Shown here: positions 1 through 64,000 of the stretch, in pieces
Layout of the letters: every line of letters begins with the position of its first letter
How positions within the stretch are numbered: position 1 is the stretch's first letter
DNA from: a virus
DNA length: 64,000 nt
Virus record (IMG/VR): IMGVR_UViG_3300017917_003379
Strand: one strand, 5' to 3'
The notes under the pieces: generated by a model
What the model was told of the DNA's origin: nothing
The model's database searches: none
The model's input: the letters and a program-made list of their open reading frames with translations, nothing else
Translations under genes and position numbers: made by a program

Positions 1-2
1 CA

Positions 3-2894
3 GATGGAGTTTATTATAAAGATGATGGAACACAAATATCAGTAACTGGATATCAAGGTAATTCCGAATCAATGTTTGGTTATGTTAAAAATTATAGTTG
101 GAAAGCTAGAATGGATGGTGGATATGATTGTACTGTAAATATAATTTCGATAGGTGAAGTTATAGAATCATTAAAAGTAAATTATTCTCCTTTAAATACT
201 AAACTCCCCATAACAACTAAAGGATTATTATCTCCTAATATAGGAATAGATGCTACTGGCATGACTGAACTATCTAGTTCATATTCGCAAAATATATTAG
301 CAGGTATATTTTATGAATTAAGAGAAATAGTACGTAAAAAAGCAGGAGGATTTGGTGCTGATTCATTAGGAGCAGCAGCAACTATTGCTACAACTCCAAT
401 AGCAGGTACTCTTGGGGGTGTTATTGCTGGAGCAATAACAGCCACTAATACTGAACAAGGTGCAGAAGACGTTAATGGAACAAGTTATTTATTTTATGAT
501 AATCAATATAAATTTTATTATGATGTATATCGTAGAACATTAAATATAGCTGGAGGAGAACACCCAACAAGCAGAACAAACAAAATAGGAGAATCAGATG
601 AACAGATATACATTACATTAGAAACATTAACTAATATACTTAACAATTACGTTCTATTACAAGACACCACTAATAAAAAACCATTTGCTTCTATTTCAGT
701 ATTAGAACCACAAATTGGTCCTCCAATACAACCCGATCCTATATCAGGTTCAGGTTATTTATTAGCTCTTGCTCATCCATTAGAAATATCAGTAGATCCT
801 ACAGTATGTCTTATCAAAAATAGATTATGGATAGATGGACTTAATATACAATTGGACCGGGATATTGATGCTAATAGTGGTCTTCCTGTAGCTCCTCCTA
901 GATATGGTACAGCAACAATTGATAGAAAATGGTGGGAAGATATAGCTAAATTAGTAAACGATGCTAATAATGGAAATGAACAACCCTTAATTAAAAAAGT
1001 AAGAGAAACCGTAGGAACTGGAGATCAAGCTATTGAAAATTTAAAAGAAATCCAAAGGTGGTTTACAGTTAATGAAGGTAAAATAAGAAATATCCCTGTA
1101 ATAAAAGATAGAATATCAATTAATAATACAATAATTGGTAATACAACAATTGGTAGTTATGAACATTTTTACGATCTTTTAAATGAAGGATTAACACAAA
1201 GTACTATTAATGATATTTTAGGAATAAGAAGACCTAATGAAGATGATCCCAAATATAGTGCTGCAACTAAAAACCCATATTCACTTGATGTAGAAAGACT
1301 AGAAGAAGCAAAACAAAAATTAAAAGAATATAAAGAAAAAGGAAGTCAAGGAAGTAAATATTTAGATAATTTAACTCGTCCTTATTTTATAGATAACGGT
1401 GATTATACTAAAGAATTAGGTATTATAGGTAACATTTATGTTAATATAAACATGTTATATAATTTAAGTGTTGATAAAACCTTAGCTTCACAAGATAAAA
1501 AAGAAAAAAATGAAATCAACTTATATGATTTCTTAAAAAACATTCTATCTAAAATATCCACATCAATAGGAAACGTAAATAATTTTGATATTCATGTTGA
1601 CCCTAATGGAAGCACAGCAAGAATTATTGATGTTAATTATGTAGACAAAATGTCTTCAGATCAAGCCTACGATAATGCTGTTGAATTACAAGTCCATAAT
1701 TTAAATTCAATTGTAAGATCATATTCATTAGAATCAAAAATATTCCCTGAACAAGCAACACAGGTTGCCATAGGTGCTCAAGTTGGTGGAGGAGCATTAG
1801 GAATTGATAGCACAACATTAGTAGACTACAATAGACTTATACGCGACAGGATAATACCAATAAAAAACGCTCCTACAGACCCTACAGAATCAGAAAATAA
1901 AACTACTTTAAGTACATTAACTAATGCTTTGAGTACATTAATTCCCTTCTTTGATGAATCTATACCTGGAAGTGCTTTGGGGGTAAACCTAACTGATGGA
2001 ACATATAATGTAGATGAAACCGGAAAATATACTGGAGCATTAAGAGATATTATACAATTCTTTACTAGTATAAGTAAATCTAAAATTAGAGGAAAAGCCA
2101 TAATTCCTACAACATTATCTCTTGAAATGGATGGTATTGGAGGAATAATAATAGGAAATATATTCAAAATTAATACAGACATATTGCCTAGAGGATATAA
2201 AGATATAGATGGGGTTAGATTAGGTTATGTAGTAACAGGAATAGGACATTCTTTAAATAATAATGATTGGGTAACAAAACTAGATTCTCAATTTATTTTA
2301 TTAGATGAACCTATACAAGGAAAAACAATTAATTTTGGTAAAGATCTAATTTTAAATGTCACACCAGGAACAGGTGGAGAATTAACAGTCAATAATGTTG
2401 TAAGAGCATATAGTGGGAATTATAACACTAATTTTGTATCTGATAACTTAACTGCTAAAAAAGCAGCTGAAACTTATATAGGTAGAGTATTATCTGATCA
2501 AGAATGGAATGAATTAGTAGCAGCAACATTTGCTGAAGCAAGTGCTAACCAAGAAGAAAGAGCACATGTTATGGGAGTAATATTAAATAGAGCTCGCATA
2601 CGAAAGAAAACTATTAGTTTCATACTTAGAGAACGTAATCAGTTTCAAGCTGTTACTGGTACTTCTAACAATGGAAGATCTCCAAGTTTAAATTATGTAA
2701 ATGGCCCTGATAAAAAATCAGCAAATTCTATTTACACTGCTACTATTAATATATTAAATAGAGTCCCTAAAAACTATACAAAATTTACTTCTAATAACCC
2801 AAAAGCTTATAAAGAACCAGGTACTAATATAGGTTACTTAGATGAACTTAAAAAAACAGGTAAAGTAATAGGACAAACTATATTTTCAAGTTAA
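3..2894 (+). CDS. Large tail/baseplate-associated virion protein with C-terminal SleB/Hydrolase_2-like cell-wall hydrolase domain (5'-truncated by window)
   Basis: Frame is open from position 3, upstream of the ATG at 72. C-terminal ATFAEA...VMGVILNR...NQFQAV...IGQTIF matches Hydrolase_2 motifs. LEMDGIGGI and YVVTGIGHSL...WVT are typical of baseplate-hub-like proteins. Confidence 0.6.
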   Translation, partial: DGVYYKDDGTQISVTGYQGNSESMFGYVKNYSWKARMDGGYDCTVNIISIGEVIESLKVNYSPLNTKLPITTKGLLSPNIGIDATGMTELSSSYSQNILAGIFYELREIVRKKAGGFGADSLGAAATIATTPIAGTLGGVIAGAITATNTEQGAEDVNGTSYLFYDNQYKFYYDVYRRTLNIAGGEHPTSRTNKIGESDEQIYITLETLTNILNNYVLLQDTTNKKPFASISVLEPQIGPPIQPDPISGSGYLLALAHPLEISVDPTVCLIKNRLWIDGLNIQLDRDIDANSGLPVAPPRYGTATIDRKWWEDIAKLVNDANNGNEQPLIKKVRETVGTGDQAIENLKEIQRWFTVNEGKIRNIPVIKDRISINNTIIGNTTIGSYEHFYDLLNEGLTQSTINDILGIRRPNEDDPKYSAATKNPYSLDVERLEEAKQKLKEYKEKGSQGSKYLDNLTRPYFIDNGDYTKELGIIGNIYVNINMLYNLSVDKTLASQDKKEKNEINLYDFLKNILSKISTSIGNVNNFDIHVDPNGSTARIIDVNYVDKMSSDQAYDNAVELQVHNLNSIVRSYSLESKIFPEQATQVAIGAQVGGGALGIDSTTLVDYNRLIRDRIIPIKNAPTDPTESENKTTLSTLTNALSTLIPFFDESIPGSALGVNLTDGTYNVDETGKYTGALRDIIQFFTSISKSKIRGKAIIPTTLSLEMDGIGGIIIGNIFKINTDILPRGYKDIDGVRLGYVVTGIGHSLNNNDWVTKLDSQFILLDEPIQGKTINFGKDLILNVTPGTGGELTVNNVVRAYSGNYNTNFVSDNLTAKKAAETYIGRVLSDQEWNELVAATFAEASANQEERAHVMGVILNRARIRKKTISFILRERNQFQAVTGTSNNGRSPSLNYVNGPDKKSANSIYTATINILNRVPKNYTKFTSNNPKAYKEPGTNIGYLDELKKTGKVIGQTIFSS

Positions 2895-2905
2895 TATATA
2901 TTAAT

Positions 2906-3406
2906 ATGGGATTAAGAATACCACAAAACCAAATAATAAAGAGCCAATATACTGCGGGAGGAGAGTATATGTTTGCTAATACCCAAAATGAATATCAAGG
3001 ATACTATTATGAACTTAATGGGAAAAAATTTGCCGGTAAAGAATTTAACATTAATAACCCTGAAATAATAAGAATAAACCCTAATAATTATAATAAACTA
3101 TTAGGAAATGCATCTACTTATGTATATGGAACATTATCTAGAATAAAAATATCAGGTACTGATAGAATATTTTCTCTTCCTGTTAATAATTCTAATGCAA
3201 CTTTAAACACTAAAGTTGATTTTTATTGTTGTAAAATAAATCAAAATCCCCTTATTATAAAAGCAATAAATGAAGAAACTTACATTTCACTTCAAAAAAA
3301 CACACTATATAAAACAACATATGTAGGAACCTATAATAATATATATCAATCACTAGAAGATGCAGAAAAACAAATTCCAGGCATGATATCTTTTCTAAGT
3401 TTATAG
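2906..3406 (+). CDS. Hypothetical protein (probably baseplate/structural region)
   Basis: 166-aa ORF with YTAGGEY...YQGYY motif, directly after the hub-like gene. Confidence 0.5.
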   Translation: MGLRIPQNQIIKSQYTAGGEYMFANTQNEYQGYYYELNGKKFAGKEFNINNPEIIRINPNNYNKLLGNASTYVYGTLSRIKISGTDRIFSLPVNNSNATLNTKVDFYCCKINQNPLIIKAINEETYISLQKNTLYKTTYVGTYNNIYQSLEDAEKQIPGMISFLSL

Positions 3407-3430
3407 GTCAAAATATTTTTATTATATTTA
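3400..3430 (+). promoter_or_regulatory. Phage promoter, Bacteroidota-sigma-like class
   Basis: GTCAAAA at 3407 followed by TATATTTA at 3423; same architecture recurs more than 12 times. Confidence 0.55.
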
Positions 3431-3450
3431 TCTTATAAAGGTTATAAAAT

Positions 3451-4752
3451 ATGTTTTATGTAATTGAAAAACAAGAACAGTTATCACAACTGGGTTCTTT
3501 TAAGGATTGTTTTATTCGTTTTATTTCTCAAAATAATAATTTTCACCCTTATTTAAGTTTTCTTAGTTTAATTTATATTCGTGATTTAAATGATCATAAA
3601 GGATACATTCTGTGTTTAGATCACAATGAATCATTTTCATTAGATAAACAACAAGTATTTGATTGGATTAATAACAACACAGATAAACTGTGGGTGTTAA
3701 ATAAAAAAGAAGCCATGTATTGGTTTTCTAATGAAAATAAATTATATGATATTAATTTTATTGAACAACCCAATTTAAATGAAGCTTTAGATATACCTGC
3801 TATATCATTTTATTATAAACATCATATTAACAATCCAATAGTAAATAAACTAATTCCAATTAGTAAACATTATGAAGAAAGCGAAAACATATTTAACATT
3901 GTATTACCCATAATACAAAAGTACCGAGCAAATAACGTTATTTATGCATTTAATAACGGTCCTTTAACACGAGTTTTCCACGCAATTGAATCAAATGGTA
4001 TTAAAGTAGACAAACAATGTTTTATTGATTGTTATGCTAATGAAATAAGATATCCTGAATTTAATCTTAAAAAAGGTAAAATATATAGTCAATATAATTT
4101 ATACAACATAACTGGTAGACCTTCAAATACTTACAATAGCATTAATTTTGCAGCATTGAATAAGAATAATGGTGAAAGATTATGCTATAGACCAAATAAT
4201 GAATCTTTCATAGAAATAGATATCCAGGGTTATCATCCCCGATTAATTGGTGAATTAGTTAATTTTAATTTTCCTAAAGATATAAATTGTTATGAATATT
4301 TAGGTAAATTATTAAATGTATCGCAACAAGAAGCTAAAGAATTAACTTTTAAACAACTATATGGTGGTGTTTGGAATGAATATAAAAATAAACCGTTTTT
4401 CAGAGATGTAGCAATGTATGTTGATGATTTATGGGATACTTTTCAACATCAAGGTTATATTGATACACAAAATAGACATTTTAAATGTTCTGAATTGCAT
4501 GATATGACACCTGCTAAATTGTTAAATTATGTTATTCAAAGTTATGAAACTTCAAAAAATATTATAATAATTGATAAAATATTGGATTTATTAAAAAATA
4601 AACAAACAAAATTAATATTATATACGTACGATGCATTTCTGTTTGATTATGCTAATAAAGATAAAAATATACTACATCAAATACAAAACATCATACATTA
4701 CCCAGTAAATATTAAACAAGGTACATCTTATCATGGTTTGAAAAAAATTTAA
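3451..4752 (+). CDS. Divergent family A DNA polymerase-like protein
   Basis: TGRPS..INF; motif A-like IDIQGYHPRL; motif B-like AKELTFKQLYG; NYVIQS; motif C-like YTYDAFL. Confidence 0.75.
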   Translation: MFYVIEKQEQLSQLGSFKDCFIRFISQNNNFHPYLSFLSLIYIRDLNDHKGYILCLDHNESFSLDKQQVFDWINNNTDKLWVLNKKEAMYWFSNENKLYDINFIEQPNLNEALDIPAISFYYKHHINNPIVNKLIPISKHYEESENIFNIVLPIIQKYRANNVIYAFNNGPLTRVFHAIESNGIKVDKQCFIDCYANEIRYPEFNLKKGKIYSQYNLYNITGRPSNTYNSINFAALNKNNGERLCYRPNNESFIEIDIQGYHPRLIGELVNFNFPKDINCYEYLGKLLNVSQQEAKELTFKQLYGGVWNEYKNKPFFRDVAMYVDDLWDTFQHQGYIDTQNRHFKCSELHDMTPAKLLNYVIQSYETSKNIIIIDKILDLLKNKQTKLILYTYDAFLFDYANKDKNILHQIQNIIHYPVNIKQGTSYHGLKKI

Positions 4753-4758
4753 ATATTT

Positions 4759-5181
4759 ATGGCTGAACTACTAAATGACTTTTTAGACTTGAACAAACTA
4801 TTTGCTACATTTACATCTCCTACTATGTTAGAAGAAACAGTAGTAGCCATTAATCGTAAATATTCAATATTATTCAATAAGATATTTATATTAGAATCAC
4901 CACAAAGTGATGAACTAATATGCACCTATAATATTGACACAGGTAATATGGTTGCATCTCCTATGGCTAATACTATATTATTACATCGTAAAAAAGACAG
5001 TAACACATTGTATACTATTAATGCATTAAACACATTAATTAAATCATTAAATAATGGTGTGTTAAATAAAAATTATATAGTAAACTGGAATGATTATAAA
5101 AATTGTATATTATTAACCAGTGGTCCTGAGTTGCGCCGTTTGGATACAGCAATACATAAAATTATAGACTTTTCAAGATAA
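4759..5181 (+). CDS. Hypothetical phage protein
   Basis: 140-aa ORF with LHRKK..NTLYTINALN. Confidence 0.6.
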   Translation: MAELLNDFLDLNKLFATFTSPTMLEETVVAINRKYSILFNKIFILESPQSDELICTYNIDTGNMVASPMANTILLHRKKDSNTLYTINALNTLIKSLNNGVLNKNYIVNWNDYKNCILLTSGPELRRLDTAIHKIIDFSR

Positions 5182-5270
5182 CTTAAAATAAGTTTTGCTT
5201 CTCAAGAAAAGAATCATAGATTCACAATTATTATTATAATCATAGATTAACAATTTAAAACTCAATTATT

Positions 5271-6086
5271 ATGGATCTTTCATTGATCAAACAGAAACTG
5301 GCTATGAGCCAAAACAAAGGTGTTAAACGCGAAAAAGTAGATTACTCTAAAATTTTCTGGAAACCTAAACCTGGAAAATACCAAATTCGCATTCTTCCTT
5401 CAAAATTCGACAAAGCAAACCCATTCCGTGAAGTTTATTTCCATTACGGTTTCTCTAAGGGCCCAATTCTTGCTCTTACTAACTGGAATGAAAAAGACCC
5501 AATTGTAGAGTTTGCAAAAAATCTTCGTAAATCTTCAGATAAAGAAGATTGGCAGTTAGCTAAAAAAATTGAACCTAAACTTCGCTATTTTGTTCCTGTA
5601 TTAGTACGTGGTGAAGAATCACAAGGTGCTCGTTTATGGGAATTTGGTAAGCTAATTTATGAACAATTGTTAGGTATTGCTGCTGATGAAGATTATGGTG
5701 ACTTTACAGACATTACTGATGGTCGTGATTTTACAATCGATGCTGTTGAAGATACAGTAGCAGGTAGAAAAGGAATCAAATGTAATATTCGTATTAAACC
5801 AAAAACATCCCCTGTTTCCGAAGATGCTAGTTTAGTAACTAAAGCTCTAGAAGAACAACCCGACATTCTTACTATTAATAAACATTATTCATTTGATGAA
5901 TTAAAAGATTTATTAGATAAGTGGTTAAATCCTGAAGATGATACTGAAGAACCAATTGCATCTAAAGATGAAGATGAAGAAGATGATTTCTTAGCTGACA
6001 TCAATAAACCAGTAAAACAAACTTATAAACTTGATACATCTGCAGCTAAAACATCTGATGCTGATAAGTTTGATGATTTATTCTAA
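5271..6086 (+). CDS. Single-stranded DNA-binding protein (T4 gp32-like)
   Basis: FWKP...IRILP, DITDGRDF, acidic tail ending FDDLF. Confidence 0.85.
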   Translation: MDLSLIKQKLAMSQNKGVKREKVDYSKIFWKPKPGKYQIRILPSKFDKANPFREVYFHYGFSKGPILALTNWNEKDPIVEFAKNLRKSSDKEDWQLAKKIEPKLRYFVPVLVRGEESQGARLWEFGKLIYEQLLGIAADEDYGDFTDITDGRDFTIDAVEDTVAGRKGIKCNIRIKPKTSPVSEDASLVTKALEEQPDILTINKHYSFDELKDLLDKWLNPEDDTEEPIASKDEDEEDDFLADINKPVKQTYKLDTSAAKTSDADKFDDLF

Positions 6087-6102
6087 TAAATAAAATTAGT
6101 TT

Positions 6103-7206
6103 ATGGCGAAAAAAAATTCACTTAGTGAGGTAGTAAGTTCCTCATTAAAAGGGGGATTTGATTTAGATAAGTTTAAAAAATCTAAATTTCTAGATCAATC
6201 TTCTAAATTTAAAAAACAACGTTGGTTACCATTTTCACCAGCAATGCGCGATGCTCTTTCTATTCCTGGTGTTCCTCTAGGACATGTATTTGTAGCTCGT
6301 GGTGGTTCTGATACAGGTAAAACTACATTATTGATTGAAACAGCAGTAGAAGCCCAGAAAATGGGCATTCTACCTGTATTCATTATCACTGAAATGAAAT
6401 GGGACTTTGCTCATGCTCAGAAAATGGGTTTTCAATGCGATGCAGTTCCAGATGAAAATACAGGAGAAGTAGTAAATTATACTGGTTTCTTCATTTATGC
6501 TGATAGAAGCAGTCTAAATACAATTGAAGATGTATCTGCGTTCATTGCTGATTTATTAAGCGAACAGAAAGCTGGTAAACTTCCTTTTGACTTATTGTTC
6601 CTTTGGGATTCTATTGGTTCTATACCATGTGAAATGAGTGTAAAACAAGGAAATAATAACCCAATGTGGAATGCTGGAGCAATGGCAACCCAATTTGGTA
6701 ACTTTATCAATCAACAATTTCCTCTATCACGTAAAGAAACATCACCTTACACTAATACATTGTTTGTAATTAACAAAACCGGTGTACAACCAGCATTAAC
6801 TCCTATGAGTCAACCTCGTATGACTAATAAAGGTGGTAATACTATGTATTGGGATGCTACAATAGTAGCTACATTTGGTAATGTAACTAATAGTGGTACT
6901 AGTAAAATTAGTGTACAACATAAGGGTAAAAAGGTTGAATTTGCTAAACGCACTAAGATTGCCATTGATAAAATACATGCCGATTATGGTATTGCTACTA
7001 CATCAACAGTAATTGTTACACCTCATGGTTTCATTCCAGATACACCTGAAGCTATTAAAGAGTACAAGAAGAAATATGCTCATGAATGGTTTAATGAACA
7101 AGTAGATGTAGCTGACTTAGTACAAATTGAAGACAATTCAGAATGGGAAGAAAGTAGTAAAATATCACCAATAGTAGAAATCGATAATGAAGGAAATGAA
7201 GAATAA
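6103..7206 (+). CDS. uvsX: RecA/UvsX-like recombinase
   Basis: Walker A GGSDTGKTT, WDSIG, KGG..MYW. Confidence 0.85.
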   Translation: MAKKNSLSEVVSSSLKGGFDLDKFKKSKFLDQSSKFKKQRWLPFSPAMRDALSIPGVPLGHVFVARGGSDTGKTTLLIETAVEAQKMGILPVFIITEMKWDFAHAQKMGFQCDAVPDENTGEVVNYTGFFIYADRSSLNTIEDVSAFIADLLSEQKAGKLPFDLLFLWDSIGSIPCEMSVKQGNNNPMWNAGAMATQFGNFINQQFPLSRKETSPYTNTLFVINKTGVQPALTPMSQPRMTNKGGNTMYWDATIVATFGNVTNSGTSKISVQHKGKKVEFAKRTKIAIDKIHADYGIATTSTVIVTPHGFIPDTPEAIKEYKKKYAHEWFNEQVDVADLVQIEDNSEWEESSKISPIVEIDNEGNEE

Positions 7207-8221
7207 ATACGCCTATCTATTATCTAAAGTCAACAATGATCAGCGTGGAGTCTTAGACTCCATTCTGATCATTGACGGCTTAAATACATTTTTAAGGAGT
7301 TTCACAATGATTAATCATATTAATCCTGATGGAGCTCATATAGGTGGACTTACTGGTTTCCTTAAATCAGTTGGATATGCTATTAAAATGATAGAACCAA
7401 CTAAAGTAGTTATTGTATTTGATGGAGCAGGAGGATCAAACGCTAAGCGAAATTTATATCCTGAATATAAAGCAAATAGAAATAAAAGTCGTATGACTAA
7501 CTATTCTATATTCAGCTCTAAAGATGAAGAAAACGAATCCATCAACAACCAAATGGCAAGGCTAATTCAATATCTTCAATGTATGCCCGTATCAATGATA
7601 TGCGTAGATGGAATTGAAGCTGATGATGTTATAGGTTATCTAACAAATAAGTTAGAAAATTTTAAGACTACTAAGAAAGTCACTATAATGTCTGCAGACA
7701 AGGATTTCCTTCAGTTAGTATCTGATAAAGTTCAAGTATATTCTCCTGTCAAAAAGAAAATATACACACCAAATGATGTACTAAATGAATTCGGAGTAAG
7801 CAGCAATAATTTTATTATATATAAAACATTAATGGGGGACAGTTCAGATAATTTGCCTGGAGTAAACGGTTTAGGGCCTAAAAAACTACTCAAATTATTC
7901 CCAACATTATCAACAAACACTCCTATAAGCTTATCCGATATAATTGCAAAATCAGAAAATAAAAAATCAGAACATGATTTATATGCTCGCATAATTGAAA
8001 GAAAACAGCAATTAATAATTAATGATAAATTAATGAATTTAAAAAATATGCCTCTATCTGATGAGAATATGGAACAAATTCAAAATGGTTTTAAAAATAG
8101 TTATGAGTTGAATTCATATGTGTTTATGCAAATGTATATCAATGACCATTTAGGTGAATCCATACCTAACACACCAACATGGATAAATCAAGTTTTTGGA
8201 CCTTTAAGTACTTTTAAGTAA
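7187..8221 (+). CDS. 5'-3' exonuclease / flap endonuclease (PolI N-terminal, T4 RNase H-like)
   Basis: IDGLN, VFDG, YKANR, EADD, SADKDFLQL, GDSSDNLPGV.GLGPK. Confidence 0.92.
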   Translation: MKEMKNKYAYLLSKVNNDQRGVLDSILIIDGLNTFLRSFTMINHINPDGAHIGGLTGFLKSVGYAIKMIEPTKVVIVFDGAGGSNAKRNLYPEYKANRNKSRMTNYSIFSSKDEENESINNQMARLIQYLQCMPVSMICVDGIEADDVIGYLTNKLENFKTTKKVTIMSADKDFLQLVSDKVQVYSPVKKKIYTPNDVLNEFGVSSNNFIIYKTLMGDSSDNLPGVNGLGPKKLLKLFPTLSTNTPISLSDIIAKSENKKSEHDLYARIIERKQQLIINDKLMNLKNMPLSDENMEQIQNGFKNSYELNSYVFMQMYINDHLGESIPNTPTWINQVFGPLSTFK

Positions 8222-8232
8222 ATTTATAAAAA

Positions 8233-8238
8233 AGGAGG
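8233..8238 (+). promoter_or_regulatory. Strong Shine-Dalgarno (AGGAGG) for TTG-start helicase
   Basis: AGGAGG 5 nt upstream of the TTG at 8244. Confidence 0.6.
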
Positions 8239-8243
8239 ATAAA

Positions 8244-9632
8244 TTGACTACTCTCTCAAAACTAAACGCATACGGCAATGCGTTTCAGGTTAAGGTATTA
8301 GGAGCATTATTAACACAACGTGAATTTCTTCTTAATATAGTAGATTCATTAGATAGTGAATACTTTGAATCTAGTGCTCATAAATGGGTAGTAGACTATA
8401 TCATAAAATATTTCACTCAGTATCATACCTACCCTACTATTGAAACATTATCTATTGAAATTAAAAAAATTGAAAATGAAGTATTAAAAATATCTCTTAC
8501 TGATGCTCTTCGTGAAGCATATAAGACTGCAGATGCAAGTGATCTAGAATGGGTTGAAAGAGAATTTAGTGATTTCTGTCGTAACCAACAGATGAAAAAA
8601 GCCATTATGACTTCAGTTGATCTACTTAATGTAGGTGATTATGATGGTATCCGTTCATTGATTAATGATGCAATGAAAGCAGGTGAAGATAAAAATGTTG
8701 GTTTAGATTATAACGTAGATATCGAAACAAGATACCGTGATGATGATCGTCGTACTATTCCATTTCCTTGGAAAACATTTAATGATCTTACACAAGGGGG
8801 ATATGGTAAAGGTGATTTAGTATTATTGTTTGGAAATCCTGGCGGTGGTAAATCATGGGGAGTAATGGCTATGGGAGCATATGCTGCTGCTCTAGGATAT
8901 AATGTAGTACATTACACATTAGAACTAGCAGAAGGATATGTAGGTAAACGATATGATGCTATTTTCTCAGGAATAGATGTTGATAAATTAAAAGACCATC
9001 GTATTGAAGTAGAAGAAGCAGTTGCTAAAATAAAAGGTAAAATTGTAATTAAAGAATATCCTCCAAAACGAGCATCTTTAGATACAATCGAATCTCATTT
9101 ACAACAATTACAACATCAAAATGAATTCAAACCAGATTTAATTATAATTGATTATTTAGATCTATTACGTACTAAAGGTAGAAAAGAACGTAAAGATGAA
9201 ATTGATGATGTTTACACTGATGCTAAGGGATTAGCTAAAGAATTAGGTATTCCTATTGTTTCTCCTTCACAAGCTAATAGAACAGGTGCTGATGAAGATA
9301 TTTTACAAGCTAAAAATGCAGCTGGTTCATATGATAAAATTATGATTGGTGATATCATTATATCATTAGCTCGTGGACGTAAAGATAAAGTAAATGGAAC
9401 GGGCAATTGGCATTTTATTAAAAACAGATATGGAGCTGATGGGCTAACATTTGGTTCTAAAATCAACACAGCAAACGGATATATAGACATATATGAACAA
9501 CCATTAGATGATGAAGCATTTGAAACCTCTACAAAAGGTAAAAATAAAAAAATAAATGACTACTCAGAAATAGGAGTAGAAGATAAATATATTCTTAGAA
9601 ACAAATTTGCAAAATTTGAAGAGGGATCGTAA
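8244..9632 (+). CDS. Replicative DnaB-family helicase (T4 gp41-like)
   Basis: GNPGGGKS, YTLEL, IIIDYLD, SQANR, KNRYG. Confidence 0.92.
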   Translation: MTTLSKLNAYGNAFQVKVLGALLTQREFLLNIVDSLDSEYFESSAHKWVVDYIIKYFTQYHTYPTIETLSIEIKKIENEVLKISLTDALREAYKTADASDLEWVEREFSDFCRNQQMKKAIMTSVDLLNVGDYDGIRSLINDAMKAGEDKNVGLDYNVDIETRYRDDDRRTIPFPWKTFNDLTQGGYGKGDLVLLFGNPGGGKSWGVMAMGAYAAALGYNVVHYTLELAEGYVGKRYDAIFSGIDVDKLKDHRIEVEEAVAKIKGKIVIKEYPPKRASLDTIESHLQQLQHQNEFKPDLIIIDYLDLLRTKGRKERKDEIDDVYTDAKGLAKELGIPIVSPSQANRTGADEDILQAKNAAGSYDKIMIGDIIISLARGRKDKVNGTGNWHFIKNRYGADGLTFGSKINTANGYIDIYEQPLDDEAFETSTKGKNKKINDYSEIGVEDKYILRNKFAKFEEGS

Positions 9633-9669
9633 ATTTCACCATATTTATAAATACAAAAATAAATAAATT

Positions 9670-10200
9670 ATGAAGTCTCTATCTATGTTGGCAGTGCCTA
9701 TTTATCAAAAATTAGCACAAGGGTATCCTAACCTAGCTGAACGTAGAGAAGCTACTAAACAATATTTGTTAAAAGAAATAACACACTGGGGTATAAAGGA
9801 ACTAGAGCAAAATAACAGTTATTTCTTTAAACCTATTGAATTTGAAAAAACAGAAAATAGTAAACCATTTCAAGTTAGGTTACTATTAGAAGATAATGGA
9901 TTTCATAGTTTGAAATTTGGTGATTTGAATGCTCAAACAGATAAAGAAAGATTTGAATGGGATGAAAATGATCCTTTCAAATTAAATAAAGCCTTGTTCT
10001 TATATGATGTTATAAATAAAAAAATTATTCCATTATTACAGAAAAATAAAATAAAGGGAATACAATTTGAACCATATGATGGAGATGGATTAGAAAGTGA
10101 AAGACTAAGCTATTTCAATAATATGTACAATAAATTAGGAAAAGATTTTACTTGGTATCAAAAAGAAAACACATTTTATATAACAAAAAAAAACAAATAA
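9670..10200 (+). CDS. Hypothetical protein (paralog of 36160..36774)
   Basis: Shares F..YD.DG....R...F.N..NK with 36160..36774. Confidence 0.55.
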   Translation: MKSLSMLAVPIYQKLAQGYPNLAERREATKQYLLKEITHWGIKELEQNNSYFFKPIEFEKTENSKPFQVRLLLEDNGFHSLKFGDLNAQTDKERFEWDENDPFKLNKALFLYDVINKKIIPLLQKNKIKGIQFEPYDGDGLESERLSYFNNMYNKLGKDFTWYQKENTFYITKKNK

Positions 10201-10203
10201 ATA

Positions 10204-10476
10204 ATGTTGACAATAAAACGTTACACAGCCGCGTGGTGCCAACCTTGTAAGCAATTAGCACCTATTTTTGAAGAGTTAAAGAATGAATTAAATAATGAAA
10301 TTGATAAAATTACTTTTGAAGTTATAGATGTTGATATTAATAGAGAATCAGCATTAGAAAAAGGAATAACCTCTGTTCCTACTGTTATTTTGGAAAAAAA
10401 CGGAACTCAAGTGTATCGTTTTAGTGGAGTATTACCTAAATCTACTATAGCCGGTATTATTAAGAATCATTTGTAA
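10204..10476 (+). CDS. trxA: Thioredoxin
   Basis: WCQPC active site, cis-Pro VPT. Confidence 0.93.
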   Translation: MLTIKRYTAAWCQPCKQLAPIFEELKNELNNEIDKITFEVIDVDINRESALEKGITSVPTVILEKNGTQVYRFSGVLPKSTIAGIIKNHL

Positions 10477-10565
10477 ATTAATTAAAATAAAACTTAAACG
10501 ATTTGATTTTAAAGATCGAATGACATAACCATCTTTTTACAAATATAACTAAAAAATAAATAAAT

Positions 10566-12416
10566 ATGGATGTAACACAAGAGATTTTATCGGAAATTAC
10601 TACTTATATGAAATATTCTAAGTATGTACCCGATTTGAAGAGAAGAGAAACATGGTATGAGTTAGTAACTCGAAACAAAGAAATGCACCTAGAAAAATTC
10701 CCACAATTAAAAAATGAAATCGAGGAAGCTTATAAATTGGTATATGATAAAAAAGTTCTACCATCGATGCGTTCATTACAATTCGCAGGTAAACCCATTG
10801 AACTTAATAATGCTCGTATATTTAATTGTTCTTTTTTGCCTATTGATGATTGGCGTTCATTCTCAGAAATAATGTTTTTATTACTTTCAGGATGTGGAGT
10901 AGGCTATTCAATACAAAACCATCATATTGAAAAACTTCCTGAAATTAAAATTCCTACAAAAACAAAACGTTATTTAGTAGGGGACAGTATTGAAGGATGG
11001 GCAGATGCTGTTAGGATGCTCTGTAAAGCTTATTTTCAAGGTACTCCTTTACCTCTATTTGATTTTAGAGATATTCGCCCTAAAGGTGCTCAATTAATTA
11101 CAGTAGGTGGTAAAGCTCCTGGTCCTGAACCTCTTAAAGAATGTTTGTTTAACCTTCAAAAAATATTTGATCGTAAAAAAACAGGCGATAAATTAAGTTC
11201 ACTAGAAGCACATGATATGGCTTGTTATATTGCTGATGCTGTATTAAGTGGTGGTATTCGTCGAGCTGCTCTAATTGCTTTATTTGATGTAGATGATGAA
11301 GAAATGCTAACATGTAAATTTGGCAATTGGTGGGAACAAAATCCTCAACGTGGGCGTGCTAACAACTCAGCAGTAGTATTGCGCCACAAAATTAATGAAG
11401 AAGAATTCTTCAAACTATGGAAAAAAATTGAACTAAGCAATTCAGGAGAACCAGGTATTTACTTTTCAAATGATAAAGACTGGGGAACTAACCCATGCTG
11501 TGAAATTGCTTTACGTCCATATCAGTTTTGTAATTTATGTGAAGTAAATGTTTCAAATATTGAATCACAAGAAGATTTAAATGAAAGAGTACGTGTAGGT
11601 GCTTTTATTGGTACTTTACAAGCAGCATATACTGATTTTCATTATCTAAGAGATATTTGGAAAAAAACAACCGAAAAAGATGCTTTATTGGGTGTTGGTA
11701 TGACCGGTATTGGTAGTGGTGTTATTTTAAAATATGATTTGAAAAAAGCAGCCGAATTAGCTAAAGAAGAAAATGCTCGTGTTGCTGAAATTATTGGTAT
11801 TAATAAAGCAGCTCGCGTAACAACAGTTAAACCAAGTGGAACTAGCTCATTAGTGTTAGGTACTAGCTCTGGCATACATAGTTGGCATAATGATTATTAT
11901 ATTCGTAGAATCAGAGTAGGTAAAAATGAAACCATTTATACTTACCTATCAATCCACCACCCAGAATTGGTTGAAGATGATTTCTTTAAACCAACAATCC
12001 AAGCAGTAATTTCAGTACCACAAAAAGCACCTGAAAATTCTATTTTAAGAAACGAAGATGTAATTGATATGCTTGAACGTGTTAGAAAGTTTAATGTAGA
12101 ATGGGTTAAAAAAGGACACCGTAAAGGAGCCAATACTAATAACGTATCCGCTACAGTATCTATTAAAGAAAATGAATGGGAAAAAGTAGGTAAGTGGATG
12201 TGGGAAAATAAAGAAACATTTAATGGACTATCAGTACTACCTTATTTTGGAGGTTCGTATACTCAAGCACCATTTGAAGATATTACTAAAGAACAATTTG
12301 AAGAAATGGTAAAACACCTCCATCAAGTTGACTTAAGTAAAGTAGTTGAATTTGATGATAATACAGCATTGATGGATCAAGCCGCATGTGCTGGAGGTGC
12401 GTGTGAAATAGTGTAA
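10566..12416 (+). CDS. nrdJ: Class II (adenosylcobalamin-dependent) ribonucleotide reductase, monomeric type
   Basis: PSMRSL, FNCSF, TNPCCEI, TVKPSGT, C-terminal CAGGAC; no adjacent beta subunit. Confidence 0.9.
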   Translation: MDVTQEILSEITTYMKYSKYVPDLKRRETWYELVTRNKEMHLEKFPQLKNEIEEAYKLVYDKKVLPSMRSLQFAGKPIELNNARIFNCSFLPIDDWRSFSEIMFLLLSGCGVGYSIQNHHIEKLPEIKIPTKTKRYLVGDSIEGWADAVRMLCKAYFQGTPLPLFDFRDIRPKGAQLITVGGKAPGPEPLKECLFNLQKIFDRKKTGDKLSSLEAHDMACYIADAVLSGGIRRAALIALFDVDDEEMLTCKFGNWWEQNPQRGRANNSAVVLRHKINEEEFFKLWKKIELSNSGEPGIYFSNDKDWGTNPCCEIALRPYQFCNLCEVNVSNIESQEDLNERVRVGAFIGTLQAAYTDFHYLRDIWKKTTEKDALLGVGMTGIGSGVILKYDLKKAAELAKEENARVAEIIGINKAARVTTVKPSGTSSLVLGTSSGIHSWHNDYYIRRIRVGKNETIYTYLSIHHPELVEDDFFKPTIQAVISVPQKAPENSILRNEDVIDMLERVRKFNVEWVKKGHRKGANTNNVSATVSIKENEWEKVGKWMWENKETFNGLSVLPYFGGSYTQAPFEDITKEQFEEMVKHLHQVDLSKVVEFDDNTALMDQAACAGGACEIV

Positions 12417-12427
12417 TATTTATTGAT

Positions 12428-13069
12428 ATGATAAAACTAATAGATATATTAAATGAAGCTATAAATAAAGATATTGTTTATATCTACAGAAGTCAAAAAA
12501 GTTTACCCGATATTGAAGCCAATGGTATAAAAATGTCAGATAAAAATAAACAAAATTCTGAAGATTATAATATTCCTGATTATGGGTATACTTATTATAC
12601 CTCTACTAGTAAAAATTCTAACTGGATTGATAGAAATCCATATGGAAATGCTGATAATCCGTATACTGTAAGAGTATCTATAGACTTAAATAAAATAAAA
12701 AACGATAAAAATTATAGTTTTAAAGATTTAAATGATGTAGAAGGATGGAACTACCCAGAGTATCAAGAAGTAAGAATATATTCTAATACAAAAGATAGAA
12801 TACCCCCAGAATATATTAGTTCTATTGATATTCTTAGAAGAAAATCGGGAGATGAATATGGATGGGATTTTATTGGTAAACTTGACCTAGAACCAGAAGT
12901 AAAAGCATACATTGATAATACTTTTAAAGAAAACCCAGACTTAGATGAAGATTCGTTCCCATACGATGAAATGTATGATTATTTTACAGAATTTTGGAAT
13001 CATGAAGATGAGTCTTATGATGATGTTTCTCGAGAAGTTATAGATTATATAAGATCTAAAGTTAGTTAA
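12428..13069 (+). CDS. MIKLIDILxE-leader protein; putative ADP-ribosyltransferase-fold protein
   Basis: 10-aa leader shared with 23979; YIYR, YTSTS and EYQEVR resemble the R-S-E ART triad; IPPEYI follows. Confidence 0.45.
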   Translation: MIKLIDILNEAINKDIVYIYRSQKSLPDIEANGIKMSDKNKQNSEDYNIPDYGYTYYTSTSKNSNWIDRNPYGNADNPYTVRVSIDLNKIKNDKNYSFKDLNDVEGWNYPEYQEVRIYSNTKDRIPPEYISSIDILRRKSGDEYGWDFIGKLDLEPEVKAYIDNTFKENPDLDEDSFPYDEMYDYFTEFWNHEDESYDDVSREVIDYIRSKVS

Positions 13070-13425
13070 TGAGTAAATTAATAGAAAATATTCATTATGT
13101 AATTGAAAAGAATAGGGCGGTATTTACTGCCCTATATCTTATTCAACAAGGAAAATGTTGTGGTAACGGTTGTAGAAATTGTCCTTATGATCCTAAACAC
13201 CAAAAAGAAAATGTGGTGTTGGCAAAAAAAATTCTTAATTTTGAAATTATGAGATTAGAAGAAATACAAAAACAACTTGAACAGATTCAATCAGTAAATT
13301 TTGAATCTACTCCTCCAGAACAATTAGAAAAAATAATTGAACAATTAGTATCAATGGTTGATACTGGAGAAGAATTATTAAATAATGAAATACAAAAAAT
13401 CAATACAGATGAACCAGACAATTGA
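13069..13425 (+). CDS. DUF5522-like Cys-rich domain fused to a coiled-coil segment (possible internal start at 13249)
   Basis: CCGNGCRNCPY motif; internal promoter-like GGCAAAA...TAATTTTG before ATG 13249. Confidence 0.55.
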   Translation: MSKLIENIHYVIEKNRAVFTALYLIQQGKCCGNGCRNCPYDPKHQKENVVLAKKILNFEIMRLEEIQKQLEQIQSVNFESTPPEQLEKIIEQLVSMVDTGEELLNNEIQKINTDEPDN

Positions 13426-13618
13426 AGATGTTTTAATGGTAGTAGGATTATTAATACTAGCATGTTTATTATTTGGAGGCCCACTAATGTTATTATGGAA
13501 TTGGCTTATGCCTGAAATATTTGGTTTGCCTTATATTACATTTTGGCAAGCATTTGGATTACAACTTATGTCTGTTTTACTATTTAAATCATCTAATGCT
13601 AAATTAAAAAAAGATTAA
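13385..13618 (+). CDS. Small membrane protein
   Basis: Two hydrophobic segments, LWNWLMP.IFGLP.ITFWQA. Confidence 0.6.
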   Translation: MKYKKSIQMNQTIEDVLMVVGLLILACLLFGGPLMLLWNWLMPEIFGLPYITFWQAFGLQLMSVLLFKSSNAKLKKD

Positions 13619-13619
13619 A

Positions 13620-14303
13620 ATGAAAAAAGGTTATATTTTAGCAGTAATTATTCTACTCTTAGTATTTACTGGTTGTAAAAAAATTCTTCAACTTAGAGAT
13701 GATCCGTATCCTTTTGAAAATGGCAAACGATCAAAGCTAGTCATGTTGTATCCTAAAGATACTAGAGGATATTATTTAGTTCCATTAGATACAACAACCA
13801 ATTCAAATTCATATAGCATCTATGTTGAAGCAACTAAATTAATTCCTTTCTATTGGTATAATGGAGTATCAGTAATGAGTGTTAAATTTGATTGTAATTC
13901 ACACTGGGTATTAGGAACAACATCAGGAGATTTAGCTGTTACATTACCATTATATAATCCGTTTACTAGTTTATATAGTAATCCTTATTTTAACACTCCG
14001 TTACCTGTTAGAGATACAGTTATAGTATTAAACCATTATAGAAATAGTATTGTGCCTGTAGTACAAGAATCAAATATATATTTAAAAGAATACTTTGCTG
14101 GTAATATGTATCAACCTGCTGATGAGTATCAACCTGAAGCAGGAATGTATTGGGGTAAACGTATTATAGGTCCTATTCCAAAGTATTTTAAAGATGATAC
14201 AATAACAGTATACTCTAAAATATTTTGGGATGCGGGAAATTATACTTATCTTCACCCAAATGAAACAACAAAAATTGATAGTGTAAAAATAATCTTTAAA
14301 TAA
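13620..14303 (+). CDS. Lipoprotein
   Basis: MKK + hydrophobic stretch + lipobox FTGC. Confidence 0.7.
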   Translation: MKKGYILAVIILLLVFTGCKKILQLRDDPYPFENGKRSKLVMLYPKDTRGYYLVPLDTTTNSNSYSIYVEATKLIPFYWYNGVSVMSVKFDCNSHWVLGTTSGDLAVTLPLYNPFTSLYSNPYFNTPLPVRDTVIVLNHYRNSIVPVVQESNIYLKEYFAGNMYQPADEYQPEAGMYWGKRIIGPIPKYFKDDTITVYSKIFWDAGNYTYLHPNETTKIDSVKIIFK

Positions 14304-14308
14304 AGTAT

Positions 14309-14773
14309 ATGAGTAAATTTCAATCAACAAAAGTATTTGATGGGTACAGTACAGTATTTCGTCAATGGAAAGCAGAAGGTACACATTGTAAATACCTTCA
14401 TGGCTATGGAGTGTCGTTTAAAGTATGGTTTGAAGGTGAATTAGATGAGAAAAATTGGGTTTGGGATTTTGGAGGAGCGAAACGTGCTAAAGGTAAAATT
14501 GATGATATGAACCCTAAAGAATGGATGGATTACATGTTTGACCATACTATGATTATTTCTGAAGATGATCCTTTCATTAATGCTTTTAAAGAAATGGATA
14601 AAGCAGGTGTGGCACAAATCCGTATTTTACCGGCAGTAGGTGCAGAGCAATTTGCTAAGTTTATTTTTGAAAAATTAAATACATTTATTCAAGAAGAAAC
14701 AAATAATCGAGTTAAAGTAGTTAGAGTAGAATTTATGGAACACAATAAAAATACAGCTATTTATGAAGGTTAG
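14309..14773 (+). CDS. queD: 6-carboxy-5,6,7,8-tetrahydropterin synthase
   Basis: C..LHGY, WVWDFG, FDH, GAE, E...N.A.Y; T-fold pattern; que gene context. Confidence 0.85.
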   Translation: MSKFQSTKVFDGYSTVFRQWKAEGTHCKYLHGYGVSFKVWFEGELDEKNWVWDFGGAKRAKGKIDDMNPKEWMDYMFDHTMIISEDDPFINAFKEMDKAGVAQIRILPAVGAEQFAKFIFEKLNTFIQEETNNRVKVVRVEFMEHNKNTAIYEG

Positions 14774-15548
14774 TCATGAACTCCCTCTTTCATTGATGCA
14801 TTATAGTTATGAATTTAATGACTATGAATATTGTTTACCAATATTTTTAGATAAATATGAACAATATCGTTTGTTCTTTCAACGAGCTAGATTAGACAAG
14901 AGATTCATAATTATGGATAATTCTCTCTTTGAAGGTTATACCCATACAGTAGAAGATTTATTTGACAAAATATACTTAATTCATCCTAGCATATTCATTG
15001 TACCTGATGAATGGAATAATTCAGCTGCTACTCTTAAAAATGCTAAACATTGGATGATAAATTACAAACAACATCTGCCTAAAGAAACAGAATTAATGGC
15101 AGTATGTCAAGGTAATACCATGGGTGAATTGATCACAACATACCAAACATTAGTAGATTTAGGTTACAAACATATTGCTTTCAACCATGCTAGCGCAGCA
15201 TATACTAACTATTATCCTAATCATAGTAAATTATATGCTCAAATGTATGGTAGAATTGAATTAATCAGACAATTAGTTGAAACTAATACTGTTAGAAAAG
15301 ATATATGGCATCATATGTTAGGAGCAAGTGATTGGCGTGAATTTCAAGCATATACTGAATTCGATTGGGTTAAATCGATTGATACATCTGCTCCTATAAT
15401 TAATGGGGCTTTAGGTGTAAAACTTAACCATGATGAACCATATGTTAAACCAGAAGCTAAATTAGAAAGCATTATGGAAGTAGATCTTACAGATAAAATG
15501 GATATTATACAACATAATGTAGAATTATTTAGAAAAAGTATTAAATAA
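14763..15548 (+). CDS. TGT-fold transglycosylase-like protein (candidate DpdA-type deazaguanine DNA insertase)
   Basis: IMDNSLFE, VPD, MAVCQG, HHMLG and SIDTS follow the order of TGT motifs; overlaps queD. Confidence 0.55.
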   Translation: MKVSHELPLSLMHYSYEFNDYEYCLPIFLDKYEQYRLFFQRARLDKRFIIMDNSLFEGYTHTVEDLFDKIYLIHPSIFIVPDEWNNSAATLKNAKHWMINYKQHLPKETELMAVCQGNTMGELITTYQTLVDLGYKHIAFNHASAAYTNYYPNHSKLYAQMYGRIELIRQLVETNTVRKDIWHHMLGASDWREFQAYTEFDWVKSIDTSAPIINGALGVKLNHDEPYVKPEAKLESIMEVDLTDKMDIIQHNVELFRKSIK

Positions 15549-15555
15549 TATTAGT

Positions 15556-15732
15556 ATGAGTAAATACGAACAATTAATTAAAGAAAAAGAAGAAAAAAAA
15601 CGTTTACAAGAATTAGCAAATGCAAAAGATGAACAAAAAGAAATAAGATCTGATATAAAAGGAATGATAGACTAACTAGCTCAAAACTTTAAAAAAATTA
15701 CAAATGAGTTATCAAAAAGAAGAAATGTATGA
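15556..15732 (+). CDS. Small coiled-coil protein (58 aa, not in ORF track)
   Basis: MSKYEQLIKEKEEKKRLQEL... fills the intergenic gap. Confidence 0.5.
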
Positions 15733-15740
15733 AACTTCAT

Positions 15741-15772
15741 TTTGATAAGGCAAAATATCTTTAATATATTTA
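15741..15772 (+). promoter_or_regulatory. Phage promoter
   Basis: TTTG-N20-TATATTTA with internal GGCAAAA. Confidence 0.65.
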
Positions 15773-15792
15773 TATAAATTAAAATAAAAATT

Positions 15793-16074
15793 ATGTTATC
15801 GCTTTATGATTATCTAGGTCAAGCCGCTGGTAAGGAATTAGGACAACAAGTAGCAGAATATGCTAAAATTAGAAAAACAAAATGCAGTATGCGTTATGTT
15901 TCTAATCCTAAATATAAAGGAAATGTAATATTATACACTAAAGAATTCTTGGATGAGTATTTCGAAGTAAAAAAACTATTTACAAAACCATATAATATTG
16001 ACTATACTGAAATTAATACTCAGTTAATGGAAGATAGTATTAAACAACAACAAAATGAATTAGAAAATGCATAA
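15793..16074 (+). CDS. Hypothetical protein
   Basis: SLYDYLG.AAG.ELG..V ORF downstream of a promoter. Confidence 0.6.
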   Translation: MLSLYDYLGQAAGKELGQQVAEYAKIRKTKCSMRYVSNPKYKGNVILYTKEFLDEYFEVKKLFTKPYNIDYTEINTQLMEDSIKQQQNELENA

Positions 16075-16918
16075 TAAAAAACAAGCAGTACTTAGTCTTT
16101 CTGGTGGTATGGATTCAAGTACTTTACTACTCCATCTACTTGCTAATGGTTATGAAGTTACAGCATTATCATTTGATTATGGGCAAAAACATAAAGTTGA
16201 ACTAGAACGAGCAAAAGATCTAGTAATGTATCTTAACCAACAATCAGGACCTAATGCCCTTATTAAACCTATAACTCACCAAATAATTAAAATTGATGGT
16301 TTACAACAATTACTTAATTCAGCATTAGTTGAAGGTGGTAAAGATGTTCCTGAAGGACATTACGAACAAAATAATATGAAAGAAACTGTTGTTCCTAATC
16401 GTAATAAGATTTTTAGTTCTATTATTCAAGCAGTAGCATTATCAATTGCTACTAAAGATGAAAAACAAGAAGTAGATATTGCGTTAGGTATTCATGCTGG
16501 TGACCATGCAATTTATCCTGACTGTAGACAAGAATTTAGAGATGCTGATATGGAAGCATTTAGAATTGGTAACTGGGATTCTGAACTAATTAAATTCTAT
16601 ACTCCTTATTTACATGCTGATAAATTTGGTATTTTAGAAGATGGTTTAAAAGCATGTGAGAAATTAAATTTAGACTTTAATGAAGTATATAAACGTACTA
16701 ATACATCTTATAAGCCAATTCAATTACAAGTAGGAAATTATTTAAATAATCTACAATGGTTTTCTGATTATAAATCAGCAGCATCAGTAGAACGTATTGA
16801 AGCATTTATTAAACTAGGACGTCCTGATCCTGTAGCATACGCTGATGAAACAGGACCTGTGAGTTGGGAAGTAGCTAAAGCACACGTAGAAAAAGTTTTA
16901 GCTGAACATCAAAAGTAA
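16067..16918 (+). CDS. queC: 7-cyano-7-deazaguanine synthase
   Basis: SGGMDS, FDYGQKH, VPNRN, YPDCR; C-terminus of Bacteroidota type (SDYKSAASVER). Confidence 0.93.
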   Translation: MHNKKQAVLSLSGGMDSSTLLLHLLANGYEVTALSFDYGQKHKVELERAKDLVMYLNQQSGPNALIKPITHQIIKIDGLQQLLNSALVEGGKDVPEGHYEQNNMKETVVPNRNKIFSSIIQAVALSIATKDEKQEVDIALGIHAGDHAIYPDCRQEFRDADMEAFRIGNWDSELIKFYTPYLHADKFGILEDGLKACEKLNLDFNEVYKRTNTSYKPIQLQVGNYLNNLQWFSDYKSAASVERIEAFIKLGRPDPVAYADETGPVSWEVAKAHVEKVLAEHQK

Positions 16919-16970
16919 GAAGGCAAAATAAAGATATTATCTTTAAGTAAACAAAAAACAATATATAGTT

Positions 16971-17207
16971 ATGAGTTATCAAACAAACGTTCGTGCAAAT
17001 TACATGAACAAGACAGCAAAATTGGCATTTTACAATGCTCGCAAGCGTGAAGGTGATACTGCTCGCCTTGCAGAAGAAACAGGTTACACCACCCGTTTTA
17101 TTAATTATGTGAAGCGTGGTGAACGTAGTGTAAATGATACTGTTGCTAATGCAATGTATAATCTCGCTCGTCGCCGCACTAAAATGAACAAATTAGCTAA
17201 TGCCTAA
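16971..17207 (+). CDS. Small basic HTH-like DNA-binding protein
   Basis: LAEETGYTTRFINYVKRGER; has its own promoter (16922-16945) and terminator. Confidence 0.55.
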   Translation: MSYQTNVRANYMNKTAKLAFYNARKREGDTARLAEETGYTTRFINYVKRGERSVNDTVANAMYNLARRRTKMNKLANA

Positions 17208-17213
17208 TTTATT

Positions 17214-17246
17214 GACATCCCCCGAAAGGGGGATGTTTTACTTTTT
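17214..17246 (+). terminator. Rho-independent terminator
   Basis: ACATCCCCC-GAAA-GGGGGATGT followed by T-rich tract. Confidence 0.85.
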
Positions 17247-17258
17247 AAAACTAAAAAC

Positions 17259-17483
17259 ATGAAGTGTATTAAAAATATAAAAACTGGAGAAATTGTTAGG
17301 GTTGAAGATAAATTGGCTCACCAAACTGTAGGTATTACTTGGCAATATATTTCTAAATCTGAATGGAAAGCAGCCACTAGAGTAGTAACTGAAAAACAAG
17401 AAGTAGAAGCTGAAAAGAAAGAAAAAACTGTGAGTGAAAAGGCTGTTAAACGTTCTAAACTTAAATCAAAACAAAGAAAATAA
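17259..17483 (+). CDS. Hypothetical basic protein
   Basis: 74-aa ORF, MKCIK..W.YISKSEWK. Confidence 0.6.
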   Translation: MKCIKNIKTGEIVRVEDKLAHQTVGITWQYISKSEWKAATRVVTEKQEVEAEKKEKTVSEKAVKRSKLKSKQRK

Positions 17484-17484
17484 T

Positions 17485-18048
17485 ATGATTCAGTTACCTA
17501 TAGCTAAAGAAAGAAACTTATACTTAGCTAAACAAGTCGATCAAGCATCCATTAATGAAATCAGTAAGGAGATTATTGATATAAATCAAAACGATGATTA
17601 TTTAGGAAAACTAGCTGAACTTCACGGAATGAAATATACGCCGAAACCGATTAAACTCTATATCGATTCATACGGTGGTTATGTATATCAGTGCTTAGGA
17701 CTGTTAGGGATTATTGATAAGTCGGTAGTACCCGTTCATACGATCGTAACAGGTGCTGCTATGAGCTGTGGATTTCTTATAGCAATTACCGGGCATAGAC
17801 GTTTTGCATATGACAATGCAACACACATGTATCACCAAGTTAGTTCTGTTATGTGGGGTAAGTTAAAAGATATGGAAGAAGATCTTGAAGAAACCAAACG
17901 CCTACAGTCTCTAATTGAAGAACATACTTTATCCCGTACTAAGATGACTAGAGAAATGCTTGAAAAAAATTATAAGAGTAAGAAAGATTGGTTTATTAAT
18001 ACCAAGCAAGCTTTGAAACTAGGTATTATAGATGAAATTATAAAATAA
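17485..18048 (+). CDS. clpP: ClpP-like serine protease
   Basis: IDSYGG, AMSCG (Ser), MYHQ (His), KDWF (Asp), LGIIDEI; ATG at 17485 preferred over the ORF-track start. Confidence 0.85.
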   Translation: MIQLPIAKERNLYLAKQVDQASINEISKEIIDINQNDDYLGKLAELHGMKYTPKPIKLYIDSYGGYVYQCLGLLGIIDKSVVPVHTIVTGAAMSCGFLIAITGHRRFAYDNATHMYHQVSSVMWGKLKDMEEDLEETKRLQSLIEEHTLSRTKMTREMLEKNYKSKKDWFINTKQALKLGIIDEIIK

Positions 18049-18053
18049 ATAAT

Positions 18054-18935
18054 ATGAGTAAAATAGATCCAAACAAGTTATTAATTAGTAGTGATTTCTA
18101 CAGCATCCAAGGTGAAGGAAAAAGTAGTGGTATTCCATCATACTTTGTACGCCTTGGCATCTGCAATCTTACTTGCGGTATGAGTAGAGTATTTGCTAAT
18201 AAATTAGCTAAAGAACAAACATTAGAAGACGGGGAAATATTTGTAGGTGATTTACATGCTGAAGGTAAAGCAACTTGGACTTGTGATTCTACAAGTCAGT
18301 GGTTATGGAGAGGTGAAGATAAAGAGTTTCAATATTTGATTGATCGTTGGAAAGAACAAGGTATCTATGAAGATATTAGAGATGGTATAATCCATATCAT
18401 TTGGACTGGTGGTGAACCTACAATTAAAGGACACCAGGAAGCAATTGTGAATTTCCATAAGTATTGGAAGTCAGTAGATCCAGAAATTGATTTATATGAT
18501 TTTGATGATCCTGAATATAATCCATTAAATGCTCATGGAATGTTTTATAATGAAATAGAAACTAATGGTACTGTTCATATTGAGGATAGTTTATTTTTAT
18601 TGTTAAATCAAATTAACTGCTCACCAAAGCTATCCAACTCAGGTATGACTGAAAAACAACGTATTGTACCTGCTGCTATTAAGCGCATTATGGAACATAG
18701 TAATTACCAATTCAAATTTGTTATCAGTACAGAAGATGATGTTAAAGAATTATTCCGTGACTTTGTAGAACCATTTAATATCCCACTCAAAAACGTTGTT
18801 TGCATGCCAGGATTAGATGATGTAGCTAATTTTGAAGAACGTACTCAATTCTGTCTTGAAATGGGGAAGAAATATAAGTTTAGGGCCCTTACACGGCTGC
18901 ACATAGCAGCGTGGAATAAAACATTAAACGTATAA
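18054..18935 (+). CDS. queE: 7-carboxy-7-deazaguanine synthase (radical SAM)
   Basis: FYSIQGEG, FVRLG.CNL.C, TGGEP, IETNG, CSPKL, RLH. Confidence 0.9.
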   Translation: MSKIDPNKLLISSDFYSIQGEGKSSGIPSYFVRLGICNLTCGMSRVFANKLAKEQTLEDGEIFVGDLHAEGKATWTCDSTSQWLWRGEDKEFQYLIDRWKEQGIYEDIRDGIIHIIWTGGEPTIKGHQEAIVNFHKYWKSVDPEIDLYDFDDPEYNPLNAHGMFYNEIETNGTVHIEDSLFLLLNQINCSPKLSNSGMTEKQRIVPAAIKRIMEHSNYQFKFVISTEDDVKELFRDFVEPFNIPLKNVVCMPGLDDVANFEERTQFCLEMGKKYKFRALTRLHIAAWNKTLNV

Positions 18936-19131
18936 GTTATGAGTAAAGAAGAAAAAGAAGAAATACTAAGAATATCTAAACATTTACAAGAACTAAAAGA
19001 TTGGTTAGATGACCAACCTGGACATCCTACTCATTTAAGTAACTTACCAACTTGGTTTTGGGAAACATGGGGTGAATGTATTGAAGACTTAAAATACTTA
19101 ACTAAATAAAACATTAAATGTATAAGTTATG
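18915..19131 (+). repeat. 27-bp direct repeat (18915-18941 and 19105-19131) flanking a small ORF
   Basis: AATAAAACATTAAAYGTATAAGTTATG twice, 190 bp apart, one mismatch. Confidence 0.85.
18939..19109 (+). CDS. Small hypothetical protein (56 aa) inside the direct-repeat cassette
   Basis: MSKEEKEEILRISKHLQELKDWLDDQPG...; TAAGTTATG leader. Confidence 0.55.
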   Translation: MSKEEKEEILRISKHLQELKDWLDDQPGHPTHLSNLPTWFWETWGECIEDLKYLTK

Positions 19132-19202
19132 GCTGAAATATGGTATAGAATAGTTTACATTCCCTTTATATATAAATTAATAAAGCATTAATTATATAGA
19201 AT

Positions 19203-19382
19203 ATGTTAGATCTTTTAGAAAAACGTATTATTAAAATACTTAAAAACAATAAAGTAAGTAATAACCACATAGAGATGTATATAGATGATATCTTTTCATT
19301 TAATAATAAAGAACTATATGAACAAGTAGACGACGAAGATATCGTATATGGATTTAATAAATGGTTAGGAGAGCAAAAATAA
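19203..19382 (+). CDS. Small hypothetical protein (59 aa)
   Basis: MLDLLEKRIIKILK... ORF filling the gap. Confidence 0.4.
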   Translation: MLDLLEKRIIKILKNNKVSNNHIEMYIDDIFSFNNKELYEQVDDEDIVYGFNKWLGEQK

Positions 19383-19400
19383 AAATCGTATATTTAAAAT

Positions 19401-20126
19401 ATGGAAAATAAACGTAGAAAAATAACAAATGCTGAAACACTAGAAACAGCACAACCTGGATTTGCAAATGGAATTTCAATCCAGCTCCAAACATTACTAA
19501 ATAATGGAGAACACCGTTCATTAAATCATCAGGAAAAACTAATGATTATTGAAAATGCTGAGAAAGCATATGGTGATTTCCTTACAGCATTGGGTGTTGA
19601 TTGGCGAAATGATCCCAACAGTATGGAAACACCTCGTCGTGTAGCTAAGGCCTATGTTTTAGATTTATGGAAAGGAAGATATGAACTACCAAGTGATATT
19701 ACAGCATTTCCATCTGATGGTTATAAGGGAATTGTATTAGAAAGAGATATTCCTATTGTTAGTATGTGTTCACATCACCATCAATCTATTTTAGGTAAAA
19801 CACATATTGCTTATATACCTGGTGAAGATGGTAAAGTAGTAGGTTTAAGTAAATTAAATCGTATTGTAGAACACTTTGCTCGTAGAGGTGCTATCCAAGA
19901 ACAACTTACAGTTGCTATTCATAATGCTATTCAAGCTGTAGCTGAAACTGAAAATGTAATGGTAGTAGTACATTCATACCATAACTGTGTATCATGTAGA
20001 GGTGTAAAACACTTTGGTGCTAGTATGGTAACAAGTGAAGTATCAGGTGTATTTGCTGATCATACTAAAACAGCTAAAATGGAAGTAATTGAAATGTTAA
20101 AATTAAATATGGAGGGATATAAATAA
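19401..20126 (+). CDS. folE: GTP cyclohydrolase I
   Basis: ETPRRVAK, SMCSHH, GLSKLNR, QEQLT, HNCVSCRG. Confidence 0.95.
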   Translation: MENKRRKITNAETLETAQPGFANGISIQLQTLLNNGEHRSLNHQEKLMIIENAEKAYGDFLTALGVDWRNDPNSMETPRRVAKAYVLDLWKGRYELPSDITAFPSDGYKGIVLERDIPIVSMCSHHHQSILGKTHIAYIPGEDGKVVGLSKLNRIVEHFARRGAIQEQLTVAIHNAIQAVAETENVMVVVHSYHNCVSCRGVKHFGASMVTSEVSGVFADHTKTAKMEVIEMLKLNMEGYK

Positions 20127-20644
20127 TGTTAAACGCACAACAAATTTTAGATGAAGGACTTTTATTACTAGAACACACCCAAGGCAAACCAGCTCAAGTA
20201 GGCTATGATCTTAGTATTAAACAAGTGAATATCGTAGGTGGTAAAAAGAATATGGCTGGGTTTCGTATTGGTAAAGTATTAAAAGATAAGACTGAATTGA
20301 CTAATTATGACCCTTATGGTTTAATGAATTTAGATGGAGTCAATGGTTGGTTACTTTATGAAGGAGTATACGATATTACTTTTAATGAAGGATGTAAAAT
20401 CCCTAATAATAGAGTAGCTTTTATTAAACAACGATCTTCCCTATATCGTAATGGCGCCATCATTAATAGTCCAGTATTTGATCCTGGTTTTGAAACTCAA
20501 TTTATGGGAACCTTAATGTATATTCATTGTCCTATCTTTATTGAAGAAAATGCTCGAGTAGCTCAAATTTATTTTCACGAATGTCAATCAGCAGAAATGT
20601 ATAATGGACAGTGGCAAAATGATAAACAACGATCATCATTGTAA
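20126..20644 (+). CDS. Trimeric dUTPase / dCTP deaminase family protein
   Basis: GYDLS, RSSLYR, FDPGF, RVAQI, YNGQWQ. Confidence 0.8.
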   Translation: MLNAQQILDEGLLLLEHTQGKPAQVGYDLSIKQVNIVGGKKNMAGFRIGKVLKDKTELTNYDPYGLMNLDGVNGWLLYEGVYDITFNEGCKIPNNRVAFIKQRSSLYRNGAIINSPVFDPGFETQFMGTLMYIHCPIFIEENARVAQIYFHECQSAEMYNGQWQNDKQRSSL

Positions 20645-20660
20645 AATTTGATATAAACTA

Positions 20661-20683
20661 ATGCCCCTCATTGTGAGGGGCAT
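20661..20683 (+). terminator. Hairpin (probable terminator) after the folE-dut operon
   Basis: ATGCCCCTCA-TTG-TGAGGGGCAT perfect 10-bp stem. Confidence 0.65.
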
Positions 20684-20693
20684 ATTTATGTAT

Positions 20694-21320
20694 ATGCCAA
20701 TAACACTATTGAATACAAACGGAACAGGTAAAGTTACTTTAATAAATAATAATAATATAGGAAATATTATATTAAATGTAGCAAGCAGTGTTACTTCTAG
20801 TTCTGAATTTTATTCTAATTTTGAATCTTATATCATAAATGGTGTAAGGCAAGCAACTACATATGACTTAGTTAGAACTAATATATCAACAAATAGAAGA
20901 TTAGTTGTAGCTGAAACGATAACTATAACTGGATTTAAATTTATAAGAATACCTCCTGATAACTGGTCATCCATATCAGGATATACTGTTACTGGAACTT
21001 TATCTATAGTGTCAGGGACGGGAGCTACAATTGATGGTGGAGTTTCAAGTAAAAGTTTTAATACAAAATCAACAATAGCTACTCCCTCCGTATCTGCACA
21101 AAGAGCAAATAATACATCACAGTATGATATATATGATGTAAGGCCAGTTAATAATACTACTACAACATTAACAGCCGGGCAATATACTATTACGTTATTT
21201 GGAACAGGAGCTAATATGGACATAGCTACTTTAACAAATTCTTTATTTCCTATTGATACAACTAAAAAAATATACCCTGCAAGTAATGTTTCAACTCATT
21301 TTGCCATGCAAGTTTTTTAA
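20694..21320 (+). CDS. Thr/Ser/Asn-rich beta-structured protein, probably virion-associated
   Basis: Composition; start at 20694 (or 20688) after the hairpin and ATATTTAT motif. Confidence 0.5.
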   Translation: MPITLLNTNGTGKVTLINNNNIGNIILNVASSVTSSSEFYSNFESYIINGVRQATTYDLVRTNISTNRRLVVAETITITGFKFIRIPPDNWSSISGYTVTGTLSIVSGTGATIDGGVSSKSFNTKSTIATPSVSAQRANNTSQYDIYDVRPVNNTTTTLTAGQYTITLFGTGANMDIATLTNSLFPIDTTKKIYPASNVSTHFAMQVF

Positions 21321-21352
21321 TTTGATTTTGTCAAAACAATTTAATATATTAA
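21321..21352 (+). promoter_or_regulatory. Phage promoter
   Basis: TTTG-N20-TATATTAA with GTCAAAA. Confidence 0.6.
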
Positions 21353-21359
21353 AAAAGTT

Positions 21360-23936
21360 ATGTACCAAGCAATTTATTATGATCGCTCTACTTATACTTA
21401 TCATCTTCGTGATGATGAAAAAGGTTGGTTAGACTTTAAATACACTCCAGAATTATATCAAATAGTACCTAATGGTCCTTTAGAAACATTAGATGGTAAA
21501 CGTGCTATTCCCGTTGAAAAATATAATTGGAAAGATACTTCATTATATGAACAAGATGTAGATAAATGTACTCGCGTATTAATTGACCTATATAAAGATG
21601 GTGATGATACTCCCAAACATCATAATATAGTTTATTTCGATATTGAGTGTGAAATTGGTGGAACACTAACTACTGAATACATTAAGTCAGCTCCTATGAA
21701 AATGACTTCAGTAGCAGTGTATGATAATACAACTCAAAAATATTACTGTTTAATTCTAGATGAAAAACAACAAATTAAACCAGTAAATGGAGATAAGGAA
21801 ATTAGACCATATAAGACAGAAGCGGAAATGCTATCTGCTTTTCTTGATTTATGGGAAGAATTAGACCCAACTATCATTACAGGATGGAATAGTGGGTTCT
21901 TCGATATACCTTACATGTATTATAGATTATGTAATGTGTTAGGTAGAACACAAGCAGAACGTTTATCTCCTCTTCGTAAATTTAATTTTACCGAATGGGA
22001 TCAATCACAACCAATAGAAATAGGTGGTATAAATCATTTAGATTACATGTTGCTGTTTAAGAAATATGTAATGAAACAAGAACCATCTTACCGTTTAGGT
22101 GATATCGGTGAAAAATATGTTAAGTTAGGTAAGATAGAATATGATGGTTCGTTAGATACATTATTTAAAAACGATATAAAAACGTTTATAGAATATAACT
22201 TGCGAGATGTAGAAATTATTATTGAGTTAGAAAAGAAACTAAAATTTATTGATCTAACAGTTGCTATTTGTCACTTATGTCATGTGCCTTATGAACAAAT
22301 ATACCAATCAACTGTATTGAATGATGGAGCTATATTAACATATCTTAAACGCCAAAATATAGTTTCACCTAATAAACCAACCACTTATAACCCAGCCTTA
22401 AAAGAACGTACAGAAAATGATTATGCTGGAGGTTATCTTAAAGATCCAATACCGGGGCTATATCAATGGGTTATTGATTTAGATTTTACTTCACTATATC
22501 CTTCAATTATACGTTCACTCAATATTGGTATTGAAACCTTTATAGGTAGAGTAGTTAATAACGGTAAATATGATAATCAGTGGACATATAATGAAATGAA
22601 AAATATGGATCCAAATGATTTAGTAACAATTGAAAAATTAAATGAAGATTATACTACATCTAGAACACAAGTACATATTGGTAAATTAGTTAAATTAATT
22701 GAAAATAATAATTGGATTACTGCAGCATCTGGTGCTATATTTCGAACAGATAAATCATCTGTAGTATGTGAAGTATTAACTGATTGGTTTAATAAACGTG
22801 TTGAATATAAAAGTCTAATGAAAAAAGCATATAAAGCTGGTGATAAAGTTAAAGGCGAATTTTATGATAGACGACAACATGCGTATAAAATTAAATTAAA
22901 TGACGTTTATGGTTGCTATGCTATTAATGGTTGGAGATATACAGACGGTCATAAAATAATATCATCTGCTATTACACTTACGGGCCAACGTTTGCTACAA
23001 GAAAGTATAGCTAATATGAATAAACATATAAACAAATTATTAAACACTAAAGATAAAGACTACATTATCACATCAGATACTGATTCATTGTTCATTCAAG
23101 TAAAAGACATATTAATAGCTAGAGGAGTTGATTTAACTAATAAAAAAGAATGCGTTAAAACAACACTAGAAATAGCATCAGAATTACAAAAAGTAGCTAA
23201 TGAATTTATAGGTCAATTTGCAATGAATTCACTTCATATTCCTCATAATCGTCAACATTATTTTGAATTAAAACAAGAAGTAGTAATTGAAAGAAGTTAC
23301 CATTCAGGTAAACGTCGATATGCTATGATGATTGTGAATAAAGAAGGAGTTGATACTGAAGAGATGATTATGATGGGATTAGATTTGATGAAATCAAATA
23401 TGCCCCCTTTGTATAAAAACTTTGGACAAAATCTATTAGTAGAAATAATGTCCGGTAAATCTAAAGCAGAAATTGATAAACAAATAATAGATTTTAAATT
23501 ATTATTAAATAATATAGATTGGACAGAATTAGCCAAACCAACAGGAGTTAAACAAATAAATTCATACATTGCTAAACGCCCAGCACCTGGTGAAATATTT
23601 AGTGAATTTAAATTAAAAGCACCAGTCAATACTAAAGCAGCAGTATATTATAATGATTTACTCAAATTTAAAAAACTTGATAAAAAATATTCAATGTTTA
23701 CAGAAGGTAGTAAAATGAAATATGTTTCATTAAAGCCTAATCCTTACAACATTGACGTATTAGGATTTACAGGGTACGAAGACCCAGAGTATATTAAAGA
23801 ATTTATTGAAAAATATATAGATAGAGACGAAGCCTTTAATTCAATATTGCTAAATAAATTACAAGGTATGTATGAAGATATAGGATGGGAATTTCCAGTA
23901 TTGAATGCAAAAATAAACAAATTTTTTCGGTTTTGA
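21360..23936 (+). CDS. Family B DNA polymerase with 3'-5' exonuclease
   Basis: FDIE, GWNS..FDIPY, YNLRD, DFTSLYPSI, K..LN..YG, SDTDS, KRRY. Confidence 0.96.
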   Translation: MYQAIYYDRSTYTYHLRDDEKGWLDFKYTPELYQIVPNGPLETLDGKRAIPVEKYNWKDTSLYEQDVDKCTRVLIDLYKDGDDTPKHHNIVYFDIECEIGGTLTTEYIKSAPMKMTSVAVYDNTTQKYYCLILDEKQQIKPVNGDKEIRPYKTEAEMLSAFLDLWEELDPTIITGWNSGFFDIPYMYYRLCNVLGRTQAERLSPLRKFNFTEWDQSQPIEIGGINHLDYMLLFKKYVMKQEPSYRLGDIGEKYVKLGKIEYDGSLDTLFKNDIKTFIEYNLRDVEIIIELEKKLKFIDLTVAICHLCHVPYEQIYQSTVLNDGAILTYLKRQNIVSPNKPTTYNPALKERTENDYAGGYLKDPIPGLYQWVIDLDFTSLYPSIIRSLNIGIETFIGRVVNNGKYDNQWTYNEMKNMDPNDLVTIEKLNEDYTTSRTQVHIGKLVKLIENNNWITAASGAIFRTDKSSVVCEVLTDWFNKRVEYKSLMKKAYKAGDKVKGEFYDRRQHAYKIKLNDVYGCYAINGWRYTDGHKIISSAITLTGQRLLQESIANMNKHINKLLNTKDKDYIITSDTDSLFIQVKDILIARGVDLTNKKECVKTTLEIASELQKVANEFIGQFAMNSLHIPHNRQHYFELKQEVVIERSYHSGKRRYAMMIVNKEGVDTEEMIMMGLDLMKSNMPPLYKNFGQNLLVEIMSGKSKAEIDKQIIDFKLLLNNIDWTELAKPTGVKQINSYIAKRPAPGEIFSEFKLKAPVNTKAAVYYNDLLKFKKLDKKYSMFTEGSKMKYVSLKPNPYNIDVLGFTGYEDPEYIKEFIEKYIDRDEAFNSILLNKLQGMYEDIGWEFPVLNAKINKFFRF

Positions 23937-23978
23937 TGGTTATTTAATATATGGCGAGAAAAATAAATATTTATAACC

Positions 23979-24524
23979 ATGATTAAATTAATAGATATAC
24001 TAAAAGAAAATAAAAGAAACATTTATTTAACAATGTATGCTCTTTTTACTGAAAAAAACGGCAGTTGGAAAACAGAAAATGATTGGTCTTTTAACCCCAC
24101 ATTTAAAACACAAGGTTTAATAGCAACATATGGAAAAGGAGCTAATGGGCAAAGTTGGGGTAAACCATCAATTTTATGTACAGAATATAATGGAGAAAAT
24201 CCATTTGAAGGATCACATTCTGGTTGGAAATATGCTATTATTTTTAAAAAAAATATTGATGAAATTTATATAGATGATGAAATTTTTTATTATGGAGATT
24301 ATCCTTCTGAAGAACAAGAGAAAGAAGCAATAGAATATATATATAAAACAACAGATAATAAACAAGATGTTTCTTTAGGTGTATTACATACTAAATTTGG
24401 ATCTATTATAATTCAAGATAATTTTCCACAAGGAAATTATGTTTTAAATATAAAACCTAATGAGATAATCAAAATTGTTAAAGGAGAAGGAAATATAAAA
24501 ATAAAGTTTGGTAAGTCAAATTAA
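23979..24524 (+). CDS. MIKLIDILxE-leader protein
   Basis: Leader shared with 12428; preceded by ATATTTAT. Confidence 0.55.
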   Translation: MIKLIDILKENKRNIYLTMYALFTEKNGSWKTENDWSFNPTFKTQGLIATYGKGANGQSWGKPSILCTEYNGENPFEGSHSGWKYAIIFKKNIDEIYIDDEIFYYGDYPSEEQEKEAIEYIYKTTDNKQDVSLGVLHTKFGSIIIQDNFPQGNYVLNIKPNEIIKIVKGEGNIKIKFGKSN

Positions 24525-24538
24525 AAAAATTAAATTTA
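24507..24538 (+). promoter_or_regulatory. Phage promoter
   Basis: TTTG-N20-TAAATTTA with GTCAAA. Confidence 0.65.
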
Positions 24539-24542
24539 AGTT

Positions 24543-25268
24543 ATGAAAAAATTATATTTCAAAGACGTTATTGAAAAATACCATCTTGGTGGTTTAGTAG
24601 AGCGTGTTAAAATCAATATTGTTGATAAAACACTTATTACTAAATTTATTTCAAGTCAAAAAAATCTAGTAGGTGTACTTGAAGCTCCTAATATTGAATT
24701 AGATGATTGTGAATTTGGTATATATGATACAACTCAACTTCTTAAATTAATTAATATTACTGATAATTTCTTAATATTGGGAATTGAAAAACGAGGTAAT
24801 ATAGCTAACAAACTTACTATCGCAGATAATGAATATAATTTAGAATACGCTTTAGCAGACATAATGCTAACACCAGCAGTACCAAATATCGATGAACCAA
24901 ACTATCAAATGGTTGCTAATATCAGCTCAGAATTTATTAATAAATTTCTCAAAGCAGGTAAAGCACTAGGTACTGATGTATTTACTATTGAACAATCTCG
25001 TGATGTAGATGATAATCAAGCTATTAAATTTACATTAGGTGGTACTGAAGGGCATACAAATAAAATTAACTTTACATTACAAACAACATTATCTAGCATT
25101 CCCGGCCATGTTGTTAAATTTCCATTACAAGAATTTAGTGAAATATTAGCAGCTAATAAAACATTTAAATCAGGAATGTTAAGTGTTAATGAAGAAGGGT
25201 TACTTAAAATCGACTTTGAAAATGAAGAAGGTGTTAAAGTAACATATTTATTAGTAGGTAAAGAATAA
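24543..25268 (+). CDS. Sliding clamp (gp45/PCNA-like)
   Basis: ~240 aa, FGIYD..QLL, C-terminal GLLKI.F......YLLV; replisome context. Confidence 0.7.
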   Translation: MKKLYFKDVIEKYHLGGLVERVKINIVDKTLITKFISSQKNLVGVLEAPNIELDDCEFGIYDTTQLLKLINITDNFLILGIEKRGNIANKLTIADNEYNLEYALADIMLTPAVPNIDEPNYQMVANISSEFINKFLKAGKALGTDVFTIEQSRDVDDNQAIKFTLGGTEGHTNKINFTLQTTLSSIPGHVVKFPLQEFSEILAANKTFKSGMLSVNEEGLLKIDFENEEGVKVTYLLVGKE

Positions 25269-25271
25269 AAT

Positions 25272-25800
25272 ATAAGGTACGACAGGCCTAGTTATATTAA
25301 ATTAATTAACCGCTCACCTTAGGGGAGCATAAAAAAACAGGAGGTTTAAAATGACACTTACAACACCGTGGACATATAGTCACGATCCATTTGACATCGT
25401 TTGGAAAAATTTCTTTGACACTAATTCAAGTTTCAACACAATTCAACACAAAATCAACTACCCAGTTGATATCTATGAAATAGAAAACGGGTTACGATTT
25501 GAACTTGCAGTAGTAGGTCTTGATAAAGAAGACATACAGATTCTAGTAGAATCAAATATATTAAGAGTAACACATGATCGAAAAGAAGAACAAGAACGTA
25601 CCTATCTTCAAAAAGGTATTGCTCGTCGTTCATTTGATTTAGCTTGGAAAGTAGCAGCTAAATTTGATTTAACTAAGCTAGAAGCTAAGTTAGATAAAGG
25701 ACTGCTTATTATTGATATTCCTTATTCTGAATCAAAAGCACCAAAGCAAATTAAAATCAAATAATAGATTTTGAAATCTTAAAAGCCTGTCGTATCTTAT
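25272..25800 (+). repeat. 16-nt inverted repeat (25272-25287 / 25785-25800) enclosing hsp20
   Basis: ATAAGGTACGACAGGC pairs with GCCTGTCGTATCTTAT (15 Watson-Crick pairs plus one G-U). Confidence 0.85.
25351..25764 (+). CDS. Small heat shock protein (Hsp20/IbpA-like)
   Basis: YPVDIYE, AVVG, YLQKGIARRSF, A.LDKGLL.I.IP, C-terminal IKI. Confidence 0.92.
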   Translation: MTLTTPWTYSHDPFDIVWKNFFDTNSSFNTIQHKINYPVDIYEIENGLRFELAVVGLDKEDIQILVESNILRVTHDRKEEQERTYLQKGIARRSFDLAWKVAAKFDLTKLEAKLDKGLLIIDIPYSESKAPKQIKIK

Positions 25801-25810
25801 TATTATTGTT

Positions 25811-26008
25811 ATGAAAGAAACATTAGTTATTAAGCAAGAAGTTAAATGGGGAAGAAATGCTTACTTAAAGATAGAAGACGATAGAGTCATATTTGATACA
25901 TCAGATGGAGAATATGGTCCTGTTGTATTTCACTTAGAAATATTAGATGAAGCACTTTTAACTCATAAAACAAAATGCATTCAAAGTATCTTAGACAAAA
26001 ATATTTAG
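25811..26008 (+). CDS. Hypothetical protein
   Basis: 65-aa ORF after promoter-like TTTG-N19-TATCTTAT. Confidence 0.5.
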   Translation: MKETLVIKQEVKWGRNAYLKIEDDRVIFDTSDGEYGPVVFHLEILDEALLTHKTKCIQSILDKNI

Positions 26009-26028
26009 AACATTTAAAAACATTTTAT

Positions 26029-26319
26029 ATGAATATTAAACCGTTACATAACCATGTTGTTATTAAACAACAAGATGAAACAGAAACAATGTATGGAAAC
26101 ATTATCATACCAGATGCTGGTAAAGAAAAACCTCTTATGGGTGAAGTAGTAGCAACAGGTCCTGGATTGATTAATATTAATGGAGTTTTGATTCCTAATG
26201 AAGTACCAGTAGGTGCAGTTGTAGTATTTCCTGCATTTGGTGGACAACGCGTTACAATTAAAGGTGAAGAATATATTGTAATGAAAGAACAAGATTTACT
26301 AGCCATAATTGAAGAATAA
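26029..26319 (+). CDS. groES: Co-chaperonin GroES
   Basis: IKPL...V, GNIIIPD..KEKP..GEVVA.GPG, E.DLLAI; start at MNIKPL. Confidence 0.93.
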   Translation: MNIKPLHNHVVIKQQDETETMYGNIIIPDAGKEKPLMGEVVATGPGLININGVLIPNEVPVGAVVVFPAFGGQRVTIKGEEYIVMKEQDLLAIIEE

Positions 26320-26351
26320 ATTTTAAAAAAATTTCAGAATAATAATAAACT

Positions 26352-27983
26352 ATGAGTAAAATAATTAAATTTGATCGTGAAGCTAAAGAAAAACTTCAAG
26401 CCGGTATTGACAAAGTCAATAAAGCAGTTTCAGTAACAATGGGTCCATTTGGACGTAACGTGCTAATTGAAAAAGAATATGGGCAAGTATCTAGTACTAA
26501 AGATGGTGTTAGTGTAGCCAAAACAATTGTATTAGAAGACCCAATTGAGAATATGGCAGCTACTGTTATTAAGCAAGCTGCTCAAAAAACTGTTGATGCT
26601 GCGGGTGATGGCACTACTACTTCAACTGTATTAGCATATGCTATCGCTTCTCAAGCATTACAAGCTACTGCTTATGCCTCAACTAATGCTACTCAAGTAA
26701 AACGTGGTATTGAAGAAGCTGTTAAAACAGTAGTTGCTGAACTAAAAGCAATGTCTACTCCTATTACTGATGAAAAGCAGATTAAACAAATTGCTACTTT
26801 ATCTGCTAATGGAGATGAAGAAATTGGCAATTTAGTAGCCACAGCTATTGATAAAGTAGGAAGAGACGGAGTAGTTACAGTTGAAGAATCTCGTACAGGT
26901 GAAACATCACTTGAAATAGTAGAAGGTATGCAATTTGATCGTGGTTATAAGTCACCTTATATGGTAACTGATAATAACACAATGCAAGCTGTATTAAATG
27001 ATCCTTTATTGTTGATTGTTGATGGTAAAATTACAACCGTAAAGGATTTACTTCCTATTCTTGAATCAGTATCTCAACAAAACAAATCTTTATTCATTGT
27101 AGCTGAAGATATTGACGGTGAAGCGCTTGCTACACTTGTTGTAAATAAAATGAGAGGTATTTTAAAAGTAGCTGCTGTTAAAGCTCCTGATTTCGGAGAA
27201 CGTAGAACACTTATCCTTGAAGATATTGCTACGCTTACTGGAGGTACAGTAGTATCAAATCAAAAAGGTATGCGTTTAGATAAATTCAACAAAGATTGGT
27301 TTGGTGAAGCGCGTACTATTACTGTAGGTAAAGAAACAACTACAATTGTTGATGGTAAAGGAGATGTTGATAAAATTGAAGCACGCATTGTAGAATTAAA
27401 AGCACAAATTGATGCTTCTACTTCACCTTATGAAATTGAAAAACTGCAAGAACGTTTATCTAAGATGATTGGTGGTGTAGCTATCATCAATGTAGGTGGT
27501 GGTACTGAAATTGAAATGAAAGAAAAGAAAGATCGTCTTGATGATGCTTTACAAGCAACTAAAGCCGCTCTTGATGAAGGTATTTTACCTGGTGCTGGTG
27601 TAGCATTATTAAAAGCAAGAAATGCATTCCATGTGGGTGATCTTGATGGTAAAGATGATTTTAGTAAAGGAAAACAAATTGTATATCATGCTTGTAAAGC
27701 CCCATTTGATCAAATATTAAATAATGCCGGAGTTGACGCTACTAGATTTTACATGACATTAAATTCTTCTAATACACCTAATCTAGTACCTAACATTACA
27801 GAAAATGAATTAACAGACGCTTATGATTCAGGTATTATTGACCCAACTAAAGTAGTACGTTCAGCACTTGAAAATGCAGCGGCGGCCGCTGTAACATTAC
27901 TCATGACAGAATGTGTAATTCATGATAAACCAACAGATAAGAAAAAAGATAATCCTATGGATATGATGGAAGGAATGATGTAA
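26352..27983 (+). CDS. groEL: Chaperonin GroEL
   Basis: TMGPFGRNV, TKDGVSVA, AGDGTTT, EGMQFDRGY, KAPDFG, GIIDPTKV. Confidence 0.97.
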   Translation: MSKIIKFDREAKEKLQAGIDKVNKAVSVTMGPFGRNVLIEKEYGQVSSTKDGVSVAKTIVLEDPIENMAATVIKQAAQKTVDAAGDGTTTSTVLAYAIASQALQATAYASTNATQVKRGIEEAVKTVVAELKAMSTPITDEKQIKQIATLSANGDEEIGNLVATAIDKVGRDGVVTVEESRTGETSLEIVEGMQFDRGYKSPYMVTDNNTMQAVLNDPLLLIVDGKITTVKDLLPILESVSQQNKSLFIVAEDIDGEALATLVVNKMRGILKVAAVKAPDFGERRTLILEDIATLTGGTVVSNQKGMRLDKFNKDWFGEARTITVGKETTTIVDGKGDVDKIEARIVELKAQIDASTSPYEIEKLQERLSKMIGGVAIINVGGGTEIEMKEKKDRLDDALQATKAALDEGILPGAGVALLKARNAFHVGDLDGKDDFSKGKQIVYHACKAPFDQILNNAGVDATRFYMTLNSSNTPNLVPNITENELTDAYDSGIIDPTKVVRSALENAAAAAVTLLMTECVIHDKPTDKKKDNPMDMMEGMM

Positions 27984-28013
27984 TAAATATTTATCAATAC
28001 AAATAATAACTAA

Positions 28014-28370
28014 ATGGCAACATATACCCCATCGCAGCTACAAGGATTAGGTTCACTTGGAGAAAATATAAATAGCGGTGTTACTAAAACATTTACTTTT
28101 AATAATAACGCTCCTACAACAAATTATTTTACTCTTGAAACTATACCTAACGCTAGTGGATTTTATGTTAGTGGCTCAACGCCACGAAACATAGAAGGTA
28201 GTTGGATAGTATCCGCTTCTATGCTTCCAGGATTCATAACATCTTCTTATGTAGCATCTGTTGTAGTTCCTCCTGGTAACTCATCATTAACTTTTACTCC
28301 TACAAATAATGTAGTTGGTGCTACATATTATTTAAAAGGAACAGGAAATTTAACTTTAACGATATCTTAA
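28014..28370 (+). CDS. Small Ser/Thr-rich beta protein, probably virion decoration/structural
   Basis: MATYT start, composition, ATATTTAT upstream. Confidence 0.5.
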   Translation: MATYTPSQLQGLGSLGENINSGVTKTFTFNNNAPTTNYFTLETIPNASGFYVSGSTPRNIEGSWIVSASMLPGFITSSYVASVVVPPGNSSLTFTPTNNVVGATYYLKGTGNLTLTIS

Positions 28371-28371
28371 A

Positions 28372-28403
28372 TTTGGATTGTCAAAAAAGTTATTTTAAAT
28401 TTA
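28372..28403 (+). promoter_or_regulatory. Phage promoter
   Basis: TTTG-N20-TAAATTTA with GTCAAAA. Confidence 0.65.
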
Positions 28404-28407
28404 AGTT

Positions 28408-29340
28408 ATGAAAAAGCAACACACACTCTGGATTGAAAAATATCGTAGCCAAACTTTAGAACAATACATCGGAAACGATGCGGTTAAAAACCGCATCTCC
28501 GATTGTATTGTTAAAAATGACATACCACATTTTATATTTAGTGGAACAGCAGGAACAGGTAAAACAACTTTAGCTAAACTAATAGTTAATAATATTAAAT
28601 GTGATTATCTTTACCTTAATGCTTCTGATGAGAATGGCATTGATATGATTCGAGAAAAAGTAAAAGGATTTGCATCTTCTGCTACATTTAATCCTATTAA
28701 AGTAGTAATATTAGATGAAGCTGATTTTCTTACTCAGCCTGCTCAGGCCGCTCTTCGCAACATTATTGAAGAATATTCAGCTACTACACGTTTTGTTTTA
28801 ACATGTAACTATGTTGAGCGTTTAATTGAACCACTTACTTCACGTTGTGAAACTCATATTTTAAAACCACCATCAATGCCTGATGTAGCAAGACATATTT
28901 GTACAAATATATTAGATGTTGAAGGTGTAAAATATGATATTAAAAACATAGCGTTATTAATTAAAGAATATTATCCTGATATTCGATCAATCATTAAATA
29001 TCTTCAAGCAGGAGTTAAAGATGGTGAGTTTAAATGGATTGAACTTGACACTAATTGGTTTGTTAAAATTATTGAAGTATTAAAAAAACCAACTAAAAAC
29101 AGTTGGGTAGAAATGCGACAAATAATTGCTGATGCTCAAGTAGATGACTATCAACCTCTAATAGAATACTTATTTGAAAATGTAGATAAATATGGCAAAG
29201 GAAATGAAGCAGAAATAATTATAGAATTAGATGAAGCTCAATATCGTTCTCGAGTAGTACCTGATAAAGAAATTAATATATCTTCTCTATTAGTTAAAAT
29301 TCTACGAATATTAGAAAACAAAACATTAATAAAAGGATAA
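28408..29340 (+). CDS. Clamp loader ATPase subunit (RFC small / gp44-like)
   Basis: WIEKYR, GTGKTT, NASDE.G, LDEAD, SRC. Confidence 0.95.
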   Translation: MKKQHTLWIEKYRSQTLEQYIGNDAVKNRISDCIVKNDIPHFIFSGTAGTGKTTLAKLIVNNIKCDYLYLNASDENGIDMIREKVKGFASSATFNPIKVVILDEADFLTQPAQAALRNIIEEYSATTRFVLTCNYVERLIEPLTSRCETHILKPPSMPDVARHICTNILDVEGVKYDIKNIALLIKEYYPDIRSIIKYLQAGVKDGEFKWIELDTNWFVKIIEVLKKPTKNSWVEMRQIIADAQVDDYQPLIEYLFENVDKYGKGNEAEIIIELDEAQYRSRVVPDKEINISSLLVKILRILENKTLIKG

Positions 29341-29346
29341 AATAAT

Positions 29347-29583
29347 ATGAGCCAAGAACAAATGAATCTAAACATTAGTTTAGATAAAACAATTGAATTA
29401 AAATGTGACGAATGTGGTAATTCTGCTTTTCAAGAAGTAGTATTACTTCGTAAAGCATCTCGCTTTATTACAGGTACATCTCAAGATGCTATGATTCCTA
29501 TTCCTGTATTTGCATGTAGTAAGTGTGGGCATGTAAATGAAGAATTTCTTCCTATGCAACTTAGAAATAACAGTAATGCTTAA
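29347..29583 (+). CDS. Zinc-ribbon protein
   Basis: CDEC...CSKCGH. Confidence 0.65.
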   Translation: MSQEQMNLNISLDKTIELKCDECGNSAFQEVVLLRKASRFITGTSQDAMIPIPVFACSKCGHVNEEFLPMQLRNNSNA

Positions 29584-29848
29584 AACAATTAAAAAAATAC
29601 TTAAAATGGCAACTAAACAAGAACTAGAACAGCAACTAGCAGAAGCTGTAGCAACTGCTCAAAGATTAAATGATGAACTTAAATTAACAAGAGCAGAAAA
29701 CAATCATTTAAAGGAAGAAAACAATTCATTAAATAATAATCTAATTGAGGCTATCGAACGAGTAAGATATTTAGATGGCCAAATAAGAATGTTAGAATCA
29801 CAAAGAACAGCATCAACTAAATATTCTGATAAAGATAAAAACTATTAA
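29576..29848 (+). CDS. Coiled-coil hypothetical protein
   Basis: Heptad-rich; exact start uncertain. Confidence 0.5.
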   Translation: MLKTIKKILKMATKQELEQQLAEAVATAQRLNDELKLTRAENNHLKEENNSLNNNLIEAIERVRYLDGQIRMLESQRTASTKYSDKDKNY

Positions 29849-30222
29849 TGTCAAATATATTTGATCATCTTAAAAACATCACAGTAACAAAGGGACCATA
29901 CTTAGGTGATGAAGGTTGGAATAATCGAATGATTAATCGTTATTTAAGTATGGATCCTGAATATTGTGAAGTAGTTAACTATATTCAAAAAAATACTTGG
30001 CAAATGAAGGGAGAACATTTATATAATTTATATAAAGATCTCATTCCTCAACAATATAAATTTTTAAAATATATTAAAGCATCTAAAAAATTAGACTATA
30101 AAAAAGAAGAAATAGATGCTATTAAAAAATATTTTGAAATATCTGAAAAACAAGCCAAGGAATATATGAATCTTCTTCCTAAAGAAGAAATAGAAAATAT
30201 AACATCTCAAATCATTGGGTAA
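29848..30222 (+). CDS. Clamp loader small subunit (gp62-like)
   Basis: MINRYLSM, KYIK, I..YF..S...A.EY; near the gp44-like gene. Confidence 0.65.
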   Translation: MSNIFDHLKNITVTKGPYLGDEGWNNRMINRYLSMDPEYCEVVNYIQKNTWQMKGEHLYNLYKDLIPQQYKFLKYIKASKKLDYKKEEIDAIKKYFEISEKQAKEYMNLLPKEEIENITSQIIG

Positions 30223-30224
30223 CA

Positions 30225-30470
30225 TTGGCAAATATGATAAAAACCAACAATACACATAAATTAGACTCAGTAGTAACATCAATTATAGACCAATTTGTTG
30301 AACGTTCTAAAAAAGGTAAAGCTAAGTATGGTGTTGATTTAGATCGTACTGATTTAACTTTACTAGAATGGATTGAACATGCTAAACAAGAGCATATGGA
30401 TGCTATTCTATATTTAGAAAAAATAAAACAAGAATATACAACAAGTGGCAACCAAGAAGAAGTTATCTGA
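30225..30470 (+). CDS. Small helical protein, possible MazG-like nucleotide pyrophosphohydrolase
   Basis: G.AKYG..L.R.DL...W..HA.QE.MDAILY. Confidence 0.45.
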   Translation: MANMIKTNNTHKLDSVVTSIIDQFVERSKKGKAKYGVDLDRTDLTLLEWIEHAKQEHMDAILYLEKIKQEYTTSGNQEEVI

Positions 30471-31386
30471 AATTGAATTAAAGATAAAAAAACATACTTT
30501 ACCTGAAATAAACTATTCATTTCAACGTACTGTATCTTATTCTCAATATTCAATATATTCTACATGTCCTCATCAATGGTATTTAACCTATGTAGAAAAT
30601 AAATCACCATATCAAGCTTCTATTCATACTGTATTTGGTACAGCATTTCATGAAACTCTTCAGCAGTATATTGAAGTAATGTATAACCAAAGTGGAGCAG
30701 CAGCCGATAGGCTAGATTTAGAAAATATATTTACAGAGAGATTTAGAGAAACATACAAAACAGAATACGAAAAAACAAAACAACATTTTAGCAATGCCAC
30801 AGAAATGAGAGAATTTTATGATGATGGTGTTGCTATTTTAAAATGGATTAAATCTAAAAGAAATAGATTATTTACAATTCGTAAAGTAAAGTTATTAGGT
30901 ATTGAGTTACCTTTACTAATAGGGTTAACTAAAAATATATACTTAAAAGGATACATTGATTTTATTTTATATGATACTGAATTAGATAAAGTTTATATTT
31001 ATGACATCAAAACCTCAACAAGGGGGTGGAGCGAAAGAGAAAAGAAGGACGATACTAAACTCTCTCAAATCCTCCTTTATAAAGAATACTTTGCAAAACA
31101 ATTCGGATTTGATGTTGATCGAATCGAAGTTGAATTCTTTATTGTCAGACGAAAAATTTGGGAAGAAGCTGAATATCCAATTCCCCGGGTTCAATCCTTC
31201 AAGCCCGCTAGTGGAAAATCCAAAAGAAAACAAGCCGTAGATAATTTTACTAACTTTATACAAGATTGTTTTGATGAAGTTGGTAAACCTAAAATAAAAT
31301 CATATATTAAAAATGTAGGTGAAGCTAGCTGTAAATGGTGTCCATACGCTGACAAACCTGATCTTTGCAATAAAAAAATTAATTAA
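30445..31386 (+). CDS. PD-(D/E)XK nuclease, Cas4/RecB-like
   Basis: SYSQ...CP, GTAFH, GYID, DIKT, Q..LY, CKWCPY..C. Confidence 0.85.
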   Translation: MATKKKLSEIELKIKKHTLPEINYSFQRTVSYSQYSIYSTCPHQWYLTYVENKSPYQASIHTVFGTAFHETLQQYIEVMYNQSGAAADRLDLENIFTERFRETYKTEYEKTKQHFSNATEMREFYDDGVAILKWIKSKRNRLFTIRKVKLLGIELPLLIGLTKNIYLKGYIDFILYDTELDKVYIYDIKTSTRGWSEREKKDDTKLSQILLYKEYFAKQFGFDVDRIEVEFFIVRRKIWEEAEYPIPRVQSFKPASGKSKRKQAVDNFTNFIQDCFDEVGKPKIKSYIKNVGEASCKWCPYADKPDLCNKKIN

Positions 31387-31387
31387 A

Positions 31388-32392
31388 ATGATTAATTACG
31401 CTCATGTAATTGTTGATCTTCAAGCAGGAGATACTGGTAAAGGTAAAGTAGCTCATTCCTTATTGAAAACAAATCAATATACCCATGTTATTAGATATAA
31501 CGGTGGTGGTAATGCTGGTCATACTGTTTACCACAATGGTAAAAAAGTAGTAACACATTTTGTTCCTATGGGGGTATTATATAATGTTAAATCCATTATA
31601 GGACCAGGATGTGTAGTTGATCCTGTTAAATTAAAACAAGAAATTAAAGAATTAGAATCTTTAGGATTTAATATCAAAGAAAATCTTTTTATTGATAAAA
31701 GAACCCACATTATCACAGAAGAATATAAAATTGAAGATTCACAAGATACTACTATTGGTACTACAAAAACAGGTAATGGTCCCACATACAGGAACAAATA
31801 TAATAGAACAGGAATTAGAGCAGAAAATTGTGAAGAATTAAAAGAATTAATTATCGACATATATGAAGAACTTCATGGTTTAGATCAAACTAGAATATTA
31901 TTCGAAGGTGCTCAAGGATTTGAATTAGATGTTGATTGGGGTGATTACCCATATGTTACTTCTTCTCATTGTACTGTAGGTAGCGCCATTATGAATGGTG
32001 TACCTCCTCAGAAAATTTTAAAAATATATGGTACAGCAAAAGCGTATAAAACATATGTAGGTAATAAAAAATTTGAAATACCTTCAGAAATTTTTAGTAA
32101 AATGAGAGAAATAGGTCAAGAATATGGAGCAACAACTGGTAGGCCAAGACAAATTGGTTGGATGAACATTAATGATATGATACGAGCAATCAACATTAAT
32201 GGAGTTACTGATTTGATTATAAATAAGCTAGATATATTAGAGCAAATTAACAGATTTAACATTATTAATAACAATAATATTATTACATTTAATAATGCAG
32301 ATGATTTTAAAAAATACATAAATAATATTATTATTAGCCATTGTGAAACAGTAAAAGAAATTAAATTTAGCAGCAGTGCTTATGAAATATAA
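31388..32392 (+). CDS. purA: Adenylosuccinate synthetase (short form)
   Basis: GDTGKGK, NAGHT, IGTT, EGAQG, YPYVTSS, GATTGRPR, NKLD; ATG at 31388. Confidence 0.9.
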   Translation: MINYAHVIVDLQAGDTGKGKVAHSLLKTNQYTHVIRYNGGGNAGHTVYHNGKKVVTHFVPMGVLYNVKSIIGPGCVVDPVKLKQEIKELESLGFNIKENLFIDKRTHIITEEYKIEDSQDTTIGTTKTGNGPTYRNKYNRTGIRAENCEELKELIIDIYEELHGLDQTRILFEGAQGFELDVDWGDYPYVTSSHCTVGSAIMNGVPPQKILKIYGTAKAYKTYVGNKKFEIPSEIFSKMREIGQEYGATTGRPRQIGWMNINDMIRAININGVTDLIINKLDILEQINRFNIINNNNIITFNNADDFKKYINNIIISHCETVKEIKFSSSAYEI

Positions 32393-33707
32393 TATAAAAA
32401 ATATTTCACCAATTGATGGACGATATTCAAATCAAATAAGTCATTTAAGTGAATATTTTTCAGAATACGCTTTAATAAAAGAAAGAGTTAAGATTGAAAT
32501 CCTTTATATTAAGCAACTTTCAGAATGGGGAATATGTACAATACCTTCAATTAATTTGTTAGACAGTATTTATTTAAACTTTAATGAAAATGAAGCTAAT
32601 ATTATAAAAGAAATTGAAAATAAAACTAATCACGACATTAAAGCAATTGAATATTATATAAAGCGCAAAATGAAATATCTTAGCCTTTCAGATTATACGC
32701 AGTGGATTCATTTTGGATTAACATCACAAGATATAAATAACACAGCAGTACCTTGTCTTTGGCTAAGATTTATTACTGATTTATATATCCCAACTTTACA
32801 AACACTCATAGTAAAATTAAAAACATTAGCATACACTTGGTGGAAAGTTCCTATGCTATCCAGAACACATGGGCAGCCCGCTTCACCTACTACAATGGGT
32901 AAGGAGATTATGGTGTTTGTAGAAAGGTTAGAGAATCAAATTATTCTTTTAAACAATATACCTCATACAGGTAAGTTTGGCGGGGCAGTTGGTAATTTTA
33001 ACGCACATTACATTGCATTCCCTAAAATTAATTGGAACCATTTCGCAGATGAATTTTTAAAGCAAAAATTAAGTCTTAAACGCCAACAATATACAACACA
33101 AATTGAACATTATGACAACTTATCGGCAAGTTTTGATACGTTAAAAAGAATAAATACAATTCTTTTAGATTTATCAAAGGACATGTGGCAATATATTAGT
33201 TATGGTTACTTTAAATTAGAAACAAAAGAAGATGAGATTGGAAGTAGTGTAATGCCTCATAAGGTAAATCCAATTAACTTTGAAAACGCTGAAGGTAATT
33301 TAGGAATTGCAAATGCAAATTTTGAATTTTTATCATCAAAATTGCCTGTTTCGAGATTACAACGAGATTTATCGGATTCTACTGCAATAAGAAACATTGG
33401 AGTTCCAATCGCACATACTTTTATCGCATTAAATTCAATAAATACAGGACTTAAACGACTTGTAATAGATAAACATGTTATGTCTTCTGAATTAGAAAAT
33501 AATTGGTGTGTTATTACTGAAGCAATACAGACGATATTAAGAAGAGAAGGTCATGCCGATTCTTATGAAATTGTAAAATCTTTTAGTAAAAGTTTTGTAA
33601 ATAAAGAAAAAATACGTAAATTTATATCAGAGTTAGATATAAAAGATTCTGTAAAGACAGAATTATTAAATATAGTACCTCAAACCTATTTAGGAACATT
33701 GTTGTAG
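32382..33707 (+). CDS. purB: Adenylosuccinate lyase
   Basis: SPIDGRY, TNHD.KA.EY, HFGLTSQD, RTHGQPA, GSSVMPHKVNP. Confidence 0.96.
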   Translation: MKYNIKNISPIDGRYSNQISHLSEYFSEYALIKERVKIEILYIKQLSEWGICTIPSINLLDSIYLNFNENEANIIKEIENKTNHDIKAIEYYIKRKMKYLSLSDYTQWIHFGLTSQDINNTAVPCLWLRFITDLYIPTLQTLIVKLKTLAYTWWKVPMLSRTHGQPASPTTMGKEIMVFVERLENQIILLNNIPHTGKFGGAVGNFNAHYIAFPKINWNHFADEFLKQKLSLKRQQYTTQIEHYDNLSASFDTLKRINTILLDLSKDMWQYISYGYFKLETKEDEIGSSVMPHKVNPINFENAEGNLGIANANFEFLSSKLPVSRLQRDLSDSTAIRNIGVPIAHTFIALNSINTGLKRLVIDKHVMSSELENNWCVITEAIQTILRREGHADSYEIVKSFSKSFVNKEKIRKFISELDIKDSVKTELLNIVPQTYLGTLL

Positions 33708-33766
33708 GTTTTATATTTTTGTATATATTTATGGAAGGATATATTATTACCTATATATAAATATAT

Positions 33767-34381
33767 ATGATACAACGAGACACAGATATAAGATATTGCG
33801 GAATATATAAAATTACTAATCCAAATGGTAAAATATATATTGGTAAATCTAAAGACATTGAATATAGATTTATACAATATTATTTATTAGATAAAAGAGT
33901 AATTGGAATAAAGTTATTTAATTCACTTCAAAAATATGGTTGGGATAATCATATATTTGAAATAATTGAAGAATGTGATAAAACTCAATTAAATGAGCGA
34001 GAAATATATTGGATTCAACAATGTGGTTCTGTTGAAAACGGATTAAATCTAAAATATGGTGGTGATGGTGGAGATTGGTCTGATGAATTAAAACAAAAGG
34101 CTTCTATAAATAGGATAGGAAAATCTTCTCCATTAAAAGGAAAACCTCGTTCATTTAAAGGAAGAATATCTCCTAATAAAGGAAAAAAAAGAAGTGAAGA
34201 AAGTAAAAAACTTACTAGTTTAAAATTAAAAAATAAACCCCAAAATGGAAAACACATAGTTAATTATATTACCAACCAAAAATGGATAAGTGCTTCAGAA
34301 GCAGGAAGGTATTATAATGTGTCTTCTGTTACTATCCATAATTGGGTTAAAAAAGATAAAAATAATCTAAAATATAATTAA
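33767..34381 (+). CDS. GIY-YIG homing endonuclease with NUMOD3-like repeats and C-terminal HTH
   Basis: GIYKITN...YIGKS, R, E..WI, N...GG; repeated SP.KGK; free-standing after purB. Confidence 0.88.
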   Translation: MIQRDTDIRYCGIYKITNPNGKIYIGKSKDIEYRFIQYYLLDKRVIGIKLFNSLQKYGWDNHIFEIIEECDKTQLNEREIYWIQQCGSVENGLNLKYGGDGGDWSDELKQKASINRIGKSSPLKGKPRSFKGRISPNKGKKRSEESKKLTSLKLKNKPQNGKHIVNYITNQKWISASEAGRYYNVSSVTIHNWVKKDKNNLKYN

Positions 34382-34383
34382 TT

Positions 34384-34578
34384 ATGAACAAAAAAATGAC
34401 ATTAACAAGTGTAAAACTCCCAGATGAATTATGGGAAGAATTTCGTATAAGTTGTGTAAAACATAAATTTTCATTACAAAAATTAACAGAACGTTCAATG
34501 TTTTTATATTTAACAAATGAAGATTATAGAAAACAATTACATAATCAATTAGACACCCAGTTTACAGGGAGTATATGA
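34384..34578 (+). CDS. Small ribbon-helix-helix-like protein
   Basis: LTSVKL..ELW..F.......SLQKL. Confidence 0.5.
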   Translation: MNKKMTLTSVKLPDELWEEFRISCVKHKFSLQKLTERSMFLYLTNEDYRKQLHNQLDTQFTGSI

Positions 34579-34695
34579 AGTTATTAAAACTGTGTTATAT
34601 AAAGACCCGAATTATAAAGAAAAAGGATTTTATACATTAAATTATATTCCACCACGTGCAATTAAAAAAGTAAAAGATACAAATTTATAAACTAT

Positions 34696-36156
34696 ATGAA
34701 AAAAGAAGGTTATATCCCTCAAGCACAACGTAAAAAAATTCTATTATTATGTGATGATATTAGAATGACAAGTGGTATTTCCACAATGGCTCGTGAAATA
34801 GTAGTAGGAACAGCACATCACTACAACTGGGTTAATGTTGGTGGTGCTATTAATCATCCTGATCAAGGTAAACGTTTTGATTTAAATGATGATACTAATA
34901 AACACGCAGGTATTGATGATGCTAATGTTATACTATATCCTATTAATGGATATGGTGATCCAATGTTTTTAAAGCAAATGATTGCTCTTGAAAAACCAGA
35001 TGCGTTAATGATGTTTACTGATCCTCGTTATTGGGTTTGGTTATTTCAAATGGAACATGAAATTAGAAAAAACATTCCTATTATTTATCTTAACATATGG
35101 GATGACTTACCTTACCCAATGTATAATAAATCATTTTACGAATCATGCGATGCACTGTTAGCTATCAGTAAACAAACAGAAAATATTAACCATGTAGTAT
35201 TAGGCCCAGAACTATCTGCTGAAAAAGTAATTAAATATGTTCCACATGGTATTAATGAAAATATATTTTTTCCTATTACTGAAGAACACCCCGAATGGTT
35301 AGCATTACAGGATTTTAAAAAGCAATTATTTAAAGGAAAAGAATATAATTTTGTTCTACATTACAATGCTAGAAATATTCGTCGTAAATGTGTTCCTGAT
35401 TTGATGCTAGCATGGAAAATATTTATGGATTCTTTGTCTGAAAATGAAAAAGCAAAATGTGCTTTTGTATTACATACTCAAGTAGCAGATGAAAATGGAA
35501 CTGATCTTCAAGCAGTAAAAGAAATGTTATTTGGAAATTATGAATATAATATCATATTTGACCAAGGACGTTATCCAGCAAACGTAATGAATTTACTTTA
35601 TAATGCTACTGATGTTACAGCATTGATTAGTTCAAATGAAGGTTGGGGATTATCACTTACTGAAGCAATGATGTGTGGTAAACCAATTATTGCTACTGTA
35701 ACTGGAGGTATGCAAGATCAAATGCGTTTTGAAGATGAAAATGGGGATTGGATTAAATTTACTGAAGAATTTGGTTCTAATCATTTTGGAAAATACAAAA
35801 AACATGGTGTTTGGGCCTATCCCGTATTTCCTTCAAATCATAGTATTGTAGGTTCTATCCCAACACCTTATATTTTTGATGATAGAGCTGAGCCACATGA
35901 TATAGCTACTCAAATTAAAATAGCTTGGACTGAAAAAATTATGAATAAACAGATGTTCATTGAAAAAGGCAAAGCTGCTCGCGCTTGGGTTACATCAGAC
36001 GAATCAATGATGTCAGCACGTTTAATGTGTAAAAATGTAATTGATGGTATAGATGAAACTTTGGAAAAATGGACTCCTCGTCATAGATTTGAACTCATTC
36101 AAGTAGAAACCCCTAAACAACCTAAACATTTCGTTCGTCATATAGTATCTAAATAA
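34696..36156 (+). CDS. Glycosyltransferase, GT4/GT-B fold
   Basis: VPHGI, RN.RRK, EGWGLSLTEAM.CG.P. Confidence 0.88.
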   Translation: MKKEGYIPQAQRKKILLLCDDIRMTSGISTMAREIVVGTAHHYNWVNVGGAINHPDQGKRFDLNDDTNKHAGIDDANVILYPINGYGDPMFLKQMIALEKPDALMMFTDPRYWVWLFQMEHEIRKNIPIIYLNIWDDLPYPMYNKSFYESCDALLAISKQTENINHVVLGPELSAEKVIKYVPHGINENIFFPITEEHPEWLALQDFKKQLFKGKEYNFVLHYNARNIRRKCVPDLMLAWKIFMDSLSENEKAKCAFVLHTQVADENGTDLQAVKEMLFGNYEYNIIFDQGRYPANVMNLLYNATDVTALISSNEGWGLSLTEAMMCGKPIIATVTGGMQDQMRFEDENGDWIKFTEEFGSNHFGKYKKHGVWAYPVFPSNHSIVGSIPTPYIFDDRAEPHDIATQIKIAWTEKIMNKQMFIEKGKAARAWVTSDESMMSARLMCKNVIDGIDETLEKWTPRHRFELIQVETPKQPKHFVRHIVSK

Positions 36157-36159
36157 GTT

Positions 36160-36774
36160 ATGAATAAACAAAGACTACAATATTTAGCAAACATATATCC
36201 TAAACCAGGAATAAATGATTTTGGATATATAATTGAACTAAAAAGAGAACAACTTATAGATACAATAGAAAAACCAAAAATCCCCCAAATTAAACTACTT
36301 AGAGAATACACTGAAAAGACAAGAAAATATATGGGGGTTGAACCGATAATAAGTGAATCAAATCCAAACAATGCTTATCCTATTAAAATAATATATAAAG
36401 ATAACAATCAAATTACCTGGTCATGTAAATATAAAGATGATCATGAAATGAGAATGGTTCTTAGATTAGTATCTAATAAGACATATGAGTTCCTATTTAT
36501 GTTTGAAGAAAGTAAAACATATTCAAGTCAAGAATATAAACCTGAAGGAAAAAATTATATAGATACTTTGGATAAGTGTATAAAAGATTATGTATTACCT
36601 TTTATAGATAAAGAACCCATAGGAACCTTTTTATATTTTAATTGTTATGATGAAGATGGTAAAGGATATATTAGAAGAAGAACATTTATGAACCTAATTA
36701 ATAAATACGTTGATAAAAATCATTATATAATAGAAGAAGATAATTTAGATATTAACATACAAAAAATAAAATAA
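36160..36774 (+). CDS. Hypothetical protein (paralog of 9670..10200)
   Basis: Shared C-terminal motif; sits between two GT4 genes. Confidence 0.55.
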   Translation: MNKQRLQYLANIYPKPGINDFGYIIELKREQLIDTIEKPKIPQIKLLREYTEKTRKYMGVEPIISESNPNNAYPIKIIYKDNNQITWSCKYKDDHEMRMVLRLVSNKTYEFLFMFEESKTYSSQEYKPEGKNYIDTLDKCIKDYVLPFIDKEPIGTFLYFNCYDEDGKGYIRRRTFMNLINKYVDKNHYIIEEDNLDINIQKIK

Positions 36775-36779
36775 GTTAT

Positions 36780-38084
36780 ATGAAACAATTAGTAGTAATA
36801 AGCGCACCTATTGATACATACAGCGGATATGGTGCCCGCTCAAGAGATATTGTAAAAGCACTTTTAAAAGCAGATAAATATGATATTAAAATTATCTCTC
36901 AAAGATGGGGCAGTACACCATTTGGGTTTTTACAAAAAGATAATCCTGAACATAAACAAATTTTAGATTGCATTCTTCAAGTACCTCAACTACCTCGCCA
37001 ACCAGATTGCTGGATTCAAATTACAGTACCAAATGAATTCCAACCTGTAGGAAAATACAATATAGGAATTACAGCAGGTATTGAAACTACAGTATGTGCT
37101 CCTCAATGGATTGATGGTATTAATAAAATGGATTTAACATTAGTATCATCGGAACATGCTAAAAGAGTATTTCAAGAGTCTGCCTTTGAACAACGTGATC
37201 AACAAACAGGACAAGTAATTAGACACATCAAACTTGAAAAACCAGTAGAAGTATTATTTGAAGGTGTTGATACTAACATTTATCAAAAGATAGATGCTAT
37301 TAATGAAAGTGAAGTGTGGGATGTATTAGATACTATTGATGAAGAATTTAATTTTCTTTATGTTGGCCACTGGTTGCAAGGTGAATTAGGACAAGATAGA
37401 AAAGATACAGGTATGTTAGTTAAAACTTTCCTTGAAACATTTAAAGGTAAAGGTAAAAAACCTGGCCTTATTATGAAAACATCTTCTGCTACTTATTCAA
37501 TTATGGATAGGGAAGAAATATTAGATAAAATTAATAAGATTCGTACTATTGTGGGAGATGATGGTACATTACCTAATATTTACTTATTACATGGTGAATT
37601 AACTGATCATGAAGTAAATGAATTATATAATCATCCTAAAGTAAAAGCACATGTATCATTTACTAAAGGTGAAGGTTATGGTCGCCCATTAATTGAAGCT
37701 TCAATTAGCCAAAAACCAGTAATTGCATCTAATTGGAGTGGACATGTTGATTTCTTAGATCCTGAAATGTCAGTATTATTACCAGGAAATGTAGGACAAA
37801 TTCACCCATCTGCTGTGGTACAAGATATGCTTATTCCTGAATCAGGATGGTTTACAGTTGATTATAAAGTAGCTTCTGAGACTTTAGAGGATGTTTATAA
37901 AAACTATAAAAAATATGTTGATAAGGCAAAAAGACAAGCGTATCGTTCACGTACTGAGTTTAATTTAGACAAAATGGCTGAAAAATTAAATAATATCCTT
38001 GAAGAAAAAGTACCTAAACAAGTAGCACTTAAACTTCCTCAACTAAAGAAAATTGAACTTCCCAAACTCAAAAAAGTAGAATAA
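36780..38084 (+). CDS. Glycosyltransferase, GT4/GT-B fold
   Basis: SGYG, RKD, GEGYGRPLIEA, SGHVDF. Confidence 0.88.
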   Translation: MKQLVVISAPIDTYSGYGARSRDIVKALLKADKYDIKIISQRWGSTPFGFLQKDNPEHKQILDCILQVPQLPRQPDCWIQITVPNEFQPVGKYNIGITAGIETTVCAPQWIDGINKMDLTLVSSEHAKRVFQESAFEQRDQQTGQVIRHIKLEKPVEVLFEGVDTNIYQKIDAINESEVWDVLDTIDEEFNFLYVGHWLQGELGQDRKDTGMLVKTFLETFKGKGKKPGLIMKTSSATYSIMDREEILDKINKIRTIVGDDGTLPNIYLLHGELTDHEVNELYNHPKVKAHVSFTKGEGYGRPLIEASISQKPVIASNWSGHVDFLDPEMSVLLPGNVGQIHPSAVVQDMLIPESGWFTVDYKVASETLEDVYKNYKKYVDKAKRQAYRSRTEFNLDKMAEKLNNILEEKVPKQVALKLPQLKKIELPKLKKVE

Positions 38085-38136
38085 ATGAATAATACCGGTG
38101 CTGTAATTTATACATTTCAAAATAACACATTAAATT

Positions 38137-38529
38137 ATGAAAGAATCACTTATCATATGCCCACGATGCGGAAGTAACGCGTGTCATGAAGCATCAAATG
38201 AAAAATTTACTATGTGGAGTTGTTTCGGATGTGGGTTTACATCCAACTCTACAATGACAGATGAACATATTTCTCAAGTAGAAGAAACATTACCTGAATT
38301 ATATAAAGCATTAAAATTTAAAGACGAAAAAGGATATCATTGGTATCCCTTAGCTTTAACATTTGATGATAAATCCATGGTATTTGCTGAAGGCACCTCT
38401 ACATTAGACTGGAAATGGTCAGCTATACAATCTAAAAATGAAAAACCAGATATGACTACTAAAAAAGAATTTGAAGAACGTGACTTTATGGAAGCACTTG
38501 ATTATGTAGGATACTTTAACCAAAAATAA
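38137..38529 (+). CDS. Zinc-ribbon hypothetical protein
   Basis: CPRC...CFGCG. Confidence 0.55.
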   Translation: MKESLIICPRCGSNACHEASNEKFTMWSCFGCGFTSNSTMTDEHISQVEETLPELYKALKFKDEKGYHWYPLALTFDDKSMVFAEGTSTLDWKWSAIQSKNEKPDMTTKKEFEERDFMEALDYVGYFNQK

Positions 38530-38533
38530 ATTT

Positions 38534-39160
38534 ATGTCAACTATTAGTTTTGCAATAACTGCATATAATGAACACAATGAATTAGAACGTTTGTTGAATC
38601 AAATATTCAAAATTATTAAACCTGAAGATGAAATAGTACTTCAACTAGATACTAAAGCAACTGATGAAGTAAAAAATATAGCTAATAAACATAATGTTAA
38701 TACTCCTTTTGAATATCATAGAATAATTAAATCATTAGATGGTGATTTTGCATCATTTAAAAATAATCTTAAACAACATTGTACAAGAGATTGGATTATA
38801 TTTCTAGATGCAGACGAATATTTAAGTGATGGTTTAAAAAATAATCTCCATGAAATGCTCAAAATAAATAAAGGTTTAGTTGATGTTATTGCTTTACCTC
38901 GTATTAATACTGTTGAAGGCTTAACTCGTGATCATATTGACAAATGGAAATGGTTTGTTGATGAAAATAATTGGATTAACTATCCTGACTATCAACTCCG
39001 TATCTGTGCTAACAAACCAGAAATAAATTGGATTAATAAAGTACATGAGCGTTTATCTGGTTGGAAAACAATTGCTAACTTACCCCAAGGATATGATTTG
39101 ATACATCCTAAAACAATTGAACGCCAAGAAAAACAAAATCAATTTTACAACACATTATGA
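38534..39160 (+). CDS. Glycosyltransferase family 2
   Basis: ITAYNE, LDADE, PD.Q.R, VHE. Confidence 0.88.
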   Translation: MSTISFAITAYNEHNELERLLNQIFKIIKPEDEIVLQLDTKATDEVKNIANKHNVNTPFEYHRIIKSLDGDFASFKNNLKQHCTRDWIIFLDADEYLSDGLKNNLHEMLKINKGLVDVIALPRINTVEGLTRDHIDKWKWFVDENNWINYPDYQLRICANKPEINWINKVHERLSGWKTIANLPQGYDLIHPKTIERQEKQNQFYNTL

Positions 39161-40194
39161 AAATATTAGTTACAGGAGCGGGTGGATTAATAGGTTCTGA
39201 AGCAGTGGATCATTATTGTTACCAAGGACATAGTGTATACGGAATTGAAAATAACCAACGTCAAATATTCTTTGGGGAAAAAGGTAGTACGTTGTCTCGT
39301 CTTTCTCAATTAAAAGAAAAACATAATAACTTTACTAATTTTGAAATAGATATTAGAGACAAAGAAGTATTATTGTCTTTATTTAAACATATAAAGTTTG
39401 ACGTAATAATTCACACTGCTGCTCAACCATCACATGATAAAGCAGCCTCTATTCCCTTTGCTGATTTTGAAACAAATGCTAACGGTACTTTGCATTTGTT
39501 AGAAGCAGTTAGACAAACAAATAAGGATTGCATATTTGTTCATATGTCTACAAATAAAGTATATGGTGATAAACCAAATACATTAAATTTGATTGAACTA
39601 AATACTAGATATGAATATGCTGATCCTGAATATAAAGAAGGAATCAATGAGTTATTTTCAATTGATCAATCCAAACATTCTTTATTCGGCGCAAGCAAAG
39701 TAGCAGCAGACATAATGGTTCAGGAGTATGGACGTTATTTTAATATTCCAACTTGTATTTTGAGAGGAGGATGTTTAACTGGAGAAAACCATAGTGGAGT
39801 AGAATTACATGGTTTTTTAAATTATCTTGTAAAATGTAATATCCAAGAAATACAATATAATGTGTTTGGATACAAAGGCAAACAAGTAAGAGATAATATT
39901 CACTCATCAGATGTTGTACAATTTATAGATTTATTTATTGCTAATCCACGTGTTGCTGAAGTATATAATATAGGTGGAGGTAAAGATAATTCATGTTCTA
40001 TTCTAGAAGCATTTACTTTAGTAGAACAAATATCAGGTAAAAAAATGATCTATGAATATATAGATGAAAATAGAATAGGAGATCATATCTGTTATTATAG
40101 TGATTTATCTAAAATAAAAACTCATTATCCTCAATTTGGAATTACTAAAAATCTTAATTATATTATAGAAAACATTTATTTAAAATTAAAATGA
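39157..40194 (+). CDS. NAD-dependent sugar epimerase (CDP-paratose 2-epimerase-like)
   Basis: GAGGLIG, AAQPSHD, STNKVYG, FGASK, GKQVRDN. Confidence 0.88.
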   Translation: MKILVTGAGGLIGSEAVDHYCYQGHSVYGIENNQRQIFFGEKGSTLSRLSQLKEKHNNFTNFEIDIRDKEVLLSLFKHIKFDVIIHTAAQPSHDKAASIPFADFETNANGTLHLLEAVRQTNKDCIFVHMSTNKVYGDKPNTLNLIELNTRYEYADPEYKEGINELFSIDQSKHSLFGASKVAADIMVQEYGRYFNIPTCILRGGCLTGENHSGVELHGFLNYLVKCNIQEIQYNVFGYKGKQVRDNIHSSDVVQFIDLFIANPRVAEVYNIGGGKDNSCSILEAFTLVEQISGKKMIYEYIDENRIGDHICYYSDLSKIKTHYPQFGITKNLNYIIENIYLKLK

Positions 40195-40718
40195 GTAAAA
40201 GATACTTACATGTAGGATGTGGAAATGTTATTTTACCCCGCCCCTTTGAAAATCTAGACACCAGACCATTGGAAGGAGTAGATCATGTGTCGGAAGCATT
40301 TCCTCTTCCCTTTAACGACAATACATTTGATTTATTATATTCTTCTCATGTTCTAGAACATTTTGAAAAAGCTAAAACACAAGAAATAGTAAATGAATGG
40401 GTCCGCGTTATAAAACCTGGAGGTATTATTCGCTTATCAGTTCCTTCTTTAGAAAATCTTATTAAGATTTATCAAGTATCTGGTGATATAGAGTATATTA
40501 TAGGTCCGTTAATGGGCGGTCAAACGTACCTTCAAAATTTCCATTATAATATGTTCGATAAGAAAAAACTAACAGAATATTTAGAAAACGCTGGTTGTGA
40601 AGCTGTTCATCCTTGGGATTATAGAAGAACATCACATAGTAAATTTTTTGATTTTTCACAAGCAACTACTTGGGAAATTCCTATTAGTTTAAATTTAGAA
40701 GCTAGAAAATCATTGTGA
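40191..40718 (+). CDS. SAM-dependent methyltransferase (type 11)
   Basis: HVGCG, SHVLEH, RVIKPGG. Confidence 0.85.
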   Translation: MSKRYLHVGCGNVILPRPFENLDTRPLEGVDHVSEAFPLPFNDNTFDLLYSSHVLEHFEKAKTQEIVNEWVRVIKPGGIIRLSVPSLENLIKIYQVSGDIEYIIGPLMGGQTYLQNFHYNMFDKKKLTEYLENAGCEAVHPWDYRRTSHSKFFDFSQATTWEIPISLNLEARKSL

Positions 40719-41530
40719 TGAAAGTATTTGCTAAATTCTACGAATCAAAACAATTTATTGATATAGCTAATGAATTAAAATCAATAAAATGGTCATTATT
40801 TGTAGATGATATACCTACTTCTCAAGAAGACCTATCAGAACTAAATGTATTAGTATTATTAGAACCAAATGAATATTTCAAATTACATGATTGGGCTATA
40901 CAAAATAAACACTTATTTTCCTTAATATTAACATGGAGTGATAAAGTATTAAATAATTGTGAAAACGCAGTATTTTTACCTTTCGGAACTACTTGGCTTA
41001 ATAAAGAACAATATACTAGAAAATATGAAAAGAAGTTTCAAGTATCTCATGTTAGAGGACCCTTATTAAAAACCCAAGGACATGCTCTAAGATTTGAATA
41101 CCATGACAGAACCCCAGAATTAAAAATTTCTCATAAATCTTGGTTAACAGCAGGTATAAGAGAAAAAATAGAAACCTGTGCTGAGGCAAAAACGGAATTA
41201 TTTGGAGATGCTCAGTTCGGAGTGGTAATTGAAAATACCAGCCATAGAGGGTATTTTACTGAAAAAATAATGGAAATGTTTTTATTAAAAACAATTCCAG
41301 TATATTGGGGTTGTTCAAATATAGGAGATTTTTTTAATATAGAAGGGATTATTACATTCAATAATGTTGATGATTTAATATTCATTTTAAATAATTTAGA
41401 TGAAAATTATTATAGTTCAAAAATAAAAGTTATTGAAGAAAATTATAATGTAGCTATGAATTATTTAAGTGTTGAACATAATATTATAAATAAAGTAACA
41501 GAAATATTTAAATATAATAATTTAATATGA
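40718..41530 (+). CDS. GT10 (alpha-1,3-fucosyltransferase-like) glycosyltransferase
   Basis: IEN....GYFTEKI......IPVYWG. Confidence 0.8.
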   Translation: MKVFAKFYESKQFIDIANELKSIKWSLFVDDIPTSQEDLSELNVLVLLEPNEYFKLHDWAIQNKHLFSLILTWSDKVLNNCENAVFLPFGTTWLNKEQYTRKYEKKFQVSHVRGPLLKTQGHALRFEYHDRTPELKISHKSWLTAGIREKIETCAEAKTELFGDAQFGVVIENTSHRGYFTEKIMEMFLLKTIPVYWGCSNIGDFFNIEGIITFNNVDDLIFILNNLDENYYSSKIKVIEENYNVAMNYLSVEHNIINKVTEIFKYNNLI

Positions 41531-42078
41531 AACATTTTTATCAAGAACTAGGAGAAAACTGGTTTACATATCCTGGATTGTATTCAATGGTAGTAGAGAA
41601 ATTTCCTACTAATTCTCATTTTGTTGAAGTAGGAGTATGGAAAGGAATGAGTGCAGCTTATATGGCAGTTGAAATAATCAATTCAGGAAAAAATATTAAG
41701 TTTGATTGTGTAGATAACTGGGAATATATAGAAGAACAAAAGGAAATTCCAGAACATATGTTTGAAGGGCTATATGAAACTTTCTTAAAAAATATAGACC
41801 CAGTAAAGCATATAATAACACCTGTAAGAGAACTATCATGGGAAGGTGCTAAACATTATAAGGACAATTCATTAGATTTTATTTTTATTGATGCCGCTCA
41901 TGATTATGAAAGCGTAAAAAAAGATATTAATGCTTGGTTTCCTAAATTAAAAAAAGAAGGAATTATTGCCGGACATGATTATACGTGGTGTGATGATGTG
42001 AAGAGAGCAGTTAACGAATTTTTTGAAGGTAAGTCTATTTATGAAAATGAAGGATGTTGGATATATCCAAATGAATAG
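41527..42078 (+). CDS. Class I SAM methyltransferase (Methyltransf_24-like)
   Basis: EVGVWKG, FIDAAHDYE.V..D, GHDY. Confidence 0.87.
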   Translation: MKHFYQELGENWFTYPGLYSMVVEKFPTNSHFVEVGVWKGMSAAYMAVEIINSGKNIKFDCVDNWEYIEEQKEIPEHMFEGLYETFLKNIDPVKHIITPVRELSWEGAKHYKDNSLDFIFIDAAHDYESVKKDINAWFPKLKKEGIIAGHDYTWCDDVKRAVNEFFEGKSIYENEGCWIYPNE

Positions 42079-42081
42079 TAT

Positions 42082-42948
42082 ATGATTCAAATAGCAATAC
42101 ATGCATTGCCTCAAGAAATAGATAGATTAGAAGAAATTCTAATTCAACTAAAAAATAATTCTAACCATTTATTTTTAGAAAATAATATTATAGTTGATGT
42201 TATATTAAACCTTAATTTAGTTGAATGGAATAAATCTATCATACCAAAATCTTTTTTTATTAATAAATTTTACAATTTAGAAAAACTAACTCAGACATGG
42301 GCTAAAACTAAATTTGAAATTAATGAAGATGGTATAATACAAGGATGTGTTTCACATCGTAGAAAAATAACTAATGAAACACAAGCGGATGCTGTACTAT
42401 TACTTGATACAGATATAATATTTAGTCCAACTTTATTATTTCATTTATTTTGTTCGATTGATGTTTTAAAAAATATTACTCCATATTACATATTAACCCC
42501 ACAAATAACCCCAATGTGGGATAATAGTTGGGATGTAATAGTTAATGATCATTTTAAAAATGATGGTATTTACTTTCAAAATAGAGATTCATACAAGTAT
42601 GCTCAATGTTTAGGAGAAGTTAATTTAAAACCAATTAATCATTTTAAATTTGGAGGAGGATGGGCTACGTTAATTAGTACCCCATTACTTAAACATATTG
42701 GGATACCTGAATCTTTAGGACACTATGGTTTAGAAGACACATATATTATGTTATGCTCTCAAATAATGAAGCAAAAAGGAATGAATGTTACTCAATTTGT
42801 TCTTGAAAATGAAGTAATTTCTGAAGACCATTTATTTAGATTTAATCCATATAAAGATTACATATCAGTAATAGATAAAAGAGAAGAATTTAAACAAATA
42901 GCTCATAATAATTTTCAAAACGAAATAGATAAATTTAAGAAAAAATGA
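42082..42948 (+). CDS. GT-A fold glycosyltransferase-like protein
   Basis: LDTD (DxD), GHYGLEDT. Confidence 0.65.
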   Translation: MIQIAIHALPQEIDRLEEILIQLKNNSNHLFLENNIIVDVILNLNLVEWNKSIIPKSFFINKFYNLEKLTQTWAKTKFEINEDGIIQGCVSHRRKITNETQADAVLLLDTDIIFSPTLLFHLFCSIDVLKNITPYYILTPQITPMWDNSWDVIVNDHFKNDGIYFQNRDSYKYAQCLGEVNLKPINHFKFGGGWATLISTPLLKHIGIPESLGHYGLEDTYIMLCSQIMKQKGMNVTQFVLENEVISEDHLFRFNPYKDYISVIDKREEFKQIAHNNFQNEIDKFKKK

Positions 42949-43832
42949 AATATAATAGACCATTAGTATTTGGAGCAGCCGGAATGTTAGGAACTACACT
43001 TAAAAATGTAGCAGATGAAGTTAAATTTATTTTAACAGACAAAGATACAAGTACAGGATTAGAATTTTGTGATATACGAGATTTAACCTTAACTACTAAT
43101 ATAGTAAACAAATACAATCCTGATATAATTCTTAACTTTGCCGCTTTAGTTGATCTTGAATATTGCGAAACTGAAAAAGATGATTGTTATTTAACTAATA
43201 CTATAGCAGCTATACATCTATTTAATTTAGCCAAAGACAAAAATGTCCCTTATGTATTCATAAGTACTGCTGGTATATTCGGAAATGATAAAGAATTCTA
43301 TACAGAAGATGACCAACCTAAACCACTAAGTGCTTACGGTAAAAGCAAATATTACACTGAACAGTTACTTAAAAACCAAGGATATGAAAAATACTGGATT
43401 TTCAGAGCAGGATGGATGATGGGAGGGGGACCAGAAGTTGATAAAAAATTTGTAAATAAAATTATGAAGCAAATTAAAGCAGGATCAACAGAATTAAATG
43501 TTGTAGATGACAAACTAGGAGTACCCACCTATACTAAAGATTTTGCAAAATCTATTTTGAAACATATAGAAACGGATTTACCTTTTGGGCTATATAATAT
43601 GGTTAGTCAAGGAGAAGCAAGTAGATACGATACTGCTGTAGAAATAAATAACTATCTTGGGCTTAATTTAAAAATAAATAAAGTAGATAGTAATTTCTTT
43701 AAGGAAGAATATTTTGCTCAAAGACCCTTTTCTGAAAAATTAATTAATAAAGCATTAATAGATTTAAATAGAAACTATATGAGAGATTGGAAAGTATGTT
43801 TACATGAATATTTAGATGAATTTTATAAATAA
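42945..43832 (+). CDS. dTDP-4-dehydrorhamnose reductase-like SDR (RmlD family)
   Basis: GAAGMLG, NFAA, IST, YGKSK, PTY..D. Confidence 0.85.
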   Translation: MKYNRPLVFGAAGMLGTTLKNVADEVKFILTDKDTSTGLEFCDIRDLTLTTNIVNKYNPDIILNFAALVDLEYCETEKDDCYLTNTIAAIHLFNLAKDKNVPYVFISTAGIFGNDKEFYTEDDQPKPLSAYGKSKYYTEQLLKNQGYEKYWIFRAGWMMGGGPEVDKKFVNKIMKQIKAGSTELNVVDDKLGVPTYTKDFAKSILKHIETDLPFGLYNMVSQGEASRYDTAVEINNYLGLNLKINKVDSNFFKEEYFAQRPFSEKLINKALIDLNRNYMRDWKVCLHEYLDEFYK

Positions 43833-43839
43833 TACATAT

Positions 43840-44478
43840 ATGAAAAACGTATACGATATTACAGCAGAATTTGAAAAGCGCCTAGCAGAATACACAGGAG
43901 CTCCTTATGTAGTTACTCTTGACAATCAAAGCAATGGATTATTTTTAGCTTTAATGTATGAAAATGTCAAAGGAATAGAAATTGAAATTCCCTCTCGAAC
44001 ATATCCTTCAGTACCTTGTGAAATAATTCACGCCGGTGCTAAAGTTAAGTTTAAAGAAGTAAAAGGTAAAACAATTAAAGGAGCATATCAATTATCTCCT
44101 ACTAATGTTTGGGACAGTGCTTTACGTTTTACAGCAGACATGTATGTGCCTGGAACTCATATGTGTATTTCATTTACTGGCCCTTATAAGCATTTTAAAT
44201 TATCCAAAGGTGGAGCTATATTGACTGATAACTATGATGCATATCTGTGGTTTAAACGGGCCAGATATAGTGGACGTCGTGAATGTTCATACCATGAAGA
44301 TCATTTTGATATGTTAGGGTGGAACTTCTATATGATGCCTGAATTAGCAGCTAGAGGATTATTGTTAATGAATCAGTTTTATAATGGAGAAGGTAAACCA
44401 AAACATAATGATGATTTAGAACTACCATATCCGGATTTGTCTAAATTTGAAATATACACAAAAGCAAATAGAGAATAG
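43840..44478 (+). CDS. DegT/DnrJ/EryC1 family PLP aminotransferase (short form)
   Basis: FE..LAEY.G, TYPSV, DSA, SF...K..GGAILT, GWNFYM. Confidence 0.8.
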   Translation: MKNVYDITAEFEKRLAEYTGAPYVVTLDNQSNGLFLALMYENVKGIEIEIPSRTYPSVPCEIIHAGAKVKFKEVKGKTIKGAYQLSPTNVWDSALRFTADMYVPGTHMCISFTGPYKHFKLSKGGAILTDNYDAYLWFKRARYSGRRECSYHEDHFDMLGWNFYMMPELAARGLLLMNQFYNGEGKPKHNDDLELPYPDLSKFEIYTKANRE

Positions 44479-44501
44479 GCAAAATAGATTTGCTATATTT
44501 A
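44478..44501 (+). promoter_or_regulatory. Phage promoter inside the glycan island
   Basis: GGCAAAA-N9-TATATTTA upstream of ATG 44508. Confidence 0.55.
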
Positions 44502-44507
44502 AAAAAT

Positions 44508-45758
44508 ATGAAAAAAATATTAATTCTGGGAGCTAACCCAGAAACTATACCTCTTATAAAAACAGCGAAATCTATGGGGTTGTATACTATAGTTACAGAC
44601 CCCGATCCAAAGGCTCCTGCAAAAATTGAAGCGGACAGAGGAATCAATATTAATGGAATGGATGTAGAGGCGTTAGTGGATTTCAGTAGACAAGAAAAAA
44701 TAGATGGTATTTTGGTTGGTGTAGCAGATAGATTAATTGAACCCTATCAAAAAGTATGTGAAATTCTTAATTTACCATGCTATGGCAATAAACATCAATG
44801 TGAAGTCCTCACAAATAAAGGAAAATTTAATGATCTATGTAAAAAATATAATATTTCAACTATTCCTTCATTTTCTCTTTATAAAAAAGATATTAATGTA
44901 AATCTAGAAAATGTAATATATCCTGTTTTTATAAAACCCGTTGATAGAAATTCTGGAAAAGGAATGTCTATAGCGTATAATGAAACAGAATTAAGAGAAG
45001 GAATTGAGAAAGCTTTCAATAACACAAATGGTGATTATATCTTATTAGAAAGATATATGACATGTGAGGATATTTTGGTAAGTTACACTATTGTAGATGG
45101 TGAACCTATATTATCCGCCATAGCAGATAGATATACTTGTAAAGAACAAAATAAAACAAGTCAAGTATGTTTAGGAGCAGTTTATCCTTCAAATCTATTA
45201 AACGTTTATATGGATAAAGAGCATTCTAAAATGGTTAGAATGTTAAAAGGTATAGGTTTAAAAAATGCTATTCTTACAATATCGGCTTTTGTTGAAAATG
45301 ATAATTTTTATTATTATGATCCTGGATTTAGACTTCAAGGTGAAGCTCCTAATCTCCATATGGAAAACATAAATAAATTTGATCAAAAGAAGTTTTTAAT
45401 AGATATAGCTTTAAACAATAATTTAGTTGGTAAAAACGAAATAACTAAAGCTGATTTTCAAAATAAATATGCTGCTACTATTTGGGTTCTTCTAAAAAAA
45501 GGTACAATACATCAAATAACTGGGTTTGAAAAAATAGAAAAAGATCCTTCTGTGTTTCATATATCAAGACGTCTATTTGAAGGTGATATAGTTAATGAAG
45601 AAATGACAGGTACTGAAAGTCAAGTTATGGCTAGAATTTATATATGTTGTTCAACAAAGCAAAAATTAAAAGATAAAATACTAGAAATTCAAAATACAAT
45701 ACAGGTATTTGATAGTGAAGGTAACAATCAACTTTTTAATAAGTTTATTTTGAAATAA
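44508..45758 (+). CDS. ATP-grasp ligase
   Basis: KILILGA, NK, YPVFIKPVD.NSGKG, ERY. Confidence 0.85.
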   Translation: MKKILILGANPETIPLIKTAKSMGLYTIVTDPDPKAPAKIEADRGININGMDVEALVDFSRQEKIDGILVGVADRLIEPYQKVCEILNLPCYGNKHQCEVLTNKGKFNDLCKKYNISTIPSFSLYKKDINVNLENVIYPVFIKPVDRNSGKGMSIAYNETELREGIEKAFNNTNGDYILLERYMTCEDILVSYTIVDGEPILSAIADRYTCKEQNKTSQVCLGAVYPSNLLNVYMDKEHSKMVRMLKGIGLKNAILTISAFVENDNFYYYDPGFRLQGEAPNLHMENINKFDQKKFLIDIALNNNLVGKNEITKADFQNKYAATIWVLLKKGTIHQITGFEKIEKDPSVFHISRRLFEGDIVNEEMTGTESQVMARIYICCSTKQKLKDKILEIQNTIQVFDSEGNNQLFNKFILK

Positions 45759-45769
45759 AATATCTAAAT

Positions 45770-46528
45770 ATGAATAAAGAAACATTTGTTATAGCCGGAG
45801 GCACTAGAGGAGTAGCTAAACAAGTAGTAATTGAACTTGTTAAAATGGGAAATAATGTTGTTTTTGGTGATCTTGGTGACAACGGTAATGAAAAGGAATT
45901 TATAACTGAACTAAAAGAATATAAAGGTAATGCTTATTTTATTTTAACAGATGTAACAAAAATAACTGACTGTGAGCGTTTATTTAGAATTGCTTATGAA
46001 ATATTTGGTCGCATTGATGGATTTTTTAGCTATGCCGGAATTACACCTGCTCAATCTTTATTAGAATGTACTGAAGATGTACATGATGATATATTTAATG
46101 TAAATGTGAAAGGAGCATTATTTTGTTCTAAATATGCTGTAAAATATATGAAAGAAAATAATGGTGGATCAATAGTATTTACTGGTTCTCCACACTCGTG
46201 GGCAGGGGAATTTGATAGAGTTTCTTATGCTTGCTCAAAAGGAGCCATTGTTACTTTAGCAAATCATATAGCTAAAAATTATGGTAAACATAATATACGA
46301 TCCAATTACATAACAATGGGTTGGACACCCACAGAAGGAGAATTATCTTTAAGAGAAAGCCAAGGAATGTCTAAAGAAGAATTAAAAAAATATGCCTCAG
46401 AATTTATCCCTATGGGGCGCATGAATGAATATGATGATATTGTTCCTGCAATAATCTATTTATTATCTAACAAATCAAAAATGGTATCTGGATCTAATAT
46501 TAGAATTACAGGTGGTTGGTTTATGTAA
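45770..46528 (+). CDS. Classical SDR oxidoreductase
   Basis: GGTRGVA, GRID, YACSKG, MGR, GSNI.I.GG. Confidence 0.88.
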   Translation: MNKETFVIAGGTRGVAKQVVIELVKMGNNVVFGDLGDNGNEKEFITELKEYKGNAYFILTDVTKITDCERLFRIAYEIFGRIDGFFSYAGITPAQSLLECTEDVHDDIFNVNVKGALFCSKYAVKYMKENNGGSIVFTGSPHSWAGEFDRVSYACSKGAIVTLANHIAKNYGKHNIRSNYITMGWTPTEGELSLRESQGMSKEELKKYASEFIPMGRMNEYDDIVPAIIYLLSNKSKMVSGSNIRITGGWFM

Positions 46529-46538
46529 TTAAAAAGTT

Positions 46539-47747
46539 ATGAGTAATCCTTTAGTAAGTATAATAATTCCTATATATAATAGTGAAGCATTCCTGGATAA
46601 ATGTATCCAAAGTGCAAGAAATCAATCATATAAAAATTTAGAAATTATTCTTGTTAATGATGGTTCAACAGATACTTGTAAAGACATATGTGGGAGATAT
46701 GCTTCTATTGATAGTAGAATTAAACCTATTCATAAAACTAATGGAGGATTAGTAAGTTCTAGAAAAGCAGGACTTAAAGCATCAACAGGAGAATATGTTT
46801 TATACATTGATGGTGATGATTGGATTGAATCAGACACTATAGAACATTATGTATATCATGCTTTAAAATATAATGCTGATGTTGTTGTAGCTTCTCATAT
46901 AGTAAACCTAGAAGGAAGAAAAGACATTTTGTCTAACCACATCTCTTCAGGAATTTATAATAAGGGTGAACTCAAATCGATAGTCTATCCTAAAATGTTA
47001 TATACAGGAAAATTTTCTCAATTTGGGATATTTTCATATTCGTGGGGAAAATTATATAAAAAAGAAATATTATTAGAAAATCAATTAAACGTTGCTGAAG
47101 ATATAACTATTGGAGAGGACGCTTTATGTTTATATCCAACATTATTAGATGCTAATACTTTAGTTGTTTTAGAACAACCTTATTATCATTATAGACAAAG
47201 AGCAAATTCATTAATCAAAACTTTAAGAACAATTGAATTACCTAAAATGCAAAAAGTCTATAATAACCTTAAAAATATATTTTCAAATAAAGGTGTTCTA
47301 GACATAATGTTGCCTCAACTTCAATACTACATTTTAAGTTTATTAATAATCAATACAGAAGGTCCTAATCCAAACGATACAACAACATTATATCCTTTTA
47401 ATAATATTAGTCTTGAAAAGGACATAGTCATATATGGTGGAGGCACATTTGGGCAACATTTATATAAAAAAATATTAAAAAATAATAAATATGCCCTTCA
47501 AGCATGGGTAGATGAAAAACATAAACATTATTCTAAATTAAATCTACCAGTAACAGGTTTTAATAATATTAAATCTATTAAATACGATGCTATTTTAATA
47601 GCATTAATTGATGAGGATAACTCTAATATAGCTTTTTCTAAATTAATAGAGAATGGAGCCGACAAAGAAAAAATAATTCAACTTCCCTACTATAACCAAA
47701 AAGAAAATATACAAAATCTTTTATTAGAATATAAAATCAATTTATAA
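46539..47747 (+). CDS. GT2 glycosyltransferase with C-terminal Rossmann-like domain
   Basis: SIIIPIYN, VNDGSTD, IDGDD, GED, YRQR; YGGGTFG. Confidence 0.9.
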   Translation: MSNPLVSIIIPIYNSEAFLDKCIQSARNQSYKNLEIILVNDGSTDTCKDICGRYASIDSRIKPIHKTNGGLVSSRKAGLKASTGEYVLYIDGDDWIESDTIEHYVYHALKYNADVVVASHIVNLEGRKDILSNHISSGIYNKGELKSIVYPKMLYTGKFSQFGIFSYSWGKLYKKEILLENQLNVAEDITIGEDALCLYPTLLDANTLVVLEQPYYHYRQRANSLIKTLRTIELPKMQKVYNNLKNIFSNKGVLDIMLPQLQYYILSLLIINTEGPNPNDTTTLYPFNNISLEKDIVIYGGGTFGQHLYKKILKNNKYALQAWVDEKHKHYSKLNLPVTGFNNIKSIKYDAILIALIDEDNSNIAFSKLIENGADKEKIIQLPYYNQKENIQNLLLEYKINL

Positions 47748-47748
47748 T

Positions 47749-48567
47749 ATGGAATTAATCTTCTATGCTGGATCAAGTCTATTAGAAGGGCCCATTTGGG
47801 ATCCAAATAACAAATTAATATATTGCGTATCAATAGAACAAGGAATAATCTATCAGATTAATCCTAATTCAGGAAGAGTGCAATCTTATATTACTGATGG
47901 GAGTGTAGGATGTGTAGCTCTAATGGAAAATGGAAATCTTATATCTGCAGAAAAGGGAGGCATATATATTATTAACCCGGAAACAAGAGAAAAAACATAT
48001 TTAACTCAACTTGAATCAGATAATAATTTACGATATAATGATGGAAAATTAGACCCAGTAGGTAGATTTATTGTGGGAACTAAAAGTGAAAAAGATTATT
48101 TTATTGAAGAAACCGTTGTAAAAGGTAAATTATTTTCATATCATGATGGAGTTTACAAAGTATTACTAAATGATCTACTAATATCAAATGGAATTGGGTT
48201 TTCTCATGACAAAGAAAAAATGTATTTTATAGATAGCCCTACAAAGAAAGTAAATCAATATAAGTACGATATAAACACAGGAGAAATAACATTTGAAAAA
48301 CATATTATTGAAATTGACGGCAATGGTATCCCAGATGGAATGTGTGTTGATTTAGATGGAAATATATGGGTAGCAGAATGGGAAGGAGGGAGAGTTCGTA
48401 AGTGGGATGTTAATACTGGAAAGGTATTAGATGAAATAATAGTACCTTGCCCAAGAGTAACTTCATGCTGTTTAGGTGGAGAGGACTTTAAAGAGTTGTA
48501 TATTACAACAGCTAAAGATAACAGCAATAATCTTGGAGGTGCATTGTTCAGAAAAAAACTAAATTAA
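47749..48567 (+). CDS. SMP-30/gluconolactonase family lactonase
   Basis: EGP.W, RYNDG..DP.GR, SNG.GFS, PDGM.VD, VTSC..GG. Confidence 0.92.
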   Translation: MELIFYAGSSLLEGPIWDPNNKLIYCVSIEQGIIYQINPNSGRVQSYITDGSVGCVALMENGNLISAEKGGIYIINPETREKTYLTQLESDNNLRYNDGKLDPVGRFIVGTKSEKDYFIEETVVKGKLFSYHDGVYKVLLNDLLISNGIGFSHDKEKMYFIDSPTKKVNQYKYDINTGEITFEKHIIEIDGNGIPDGMCVDLDGNIWVAEWEGGRVRKWDVNTGKVLDEIIVPCPRVTSCCLGGEDFKELYITTAKDNSNNLGGALFRKKLN

Positions 48568-48570
48568 AAT

Positions 48571-49152
48571 ATGATTATCCCTTCTAAATTTGATAATGAT
48601 ACTTTTTCTCTCACTCGAGAACATCTTAATTTGTTCATTAACCGAGTAGCAAAAGAGTATGGGAGTGTAAATAAGAAATTACTTGAAATAGGACCTCAAG
48701 ATAGATCCGAAGTTAGAGTAGCATTCAATATGTGTAATATTGAAACTCTAGATTTAGTACCTGATTATAATCCTGATATTGTAGGTGATATTACAAAATA
48801 CAACTCTCATATACAAGATTCAACCTATGACATTATAACATGCTTAGAAATACTTGAACATACTATCAACCCGTTTTCAGCTATTGAAGAGCTTAGACGT
48901 ATAACAACAGATGGTGGATTAATATTGTTTTCAGCTCCATTAAATTGGAGAATACACGGTCCTGTTCCGGATTGTTGGAGATTTACTGAGTTTGGATGGA
49001 AAATACTATTAAAAGATTTTGATATTCTTGAAATAGATAAGTTAGAAACACCAGATAGAAATCTATTTCCGATTAAATACAATATATTAGCAAAATGCAA
49101 TAAATCAAAAAATATAGATGTTTATTCTATGAAATTTGAACCTCTAAAATAA
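48571..49152 (+). CDS. SAM-dependent methyltransferase
   Basis: LEIGP, GDI, EILEH, HGP..D.WRFT. Confidence 0.82.
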   Translation: MIIPSKFDNDTFSLTREHLNLFINRVAKEYGSVNKKLLEIGPQDRSEVRVAFNMCNIETLDLVPDYNPDIVGDITKYNSHIQDSTYDIITCLEILEHTINPFSAIEELRRITTDGGLILFSAPLNWRIHGPVPDCWRFTEFGWKILLKDFDILEIDKLETPDRNLFPIKYNILAKCNKSKNIDVYSMKFEPLK

Positions 49153-49158
49153 CAACTT

Positions 49159-49872
49159 ATGAAGTTACATATATTTTATTGTCACTATAATATAACAGGT
49201 ACAGACCATAAAGGTAGACCTCGTTGGTTTGATTACGAAAAATGTTTTATTAATCTTTTAAATACTATTGAAGGTAAAAATAATATAGAACTCCACGTGA
49301 TAATGGATGGTACTATTGAAAACAACTGGATAAGCAAATATAAAGATAAATACATTGCTCATGAAATTGTTACAACTCATGATATGGATTCTGTAACAAG
49401 GGGAGTATATCCTATTATAAGAAAAACAAAATGTAAAGATACAGATCTTGTCTATCTTTTAGAAAATGATTATTTACATGTTGATGATTGGGTAGATAAA
49501 ATTTTTGATATTTTTCAAACATTTGGGGGGTTAAATTATGTATCTTTATACGACCATGGAGATAAATACTGGCATCCTAACTATGATGATTTAGTGTCTA
49601 AAATATTTGCTTCTAATACACATCATTGGAGAACAATGATATCTACTTGTGGTAGTTATGTTACAACTAAAAAAATATTCGATGAAGATTTTGATGATCA
49701 TACTGGGGTTACAATTCCTATAGGTGATCACCATAAATGGGTATTTTTAAATGAAACTAAAGGTAGATTTATTTTAACGCCTGTTCCTGGTTTATCTACC
49801 CATTGTATGGAAGCTTTCTTATCACCTACTATAGATTGGGAAAAAATAAATAATAAAACAAAAACAAATTAA
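49159..49872 (+). CDS. GT-A fold glycosyltransferase-like protein
   Basis: YLLENDYLH, LYDH.DKY, PGLSTH. Confidence 0.7.
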   Translation: MKLHIFYCHYNITGTDHKGRPRWFDYEKCFINLLNTIEGKNNIELHVIMDGTIENNWISKYKDKYIAHEIVTTHDMDSVTRGVYPIIRKTKCKDTDLVYLLENDYLHVDDWVDKIFDIFQTFGGLNYVSLYDHGDKYWHPNYDDLVSKIFASNTHHWRTMISTCGSYVTTKKIFDEDFDDHTGVTIPIGDHHKWVFLNETKGRFILTPVPGLSTHCMEAFLSPTIDWEKINNKTKTN

Positions 49873-49875
49873 AAT

Positions 49876-50670
49876 ATGATATCATTAATTATTCCCACAT
49901 ATAGAAACCCTGAATATTTAGACATCTGCTTAAAATCAGCAATTGATAACCAAGTAAACAAAAATGAAATTATCGTTTCTGTTGATGGACATATTGAAGA
50001 AAGTCAATATGTTTTAGACAAATATAAAGACAGTATTGTTATTTTAGATTTAGGAGAAAATCAAGGATTTCAAACTTCCCACAACTTAGCTGTCATGAAT
50101 GCTAATAATGAAACCATTTGTATAATAAATGATGATAATGTTTTATGTAAAGAGTGGGATGTACTTATAGAACAAGATTTTGATTTAAATAAAGTAATGA
50201 CTATAGAACAAATCGAACCTGTTGGGCCTAGCATATTTGGTTTTCATATCAAAGATTTTGGTAAAACTCCTAAAGATTTTGATTATGAGGCTTTTATCAA
50301 ATATGAATTAACTATTAGAGAAAACAAACTAACTAAAGATGGAGGAATATTTCCTTTTGTTATTTCAAAGAAAAATTACATGATAGTAGGTGGATTTGAT
50401 ACTTTATATCCATCACCATATGTATGTGATTGGGACTTTTTTCTAAAATTAGATCTCAATAATGTAGAATTTTACAAAACACATAATTTACATCTTTATC
50501 ATTTTGGTAGCACAGTATTAAAAAAAGGAATCGACAAGGACAAATTTGCCTCTTCTCATAACCCAGCAGCAGAAACTTTCTATTACAAATGGGGAATGTA
50601 CCCTCACTTATTTGAAAATAACAGCCATAAACCAAAACAAACAATTATTAAGGGGATAAAATATGAGTAA
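49876..50670 (+). CDS. Glycosyltransferase family 2
   Basis: IIPTY, NDDN, GGFD..Y, DWD, YHFGS. Confidence 0.85.
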   Translation: MISLIIPTYRNPEYLDICLKSAIDNQVNKNEIIVSVDGHIEESQYVLDKYKDSIVILDLGENQGFQTSHNLAVMNANNETICIINDDNVLCKEWDVLIEQDFDLNKVMTIEQIEPVGPSIFGFHIKDFGKTPKDFDYEAFIKYELTIRENKLTKDGGIFPFVISKKNYMIVGGFDTLYPSPYVCDWDFFLKLDLNNVEFYKTHNLHLYHFGSTVLKKGIDKDKFASSHNPAAETFYYKWGMYPHLFENNSHKPKQTIIKGIKYE

Positions 50671-51289
50671 ATATAAAGCCATAATACCATGTGCTGGCTT
50701 TGGAACTAGAATGAAGATGCTCCCTCATCAAGCTAAAGAATTATTACCAGATGAGGATGGTAATCCAACTATAAATTGGTCTTTAGATATATGCAAAAAA
50801 TATAATATTGATCCTATAGTAGTTACTAGACCTGAAAAGCAGGAATTTAATAGTTTTTTATCTCAAAAAGGAATAACTTATGTACTTGATGAAGGAAAAT
50901 CAGTAGGGACATCTGTACTACAAACAAAAAAATATTGGGGAGATTACAATATAATGTTGCTTCCTGATACTAGATTTGAATATGATAGTAAATTTTTTAT
51001 TAATATTTTTAAATCTATGGAAGTAGGTAATGATTCAATGTTTGCTTTATTTAGTGTAGAAGACTATTCTAATTGGGGAATAATATGTAATAATACATTT
51101 TATGAAAAACCCAAAAGACAATTTGTAAAAGAAGATAACGCTTTTGCTTGGGGAGTAATAGGGTTTAGAAAAGAATATGGGGAAACTTTATTTAGCAGTT
51201 ACAATTTAACATCACCCCCTTTACTTTTATCTAACCCAGGATATCTATTTATTGAGAATTTTAGAGATATTAGTCGAAAATATGTTTAA
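50663..51289 (+). CDS. Sugar-phosphate nucleotidyltransferase-like protein
   Basis: IIPCAGFGTRM....KELLP, LPD. Confidence 0.8.
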   Translation: MSKYKAIIPCAGFGTRMKMLPHQAKELLPDEDGNPTINWSLDICKKYNIDPIVVTRPEKQEFNSFLSQKGITYVLDEGKSVGTSVLQTKKYWGDYNIMLLPDTRFEYDSKFFINIFKSMEVGNDSMFALFSVEDYSNWGIICNNTFYEKPKRQFVKEDNAFAWGVIGFRKEYGETLFSSYNLTSPPLLLSNPGYLFIENFRDISRKYV

Positions 51290-51318
51290 ATAAAATATTT
51301 ATAGGAAACTCCCCATCT

Positions 51319-51861
51319 ATGCCTAAGCAGCATCGTTCTAAATCAGAATCATTAAGTCGAATTATAACTCTTGGTGATATAGAAACTGATACAGTAAACG
51401 ATATTATTCAATTTATACATGAAATAAACGAAGAAGACGCTAAAAAACAAATAACAAACCCAATAAAACTCATAATCAACTCAGGCGGTGGAGAAGTATA
51501 CAGTGGACTTGCTTTAATAGATACAATTGATAACTCGCAGATTCCAATCCATACTATTTGTTATGGACGAGCTATGTCAATGGGGTTAATAGTATTTGCT
51601 GCTGGTCATTATAGAACAGCAAGTAAATATGCTACATTTATGTATCATGAAGCAATATATGAAATAGAAGGTAAAGTAACATTTCATAAACAAGAATTAG
51701 CAGAAGCACAACGTATTGATGAAATATGCAACCAATATTTAATTTCTAAAACTAAATTCACAGATAAGTTATTAAAACCATATAGAGATAAACAAACTGA
51801 GTGGTATTTTGATGTAAAAACAGCACAAAAATATGGATTAGTTGATGAGGTTATAAAATAA
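51319..51861 (+). CDS. clpP: Second ClpP-like protease
   Basis: INSGGG, AMSMG, MYHE, EWYF, YGLVDEV. Confidence 0.82.
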   Translation: MPKQHRSKSESLSRIITLGDIETDTVNDIIQFIHEINEEDAKKQITNPIKLIINSGGGEVYSGLALIDTIDNSQIPIHTICYGRAMSMGLIVFAAGHYRTASKYATFMYHEAIYEIEGKVTFHKQELAEAQRIDEICNQYLISKTKFTDKLLKPYRDKQTEWYFDVKTAQKYGLVDEVIK

Positions 51862-51888
51862 TTAATATTTATATATAAACATATTAAA

Positions 51889-52191
51889 ATGGCAGATATA
51901 AAACCGAAATTGCGCGTGGATGTGAATAGTAACCCTACTAAAAAGGGTATTAAAGTGCAATTTGTATTACCTCAAGAATTAGAAGGAGATTACAAAACTG
52001 AAATGACACAAAAGTTACAAACCAAATTAAACCAAGGTCTAACTCAGTATAATTTAACCGTATCTCAAGATACAGATGTACCCTATAATAACGTTATTGG
52101 GTTCTTAATTCCTATAGCTGATATTAAGTTATTAATTAAGAATGTTTTAAAAGGTGGAAGTGGTGTTTCTACTTCTGAAGAAACAAAGTAA
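51889..52191 (+). CDS. Hypothetical protein
   Basis: 100-aa ORF after ATATTTAT. Confidence 0.55.
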   Translation: MADIKPKLRVDVNSNPTKKGIKVQFVLPQELEGDYKTEMTQKLQTKLNQGLTQYNLTVSQDTDVPYNNVIGFLIPIADIKLLIKNVLKGGSGVSTSEETK

Positions 52192-52208
52192 TAATTAAAA
52201 AACTAGTT

Positions 52209-52529
52209 ATGGTTAAAACAAAACGTAGAATGAGAAGAAAAATCCCTATACTTCGTGTTAAAATAGAACCAGGGGCTCATTATTCTCAACTAACAGAAAT
52301 TCCAGAAGTAAAACAAGCTGTTATAGAAGAAGCGATATGTGCTATTAAAGACGGAATTACACGTAATAAATCTTCTATTTTTCTATTTGAAGTAGCCTAC
52401 TCAGATTATTATATTGAGTTAGAAAAAACAAAATGGAAATCTACTCTTGAAAAAGTACTTGAGTATTATATTGAGAAAGAAGATTATGATAAATGTATTG
52501 AAGCAAGAGATTTAATTAATAAATTATGA
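52209..52529 (+). CDS. Protein with C-terminal UVR-like motif (paralog of 55149)
   Basis: LEYYIEKEDYDKCIEARDLI. Confidence 0.55.
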   Translation: MVKTKRRMRRKIPILRVKIEPGAHYSQLTEIPEVKQAVIEEAICAIKDGITRNKSSIFLFEVAYSDYYIELEKTKWKSTLEKVLEYYIEKEDYDKCIEARDLINKL

Positions 52530-52960
52530 ATGAAGGAGAAAAGCACGCAGAAGGAATTAAAAGTTCTATTGACGACATTATAGGTGTTGATACAACACTC
52601 AAACTAAAGAGAAAATCAAGTGAAGACATTCAACGAGAAAAATTTGAAACTTTCATTCGTTTGATGCAAGAAGTAGAAACACGTAGTATACTAATGGCTG
52701 AAGAATTACAACTTGATTTTTCAGCATATGATAAAAAATTTTATTCTGTTATTGACCTAATAATGGAAATGCATTTTGGAAAAGAAGCAACTGAAATTAT
52801 ACTTTTTTATCTATATGAACAAACAGACCCAGAAGAATCATTTGATAAAATATTAGATGAAAATAATAATCCTATTCCATTAAATAATGTTGCTGATTTA
52901 TGGGAAGTAGTAAAACTACTTCAATCACAGAAAAAGCTTGGTAGGCAAAGAAAAAAGTAG
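52526..52960 (+). CDS. Hypothetical protein
   Basis: 144-aa ORF. Confidence 0.55.
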   Translation: MNEGEKHAEGIKSSIDDIIGVDTTLKLKRKSSEDIQREKFETFIRLMQEVETRSILMAEELQLDFSAYDKKFYSVIDLIMEMHFGKEATEIILFYLYEQTDPEESFDKILDENNNPIPLNNVADLWEVVKLLQSQKKLGRQRKK

Positions 52961-52968
52961 TATATTTA
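52937..52968 (+). promoter_or_regulatory. Phage promoter
   Basis: CTTG-N20-TATATTTA with GGCAAA. Confidence 0.6.
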
Positions 52969-52993
52969 ATTTAAATAAAAAAATTACAAAAAC

Positions 52994-53158
52994 ATGAAAA
53001 AAATGATCGCCGTTGCCGTAATTGCAACCTTTATTGTAGCTTGTAACAACAATGCTTCAAACACACCTGTAACTACTGATTCAATTAATGTTGACAGTAT
53101 TATGGTAGTTAATGACACAACTGGAGTAGTTGATACTACTGACAGTACTGCTAATTAA
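52994..53158 (+). CDS. Small lipoprotein (54 aa, not in ORF track) with multiple D-S/T sequons
   Basis: MKKMIAVAVIATFIVA-C lipobox; own promoter and terminator. Confidence 0.8.
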   Translation: MKKMIAVAVIATFIVACNNNASNTPVTTDSINVDSIMVVNDTTGVVDTTDSTAN

Positions 53159-53163
53159 TTAGT

Positions 53164-53190
53164 GGGGCGTATGCCCCCTAATTTTTATTT
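53164..53190 (+). terminator. Rho-independent terminator
   Basis: GGGGC-GTAT-GCCCC plus T-rich tail. Confidence 0.65.
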
Positions 53191-53202
53191 TATCTATTTG
53201 TT

Positions 53203-53802
53203 ATGCCTGCTCCTAAACCCATTACTAAAGATGATATTTTAAGAGCAATACGATTTACAAAATCTAATCGTGCTGCTGCTCGTTATCTAGGTTGTAGTTA
53301 TCAGCATTATAAACCATATGCTAAGTTATTTAAAGTAGACGAATCTGATCCAAACTCACCTACTTTATTTGATATCCATAAAAATCAATCAGGAAAAGGT
53401 ATTCCTAAATTTTTACCTAATCGAAGAAAAGAACCAAATGTAAAACTTATATTTGAAACAGGTACAGGATATGAATCATTTGCTCCTGAAAAAATTAAAT
53501 CACGAGGAATAGCAGAAGGTTATTTAAAGGATGAATGCTACATGTGTGGTTTTTGTGAACGTAGGGTAACTGATTATAAGTCACCATCTTTACTTAATTT
53601 TAAAGACGGAAATAAATCTAATTATTTAATTGATAATTTAGAAATACTATGTTATAATTGTTATTTTTTATATGTAGCTGATCCTCTTACTCCTGATCAG
53701 ATAAGACATATTGAAGATAACACCACTGTTAAAGCTGCCCCACATAATTGGGATTTAGATGATAATCACTTAGAAAACATGAAAGCTTTAGGACTTCTTT
53801 AA
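53203..53802 (+). CDS. HTH plus degenerate HNH-like Zn-binding protein
   Basis: SNRAAARYLG; CYMCG...FKDGNKSN....NLEILCYNC. Confidence 0.6.
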   Translation: MPAPKPITKDDILRAIRFTKSNRAAARYLGCSYQHYKPYAKLFKVDESDPNSPTLFDIHKNQSGKGIPKFLPNRRKEPNVKLIFETGTGYESFAPEKIKSRGIAEGYLKDECYMCGFCERRVTDYKSPSLLNFKDGNKSNYLIDNLEILCYNCYFLYVADPLTPDQIRHIEDNTTVKAAPHNWDLDDNHLENMKALGLL

Positions 53803-53847
53803 TTTAGGCAAAATCTTTTTTTATATTTAAATAAATAAATAAGTTAT

Positions 53848-54141
53848 ATGAACGGTTTACACAATCAATTTGCAGGGTTTGATATCCCCGATGAAATGAA
53901 ACAAATGTATCGAGCTGGTTTTCAACCATTTGGACCTAAAAATGTTGCTAAATTAACTTTATTTCTTCAAGAAAATAAAATTGAAAATTTTAATGAAGTA
54001 TATGATTATTATGCTTCAATTAAACCACAGCGACAAAAAGGTGAATCAAATGAAGAATTGAAAAATCGCTCCAATTTTACCAAAGTAATTCAAAAATACA
54101 AACCATATTTTTATAACTATTCAGTATACGAAAATCAATAA
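53848..54141 (+). CDS. Hypothetical protein
   Basis: ORF after promoter GGCAAAA...TATATTTA (53807-53829). Confidence 0.55.
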   Translation: MNGLHNQFAGFDIPDEMKQMYRAGFQPFGPKNVAKLTLFLQENKIENFNEVYDYYASIKPQRQKGESNEELKNRSNFTKVIQKYKPYFYNYSVYENQ

Positions 54142-54143
54142 TT

Positions 54144-54359
54144 ATGGCATCTTATTTTCAAGTAAAAGTTCAGTTTACTGTTGAAGACAGTAAAGGTAAA
54201 GTAAAAAAACAAAATGTACTATATTTAGTAGACGCGCAATCCGTTACAGAAGCTGAAGCTCGCACTGTTCAGTTTCTAGAATCACAAGGTGAACGAGAAT
54301 TTGAAGTAAAAGCAGCTTCTGAATCTCCAATTGCTTATGTTTTAACTACAATGGATTAA
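54144..54359 (+). CDS. DUF4494-like protein
   Basis: GKVKK...YLVDA.S.TEAEAR. Confidence 0.7.
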   Translation: MASYFQVKVQFTVEDSKGKVKKQNVLYLVDAQSVTEAEARTVQFLESQGEREFEVKAASESPIAYVLTTMD

Positions 54360-54369
54360 AAGCATAGTT

Positions 54370-54446
54370 CGGGTTGTTGGGGAGCCCGGTTACCCCGCCT
54401 GCTTTGGGAGCAGGAGAACTCGCAGGTTCAAATCCTGCCAACCCGA
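54370..54446 (+). tRNA. tRNA-Pro(TGG)
   Basis: Acceptor CGGGTTG/CAACCCG; anticodon arm CCTGC-TTTGGGA-GCAGG; T arm GCAGG-TTCAAAT-CCTGC. Confidence 0.92.
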
Positions 54447-54453
54447 CTAATTA

Positions 54454-54527
54454 GGTCCGGTAGCTCAGCTGAATAGAGCAGCAGCCTTCTAAGCTGCGGG
54501 TCATTGGTTTGAATCCAATCCGGATCA
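54454..54527 (+). tRNA. tRNA-Arg(TCT)
   Basis: GGTCCGG/CCGGATC; GCAGC-CTTCTAA-GCTGC. Confidence 0.92.
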
Positions 54528-54531
54528 CAAC

Positions 54532-54613
54532 GCCCTGATGGTGGAATTGGTAGTCACGCTAGACTTAGGATCTAGTATCGAAAGATGTGAGAGTTCGAGT
54601 CTCTCTTAGGGCA
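54532..54613 (+). tRNA. tRNA-Leu(TAG)
   Basis: GCCCTGA/TTAGGGC; CTAGA-CTTAGGA-TCTAG; long variable arm. Confidence 0.92.
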
Positions 54614-54643
54614 CGAAATTTTTTTATATGAAACAGTAAACAC

Positions 54644-55135
54644 ATGGAAAAAGTATTCAAAACGTTGAGTAACAATAAGGAAGTTAATCTTATTGATTAT
54701 ATTAAAGAATATAAAGAAACTTACCCTGATATTGAAATACTTATTGGATGTGATTCTCAAAATAGAATAACTACTAAAAAAATATTCAAAAAAGAAACAA
54801 TATATGCTGTAGTAATTGGATTATACCATCCTGGTAAAGGTGCTCATGTGGTATATTCTAAAATTATTACTTCAATGGAAAAAGAAAGTATTGTTCGTTT
54901 ATTAAATGAGGTTTGGTTTTCTGTTGAAACAGCTGAATTGATTAAAAATGAACTTGGAATTAAAGCTACTTGGATAGATGTTGATATAAATGCCGATGAA
55001 AAATATAAATCAAATGCTGCTTTATCATCAGCATTAGGAATTGTTCGCGGTATGGGATATAATGTTAGATATAAAAATTCAGGAACATACACACTACCTA
55101 TGGTTACTTATATGTGTGATCATATAGTAAAATAA
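54644..55135 (+). CDS. RNase H-like YkuK (DUF458) family protein
   Basis: IGCDSQ, RLLNEV..S, D.N....YKSN, terminal DH. Confidence 0.8.
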   Translation: MEKVFKTLSNNKEVNLIDYIKEYKETYPDIEILIGCDSQNRITTKKIFKKETIYAVVIGLYHPGKGAHVVYSKIITSMEKESIVRLLNEVWFSVETAELIKNELGIKATWIDVDINADEKYKSNAALSSALGIVRGMGYNVRYKNSGTYTLPMVTYMCDHIVK

Positions 55136-55148
55136 AATATTTATAAAC

Positions 55149-55475
55149 ATGGCATGTCATTATTTATACTTAAATAATTCAGAAGAATTTTTTAGTTTAT
55201 TAAAAAATCGTGATCGAGATCTAGTATTAAAAATGGTTAAGTGTGTAATTAGTGCTGCTAAACGAAATAAAGATAGTATAGATATATTTGAAATAACATT
55301 TAAATCATTAGACGAACTAGTATTTACCATTGATAAATCACAATATAAAGAAATGTTAACTAATTGTATGGAAGATTTAATCAAAATGGAAGAATATGAA
55401 TTATGTAGTGAAGTAAAAAAAATATTAGATAAAAAAACTCGTAAACCAAGAAAAAAACAAAATATGGGGGCGTAG
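55149..55475 (+). CDS. Protein with UVR-like motif (paralog of 52209)
   Basis: DLIKMEEYELCSEVKKIL; 3' end overlaps the tmRNA 5' end. Confidence 0.55.
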   Translation: MACHYLYLNNSEEFFSLLKNRDRDLVLKMVKCVISAAKRNKDSIDIFEITFKSLDELVFTIDKSQYKEMLTNCMEDLIKMEEYELCSEVKKILDKKTRKPRKKQNMGA

Positions 55476-55854
55476 TGGCAATTGATTCGTAATGTGAAAG
55501 TAACACTACATGCAGGCGTTTGGTAATGTCGCCTTAGAAAATTACAAACAGTAAATGACGAAATGTCAACTATGACCTTCGACGACCTTATGGCGTTCGT
55601 AGGCGCCGATTACGCTGTAGCAGCCTAATCCGCATCGGGTGTAAGTAACCTAGGAACAGAATACTACCGAGTATTTCACAATCTACTCGTTAAATAACGA
55701 CAGTGAAATAGTTTTCTCTATAGTCATAAAATAGAGTGGTGGAGCTGACCATAACCAGTCATCCCTTACTGATCAGATTTATCAGATCTAAGCATGTGAA
55801 ACGTTGGTGTTATTATTCCTTATGAAGACGAGGATTCGACTTCCTCCGCCTCCA
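55466..55854 (+). ncRNA. ssrA: tmRNA
   Basis: Acceptor GGGGGCG/CGCCTCC-A with G3-U wobble; T arm GAGGA-TTCGACT-TCCTC; tag frame 55557-55628 encodes DEMSTMTFDDLMAFVGADYAVAA*. Confidence 0.93.
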
Positions 55855-55856
55855 CT

Positions 55857-55886
55857 AAAGGCAACCTAAATTGGGTTGCCTTTTTT
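55857..55886 (+). terminator. Rho-independent terminator of tmRNA
   Basis: AAAGGCAACC...GGTTGCCTTTTTT. Confidence 0.88.
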
Positions 55887-55903
55887 CATATATTTATACA
55901 TAT

Positions 55904-56236
55904 ATGAATAAATTTTGGAAAGATATTTTAGATAGTAGAAAAACTTCCTCTTCTAAGAGGTTAGTTACATTAATAATATCTCTCCATTTTGTTTTAGCAT
56001 CATTTGTTATTTTATTTTTAGTACTATACGTCATAATGTATCTACCTAAAGGTAAAGTAGAACCAGAATTATTAAATGCTTTAAAACAAGTATTAGAATA
56101 TGATTTTTATATTATATTATCTGGTTTAGGTTTTGTCACTTCAGAAGGTATTGTAAGCATGATAGTTAATAAAAAAATACCTCCATCCGACCCCTCCTTT
56201 CCTGAAAATAATCCTCCTGTTCCTCCTGCTGAGTAA
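55904..56236 (+). CDS. Two-TM membrane protein (holin-like candidate)
   Basis: SSKR followed by TM helix, second TM, Pro-rich tail; ATG at 55904. Confidence 0.5.
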   Translation: MNKFWKDILDSRKTSSSKRLVTLIISLHFVLASFVILFLVLYVIMYLPKGKVEPELLNALKQVLEYDFYIILSGLGFVTSEGIVSMIVNKKIPPSDPSFPENNPPVPPAE

Positions 56237-56271
56237 TTAAAAAGGCAAAATTTTTTACTTATATTCATTAT

Positions 56272-56811
56272 ATGAATTATAAGTTAATAAAAGTTCCTTA
56301 TCAAATAAGGTTATTTATTAGTCGAATTAAAAATCTAATTCGTTGGTTTCCTATTATTTGGAAAGATAGAGACTGGGATGACCATTATATTTGGGAAATA
56401 TTAAAATTTAAATTAAAAAATCAGGCACAATATATTGGTTACCACAACAGACATGTGTCTGCTAAACGAGACGCTGAAATCATGATGACGTGTGTTTGCT
56501 TAATTGATAAAATTCAAAATGAATATTATCAGTCAGAACACATGAATTATCATGAATCAGATTATAATTGGGTGGATTGTGATATACCAAATCACAAACA
56601 ATTAGAAATTGTAGAAAAATCAGAACATTATGATGATTATTTTAAAAAATACCCCCACATTTATAAGCAAGTAATTAAGGCTGAAAAGTTACCGTTTCAA
56701 AAAAATGATAAAGGAGGAATAGCAATTAATATATCTCATATTAATCACAATCGTGCCCGCAAATTGCTTTTTACATTAATGGAAAGAAATATTGAACGTT
56801 GGTGGGATTAA
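56272..56811 (+). CDS. Hypothetical phage protein
   Basis: WFPIIWKDRDWD...WWD. Confidence 0.6.
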   Translation: MNYKLIKVPYQIRLFISRIKNLIRWFPIIWKDRDWDDHYIWEILKFKLKNQAQYIGYHNRHVSAKRDAEIMMTCVCLIDKIQNEYYQSEHMNYHESDYNWVDCDIPNHKQLEIVEKSEHYDDYFKKYPHIYKQVIKAEKLPFQKNDKGGIAINISHINHNRARKLLFTLMERNIERWWD

Positions 56812-56964
56812 TTTACATAACATAAAAAATTTTTAAAAATGAACTTACTAATCTTGTTTCTATTTTATTTAGTCTTTATCTTTACAGCATCATATTTTAT
56901 TATTAAAGATGCTAGTGAAGAAGAAGTAGAAGACAATAATATTACAATAATATAAAATTATAAT

Positions 56965-57693
56965 ATGAGAACTATTTTTATTGGCGATATTCATGGTGAT
57001 AATGTATGGAAACAAATTGTGAATAAAGAACCTCACGATAGAGTTATCTTTATTGGTGATTACTTTGATTCATTTGACATCAGCACTGACGACCAAGTGA
57101 ATAACTTTCTTGATATTATGGAGTACAAGAAAACAAGCGGAAAGATTGTTGTTTGTTTAATTGGAAATCACGACCACCATTATTTTAGTTCTGTTGGTAA
57201 TACAGGAACATCAGGTTATCAAAAAGTCGGCAATTATGTTATTAATCCTGTCATTGAAGCTCATAAGGAACATTTGCAAATCGCATATAAGTTTGACAAT
57301 ATCCTTTGTACACATGCTGGTGTTACTAAAACATTTATAAATTCAATATTTGGTAATGATGGGTGGTCATTGGATACGGTTGATGAAGATTTGAATGAAT
57401 TGTTCAAATACAAACCACTATCGTTTTGTTTCGATAGTGTCAACTCAGGTATTTATTCAGACCCATATGGGGATGATATTCATCAATCCCCTATTTGGGT
57501 TCGACCTAAATCATTACAAAAAGATGGACTTGATAAAAAAGAAATAATTCAGGTTGTGGGACATACTCAACAAAATCAAATTGATATTAAAGGGAAGTCT
57601 ACAGGTGGAAGATATTTTTACATTGACACTTTACGTACTAGTGGTGAATATCTTATTTATGAAAATGGTACATTTAGTGTAGAAAAAATTTAA
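56965..57693 (+). CDS. Metallophosphoesterase (calcineurin-like)
   Basis: GDIHG, GDYFD, GNHD, THAG, GHT. Confidence 0.92.
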   Translation: MRTIFIGDIHGDNVWKQIVNKEPHDRVIFIGDYFDSFDISTDDQVNNFLDIMEYKKTSGKIVVCLIGNHDHHYFSSVGNTGTSGYQKVGNYVINPVIEAHKEHLQIAYKFDNILCTHAGVTKTFINSIFGNDGWSLDTVDEDLNELFKYKPLSFCFDSVNSGIYSDPYGDDIHQSPIWVRPKSLQKDGLDKKEIIQVVGHTQQNQIDIKGKSTGGRYFYIDTLRTSGEYLIYENGTFSVEKI

Positions 57694-57695
57694 TT

Positions 57696-57899
57696 ATGAA
57701 AGGTAAAGGAAAACATAAACAAAAAGAATTTATAGTCATGAATTCTAATTTAGAATATTTTTGTGGTTTAGCATATGGTGGGCAACTAGTATGGTGTAGT
57801 GATTACAATGAAGCTAAGCCCTTAAATGATGAACGTAAATTTCAAACTTTACAATATTTGTGCTATGGCGAAGAACTTTTATTAGATTATATTAATTAA
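57696..57899 (+). CDS. Hypothetical protein
   Basis: 67-aa ORF. Confidence 0.5.
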   Translation: MKGKGKHKQKEFIVMNSNLEYFCGLAYGGQLVWCSDYNEAKPLNDERKFQTLQYLCYGEELLLDYIN

Positions 57900-57909
57900 A
57901 ATTTAAACA

Positions 57910-58131
57910 ATGCAACCAGTTTATCCTAAAGACAATGGTTATTTGGAACAAGCCAAAGAAATGTTCCGTAAAAAAGTATCTAATTGGAATTGGAATGATA
58001 GTAATGATAAAGGTAGATCTAATAAAGGACGTAAACCTAAACCATCAACTCGTGTTGAATCACGTCCTAGAACACAAGGTGAAAGACAGGCATTAGAACA
58101 ACAAAAACAGTTAAATAAAGTAAAAAAATAA
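57910..58131 (+). CDS. Basic hypothetical protein
   Basis: 73-aa ORF. Confidence 0.5.
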   Translation: MQPVYPKDNGYLEQAKEMFRKKVSNWNWNDSNDKGRSNKGRKPKPSTRVESRPRTQGERQALEQQKQLNKVKK

Positions 58132-58143
58132 AAATAAATAAAC

Positions 58144-58320
58144 ATGGAGATAAAATTCAAAGTAGGAGACAAAGCATGGAAACCAAAAGGATATAAATTT
58201 CCTTGCACAATTGTATCAGTTTTTACTACTACCAAAGGTGACATTAGAGTAGTTGCTGAAATGGATAATTACGGTTTATTGCATATTTTTAATGAGCAGC
58301 AACTTGAACTTTGTGACTAG
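58144..58320 (+). CDS. R67/DfrB-like (type B DHFR fold, SH3-like) protein, 58 aa, not in ORF track
   Basis: FKVGDKAWKPKGYKFPCTIV...E...GLLHIF...LE aligns by eye to the R67 core with a single gap. Confidence 0.6.
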   Translation: MEIKFKVGDKAWKPKGYKFPCTIVSVFTTTKGDIRVVAEMDNYGLLHIFNEQQLELCD

Positions 58321-58326
58321 GCATTT

Positions 58327-58357
58327 TTTGTAGGTCAAAAAAGATAAATTATATTTA
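58327..58357 (+). promoter_or_regulatory. Phage promoter
   Basis: TTTG-N19-TATATTTA with GTCAAAA. Confidence 0.6.
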
Positions 58358-58375
58358 GTAAAAATAAAAATTAAA

Positions 58376-58678
58376 ATGAACTACAAAACGTTTTCCAAAA
58401 TTGTTTCCATTCTTGAAACAGAACATAATCGGTTGAGTATTTTGTATAAACAAAAAGTCGATCTTACTAATTTTGTTGATCCATATCATACTGTTATTAC
58501 TGAGTTGCTTATTTCTATATATGGTAACGAAGGATATGGTTGGTTTTCTTGGTTTTGCGATGAGAATGATTTCGGTAAAGGAAATTTAACAGCATATGAT
58601 GAGCATAAAAATCGTATTTGCTATGATGTTCGTTCTACTTGGGAATTTTTGGAAGAATATTATAAATCTAAAAATTAA
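58376..58678 (+). CDS. Hypothetical phage protein
   Basis: W.SWFC.ENDFG. Confidence 0.55.
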   Translation: MNYKTFSKIVSILETEHNRLSILYKQKVDLTNFVDPYHTVITELLISIYGNEGYGWFSWFCDENDFGKGNLTAYDEHKNRICYDVRSTWEFLEEYYKSKN

Positions 58679-58810
58679 ATAAAATATGTTCATACCAATA
58701 GACTATAAAACAATTGAAACTTACTTTAGAAAAGGACATCCTTTTTTACGATGTGTAAAATACAAATATATAAAAAGACAAAATAATAAGTAAGTAATAA
58801 TTGAAAAGTT

Positions 58811-59125
58811 ATGAACAACGAAAAAATAAAACAAGACTTAGTGTCAAGGTTGGAAAAATACCAATCCGAAACGTTGACCGAGTCAACACTTCGTAAACTT
58901 CGTGAAGATTTACAAAACTTGCTTGACAATCATGTTTCTTCCGACGAAGGTTTGCGGGGTAAACAGTTCCCAATTGAAATTGAAAATGAATTGGGTAAAT
59001 GGAGAATAGAGGAAAGCGGAGAAACTTTCTTCTGGCCTAAAAATTCCACAAAATACATTGAAGTTAACATGACAATTGAATCTTCGGAGGATTTGAGCAA
59101 TAAAACAATAGAAAGTTATGAATAA
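58811..59125 (+). CDS. Hypothetical protein
   Basis: 104-aa ORF with AAGTTATG leader. Confidence 0.5.
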   Translation: MNNEKIKQDLVSRLEKYQSETLTESTLRKLREDLQNLLDNHVSSDEGLRGKQFPIEIENELGKWRIEESGETFFWPKNSTKYIEVNMTIESSEDLSNKTIESYE

Positions 59126-60134
59126 ATTAGATTTAGATTATCAAGCACTCCTTCAAGATATACTTGACAACGGAGTCCGTAAAAATGACCGTACTGGGAC
59201 AGGTACACTATCGGTATTCGGTAGACAAATCCGCCATAAAATGAGTGAGGGATTCCCGCTCCTAACAACAAAGAAGATGTACTTTAAAGGTATTGTAACC
59301 GAACTCCTTTGGTTCTTACGTGGTGATACCAATATCAAATACCTTGTAGATAATGATTGTCATATTTGGAATGGGGATGCGTATAAGAATTGGTCTAAGT
59401 ATTATACAGAAAAAAATAATGGGATAGAACCATGGCCAATGGATGTTTGGTTAGAAAGGTTCAAAACAGATGATGAGTTTGCTAAGAAGTGGGGTGAATT
59501 AGGACCAATTTATGGTAAGCAATGGAGAAATTGGAGAAAGGCTAATGGAATTGGTTACAGTGGCGCAATAACTATGGACGGTACAAGAACAAATAATGAA
59601 CCGCAAGTTACTTATGGTTCAATAGACCAAATAAAAAACCTAATCAACGATCTTAAAGCAAGCCCAGACTCAAGACGATTAATGGTTAATGCTTGGAATG
59701 TAGGTGAGTTAGACCAAATGGTTCTTCCACCTTGTCACTTCAGTTGGCAGTGTTATTCACATGAACAAGATGGAAAACGTTATTTAAGTTTAGCCTGGAG
59801 TCAACGTAGTGTAGATTGTGGATTAGGGTTACCATTTAATATTGCTAGCTATGGTTTACTGTTAGAAATAATTGCAAAAACAGTAGATATGATCCCCTAT
59901 GAATTAATTGGTAATCTTGGTGATTGTCATATTTACAATAACCACATAGATGGGGTAAAACAACAATTAGAAAGAAGTGCATTTAAACTTCCTAAATTAA
60001 AACATTTAAGAAGTGATGATAAATATAAGTTACTAGGTGAATTTCCTTCATTGTGGAATGAATTAAAAATATCTGATTTTGAATTAGAGAATTATCAGTC
60101 ATACCCCCCAATAAAACTTCCCTTATCAAATTAA
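59118..60134 (+). CDS. thyA: Thymidylate synthase
   Basis: DRTGTGT, FPLLTTK, ELLWFL, LGPIYG.QWR, SRR, LPPCH, QRSVD..LGLPFN, HIY. Confidence 0.96.
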   Translation: MNKLDLDYQALLQDILDNGVRKNDRTGTGTLSVFGRQIRHKMSEGFPLLTTKKMYFKGIVTELLWFLRGDTNIKYLVDNDCHIWNGDAYKNWSKYYTEKNNGIEPWPMDVWLERFKTDDEFAKKWGELGPIYGKQWRNWRKANGIGYSGAITMDGTRTNNEPQVTYGSIDQIKNLINDLKASPDSRRLMVNAWNVGELDQMVLPPCHFSWQCYSHEQDGKRYLSLAWSQRSVDCGLGLPFNIASYGLLLEIIAKTVDMIPYELIGNLGDCHIYNNHIDGVKQQLERSAFKLPKLKHLRSDDKYKLLGEFPSLWNELKISDFELENYQSYPPIKLPLSN

Positions 60135-60139
60135 ATAAT

Positions 60140-60685
60140 ATGACTACATTAGTAATTCATCCTGAAGATCCAACAACAGATTTTCTTAAACCAATCTATT
60201 CAAATATTGAAAATGCTATTGTATTAAGAAAAGACTATACAAAAGATCAAGTCAGACAAATGATTGAAGATTCAAATCGCATCATTATGCTAGGACATGG
60301 ATCTCCAGATGGGTTATTTAGTGTGGGTCGTTTTGATGGATGCGTTAATGGATATTTGATTGATGAAACTATGGTAGCCGCCTTAGGTGGAAAGAAAAAC
60401 AACATATACATATGGTGTGATGCTAACCAATTTGTTGAAAAATATCATTTAAGAGGATTCTATTCTGGTATGTTCATTTCAGAATATTATGAAGCTAACT
60501 ATTACAGAGTATATGCTGATAGAAATAAAAAAGAAATAGAACAATCAAATGCTTTATTTGCTGAAGTAGTAGGTAAAAATATATTGAGAGAATCTGAAAA
60601 CTTATATCTTATGGCAAAATCAAATTATTATATTCATAATAGTGAAGTAAGTTTTTATAACAATGAGAGACTTAGTTGGAGATAA
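60140..60685 (+). CDS. Hypothetical protein with His-Gly/Cys pattern (caspase/CHAT-like fold candidate)
   Basis: MLGHGSP...YIWCDA. Confidence 0.4.
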   Translation: MTTLVIHPEDPTTDFLKPIYSNIENAIVLRKDYTKDQVRQMIEDSNRIIMLGHGSPDGLFSVGRFDGCVNGYLIDETMVAALGGKKNNIYIWCDANQFVEKYHLRGFYSGMFISEYYEANYYRVYADRNKKEIEQSNALFAEVVGKNILRESENLYLMAKSNYYIHNSEVSFYNNERLSWR

Positions 60686-60726
60686 AAAATAAACATATTT
60701 ATAAATAAAGAAACAAAATAAATTTT

Positions 60727-60918
60727 ATGATCCAATCAATGGATGATGCTCAAGATAAAATGTCTAATAAAGTAGATAAATCATTTAAAAAACAAAAAAA
60801 ACGAATACCATTAAGTGAAGAAAGTTGGAAAGATCTAACAATTAGAGGAGCATCGTTAGCCGAACAATTTGAATGGATTAAAATACAAGAAAAAATTAAA
60901 AATAAATTATCAGAATGA
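60727..60918 (+). CDS. Small hypothetical protein
   Basis: 63-aa ORF. Confidence 0.45.
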   Translation: MIQSMDDAQDKMSNKVDKSFKKQKKRIPLSEESWKDLTIRGASLAEQFEWIKIQEKIKNKLSE

Positions 60919-61082
60919 GTGTACAAACTGAAATGAAAGTTATTGGTGTTTTGCTAGATGAAGCAATGAATGAGGGTCTAGAACTAGAAGTTATCTATGC
61001 TGCTTTAAAAGCAATGCAAGAAGAACCCACATTAACTCCAACCCAAGCATTCCAGATTGGAATGGATGAGTGGGTAAAGTAG
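60915..61082 (+). CDS. Small hypothetical protein (55 aa, not in ORF track)
   Basis: MSVQTEMKVIGVLLDEA...GLELEVIYAALKAMQE...DEWVK; ATGA overlap with the upstream gene. Confidence 0.55.
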   Translation: MSVQTEMKVIGVLLDEAMNEGLELEVIYAALKAMQEEPTLTPTQAFQIGMDEWVK

Positions 61083-61125
61083 GCAAAGTTCCCTTTTTAT
61101 ATTTATAAAAATAATTAGTTATAAA

Positions 61126-61365
61126 ATGAGTAGCATATCAATAGATATTGAATTGGATGATATTTTATTTGAAATGTCATCTAGACAAAAACAAATGGTT
61201 GTTGATGAGTTGTATGATGATGGTTACGTTCCTTCACAATTGGAGAAAAAAATGGTTGTTGGTGAAGAATTTAACAATGCTTGCCGTAAACTAATTGATA
61301 ATAGTTGGCGTTTAACTAGAGAAGAAGAAGAATTTATAATTTCTTTGGCAAGAAGAATTTATTAA
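61126..61365 (+). CDS. Hypothetical protein
   Basis: 79-aa ORF after promoter 61082-61105. Confidence 0.55.
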   Translation: MSSISIDIELDDILFEMSSRQKQMVVDELYDDGYVPSQLEKKMVVGEEFNNACRKLIDNSWRLTREEEEFIISLARRIY

Positions 61366-61420
61366 ATTTATATAAAGAAAATAAGTAAAATAAGTTATTT
61401 GACATAAGGAAAAAAAAGAT

Positions 61421-61506
61421 ACCCCGGTGGTGAAATTGGTAGACACGCCGGACTTAAAATCCTGTGGGCCGAAAGGCTCGTGCCGGTTCAAATCCGGCCC
61501 GGGGTA
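61421..61506 (+). tRNA. tRNA-Leu(TAA)
   Basis: ACCCCGG/CCGGGGT; loop CTTAAAA; long variable arm; GCCGG-TTCAAAT-CCGGC. Confidence 0.9.
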
Positions 61507-61533
61507 CTTAAATATAGTCGTTTGACTATAACT

Positions 61534-61609
61534 GGGAGGGTATAGGCTCATTCTTATACAATGTTGAAACCTTAGCTGGTACACGTGGGTTCGAACCCCA
61601 CCCCTCCTA
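61534..61609 (+). ncRNA. Non-canonical tRNA-like RNA (possible UAU anticodon, no D arm)
   Basis: Acceptor GGGAGGG/CCCTCCT-A; T arm GTGGG-TTCGAAC-CCCAC; CATT-CTTATAC-AATG. Confidence 0.65.
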
Positions 61610-61620
61610 CTGATTCAGTT

Positions 61621-61730
61621 TGCCCGTGGTAACGGACGTATGGGGTTTTTGAGCTCTTGGCGTCTTCTGTAATCAAAATCTAATCATTGTCTCACTGATG
61701 ATTAGACTAAATGTGAGGAAAAAACGGGAA
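61621..61730 (+). ncRNA. Putative pseudoknotted ncRNA
   Basis: CCCGT/ACGGG closing stem; 9-bp hairpin whose loop TCTCAC pairs with GTGAGG. Confidence 0.45.
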
Positions 61731-61733
61731 CAT

Positions 61734-61891
61734 AGTCAGGTGGCGGATTGGTTAGACGCACCAACATTACTTAGGGGAGATGGGCTTTTATATTGTGCCC
61801 ACCACCTGCCAGGTTTTAGTCTTTATGACCAGCTAACAAAGACAGTAATGAAGGAATATAAGAGCAGAGAGTTCGATTCCTGCCCTGACTA
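61734..61891 (+). ncRNA. tRNA-like RNA with greatly expanded anticodon arm
   Basis: AGTCAGG/CCTGACT-A acceptor; D arm GCG..TGG..CGC; TTCGA T loop; internal CATTACT/AGTAATG stem with sub-hairpins. Confidence 0.65.
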
Positions 61892-61895
61892 CAGA

Positions 61896-61988
61896 CTCTC
61901 ATCTATGGCTGCGCAGAGAACTGATGAGTACCGTTAGAAGCCGCAGACTTCATGAACGGTGGTTTAGGGCGAACATAGGACCCCTATC
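61896..61988 (+). ncRNA. Putative kissing-loop ncRNA
   Basis: CTCATC/GATGAG, ACCGTT/AACGGT and GAAG/CTTC stems; loop CTGCG pairs with loop CGCAG. Confidence 0.45.
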
Positions 61989-61990
61989 AC

Positions 61991-62040
61991 GAAGAGTACC
62001 AACCTAAAAAAAAAGGTAAAGCTCTTCATTTTTTTTTTTT
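61991..62040 (+). terminator. Terminator closing the ncRNA cluster
   Basis: GAAGAG/CTCTTC stem followed by a long T run. Confidence 0.7.
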
Positions 62041-62049
62041 GGATGTCCA

Positions 62050-62080
62050 TTTGGTAGGCAAAAAAATCTAAATAAATTTA
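62050..62080 (+). promoter_or_regulatory. Phage promoter
   Basis: TTTG-N19-TAAATTTA with GGCAAAA. Confidence 0.65.
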
Positions 62081-62084
62081 TAAA

Positions 62085-62324
62085 ATGAAAGCATATCAGG
62101 TTTTTAGTGGTGATTTAGATAAATATGATGATCAATATTATGATCTACAAGCAACATATTTAAATAAACAACATGCTTTAGAGCATTGTGAACAAATAGT
62201 AGCAAAAGATATAGATGGTAAAGATGCTAAAAAAATAGAAAAAGATAATTGGGTTGCATGGATTGTAGAGGGATGGCACATCGTTACTATATGTAAAATG
62301 GAAGAAATAGAAATTACTGAATAA
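62085..62324 (+). CDS. Hypothetical protein
   Basis: 79-aa ORF after promoter. Confidence 0.55.
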   Translation: MKAYQVFSGDLDKYDDQYYDLQATYLNKQHALEHCEQIVAKDIDGKDAKKIEKDNWVAWIVEGWHIVTICKMEEIEITE

Positions 62325-62339
62325 AAATAAAAAAAAGTT

Positions 62340-62522
62340 ATGCATTACGAATCATTTATAATGTGGTATCTAATTTTCGGAATTATTATTACTGTAATTA
62401 ATGGAGCAGTAAGAAAGATTGAAGCTGATGCTTTATTAGGGTTTGCTTGGATATTAATTTGGCCATTTACAGTTATTATTCTTTTAATAGATACTATTCG
62501 TTATATTATTAAAAAAGTTTAA
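62340..62522 (+). CDS. Small membrane protein
   Basis: Two TM segments, WP motif. Confidence 0.55.
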   Translation: MHYESFIMWYLIFGIIITVINGAVRKIEADALLGFAWILIWPFTVIILLIDTIRYIIKKV

Positions 62523-62530
62523 ACTAATTA

Positions 62531-62605
62531 GGACTCTTAGCTCAGTTGGTTAGTAGCAGCAGACTCATAATCTGCAGGTCGAGGGTTCAAGTCCCTCAGA
62601 GTCCA
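62531..62605 (+). tRNA. tRNA with CAT anticodon (probably Ile2, possibly elongator Met)
   Basis: GGACTCT/AGAGTCC; GCAGA-CTCATAA-TCTGC; no initiator features. Confidence 0.85.
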
Positions 62606-62625
62606 CAACATTTTTAATTTTGGTT

Positions 62626-62760
62626 ATGAAAGAAAAAATAGGCACAATTTGTGTCACATTAATCTCAATTGTTTTAATATTTAAAGACAGTCCACTTATG
62701 GCATTGTTTGTATTAATGGCTTATGGTTTTTATAAACTTGAAAAAGATGAATCAACGTAA
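62626..62760 (+). CDS. Small membrane protein (44 aa)
   Basis: MKEKIGTICVTLISIVLIFKDSPLMALFVLMAYGFYKL...; GTTATG leader. Confidence 0.45.
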   Translation: MKEKIGTICVTLISIVLIFKDSPLMALFVLMAYGFYKLEKDEST

Positions 62761-62989
62761 TGAACAGGGTAAAAGACATGGTTATTGGGAAGACTATTAT
62801 GCCAATGGTCAATTATGGAGGAAGGGTTATTATAAAAATGGCAAAGAAGATGGTTATTGGGAATCCTATCATGACAATGGTCAATTACGGGGGAAAGGTC
62901 ATTTTAAGAATGGTGAACAAGATGGTTATTGGGAATGGTATCATGATAATGGTCAATTGTGGTTTAAAGAATTTTATGCAAGAATGTAA
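62747..62989 (+). CDS. MORN-variant (YwqK-like) repeat protein, copy 1 (3 units)
   Basis: MNQRNEQG + GYWE.Y..NGQL..KG.YK.G repeats + FYARM; ATG 62747 chosen by alignment with paralogs. Confidence 0.8.
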   Translation: MNQRNEQGKRHGYWEDYYANGQLWRKGYYKNGKEDGYWESYHDNGQLRGKGHFKNGEQDGYWEWYHDNGQLWFKEFYARM

Positions 62990-62995
62990 ACCTGA

Positions 62996-63316
62996 ATGAA
63001 TATGAATCAACTTAATGAAAAAGGAAATAGAGAAGGTTATTGGGAACAGTATTATTCCGATGGTCAATTATACTATAAAGGTCATTATAAGGATGGCAAT
63101 AGGGAAGGTTATTGGGAATATTATTGGTCTAATGGTCAATTATCATGTAAAGGTCATTATAAGAATGACAAACGAGAAGGTTATTGGGAAGACTATTATC
63201 CCAGTGGTCAATTATTGTCTAAGGGTCATTATAAGGATGGTAAACCAGATGGTTATTGGGAAGGATATTATGAGAATGGTCAATTATGTTATAAATCATT
63301 TTATGCCAGAATGTAA
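62996..63316 (+). CDS. MORN-variant repeat protein, copy 2 (4 units)
   Basis: Same N-cap, 24-aa repeats and C-cap. Confidence 0.82.
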   Translation: MNMNQLNEKGNREGYWEQYYSDGQLYYKGHYKDGNREGYWEYYWSNGQLSCKGHYKNDKREGYWEDYYPSGQLLSKGHYKDGKPDGYWEGYYENGQLCYKSFYARM

Positions 63317-63322
63317 ACCTGA

Positions 63323-63571
63323 ATGAATATGAATCAACTTAATGAAAAAGGAAATAAAGATGGTTATTGGGAATGGTATTGTCCCAATGGTCAATTGGAA
63401 TATAAGGGTCGGTATAAGGATGGTAAACTTGAAGGTTATTGGGAAGGGTATCATGACAATGGTCAATTAGCGTGGAGAGGTCATTATAAGGATGACAATT
63501 ATGATGGTTATTGGGAATGGCATCATACCAATGCCCAATTATGCTGGAAAGAATTTTTTGCAAGAATGTAA
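63323..63571 (+). CDS. MORN-variant repeat protein, copy 3 (3 units)
   Basis: Same architecture. Confidence 0.82.
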   Translation: MNMNQLNEKGNKDGYWEWYCPNGQLEYKGRYKDGKLEGYWEGYHDNGQLAWRGHYKDDNYDGYWEWHHTNAQLCWKEFFARM

Positions 63572-63577
63572 ATCTGA

Positions 63578-64000
63578 ATGGATATGAATCAACATAATGA
63601 AAATGGAAATAAAGAAGGTTATTGGGAAGACTATTGGTTTAATGGTAAATTATGGTTTAAAGGTCATTATAAGGATGGTAAAGAAGAGGGTTATTGGGAA
63701 GGCTATTATTCAAATGGTCAATTAGAGTGGAAAGGAAATTATAAGAATGGTAAACATCATGGTTATTGGGAATCGTATTTTTCAGATGGTCAATTATCAT
63801 GTAAAGGTCATTATAAGAATGGTAAACGGGATGGTTATTGGGAAGAGTATCATGACAATGGTCAATTATGGTATAAGGGTGATTATAAGAATGACAAACG
63901 AGAAGGTTATTGGGAAGACTATTATTCCAATGGTCAATTAATGTGGAAAGGTCATTTTAAGAATGGTGAACAAGAGGGGTATTGGGAAAAGCGTTATTCC
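63578..64000 (+). CDS. MORN-variant repeat protein, copy 4 (6 or more units; 3'-truncated by window)
   Basis: MDMNQHNENG + repeats, open to the window end. Confidence 0.82.
   Translation, partial: MDMNQHNENGNKEGYWEDYWFNGKLWFKGHYKDGKEEGYWEGYYSNGQLEWKGNYKNGKHHGYWESYFSDGQLSCKGHYKNGKRDGYWEEYHDNGQLWYKGDYKNDKREGYWEDYYSNGQLMWKGHFKNGEQEGYWEKRYS

Follow-up and report, generated by a model that had tools for sequence, protein, structure and literature searches.

We analysed a 64,000-nucleotide stretch of viral DNA (IMG/VR record IMGVR_UViG_3300017917_003379; hereafter the window) which contains a 58-codon open reading frame (ORF) upstream of a thymidylate synthase gene (Table 1). The ORF and its translation, as given in an initial annotation of this DNA, were matched exactly by the sequence. 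The same annotation described the gene as unannotated, which is true of the ORF track it was based on but not of JGI/IMG, where the exact protein is a called gene; public sources label such proteins “hypothetical protein”. The identical protein is recorded on a 157.8 kb contig, and the window is part of a larger genome. There is no obvious Shine-Dalgarno sequence upstream of position 58144. The gene lies within a run of genes, all on the plus strand, of a large lytic-type phage encoding PolB, RNR, a DnaB-type helicase, GroEL, two ClpP proteins and five tRNAs. The closest PolB from a cultured phage was that of Microcystis phage Mel-JY01, at only 35% identity.

Table 1 Features of the window, with positions, strand and supporting matches.
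Feature	Position	Strand	Support and remarks
Ribonucleotide reductase	10566-12416	+	PHROG 367 3.4e-131
PTPS/QueD-family protein	14309-14773		Pfam PF01242 8e-16; weak NCBIfam QueD match
ClpP paralog	17434-18048		Pfam ~1e-25
dUTPase / dCTP-deaminase-family enzyme	20126-20644	+	Pfam DCD 2e-11, dUTPase 4e-5; NCBIfam NF002598 3.4e-24, below the model cut-off
GroEL	26352-27983		PHROG 5725, 2e-152
GIY-YIG + NUMOD3 homing endonuclease	33767-34381
Glycosyltransferase and methyltransferase region	34696-51289		~17 kb
ClpP paralog	51319-51861		Pfam ~1e-25
tRNA genes	54370-54614, 61421-61507, 62531-62606		Pro-TGG, Arg-TCT, Leu-TAG, Leu-TAA, Met-CAT
DfrB-type (R67-like, SH3-fold) DHFR gene	58144-58320	+	58 aa, cluster II “LHIF” group
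Two small ORFs	58376-59125	+	100 aa and 104 aa; no Pfam or PHROG assignment
thyA, ThyA-type thymidylate synthase	59118-60134	+	338 aa; Pfam PF00303 3e-97; PHROG 160 1.6e-107

Several other features of the window are of note. The PTPS/QueD-family protein would act in a pterin or 7-deazaguanine pathway and would thus represent a second pterin-related gene of the phage. The ~17 kb region encodes glycosyltransferases, several SAM methyltransferases, a DegT-type aminotransferase fragment and a nucleotidyltransferase, which suggests a sugar-modification or surface-glycan pathway. The tRNA genes flank the region containing the DfrB-type gene and thyA.

Relatives of the 58-aa protein were abundant. 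In a word-indexed search we found near-length homologs in 479 clusters and longer homologs in 231 clusters (both at 90% identity), and an exhaustive HMMER profile search returned 1,081 representatives at 50% identity (E ≤ 1e-3). At least 270 IMG/VR viral contigs, the longest being 464 kb, encode a relative, and the sources of the family are mostly marine metagenomes, including those of Tara. In a set of 50 unique codon sequences from homologs, change at synonymous sites had reached saturation (median pS 0.74) and pN was 0.12, with a dN/dS of ~0.09 among the unsaturated pairs. Proteins of the DfrB clade were 76–92% identical to each other, compared to 43–56% for the adjacent ThyA proteins in the same loci. 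As synonymous sites are saturated and pN is low, this identity of 76–92% is explained by purifying selection which is both old and strong, rather than by a recent spread. The ORF at 58144-58320 is a genuine gene under selection. In an alignment of 40 diverse relatives (A2), nine positions were invariant: G8, K13, G16, Y17, F27, R35, E39, L46 and H47. The residue equivalent to Lys32 of R67 was a lysine in 377 of 378 family proteins, and the motif LHIF was found in at least 365 of the 378, the exceptions being mostly truncated fragments.

In many of the relatives (for example P0217, P0283 and P0264) the DfrB domain is joined to N- or C-terminal extensions which are unrelated, and these proteins are 103–248 aa long. 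None of the extensions of these fused relatives received a Pfam assignment. In P0217 a second stretch matches the family profile, and an N-terminal segment containing GD looks SH3-like by eye. No full DfrB-ThyA fusion was found among the 120 best longer relatives (103–248 aa).

We compared the protein to R67 (DfrB1), the clinical type II, trimethoprim-resistant dihydrofolate reductase (DHFR) with which it had initially been aligned by eye. Searched alone, the window protein had no match in Pfam (E ≤ 10), PHROGs, NCBIfam or PDB sequences, and a narrow profile (A1) found nothing in the PDB. These single-sequence misses are weak counter-evidence, because the experimentally active orthologue A0A6J5PTB3 (described below) also lacks an NCBIfam match. 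When the profile made from the 40 diverse relatives (A2) was searched against 177,635 distinct PDB sequences, R67 DHFR was the sole match below E = 1, with E-values of 3.4e-4 for the Q67H mutant (2P4T) and 0.0096 for the wild type (1VIE). The mutant heads the list because the family natively has a histidine at this position. Alignment of the family profile with the R67 core by hhalign gave a probability of 94% (E 1.5e-7, 53 columns). The Pfam model DHFR_2 (PF06442), which had been proposed as a check, did not match the window protein alone but did match 11 of the 40 relatives (best E 8.3e-5); no other family was matched by more than two of them.

HMMER and hhalign reproduced the register of the by-eye alignment residue for residue. 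The matched pairs (window protein/R67) were F5/F24, G8-D9/G27-D28, K13/K32, G16/G35, I23-V24/I42-V43, T29/T48, E39/E58, G44/G64, I48/I68 and L54-E55/L74-E75, so the positive charge at the Lys32 position is present; of these R67 residues, Lys32, Gly27-Asp28, Gly35, Ile42-Val43, Glu58, Gly64, Ile68 and Leu74-Glu75 are conserved. The one gap which had been claimed is indeed single and falls at R67 His62, and the reading of LHIF in place of VQIY also held, with Leu46-His47-Ile48-Phe49 aligned to Val66-Gln67-Ile68-Tyr69 of the pore strand. Both motifs follow the order nonpolar, polar, nonpolar, aromatic. Identity to R67 was 21–26%. The window protein differs from R67 in having LHIF, with a native histidine which is the residue engineered in Q67H, in lacking the interface residue His62 and the disordered N-terminal tail, and in being encoded by a phage-borne, thyA-linked gene and not on an integron or plasmid.

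An AlphaFold2 monomer model (pLDDT 92) predicted four strands forming an SH3-like barrel of a size similar to that of R67 (~58 residues; PDB 1VIE, 2RK1, 2P4T). In VIA-align, R67 chains took the top seven ranks (Z 9.4–9.9, 55–58 residues, 21–23% identity), and Foldseek gave a TM-score against R67 of 0.83 in both directions (rmsd 1.9–2.0 Å, E ~5e-3). Chromo, Tudor and KOW domains scored Z 8–9.4 with identities of ~10%. As R67 lies within 1 Z unit of these domains the fold alone is inconclusive, whereas the fold and the sequence profiles together suffice. The top match in BFVD, a library of viral structures, was A0A6J5PTB3 (TM 0.95, rmsd 0.6 Å). On the profiles, the structure and the 77% identity to this tested enzyme, the window protein is a true member of the R67/DfrB-type family, as the initial annotation had claimed.

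One of the relatives, P0337, is UniRef100_A0A6J5PTB3 (CAB4174422.1, UFOVP972_42), from an uncultured Caudovirales phage. By BLASTP the window protein was identical to its N-terminal domain at 44 of 57 residues (77%, E 1e-30). A0A6J5PTB3 belongs to DfrB cluster II, has the B4 motif LHIF and has been purified (Lemay-St-Denis et al. 2025, PMC12486381). In that study it was tetrameric by SEC and was modelled by AlphaFold-multimer as a DfrB1-like tetramer, it conferred trimethoprim resistance in E. coli, and it had a kcat of 1.07 per s and a KM(DHF) of 160 µM (PMC12486381, Table 1), the resulting kcat/KM of 0.007 per s per µM making it the least efficient DfrB tested (PMC12486381). The enzyme was inhibited by NADPH above 12.5 µM and preferred two NADPH over NADPH plus DHF; its authors describe it as “more of a binder than a catalyst”, and the primary function of DfrB domains was argued to be binding (PMC12486381). 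The same authors reported that Lys32 is the most conserved residue of active DfrBs and that the B4 pattern nonpolar/polar/nonpolar/aromatic supports catalysis. A DfrB1-like homotetramer with a positively charged central tunnel (B2-B2 monomer interface, L1/L3 dimer-dimer interface) is a further feature of the catalytic cluster, and in their set its prediction agreed with activity in 139 of 148 cases. All four of their viral cluster II homologs were near a ThyA gene, in genomes without FolA, and phage DfrB was proposed to be the probable provider of the DHF reductase step in viral dTMP synthesis (PMC12486381).

The BLASTP E-value of 1e-30 to this cluster member supplies a cluster II network link (E < 1e-6), and the B4 motif of the window protein is identical to that of the active enzyme. 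Judged by sequence, the window gene is therefore assigned to the published catalytic DfrB cluster II, which makes superfluous the alternative raised at first, that it encodes a relative of the ancestral DfrB fold. The two proteins share phage origin, linkage to ThyA and the Lys32 equivalent in addition to the LHIF motif. However, A0A6J5PTB3 has 174 aa with a C-terminal extension of ~115 residues, and the window protein is a bare 58-aa domain. The sources also differ: the samples from which published DfrBs originate are mostly soil or plant, with 15% from water (PMC12486381), and the relatives of the window protein include sequences from Tara and other marine metagenomes.

We also observed that residues 75–114 of A0A6J5PTB3 resemble residues 87–126 of the window ThyA (59376-59495), with 17 of 42 positions identical (pairwise E 4e-4) and a shared motif KTDxEFxxKWG; a similar stretch, KSD..F..DWG, is visible by eye in P0273. 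The window ThyA has 338 aa against 266 positions in the Pfam model, and the A0A6J5PTB3-like segment lies in a long insertion at approximately residues 85–170. One possibility is that A0A6J5PTB3 has kept in its C-terminal extension a remnant derived from ThyA; another is that this extension serves for docking. The ORF at 58811-59125, which ends in “...IESYE” as A0A6J5PTB3 does, was considered as a split-off version of this extension and was rejected, as BLASTP detected no similarity; neither was there BLASTP similarity between the extension and the ORF at 58376-58678.

The initial annotation had placed the gene near thyA, and we can confirm that thyA follows it on the same strand after an interval of 797 nt. 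The window ThyA scored 314.5 bits against the NCBIfam equivalog TIGR03284 (cut-off 108), its translation contains readable PPCH (with the catalytic Cys), SRR and PFNIASY motifs, and its gene is uninterrupted. The second of the two small ORFs between the genes (58811-59125) overlaps the start of thyA by 8 nt. These ORFs were present in 2/81 and 0/81 related loci respectively and are not conserved partners.

The 81 related loci comprise 80 from IMG/VR and one from Pelagibacter phage Kolga, and the thyA counts given here include divergent and interrupted ThyA. Co-occurrence with thyA had been suggested as a check: thyA was found within 5.4 kb in 31/81 loci and was always on the same strand. The distance was <100 nt in 11 loci, <1 kb in 24 and <3 kb in 30, and in one locus (L005) the DfrB gene overlaps the start of thyA by 17 nt. 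As thyA was downstream in 24 loci and upstream in 7, the linkage outlasts rearrangement. Of the 34 loci in which each flank of the DfrB gene was 5 kb or longer, 21 had thyA nearby and 13 did not; by our estimate, which assumes a single-copy gene and a genome of ~150 kb and treats loci which are not phylogenetically independent, ~7% would be expected by chance. ThyA was the only widely shared neighbour, with each of the other window neighbours being found in at most 10 of the 81 loci.

In a group of marine loci without a nearby thyA, such as L016:8387-10177, the DfrB gene is preceded by a dUTPase, an RFC-like clamp-loader subunit and a small zinc-ribbon-like ORF, all three identified by eye from motifs; this setting is that of replication and not of thymidylate synthesis. 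It should also be noted that thyA is interrupted in nine related loci (L004, L005, L007, L008, L029, L031, L033, L052 and L057), at three or more points: after residue ~92–104, ~131–139 and ~198–200. In L005:10161-12287 a 323-aa HNH-like endonuclease ORF lies between a 105-aa 5′ part and a 266-aa 3′ part of thyA. The interrupted thyA looks like the result of invasion by a mobile intron or homing endonuclease.

FolA (PF00186) was found in 0/10 related viral records, in agreement with the expectation that folA would be absent from such phages. Four of these ten records are 98–100% complete and all four contain ThyA, and two records which are 75–78% complete have neither ThyA nor ThyX. These two records, and the 13 loci with wide flanks but no nearby thyA, one of which has the DfrB gene in a dUTPase and clamp-loader module, speak against a strict coupling of the two genes. 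ThyX was found in 0/5 records, all of them incomplete. For the window itself, the statement that no FolA is present stands for the 28 ORFs scanned with Pfam, which include all plus-strand ORFs of 150–230 aa, with ORFs of <150 or 230–300 aa only partly covered; PF00186 (DHFR_1) matched neither the DfrB ORF nor the 27 others. This check extends over the 64 kb of the window, the genome being 158 kb or longer.

Several known systems may be compared to the window locus. The only cultured-phage homolog which we found in the phage collection was gp36 of Pelagibacter phage Kolga EXVC016S (QLF88482.1, hypothetical protein; L001:5713-6165). Over the C-terminal 54 residues it shares 47% identity with the window protein, and just 4 nt separate the end of its gene from the thymidylate synthase gene which follows. 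However, gp36 has 150 aa with an N-terminal extension, the phage is 48.7 kb, and its ThyA is short, divergent and 27% identical to that of the window. A DfrB-TS fusion (bit-GEM BBD027md-00173_03685; PMC12486381) likewise has a cluster II DfrB domain, with the motif LHIY, functionally coupled to ThyA, but as a covalent fusion in a bacterial genome and not as separate genes. T4 Frd and other FolA/DfrA-type phage DHFRs (PF00186) share the proposed role of thymidylate synthase partner and have an unrelated, monomeric Rossmann-like fold of ~160–190 aa. Unlike clinical DfrB1-DfrB10 (cluster I, mobile trimethoprim-resistance genes), the window protein has no VQIY motif and is not recognised by curated models, and in place of an integron or plasmid context its gene lies among replication and nucleotide-metabolism genes.

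Combining the predicted fold, homology and linkage found here with the tetramer and catalysis of the 77%-identical orthologue and of R67, we infer that the gene probably encodes a DfrB1-like tetramer which would hold NADPH and DHF in its pore and regenerate tetrahydrofolate by hydride transfer for the phage ThyA. Four 58-residue SH3-like barrels would assemble as a homotetramer around one central pore. The B4 strands (Leu46-His47-Ile48-Phe49) would line this pore, Lys13 at its mouth would grip the phosphate and glutamate tails, and NADPH and dihydrofolate would lie next to each other inside it. The second interface must differ from that of R67, since His62, a residue of the dimer-dimer contact in R67, is deleted here. 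During infection, the dUTPase / dCTP-deaminase-family enzyme would supply dUMP to ThyA, ThyA would oxidise its folate cofactor to dihydrofolate in making dTMP, and the DfrB-type enzyme would regenerate the cofactor, in a phage lineage without a FolA-type enzyme. The ribonucleotide reductase gene at 10566-12416 belongs to the same pathway context. Such folate recycling for ThyA in a FolA-less phage had been put forward in the initial annotation and fits the linkage we found, and the hypothesis is already present in the literature (PMC12486381). The enzyme would be expected to be insensitive to trimethoprim, as are all DfrB enzymes. In the Q67H mutant of R67 both ligands are bound much more tightly, and there is inhibition by both substrate and cofactor. 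With a histidine in place of R67 Gln67, tight ligand binding and inhibition by excess NADPH would thus be expected of the window protein, in agreement with the NADPH inhibition reported for A0A6J5PTB3.

Other explanations were weighed against DHF recycling. The ORF is short and has no obvious Shine-Dalgarno sequence, as might be the case for a chance ORF in AT-rich DNA; we regard the likelihood of this as negligible, given hundreds of homologs, saturated synonymous change with a dN/dS of ~0.09 and a confidently predicted fold (pLDDT 92), and the conservation rules out a non-gene. That the protein is a generic SH3/Tudor/KOW-like domain which binds nucleic acids or proteins, is unrelated to DfrB and resembles R67 by convergence or chance is very improbable. 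Small SH3-like barrels are found everywhere, the Z-scores of chromo, Tudor and KOW domains come near to the 9.9 of R67, the Foldseek E-value is only ~5e-3 and the lone sequence has no Pfam match. However, R67 was all that the profiles selected from the PDB, DHFR_2 matched 11/40 relatives, identity to R67 is 21–26% against ~10% for the other folds, and DHFR activity has been measured for an orthologue with 77% identity. The PDB profile search, hhalign and the identity to A0A6J5PTB3 effectively exclude a generic SH3/KOW protein, which had been named initially as the refuting outcome.

The main rival is a DfrB-fold tetramer which binds NADPH or nucleotides, as a cofactor reservoir or as an oligomerisation or docking partner of ThyA or replication proteins, and which reduces DHF only promiscuously. 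We consider this unlikely, although it is in keeping with the binding function argued for DfrB domains and with the preference of A0A6J5PTB3 for two NADPH, and was raised for A0A6J5PTB3 by the authors themselves (PMC12486381). Conservation in the clade (76–92% identity, dN/dS ~0.09, nine invariant residues) is far tighter than in the ThyA next to it (43–56%), which seems to be beyond the needs of a “rudimentary”, sequence-permissive catalyst, but tight conservation would also be expected where a symmetric tetramer uses each residue four times. Similarly, in many loci the gene sits in a replication or dUTPase module with no thyA close by, and many relatives have extra N- or C-terminal domains, but ThyA remains the sole widely conserved neighbour, often overlapping or <100 nt away. 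FolA was present in no related record and ThyA in every complete one, so that a DHF reductase of some kind is required unless it comes from the host, and DHF reduction by the orthologue A0A6J5PTB3 rescues trimethoprim-treated E. coli. A further reading holds that the LHIF clade of aquatic phages is more than a rudimentary DHFR: it would be closely optimised as a partner of phage ThyA, through a specific physical ThyA-DfrB complex or NADPH-gated regulation, and would be the main way in which large uncultured aquatic phages recycle DHF. Its proposed basis is the near-invariant surface, the native His at the Gln67 position, the dN/dS of ~0.09 and conservation far above that of ThyA, and we hold it to be speculative and rather improbable; if it were true, the four published viral cluster II examples would be a vast under-count.

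The idea of a phage DfrB-type DHFR, together with experimental proof for an orthologue with 77% identity, was published in 2025 (PMC12486381), and our analysis is a confirmation and extension of that work and not a discovery. For DHF recycling by the DfrB-type protein, which we take to be the probable function, the result gives a role to a “hypothetical protein” which recurs on hundreds of aquatic phage contigs, and it would close the thymidylate cycle in such phages, which have ThyA without FolA. Insensitivity to trimethoprim is intrinsic to DfrB enzymes, so the clade belongs to the natural environmental pool of such enzymes. The literature has four viral examples of the cluster II clade, whereas here relatives were found on at least 270 IMG/VR contigs and in 1,081 clusters (50% identity); our results show a very large and strongly selected phage family, far commoner in aquatic phages than the published examples imply.

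What the first reader, a model, noticed from the sequence alone, without database searches (positions are those of the whole stretch)
62747..64000. Antibody-like array: tandem MORN-variant genes with invariant scaffold and hypervariable codons
Seen: at least four tandem genes with common N-cap (MNQxNExG), C-cap (FY/FARM) and linker (TAAAYCTGAATG), holding 3, 4, 3 and 6+ copies of a 24-aa unit. GGTTATTGGGAA is identical in 15 of 16 units, even at synonymous sites. The codons after WE, after WExY and after GQL vary widely (after WE: D,S,W,Q,Y,D,G,W,G,W,D,G,S,E,D,K; after QL: WR,RG,WF,YY,SC,LS,CY,EY,AW,CW,WF,EW,SC,WY,MW). They are rich in W/Y/F/H/C and in GC-rich codons atypical for this genome. 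Established: MORN-variant/YwqK-like repeats form extended beta-sheets that bind proteins. Inference: a diversifying binder library (VLR/DARPin-like) that could neutralise host toxins or defence sensors. This is the best candidate for an undescribed system here.
Basis: partly seen in the sequence, partly recalled or inferred. Interest (0 to 1): 0.85.

Follow-up and report, generated by a model that had tools for sequence, protein, structure and literature searches.

The report
Phage array of mini MORN-variant binder genes
A T4-like phage from a metagenome carries a row of small sister genes, each built from 3 to 6 or more copies of one 24-residue beta-hairpin with a fixed frame and about eight fast-changing, aromatic-rich positions. 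Related phages carry dozens of such genes, so this is probably an inherited set of protein binders used inside the host, with unknown targets.

Summary
There are four co-oriented genes (62747-64000, the last cut by the window end) with 3, 4, 3 and 6 units of 72 bp, shared caps and a 12-nt linker. All are Pfam MORN_2.

This is not a local oddity. Metagenomic and IMG/VR phage contigs hold arrays of 29 to more than 50 such genes, up to about 25 kb. The AlphaFold model (pLDDT 95) is a MORN-type single-layer beta-sheet.

Eight positions per unit vary. They are 37-45% W/Y/F/H/C against 14% background. They keep rare GC-ending codons, which look like footprints of recent amino-acid changes.

Tree-based counts give dN/dS of 4-6 at positions 5, 8, 13 and 23 in one related array and about 2 in another. 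In the window itself the values are 1.2-2.1 and not significant (11 units).

Antibody-like active diversification is not supported:
- No reverse transcriptase was found.
- The codon pattern is not DGR-like.
- One related array is identical (1 mismatch in 4,304 nt) in two separate assemblies.

Best reading: a germline multigene family of intracellular binders, resembling bacterial homogeneous polyimmunity loci of YwqK-type immunity proteins. Targets are untested.

This scan has noted comparable MORN-like phage arrays before on other DNA. I found no paper describing them.

The parts
62747..62989 (+). Mini-MORN gene 1: 80 aa, N-cap MNQRNEQG, 3 units, C-cap EFYARM. Its start overlaps the end of a 46-aa hydrophobic ORF (62620-62760).
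   Evidence: (MORN_2 60.7 bits)
62996..63316 (+). Mini-MORN gene 2: 106 aa, or 104 aa from the ATG at 63002. 4 units, C-cap SFYARM. This is the protein that was modelled.
   Evidence: 71.5 bits; pLDDT 95.4
63323..63571 (+). Mini-MORN gene 3: 82 aa, or 80 aa from 63329. 3 units, C-cap EFFARM.
   Evidence: (27.8 bits, just under the cut-off)
63578..64000 (+). Mini-MORN gene 4: open at the window and contig end, 141 aa so far. 5 full units plus a cut sixth.
   Evidence: (58.2 bits)
62987..62998 (+). Inter-gene linker TAAACCTGAATG (stop codon, 6 nt, start codon). It recurs at 63314-63325 and, as TAAATCTGAATG, at 63569-63580. No terminator-like site lies within the array.
62780..64000 (+). Sixteen 72-bp units. 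Numbering is from the G of GYWE. Scaffold: G1 Y2 W3 E4 Y6 N9 G10 Q11 L12 K15 G16 Y18 K19 N20 G21. Variable positions: 5, 7, 8, 13, 14, 17, 22, 23.

Best explanation
The array is part of an inherited (germline) multigene family of small, cytoplasmic MORN_2 repeat proteins. Each protein is a capped single-layer beta-sheet of 2-8 hairpins. It shows its own set of aromatic-rich residues at about eight positions per hairpin on an otherwise fixed frame.

The genes are probably read from one transcript (6-nt gaps, no internal terminator) outside the late virion modules.

How the family most likely grows and changes (inferred):
- Unequal recombination between 72-bp units and between genes changes unit and gene number.
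- Point substitutions at the variable codons are kept by selection.
- Gene conversion or recent descent keeps the scaffold DNA alike.

The most likely job is stoichiometric binding of variable host (or rival-phage) proteins inside the infected cell. That would make it a phage counterpart of bacterial homogeneous polyimmunity loci. It fits the one tested member of the annotation family, YwqK, which binds and neutralises the deaminase toxin YwqJ.

Shown here: anatomy, fold, family, recurrence in other phages, site-specific fast evolution in the larger arrays, and no sign of an active mutator. Inferred only: co-transcription, timing, binding, and the nature of the targets.
For: Anatomy and family.

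Fold: the AlphaFold2 model has pLDDT 95.4 with eight strands in hairpins. Foldseek matches the SET7/9 MORN domain, RSPH1, MORN1 and junctophilin-2 bound to a CaV1.1 peptide.

Recurrence in other phages:
- L001/L002 are one phage in two assemblies. They hold at least 50 genes over more than 17 kb.
- L003 and the IMG/VR record G001 give at least 149 MORN_2 unit matches between 90 and 115 kb of a 115.7-kb fragment.
- Arrays with the window's MNQ-type cap occur in IMG/VR contigs of 148.7 and 77.7 kb.
- The ESM Atlas holds 30 clusters of small 'MORN variant' proteins that are 100% viral.

Modularity: protein lengths follow 10 + 24n residues (58, 82, 106, 130, 154).

Variable versus scaffold positions:
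- Per-position entropy gives the same eight variable positions in all arrays.
- A protein from a 157.8-kb contig (P0001) matches window gene 1 at 37 of 42 scaffold positions but only 3 of 21 variable positions.

Selection:
- Parsimony counts on unit trees give dN over global dS of 6.2, 5.9, 6.4 and 4.4 at positions 5, 8, 13 and 23 in L003 (site tests P = 0.011 and 1.5e-5 for positions 5 and 8).
- In L001/L002 the values are 2.1-2.4 at positions 8, 13 and 23 (positions 14 and 23: P = 4e-5 and 0.003).
- Scaffold positions are mostly 0.5 or below. Nearest-neighbour pairs agree.
- Variable positions are 37-45% W/Y/F/H/C and 5-8% aliphatic, against 14% and 30% in the background. None of the 108 variable codons in the window is a stop, although random codons would be stops 8.8% of the time.
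- The rare codons CGG, GGG, TCG, GCG and the NCC series are one step from TGG or from each other. This fits recent amino-acid changes without synonymous adjustment.

No export signal: the N-caps are polar.

Literature: YwqK co-purifies with and protects against YwqJ (bioRxiv 10.64898/2026.09.29.755374). Homogeneous polyimmunity loci are described in PMC3482391.
Against: - No target is known and no binding was tested.
- In the window itself, variable sites give dN/dS of only 1.2-2.1, not significant with 11 full units. Pairwise omega within variable codons is about 1, so relaxed constraint is not excluded for this array.
- The variable sites were picked by their variability, which inflates their dN. 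Scaffold dS may be lowered by codon bias and gene conversion.
- The trees rest on 72-nt units and are poorly resolved.
- Some copies in L001 carry in-frame stops or frameshifts, so part of the family decays.
- No toxin gene lies next to the array, unlike ywqJK.
- Expression timing is inferred only from the absence of a late-type motif and from position in the genome.
Confidence: 0.55

Rival explanations
1. Neutral 'accordion'. The array is a by-product of easy unequal recombination between 72-bp repeats in a highly recombinogenic T4-like genome. The variable positions are simply unconstrained surface residues of a stable scaffold, and the copies have little or no individual function.
For: - In the window, omega at variable codons is about 1.
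- Pseudogenised copies occur in L001.
- A UvsX/RecA-like recombinase is encoded at 6103-7206.
- Exact blocks of 31-49 nt are shared between non-adjacent units.
Against: - dN exceeds dS 2- to 6-fold at the same positions in two other arrays.
- Composition at variable sites is far from the random-codon expectation: W is 6-12% against 1%, and there are no stops.
- Dozens of intact ORFs with conserved caps persist in several phage lineages.
- One array takes up about 25 kb of a phage genome, a large cost for DNA without function.
Confidence: 0.2
2. Virion-borne or exported adhesins. The proteins decorate the particle or act outside the cell to bind variable surfaces, as proposed for the signal-peptide-bearing MORN2 proteins of Fusobacterium.
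For: - Weak, below-cut-off NCBIfam matches to the LIC20035 adhesin family.
- Fusobacterium MORN2 expansions are predicted surface proteins (PMC4222103).
- Cellular relatives in Bacteroidota are long proteins with signal-peptide-like N-termini.
Against: - The phage proteins have polar N-caps and no signal peptide or membrane segment.
- The array lies beside tRNA genes and small ORFs, not in a structural module. The candidate late motif noted for this genome is absent on the + strand after 61099.
- Tens of paralogues do not suit a fixed virion stoichiometry.
Confidence: 0.1
3. Active, mechanism-driven hypermutation or cassette assembly (DGR-like, VLR-like), as the 'antibody-like' title implies.
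For: - Variation is sharply focused on a few codons.
- Many NNC codons occur at position 8 in the window (9 of 15) and NAC codons at position 7 in L001.
Against: - No RVT_1 match in five array-bearing viral records totalling 403 kb, and none among 20 window ORFs. The records are fragments, and 89.5 kb of this contig could not be read.
- The third base at the most variable codons is C, G, T or A, not fixed.
- No template repeat was found.
- There are dozens of target genes, not one C-terminal variable region.
- L001 and L002 differ at 1 of 4,304 nt.
Confidence: 0.03
4. Assembly artefact. The array, which sits at a contig end, could be a mis-joined or collapsed repeat.
For: The window ends inside gene 4. 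The contigs behind L001, L002 and G001 also end inside arrays.
Against: - All four frames are open, with regular caps and linkers.
- Units differ by 7-20 nt from their nearest neighbours, enough for unique assembly.
- Two independent assemblies agree over 4.3 kb of a related array.
- Copy number may still be under-counted.
Confidence: 0.03

Closest known systems
Homogeneous polyimmunity loci of polymorphic-toxin systems (Zhang et al. 2012, PMC3482391) and the YwqK immunity protein of B. subtilis (bioRxiv 10.64898/2026.09.29.755374)
   Same: - Tandem, co-oriented, closely packed paralogues of one small binding-protein family.
- JGI labels relatives of the window proteins 'antitoxin component YwqK'.
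- YwqK works by binding its toxin.
   Different: - The array is in a lytic-type T4-like phage, not a bacterium.
- No toxin gene or recombinase lies beside it.
- Paralogues differ mainly at eight positions per repeat and are not distantly related.
- Immunity function is untested.
- I could not test whether B. subtilis YwqK itself matches PF07661.
Fusobacterium (and Helicobacter) MORN2 gene expansions (McGuire et al. 2014, PMC4222103)
   Same: - Same Pfam family (PF07661).
- Many copies per genome, variable repeat number, and rearrangement-prone clusters.
   Different: - 87% of the fusobacterial proteins have signal peptides and are proposed adhesins.
- The phage proteins are small (58-202 aa) and capped, have no signal peptide, and sit in strict head-to-tail arrays.
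Eukaryotic MORN repeat proteins with solved structures (SET7/9 N-domain 1h3i, MORN1 6t4d/6t68, RSPH1 7dmp/8j07, junctophilin-2 7rxq)
   Same: Single-layer antiparallel sheet of repeated hairpins (Foldseek E 2e-5 to 7e-3, TM 0.55-0.69 by query). Several of these proteins bind peptides or partner proteins on the sheet.
   Different: - The phage unit is 24 residues of the MORN_2 type, with W where canonical MORN has the second G of GxG.
- The phage proteins are stand-alone minimal proteins, and their variable positions evolve fast.
Giant-virus and poxvirus tandem multigene families of repeat proteins (for example Pandoravirus MORN, ankyrin and F-box families, PMC6418002; poxvirus gene accordions, from general knowledge)
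   Same: Virus-encoded, tandemly duplicated repeat-protein genes thought to adapt to host factors.
   Different: - The host is a bacterium.
- There is no F-box or other adaptor domain.
- The proteins are far smaller.
- The arrays are denser, with genes 6 nt apart or overlapping by 4 nt.
Diversity-generating retroelements and lamprey VLRs
   Same: A fixed scaffold with variation focused on a few codons that are rich in Y, W and S.
   Different: No reverse transcriptase, template repeat or adenine-specific pattern was found, and there is no sign of somatic or population-level turnover.

Membership tests
Pfam MORN_2 (PF07661) | Whole-protein score over the gathering cut-off of 29.6 bits, from repeated matches to the 22-position profile | tested here: met
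   Genes 1, 2 and 4 score 60.7, 71.5 and 58.2 bits. Gene 3 scores 27.8 bits, just under the cut-off, but is co-linear with the others.
MORN-type fold (single-layer beta-sheet of hairpin repeats) | Each repeat forms one beta-hairpin, and the hairpins stack into one extended antiparallel sheet | tested here: met
   The AlphaFold2 model has pLDDT 95.4 and pTM 0.83, with 8 strands in 4 hairpins. Foldseek top hits are SET7/9, RSPH1, MORN1 and junctophilin-2. This is a prediction, not a solved structure.
YwqK-type immunity protein of a polymorphic toxin | Encoded directly downstream of its cognate toxin gene (LXG or another polymorphic toxin) | tested here: not met
   Upstream of the array are tRNA-Met and ORFs of 46, 60 and 79 aa without family matches. 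No toxin domain lies in the flanks of L002 or L003 either.
YwqK-type immunity protein of a polymorphic toxin | Binds and neutralises a toxin domain | not testable with these tools
   No candidate partner is known.
Homogeneous polyimmunity locus (PMC3482391) | Four or more tandem, co-oriented paralogues of one immunity family, arranged as if read from one message | tested here: met
   The window holds 4 genes with 6-nt gaps and no terminator-like site. Scan notes report 7 more at the other contig end (not verified here). Relatives hold 29 to more than 50 genes. That these are immunity proteins is not shown.
Diversity-generating retroelement target | A reverse transcriptase plus a template repeat, with differences confined to template adenines | tested here: not met
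   No RVT_1 match in 20 window ORFs or in 5 viral records. The third codon base is not fixed. Only inter-unit direct repeats were found. The upstream 89.5 kb of the contig could not be read.
Somatically or population-level diversified receptor (antibody or VLR-like) | Sequence differs between individuals or samples of one lineage | tested here: not met
   The related array L001/L002 shows 1 mismatch in 4,304 nt between two assemblies. These are consensus assemblies only, and read-level data were not available for this window.
PHROGs / PADLOC / NCBIfam named families | A significant match to a curated phage, defence or NCBI naming model | tested here: not met
   PHROGs gives only weak hits to the unknown-function families phrog_7324 and phrog_16210. 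PADLOC gives none. NCBIfam gives only LIC20035 adhesin, far below its cut-off (18-53 bits against 250).

The most novel reading that the evidence does not exclude
Large phages of AT-rich aquatic hosts carry inherited libraries of tens of YwqK-type mini-binders. Each paralogue would neutralise a different variant of a polymorphic host toxin or abortive-infection effector. This would be a phage 'polyimmunity' strategy in which breadth comes from gene number and fast evolution at about eight codons per repeat, and it would be a general, undescribed mode of counter-defence.
Probability: 0.25. Interest if true: 0.8.

Novelty: new variant of a known kind. Interest (0 to 1): 0.6.

Why it matters
If these proteins are binders, they form a natural, very compact scaffold of 24 residues per module, with pLDDT 95 predicted from only 18 sequences. 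Evolution has already mapped its tolerated and functional positions across hundreds of units.

For phage biology, arrays that take up 10-25 kb of a genome point to a strong and recurring selective pressure that nobody has identified. Finding the targets could reveal a polymorphic host defence or toxin system and how phages answer it.

The family is missing from PHROGs and is nearly absent from deposited phage genomes (2 of 50,697 records). It is common in metagenomes, so it is a blind spot of current annotation.

Tried and rejected
Searches for the source or for near-identical DNA found nothing:
- megablast against phages
- exact 53-mer in IMG/VR and in metagenome contigs
- exact-protein look-ups of three window proteins and of P0001

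No whole genome is held, so the 89.5 kb upstream of the window, including the reported seven further copies, could not be read.

Tools that gave nothing usable:
- The genome search cannot reach the metagenome contigs behind L001-L003.

Searches that added little:
- The profile search of 1.84 billion representatives returned 74,340 hits, led by bacterial proteins of about 1,095 aa, and said nothing about the mini forms.
- The Helicobacter equorum 'phage' hit is a prophage region with ordinary Helicobacter MORN2 genes and is not a comparable array.
- Pfam found nothing for the C-terminal 'MDEIAKKFGI..QLKIKK' tail of some relatives or for the small ORFs before the array.
- The sigma-70 promoter scan was uninformative in this AT-rich DNA.
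- Pairwise Nei-Gojobori over all unit pairs is saturated at the variable codons. It was replaced by nearest-neighbour and tree-based counts.

Rejected reading: the N-cap 'QLNE' as a prohead-protease tag. Only two of the four genes have L-x-E, and other lineages use a different cap.
Full report
**What is in the window**

Bases 62747-64000 hold four head-to-tail + strand ORFs. They encode 80, 106 (104 from the second ATG), 82 (80) and more than 141 residues. The last ORF runs off the window end.

Each protein has three parts:
- a polar N-cap: MNQRNEQG, MNQLNEKG (twice) or MNQHNENG
- 3, 4, 3 and 6 copies of a 24-residue unit
- a C-cap: (E/S)F(Y/F)ARM

The genes are separated by TAAACCTGAATG or TAAATCTGAATG. 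All 16 units begin with GYWE, and 15 of them read GGTTATTGGGAA.

Pfam assigns genes 1, 2 and 4 to MORN_2 (PF07661) well over the cut-off. Gene 3 falls just under it.

**Context**

The window is an AT-rich (30% GC) T4-like phage genome with all large ORFs on one strand. Features found:
- gp32, UvsX/RecA-like protein, RNase H-like exonuclease, DnaB-like helicase, clamp loader, a PD-(D/E)XK nuclease and QueC
- purA and purB homologues and a sugar-nucleotide/glycosyltransferase block
- a thymidylate synthase-sized ORF and five tRNA genes

Its DNA polymerase is only 35% identical to the nearest deposited phage, Microcystis phage Mel-JY01.

Scan notes place the window at the end of a 153.5-kb contig. 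They report seven more MORN-variant copies in the contig's first 4.3 kb. I could not read that part. If the notes are right, the array straddles the ends of a circularly permuted genome and has about 11 genes.

**The array is one instance of a recurrent phage feature**

| Source | What it holds |
|---|---|
| P0001, on a 157.8-kb JGI contig (not retrievable) | 80-aa protein, 70% identical, same caps |
| L001 and L002 (one phage, two assemblies) | Overlap of 4,304 nt with one mismatch; together at least 50 tandem genes over more than 17 kb, many overlapping by ATGA; some copies hit by stops or frameshifts |
| L003 (289.7-kb contig) and IMG/VR record G001 (115.7 kb, CheckV 33% complete) | The same or a near-identical array; at least 149 MORN_2 unit matches between 90.2 and 115.4 kb, all on one strand |
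| IMG/VR contigs of 148.7 and 77.7 kb | Nine small genes each, with the window's MNQxN cap and an EFYL-type C-cap |
| ESM Atlas | 30 all-viral clusters of 83-113-aa 'MORN variant' proteins |

Protein lengths follow 10 + 24n residues, so the genes differ by whole units.

In curated resources the family is nearly invisible:
- 2 of 50,697 phage records hold a relative.
- There is no PHROG with a solid match, no PADLOC model and no NCBIfam name.
- Cellular relatives sharing the cap-like motif are all Bacteroidota, but they are long proteins with signal-peptide-like N-termini. This hints weakly at the host phylum.

**Fold**

AlphaFold2 on gene 2, with 17 four-unit homologues in the alignment, gives pLDDT 95.4. 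The model has eight strands paired into four hairpins. Foldseek finds the MORN domains of SET7/9, RSPH1, MORN1 and junctophilin-2 bound to a CaV1.1 peptide, and engineered single-layer OspA sheets.

Each unit consists of:
- strand A: positions 22-24 and 1-6
- a five-residue loop: positions 7-11
- strand B: positions 12-19
- an N-G turn: positions 20-21

**Where the variation sits**

Entropy per position picks the same eight positions (5, 7, 8, 13, 14, 17, 22, 23) in the window, L001/L002 and L003.

Positions 5, 7, 8, 13 and 14 flank the long loop. Positions 17, 22 and 23 flank the tight turn. The middle of both strands is fixed.

From the two-residue-turn register and strand alternation I infer two faces:
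- one face carries W3, x5, L12, x14, Y18 and x23
- the other carries Y2, E4, Y6, x13, K15, x17, K19 and x22

So variable residues lie on both faces, near the two edges of the sheet.

**Nature of the variation**

Composition:
- Variable positions are 45% W/Y/F/H/C in the window and 37-39% in the relatives, against 14% in background ORFs.
- Only 5-8% are aliphatic, against 30% in the background.
- Random codons at this base composition would give 1% W and 8.8% stops. The window's 108 variable codons hold 12% W and no stop.

Codons:
At positions 5, 8 and 13, 26 of 37 non-TGG/ATG codons end in G or C, against 15.7% in the background (P = 2e-13).
- The rare codons seen (CGG, GGG, TCG, GCG, TTG, TGC; GAC, GGC, GCC, TCC, CCC, ACC) are one step from TGG or from one another.
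- I read this as recent amino-acid-changing substitutions at first and second codon positions, without time for the third base to drift to A or T.
- Likewise, Lys-19 is AAG in 11 of 12 units against 12% in the background. This points to shared descent or gene conversion of the scaffold, not to codon preference.

**Selection**

Fitch reconstruction on FastTree trees of the unique full units gives the following. dN is expressed relative to the unit-wide synonymous rate.

| Array | Units | Positions and dN / global dS | Per-site binomial tests |
|---|---|---|---|
| L003 | 78 | 5, 8, 13, 23: 6.2, 5.9, 6.4, 4.4 | position 5 P = 0.011; position 8 P = 1.5e-5 |
| L001/L002 | 124 | 8, 13, 23: 2.1-2.4 | position 14 P = 4e-5; position 23 P = 0.003 |
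| Window | 11 | variable positions: 1.2-2.1 | none significant |

Most scaffold positions are at or below 0.5.

Nearest-neighbour unit pairs give pN(variable)/pS(all) of 1.2-3.2 in the relatives, apart from one small class of 7 L002 pairs at 0.8, and 1.4 in the window. Scaffold pN/pS is roughly 0.2-0.85, always well below the variable-site values.

Between genomes, P0001 and gene 1 share 88% of scaffold residues but 14% of variable residues.

Caveats:
- The sites were chosen by their variability.
- Codon bias and conversion may depress scaffold dS.
- Trees built on 72 nt are weak.

**No active diversifier**

- The third base at the hottest codons is not fixed, unlike DGR NNC codons.
- There is no template repeat.
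- None of 20 window ORFs of 250-490 aa is a reverse transcriptase.
- Five array-bearing viral records (403 kb in all, every one a fragment) have no RVT_1 match, while the control genomes do.
- The L001/L002 array is the same in two assemblies.

A UvsX-type recombinase is present. Blocks of 31-49 identical bases are shared between non-adjacent units. Both fit unequal recombination and conversion.

**Function**

The proteins have no export signal, lie beside tRNA genes and small ORFs, and are not preceded by the late-type motif noted for this genome.

The only functional anchor is the annotation family. JGI labels relatives 'antitoxin component YwqK'. B. subtilis YwqK is the immunity protein that co-purifies with and protects against the ssDNA cytidine deaminase toxin YwqJ.

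Tandem arrays of paralogous immunity genes are known in bacteria as homogeneous polyimmunity loci. They are thought to pre-empt a changing set of incoming toxins.

The phage arrays look like that arrangement, but they lack any adjacent toxin gene and sit in a virus. I therefore favour an inherited library of intracellular binders against variable host (or rival) proteins, at about 55%. The main alternative is neutral accordion-like expansion of an unconstrained scaffold, at about 20%.

**Novelty**

Literature searches for MORN, MORN_2 or YwqK together with phage terms found no description of such phage arrays. The nearest descriptions are Fusobacterium MORN2 expansions and giant-virus MORN families.

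This scan has already noted comparable MORN-like arrays in other large phages. Those are unchecked AI notes and do not count as independent evidence.

I class the finding as a new variant of a known kind: virus- or bacterium-encoded tandem families of repeat-protein binders.

Noticed in passing
window 61734-61891 (+): A 158-nt element starts with AGTCAGG and ends with a T-arm-like GAGTTCGATTCCTGCCCTGACT followed by A. These are the same acceptor halves that a scan note (e1-5732050) reports for two 'anticodon-less tRNA mimics' at the other end of this contig. ARAGORN and Rfam do not call it a tRNA. It may be a third copy of a tRNA-framed RNA with a large insert.
   Followed up: partly
window 61534-61609 (+): A sub-threshold tRNA match (Rfam RF00005, 26.9 bits against a cut-off of 29) lies directly after tRNA-Leu(taa). 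ARAGORN does not call it.
   Followed up: no
P0002, P0007, L006:384-899, L064:1414-1692: Some MORN_2 relatives end in a conserved tail..(L/V)(S/T)MDEIA(K/E)KF(G/N)I(P/S)V(N/E)QLKI(K/T)K. A scan note (e1-5732053) reports a second repeat family with QLKIK caps at the start of this same contig. The tail has no Pfam match. It may be a shared docking or DNA-binding module.
   Followed up: partly
L001 6520-6570, 7165-7215, 8745-8795; L002 4850-4900: A conserved intergenic element of about 48 nt (GAATTGCGTAACTTAATTATTATTCATATCTTTACATAAAATATTATAT, then the ATG) recurs at least four times inside the large related array. It possibly marks internal promoters that split the array into sub-operons.
   Followed up: partly
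L060 9989-12447; L069 10174-10416: Another phage subfamily joins 2-4 MORN_2 units to a conserved C-terminal extension (..YYKGYYDMGKxVDYEV..(D/E)MFPIY). L060 holds seven tandem copies.
   Followed up: no
L018-L022 (metagenome contigs, GC 20-23%): Tandem genes built from a different MORN_2-like unit (GIYKSY..NGQL..EVNYID.KKN) occur in extremely AT-rich contigs of unknown origin.
   Followed up: no
window 16067-16918; 31319-33707; 34696-50670: The phage encodes QueC (7-deazaguanine pathway, suggesting modified DNA), adenylosuccinate synthetase and lyase, and a long block of epimerases, dehydratases, an RmlD-like reductase, an ATP-grasp enzyme and glycosyltransferases.
   Followed up: partly
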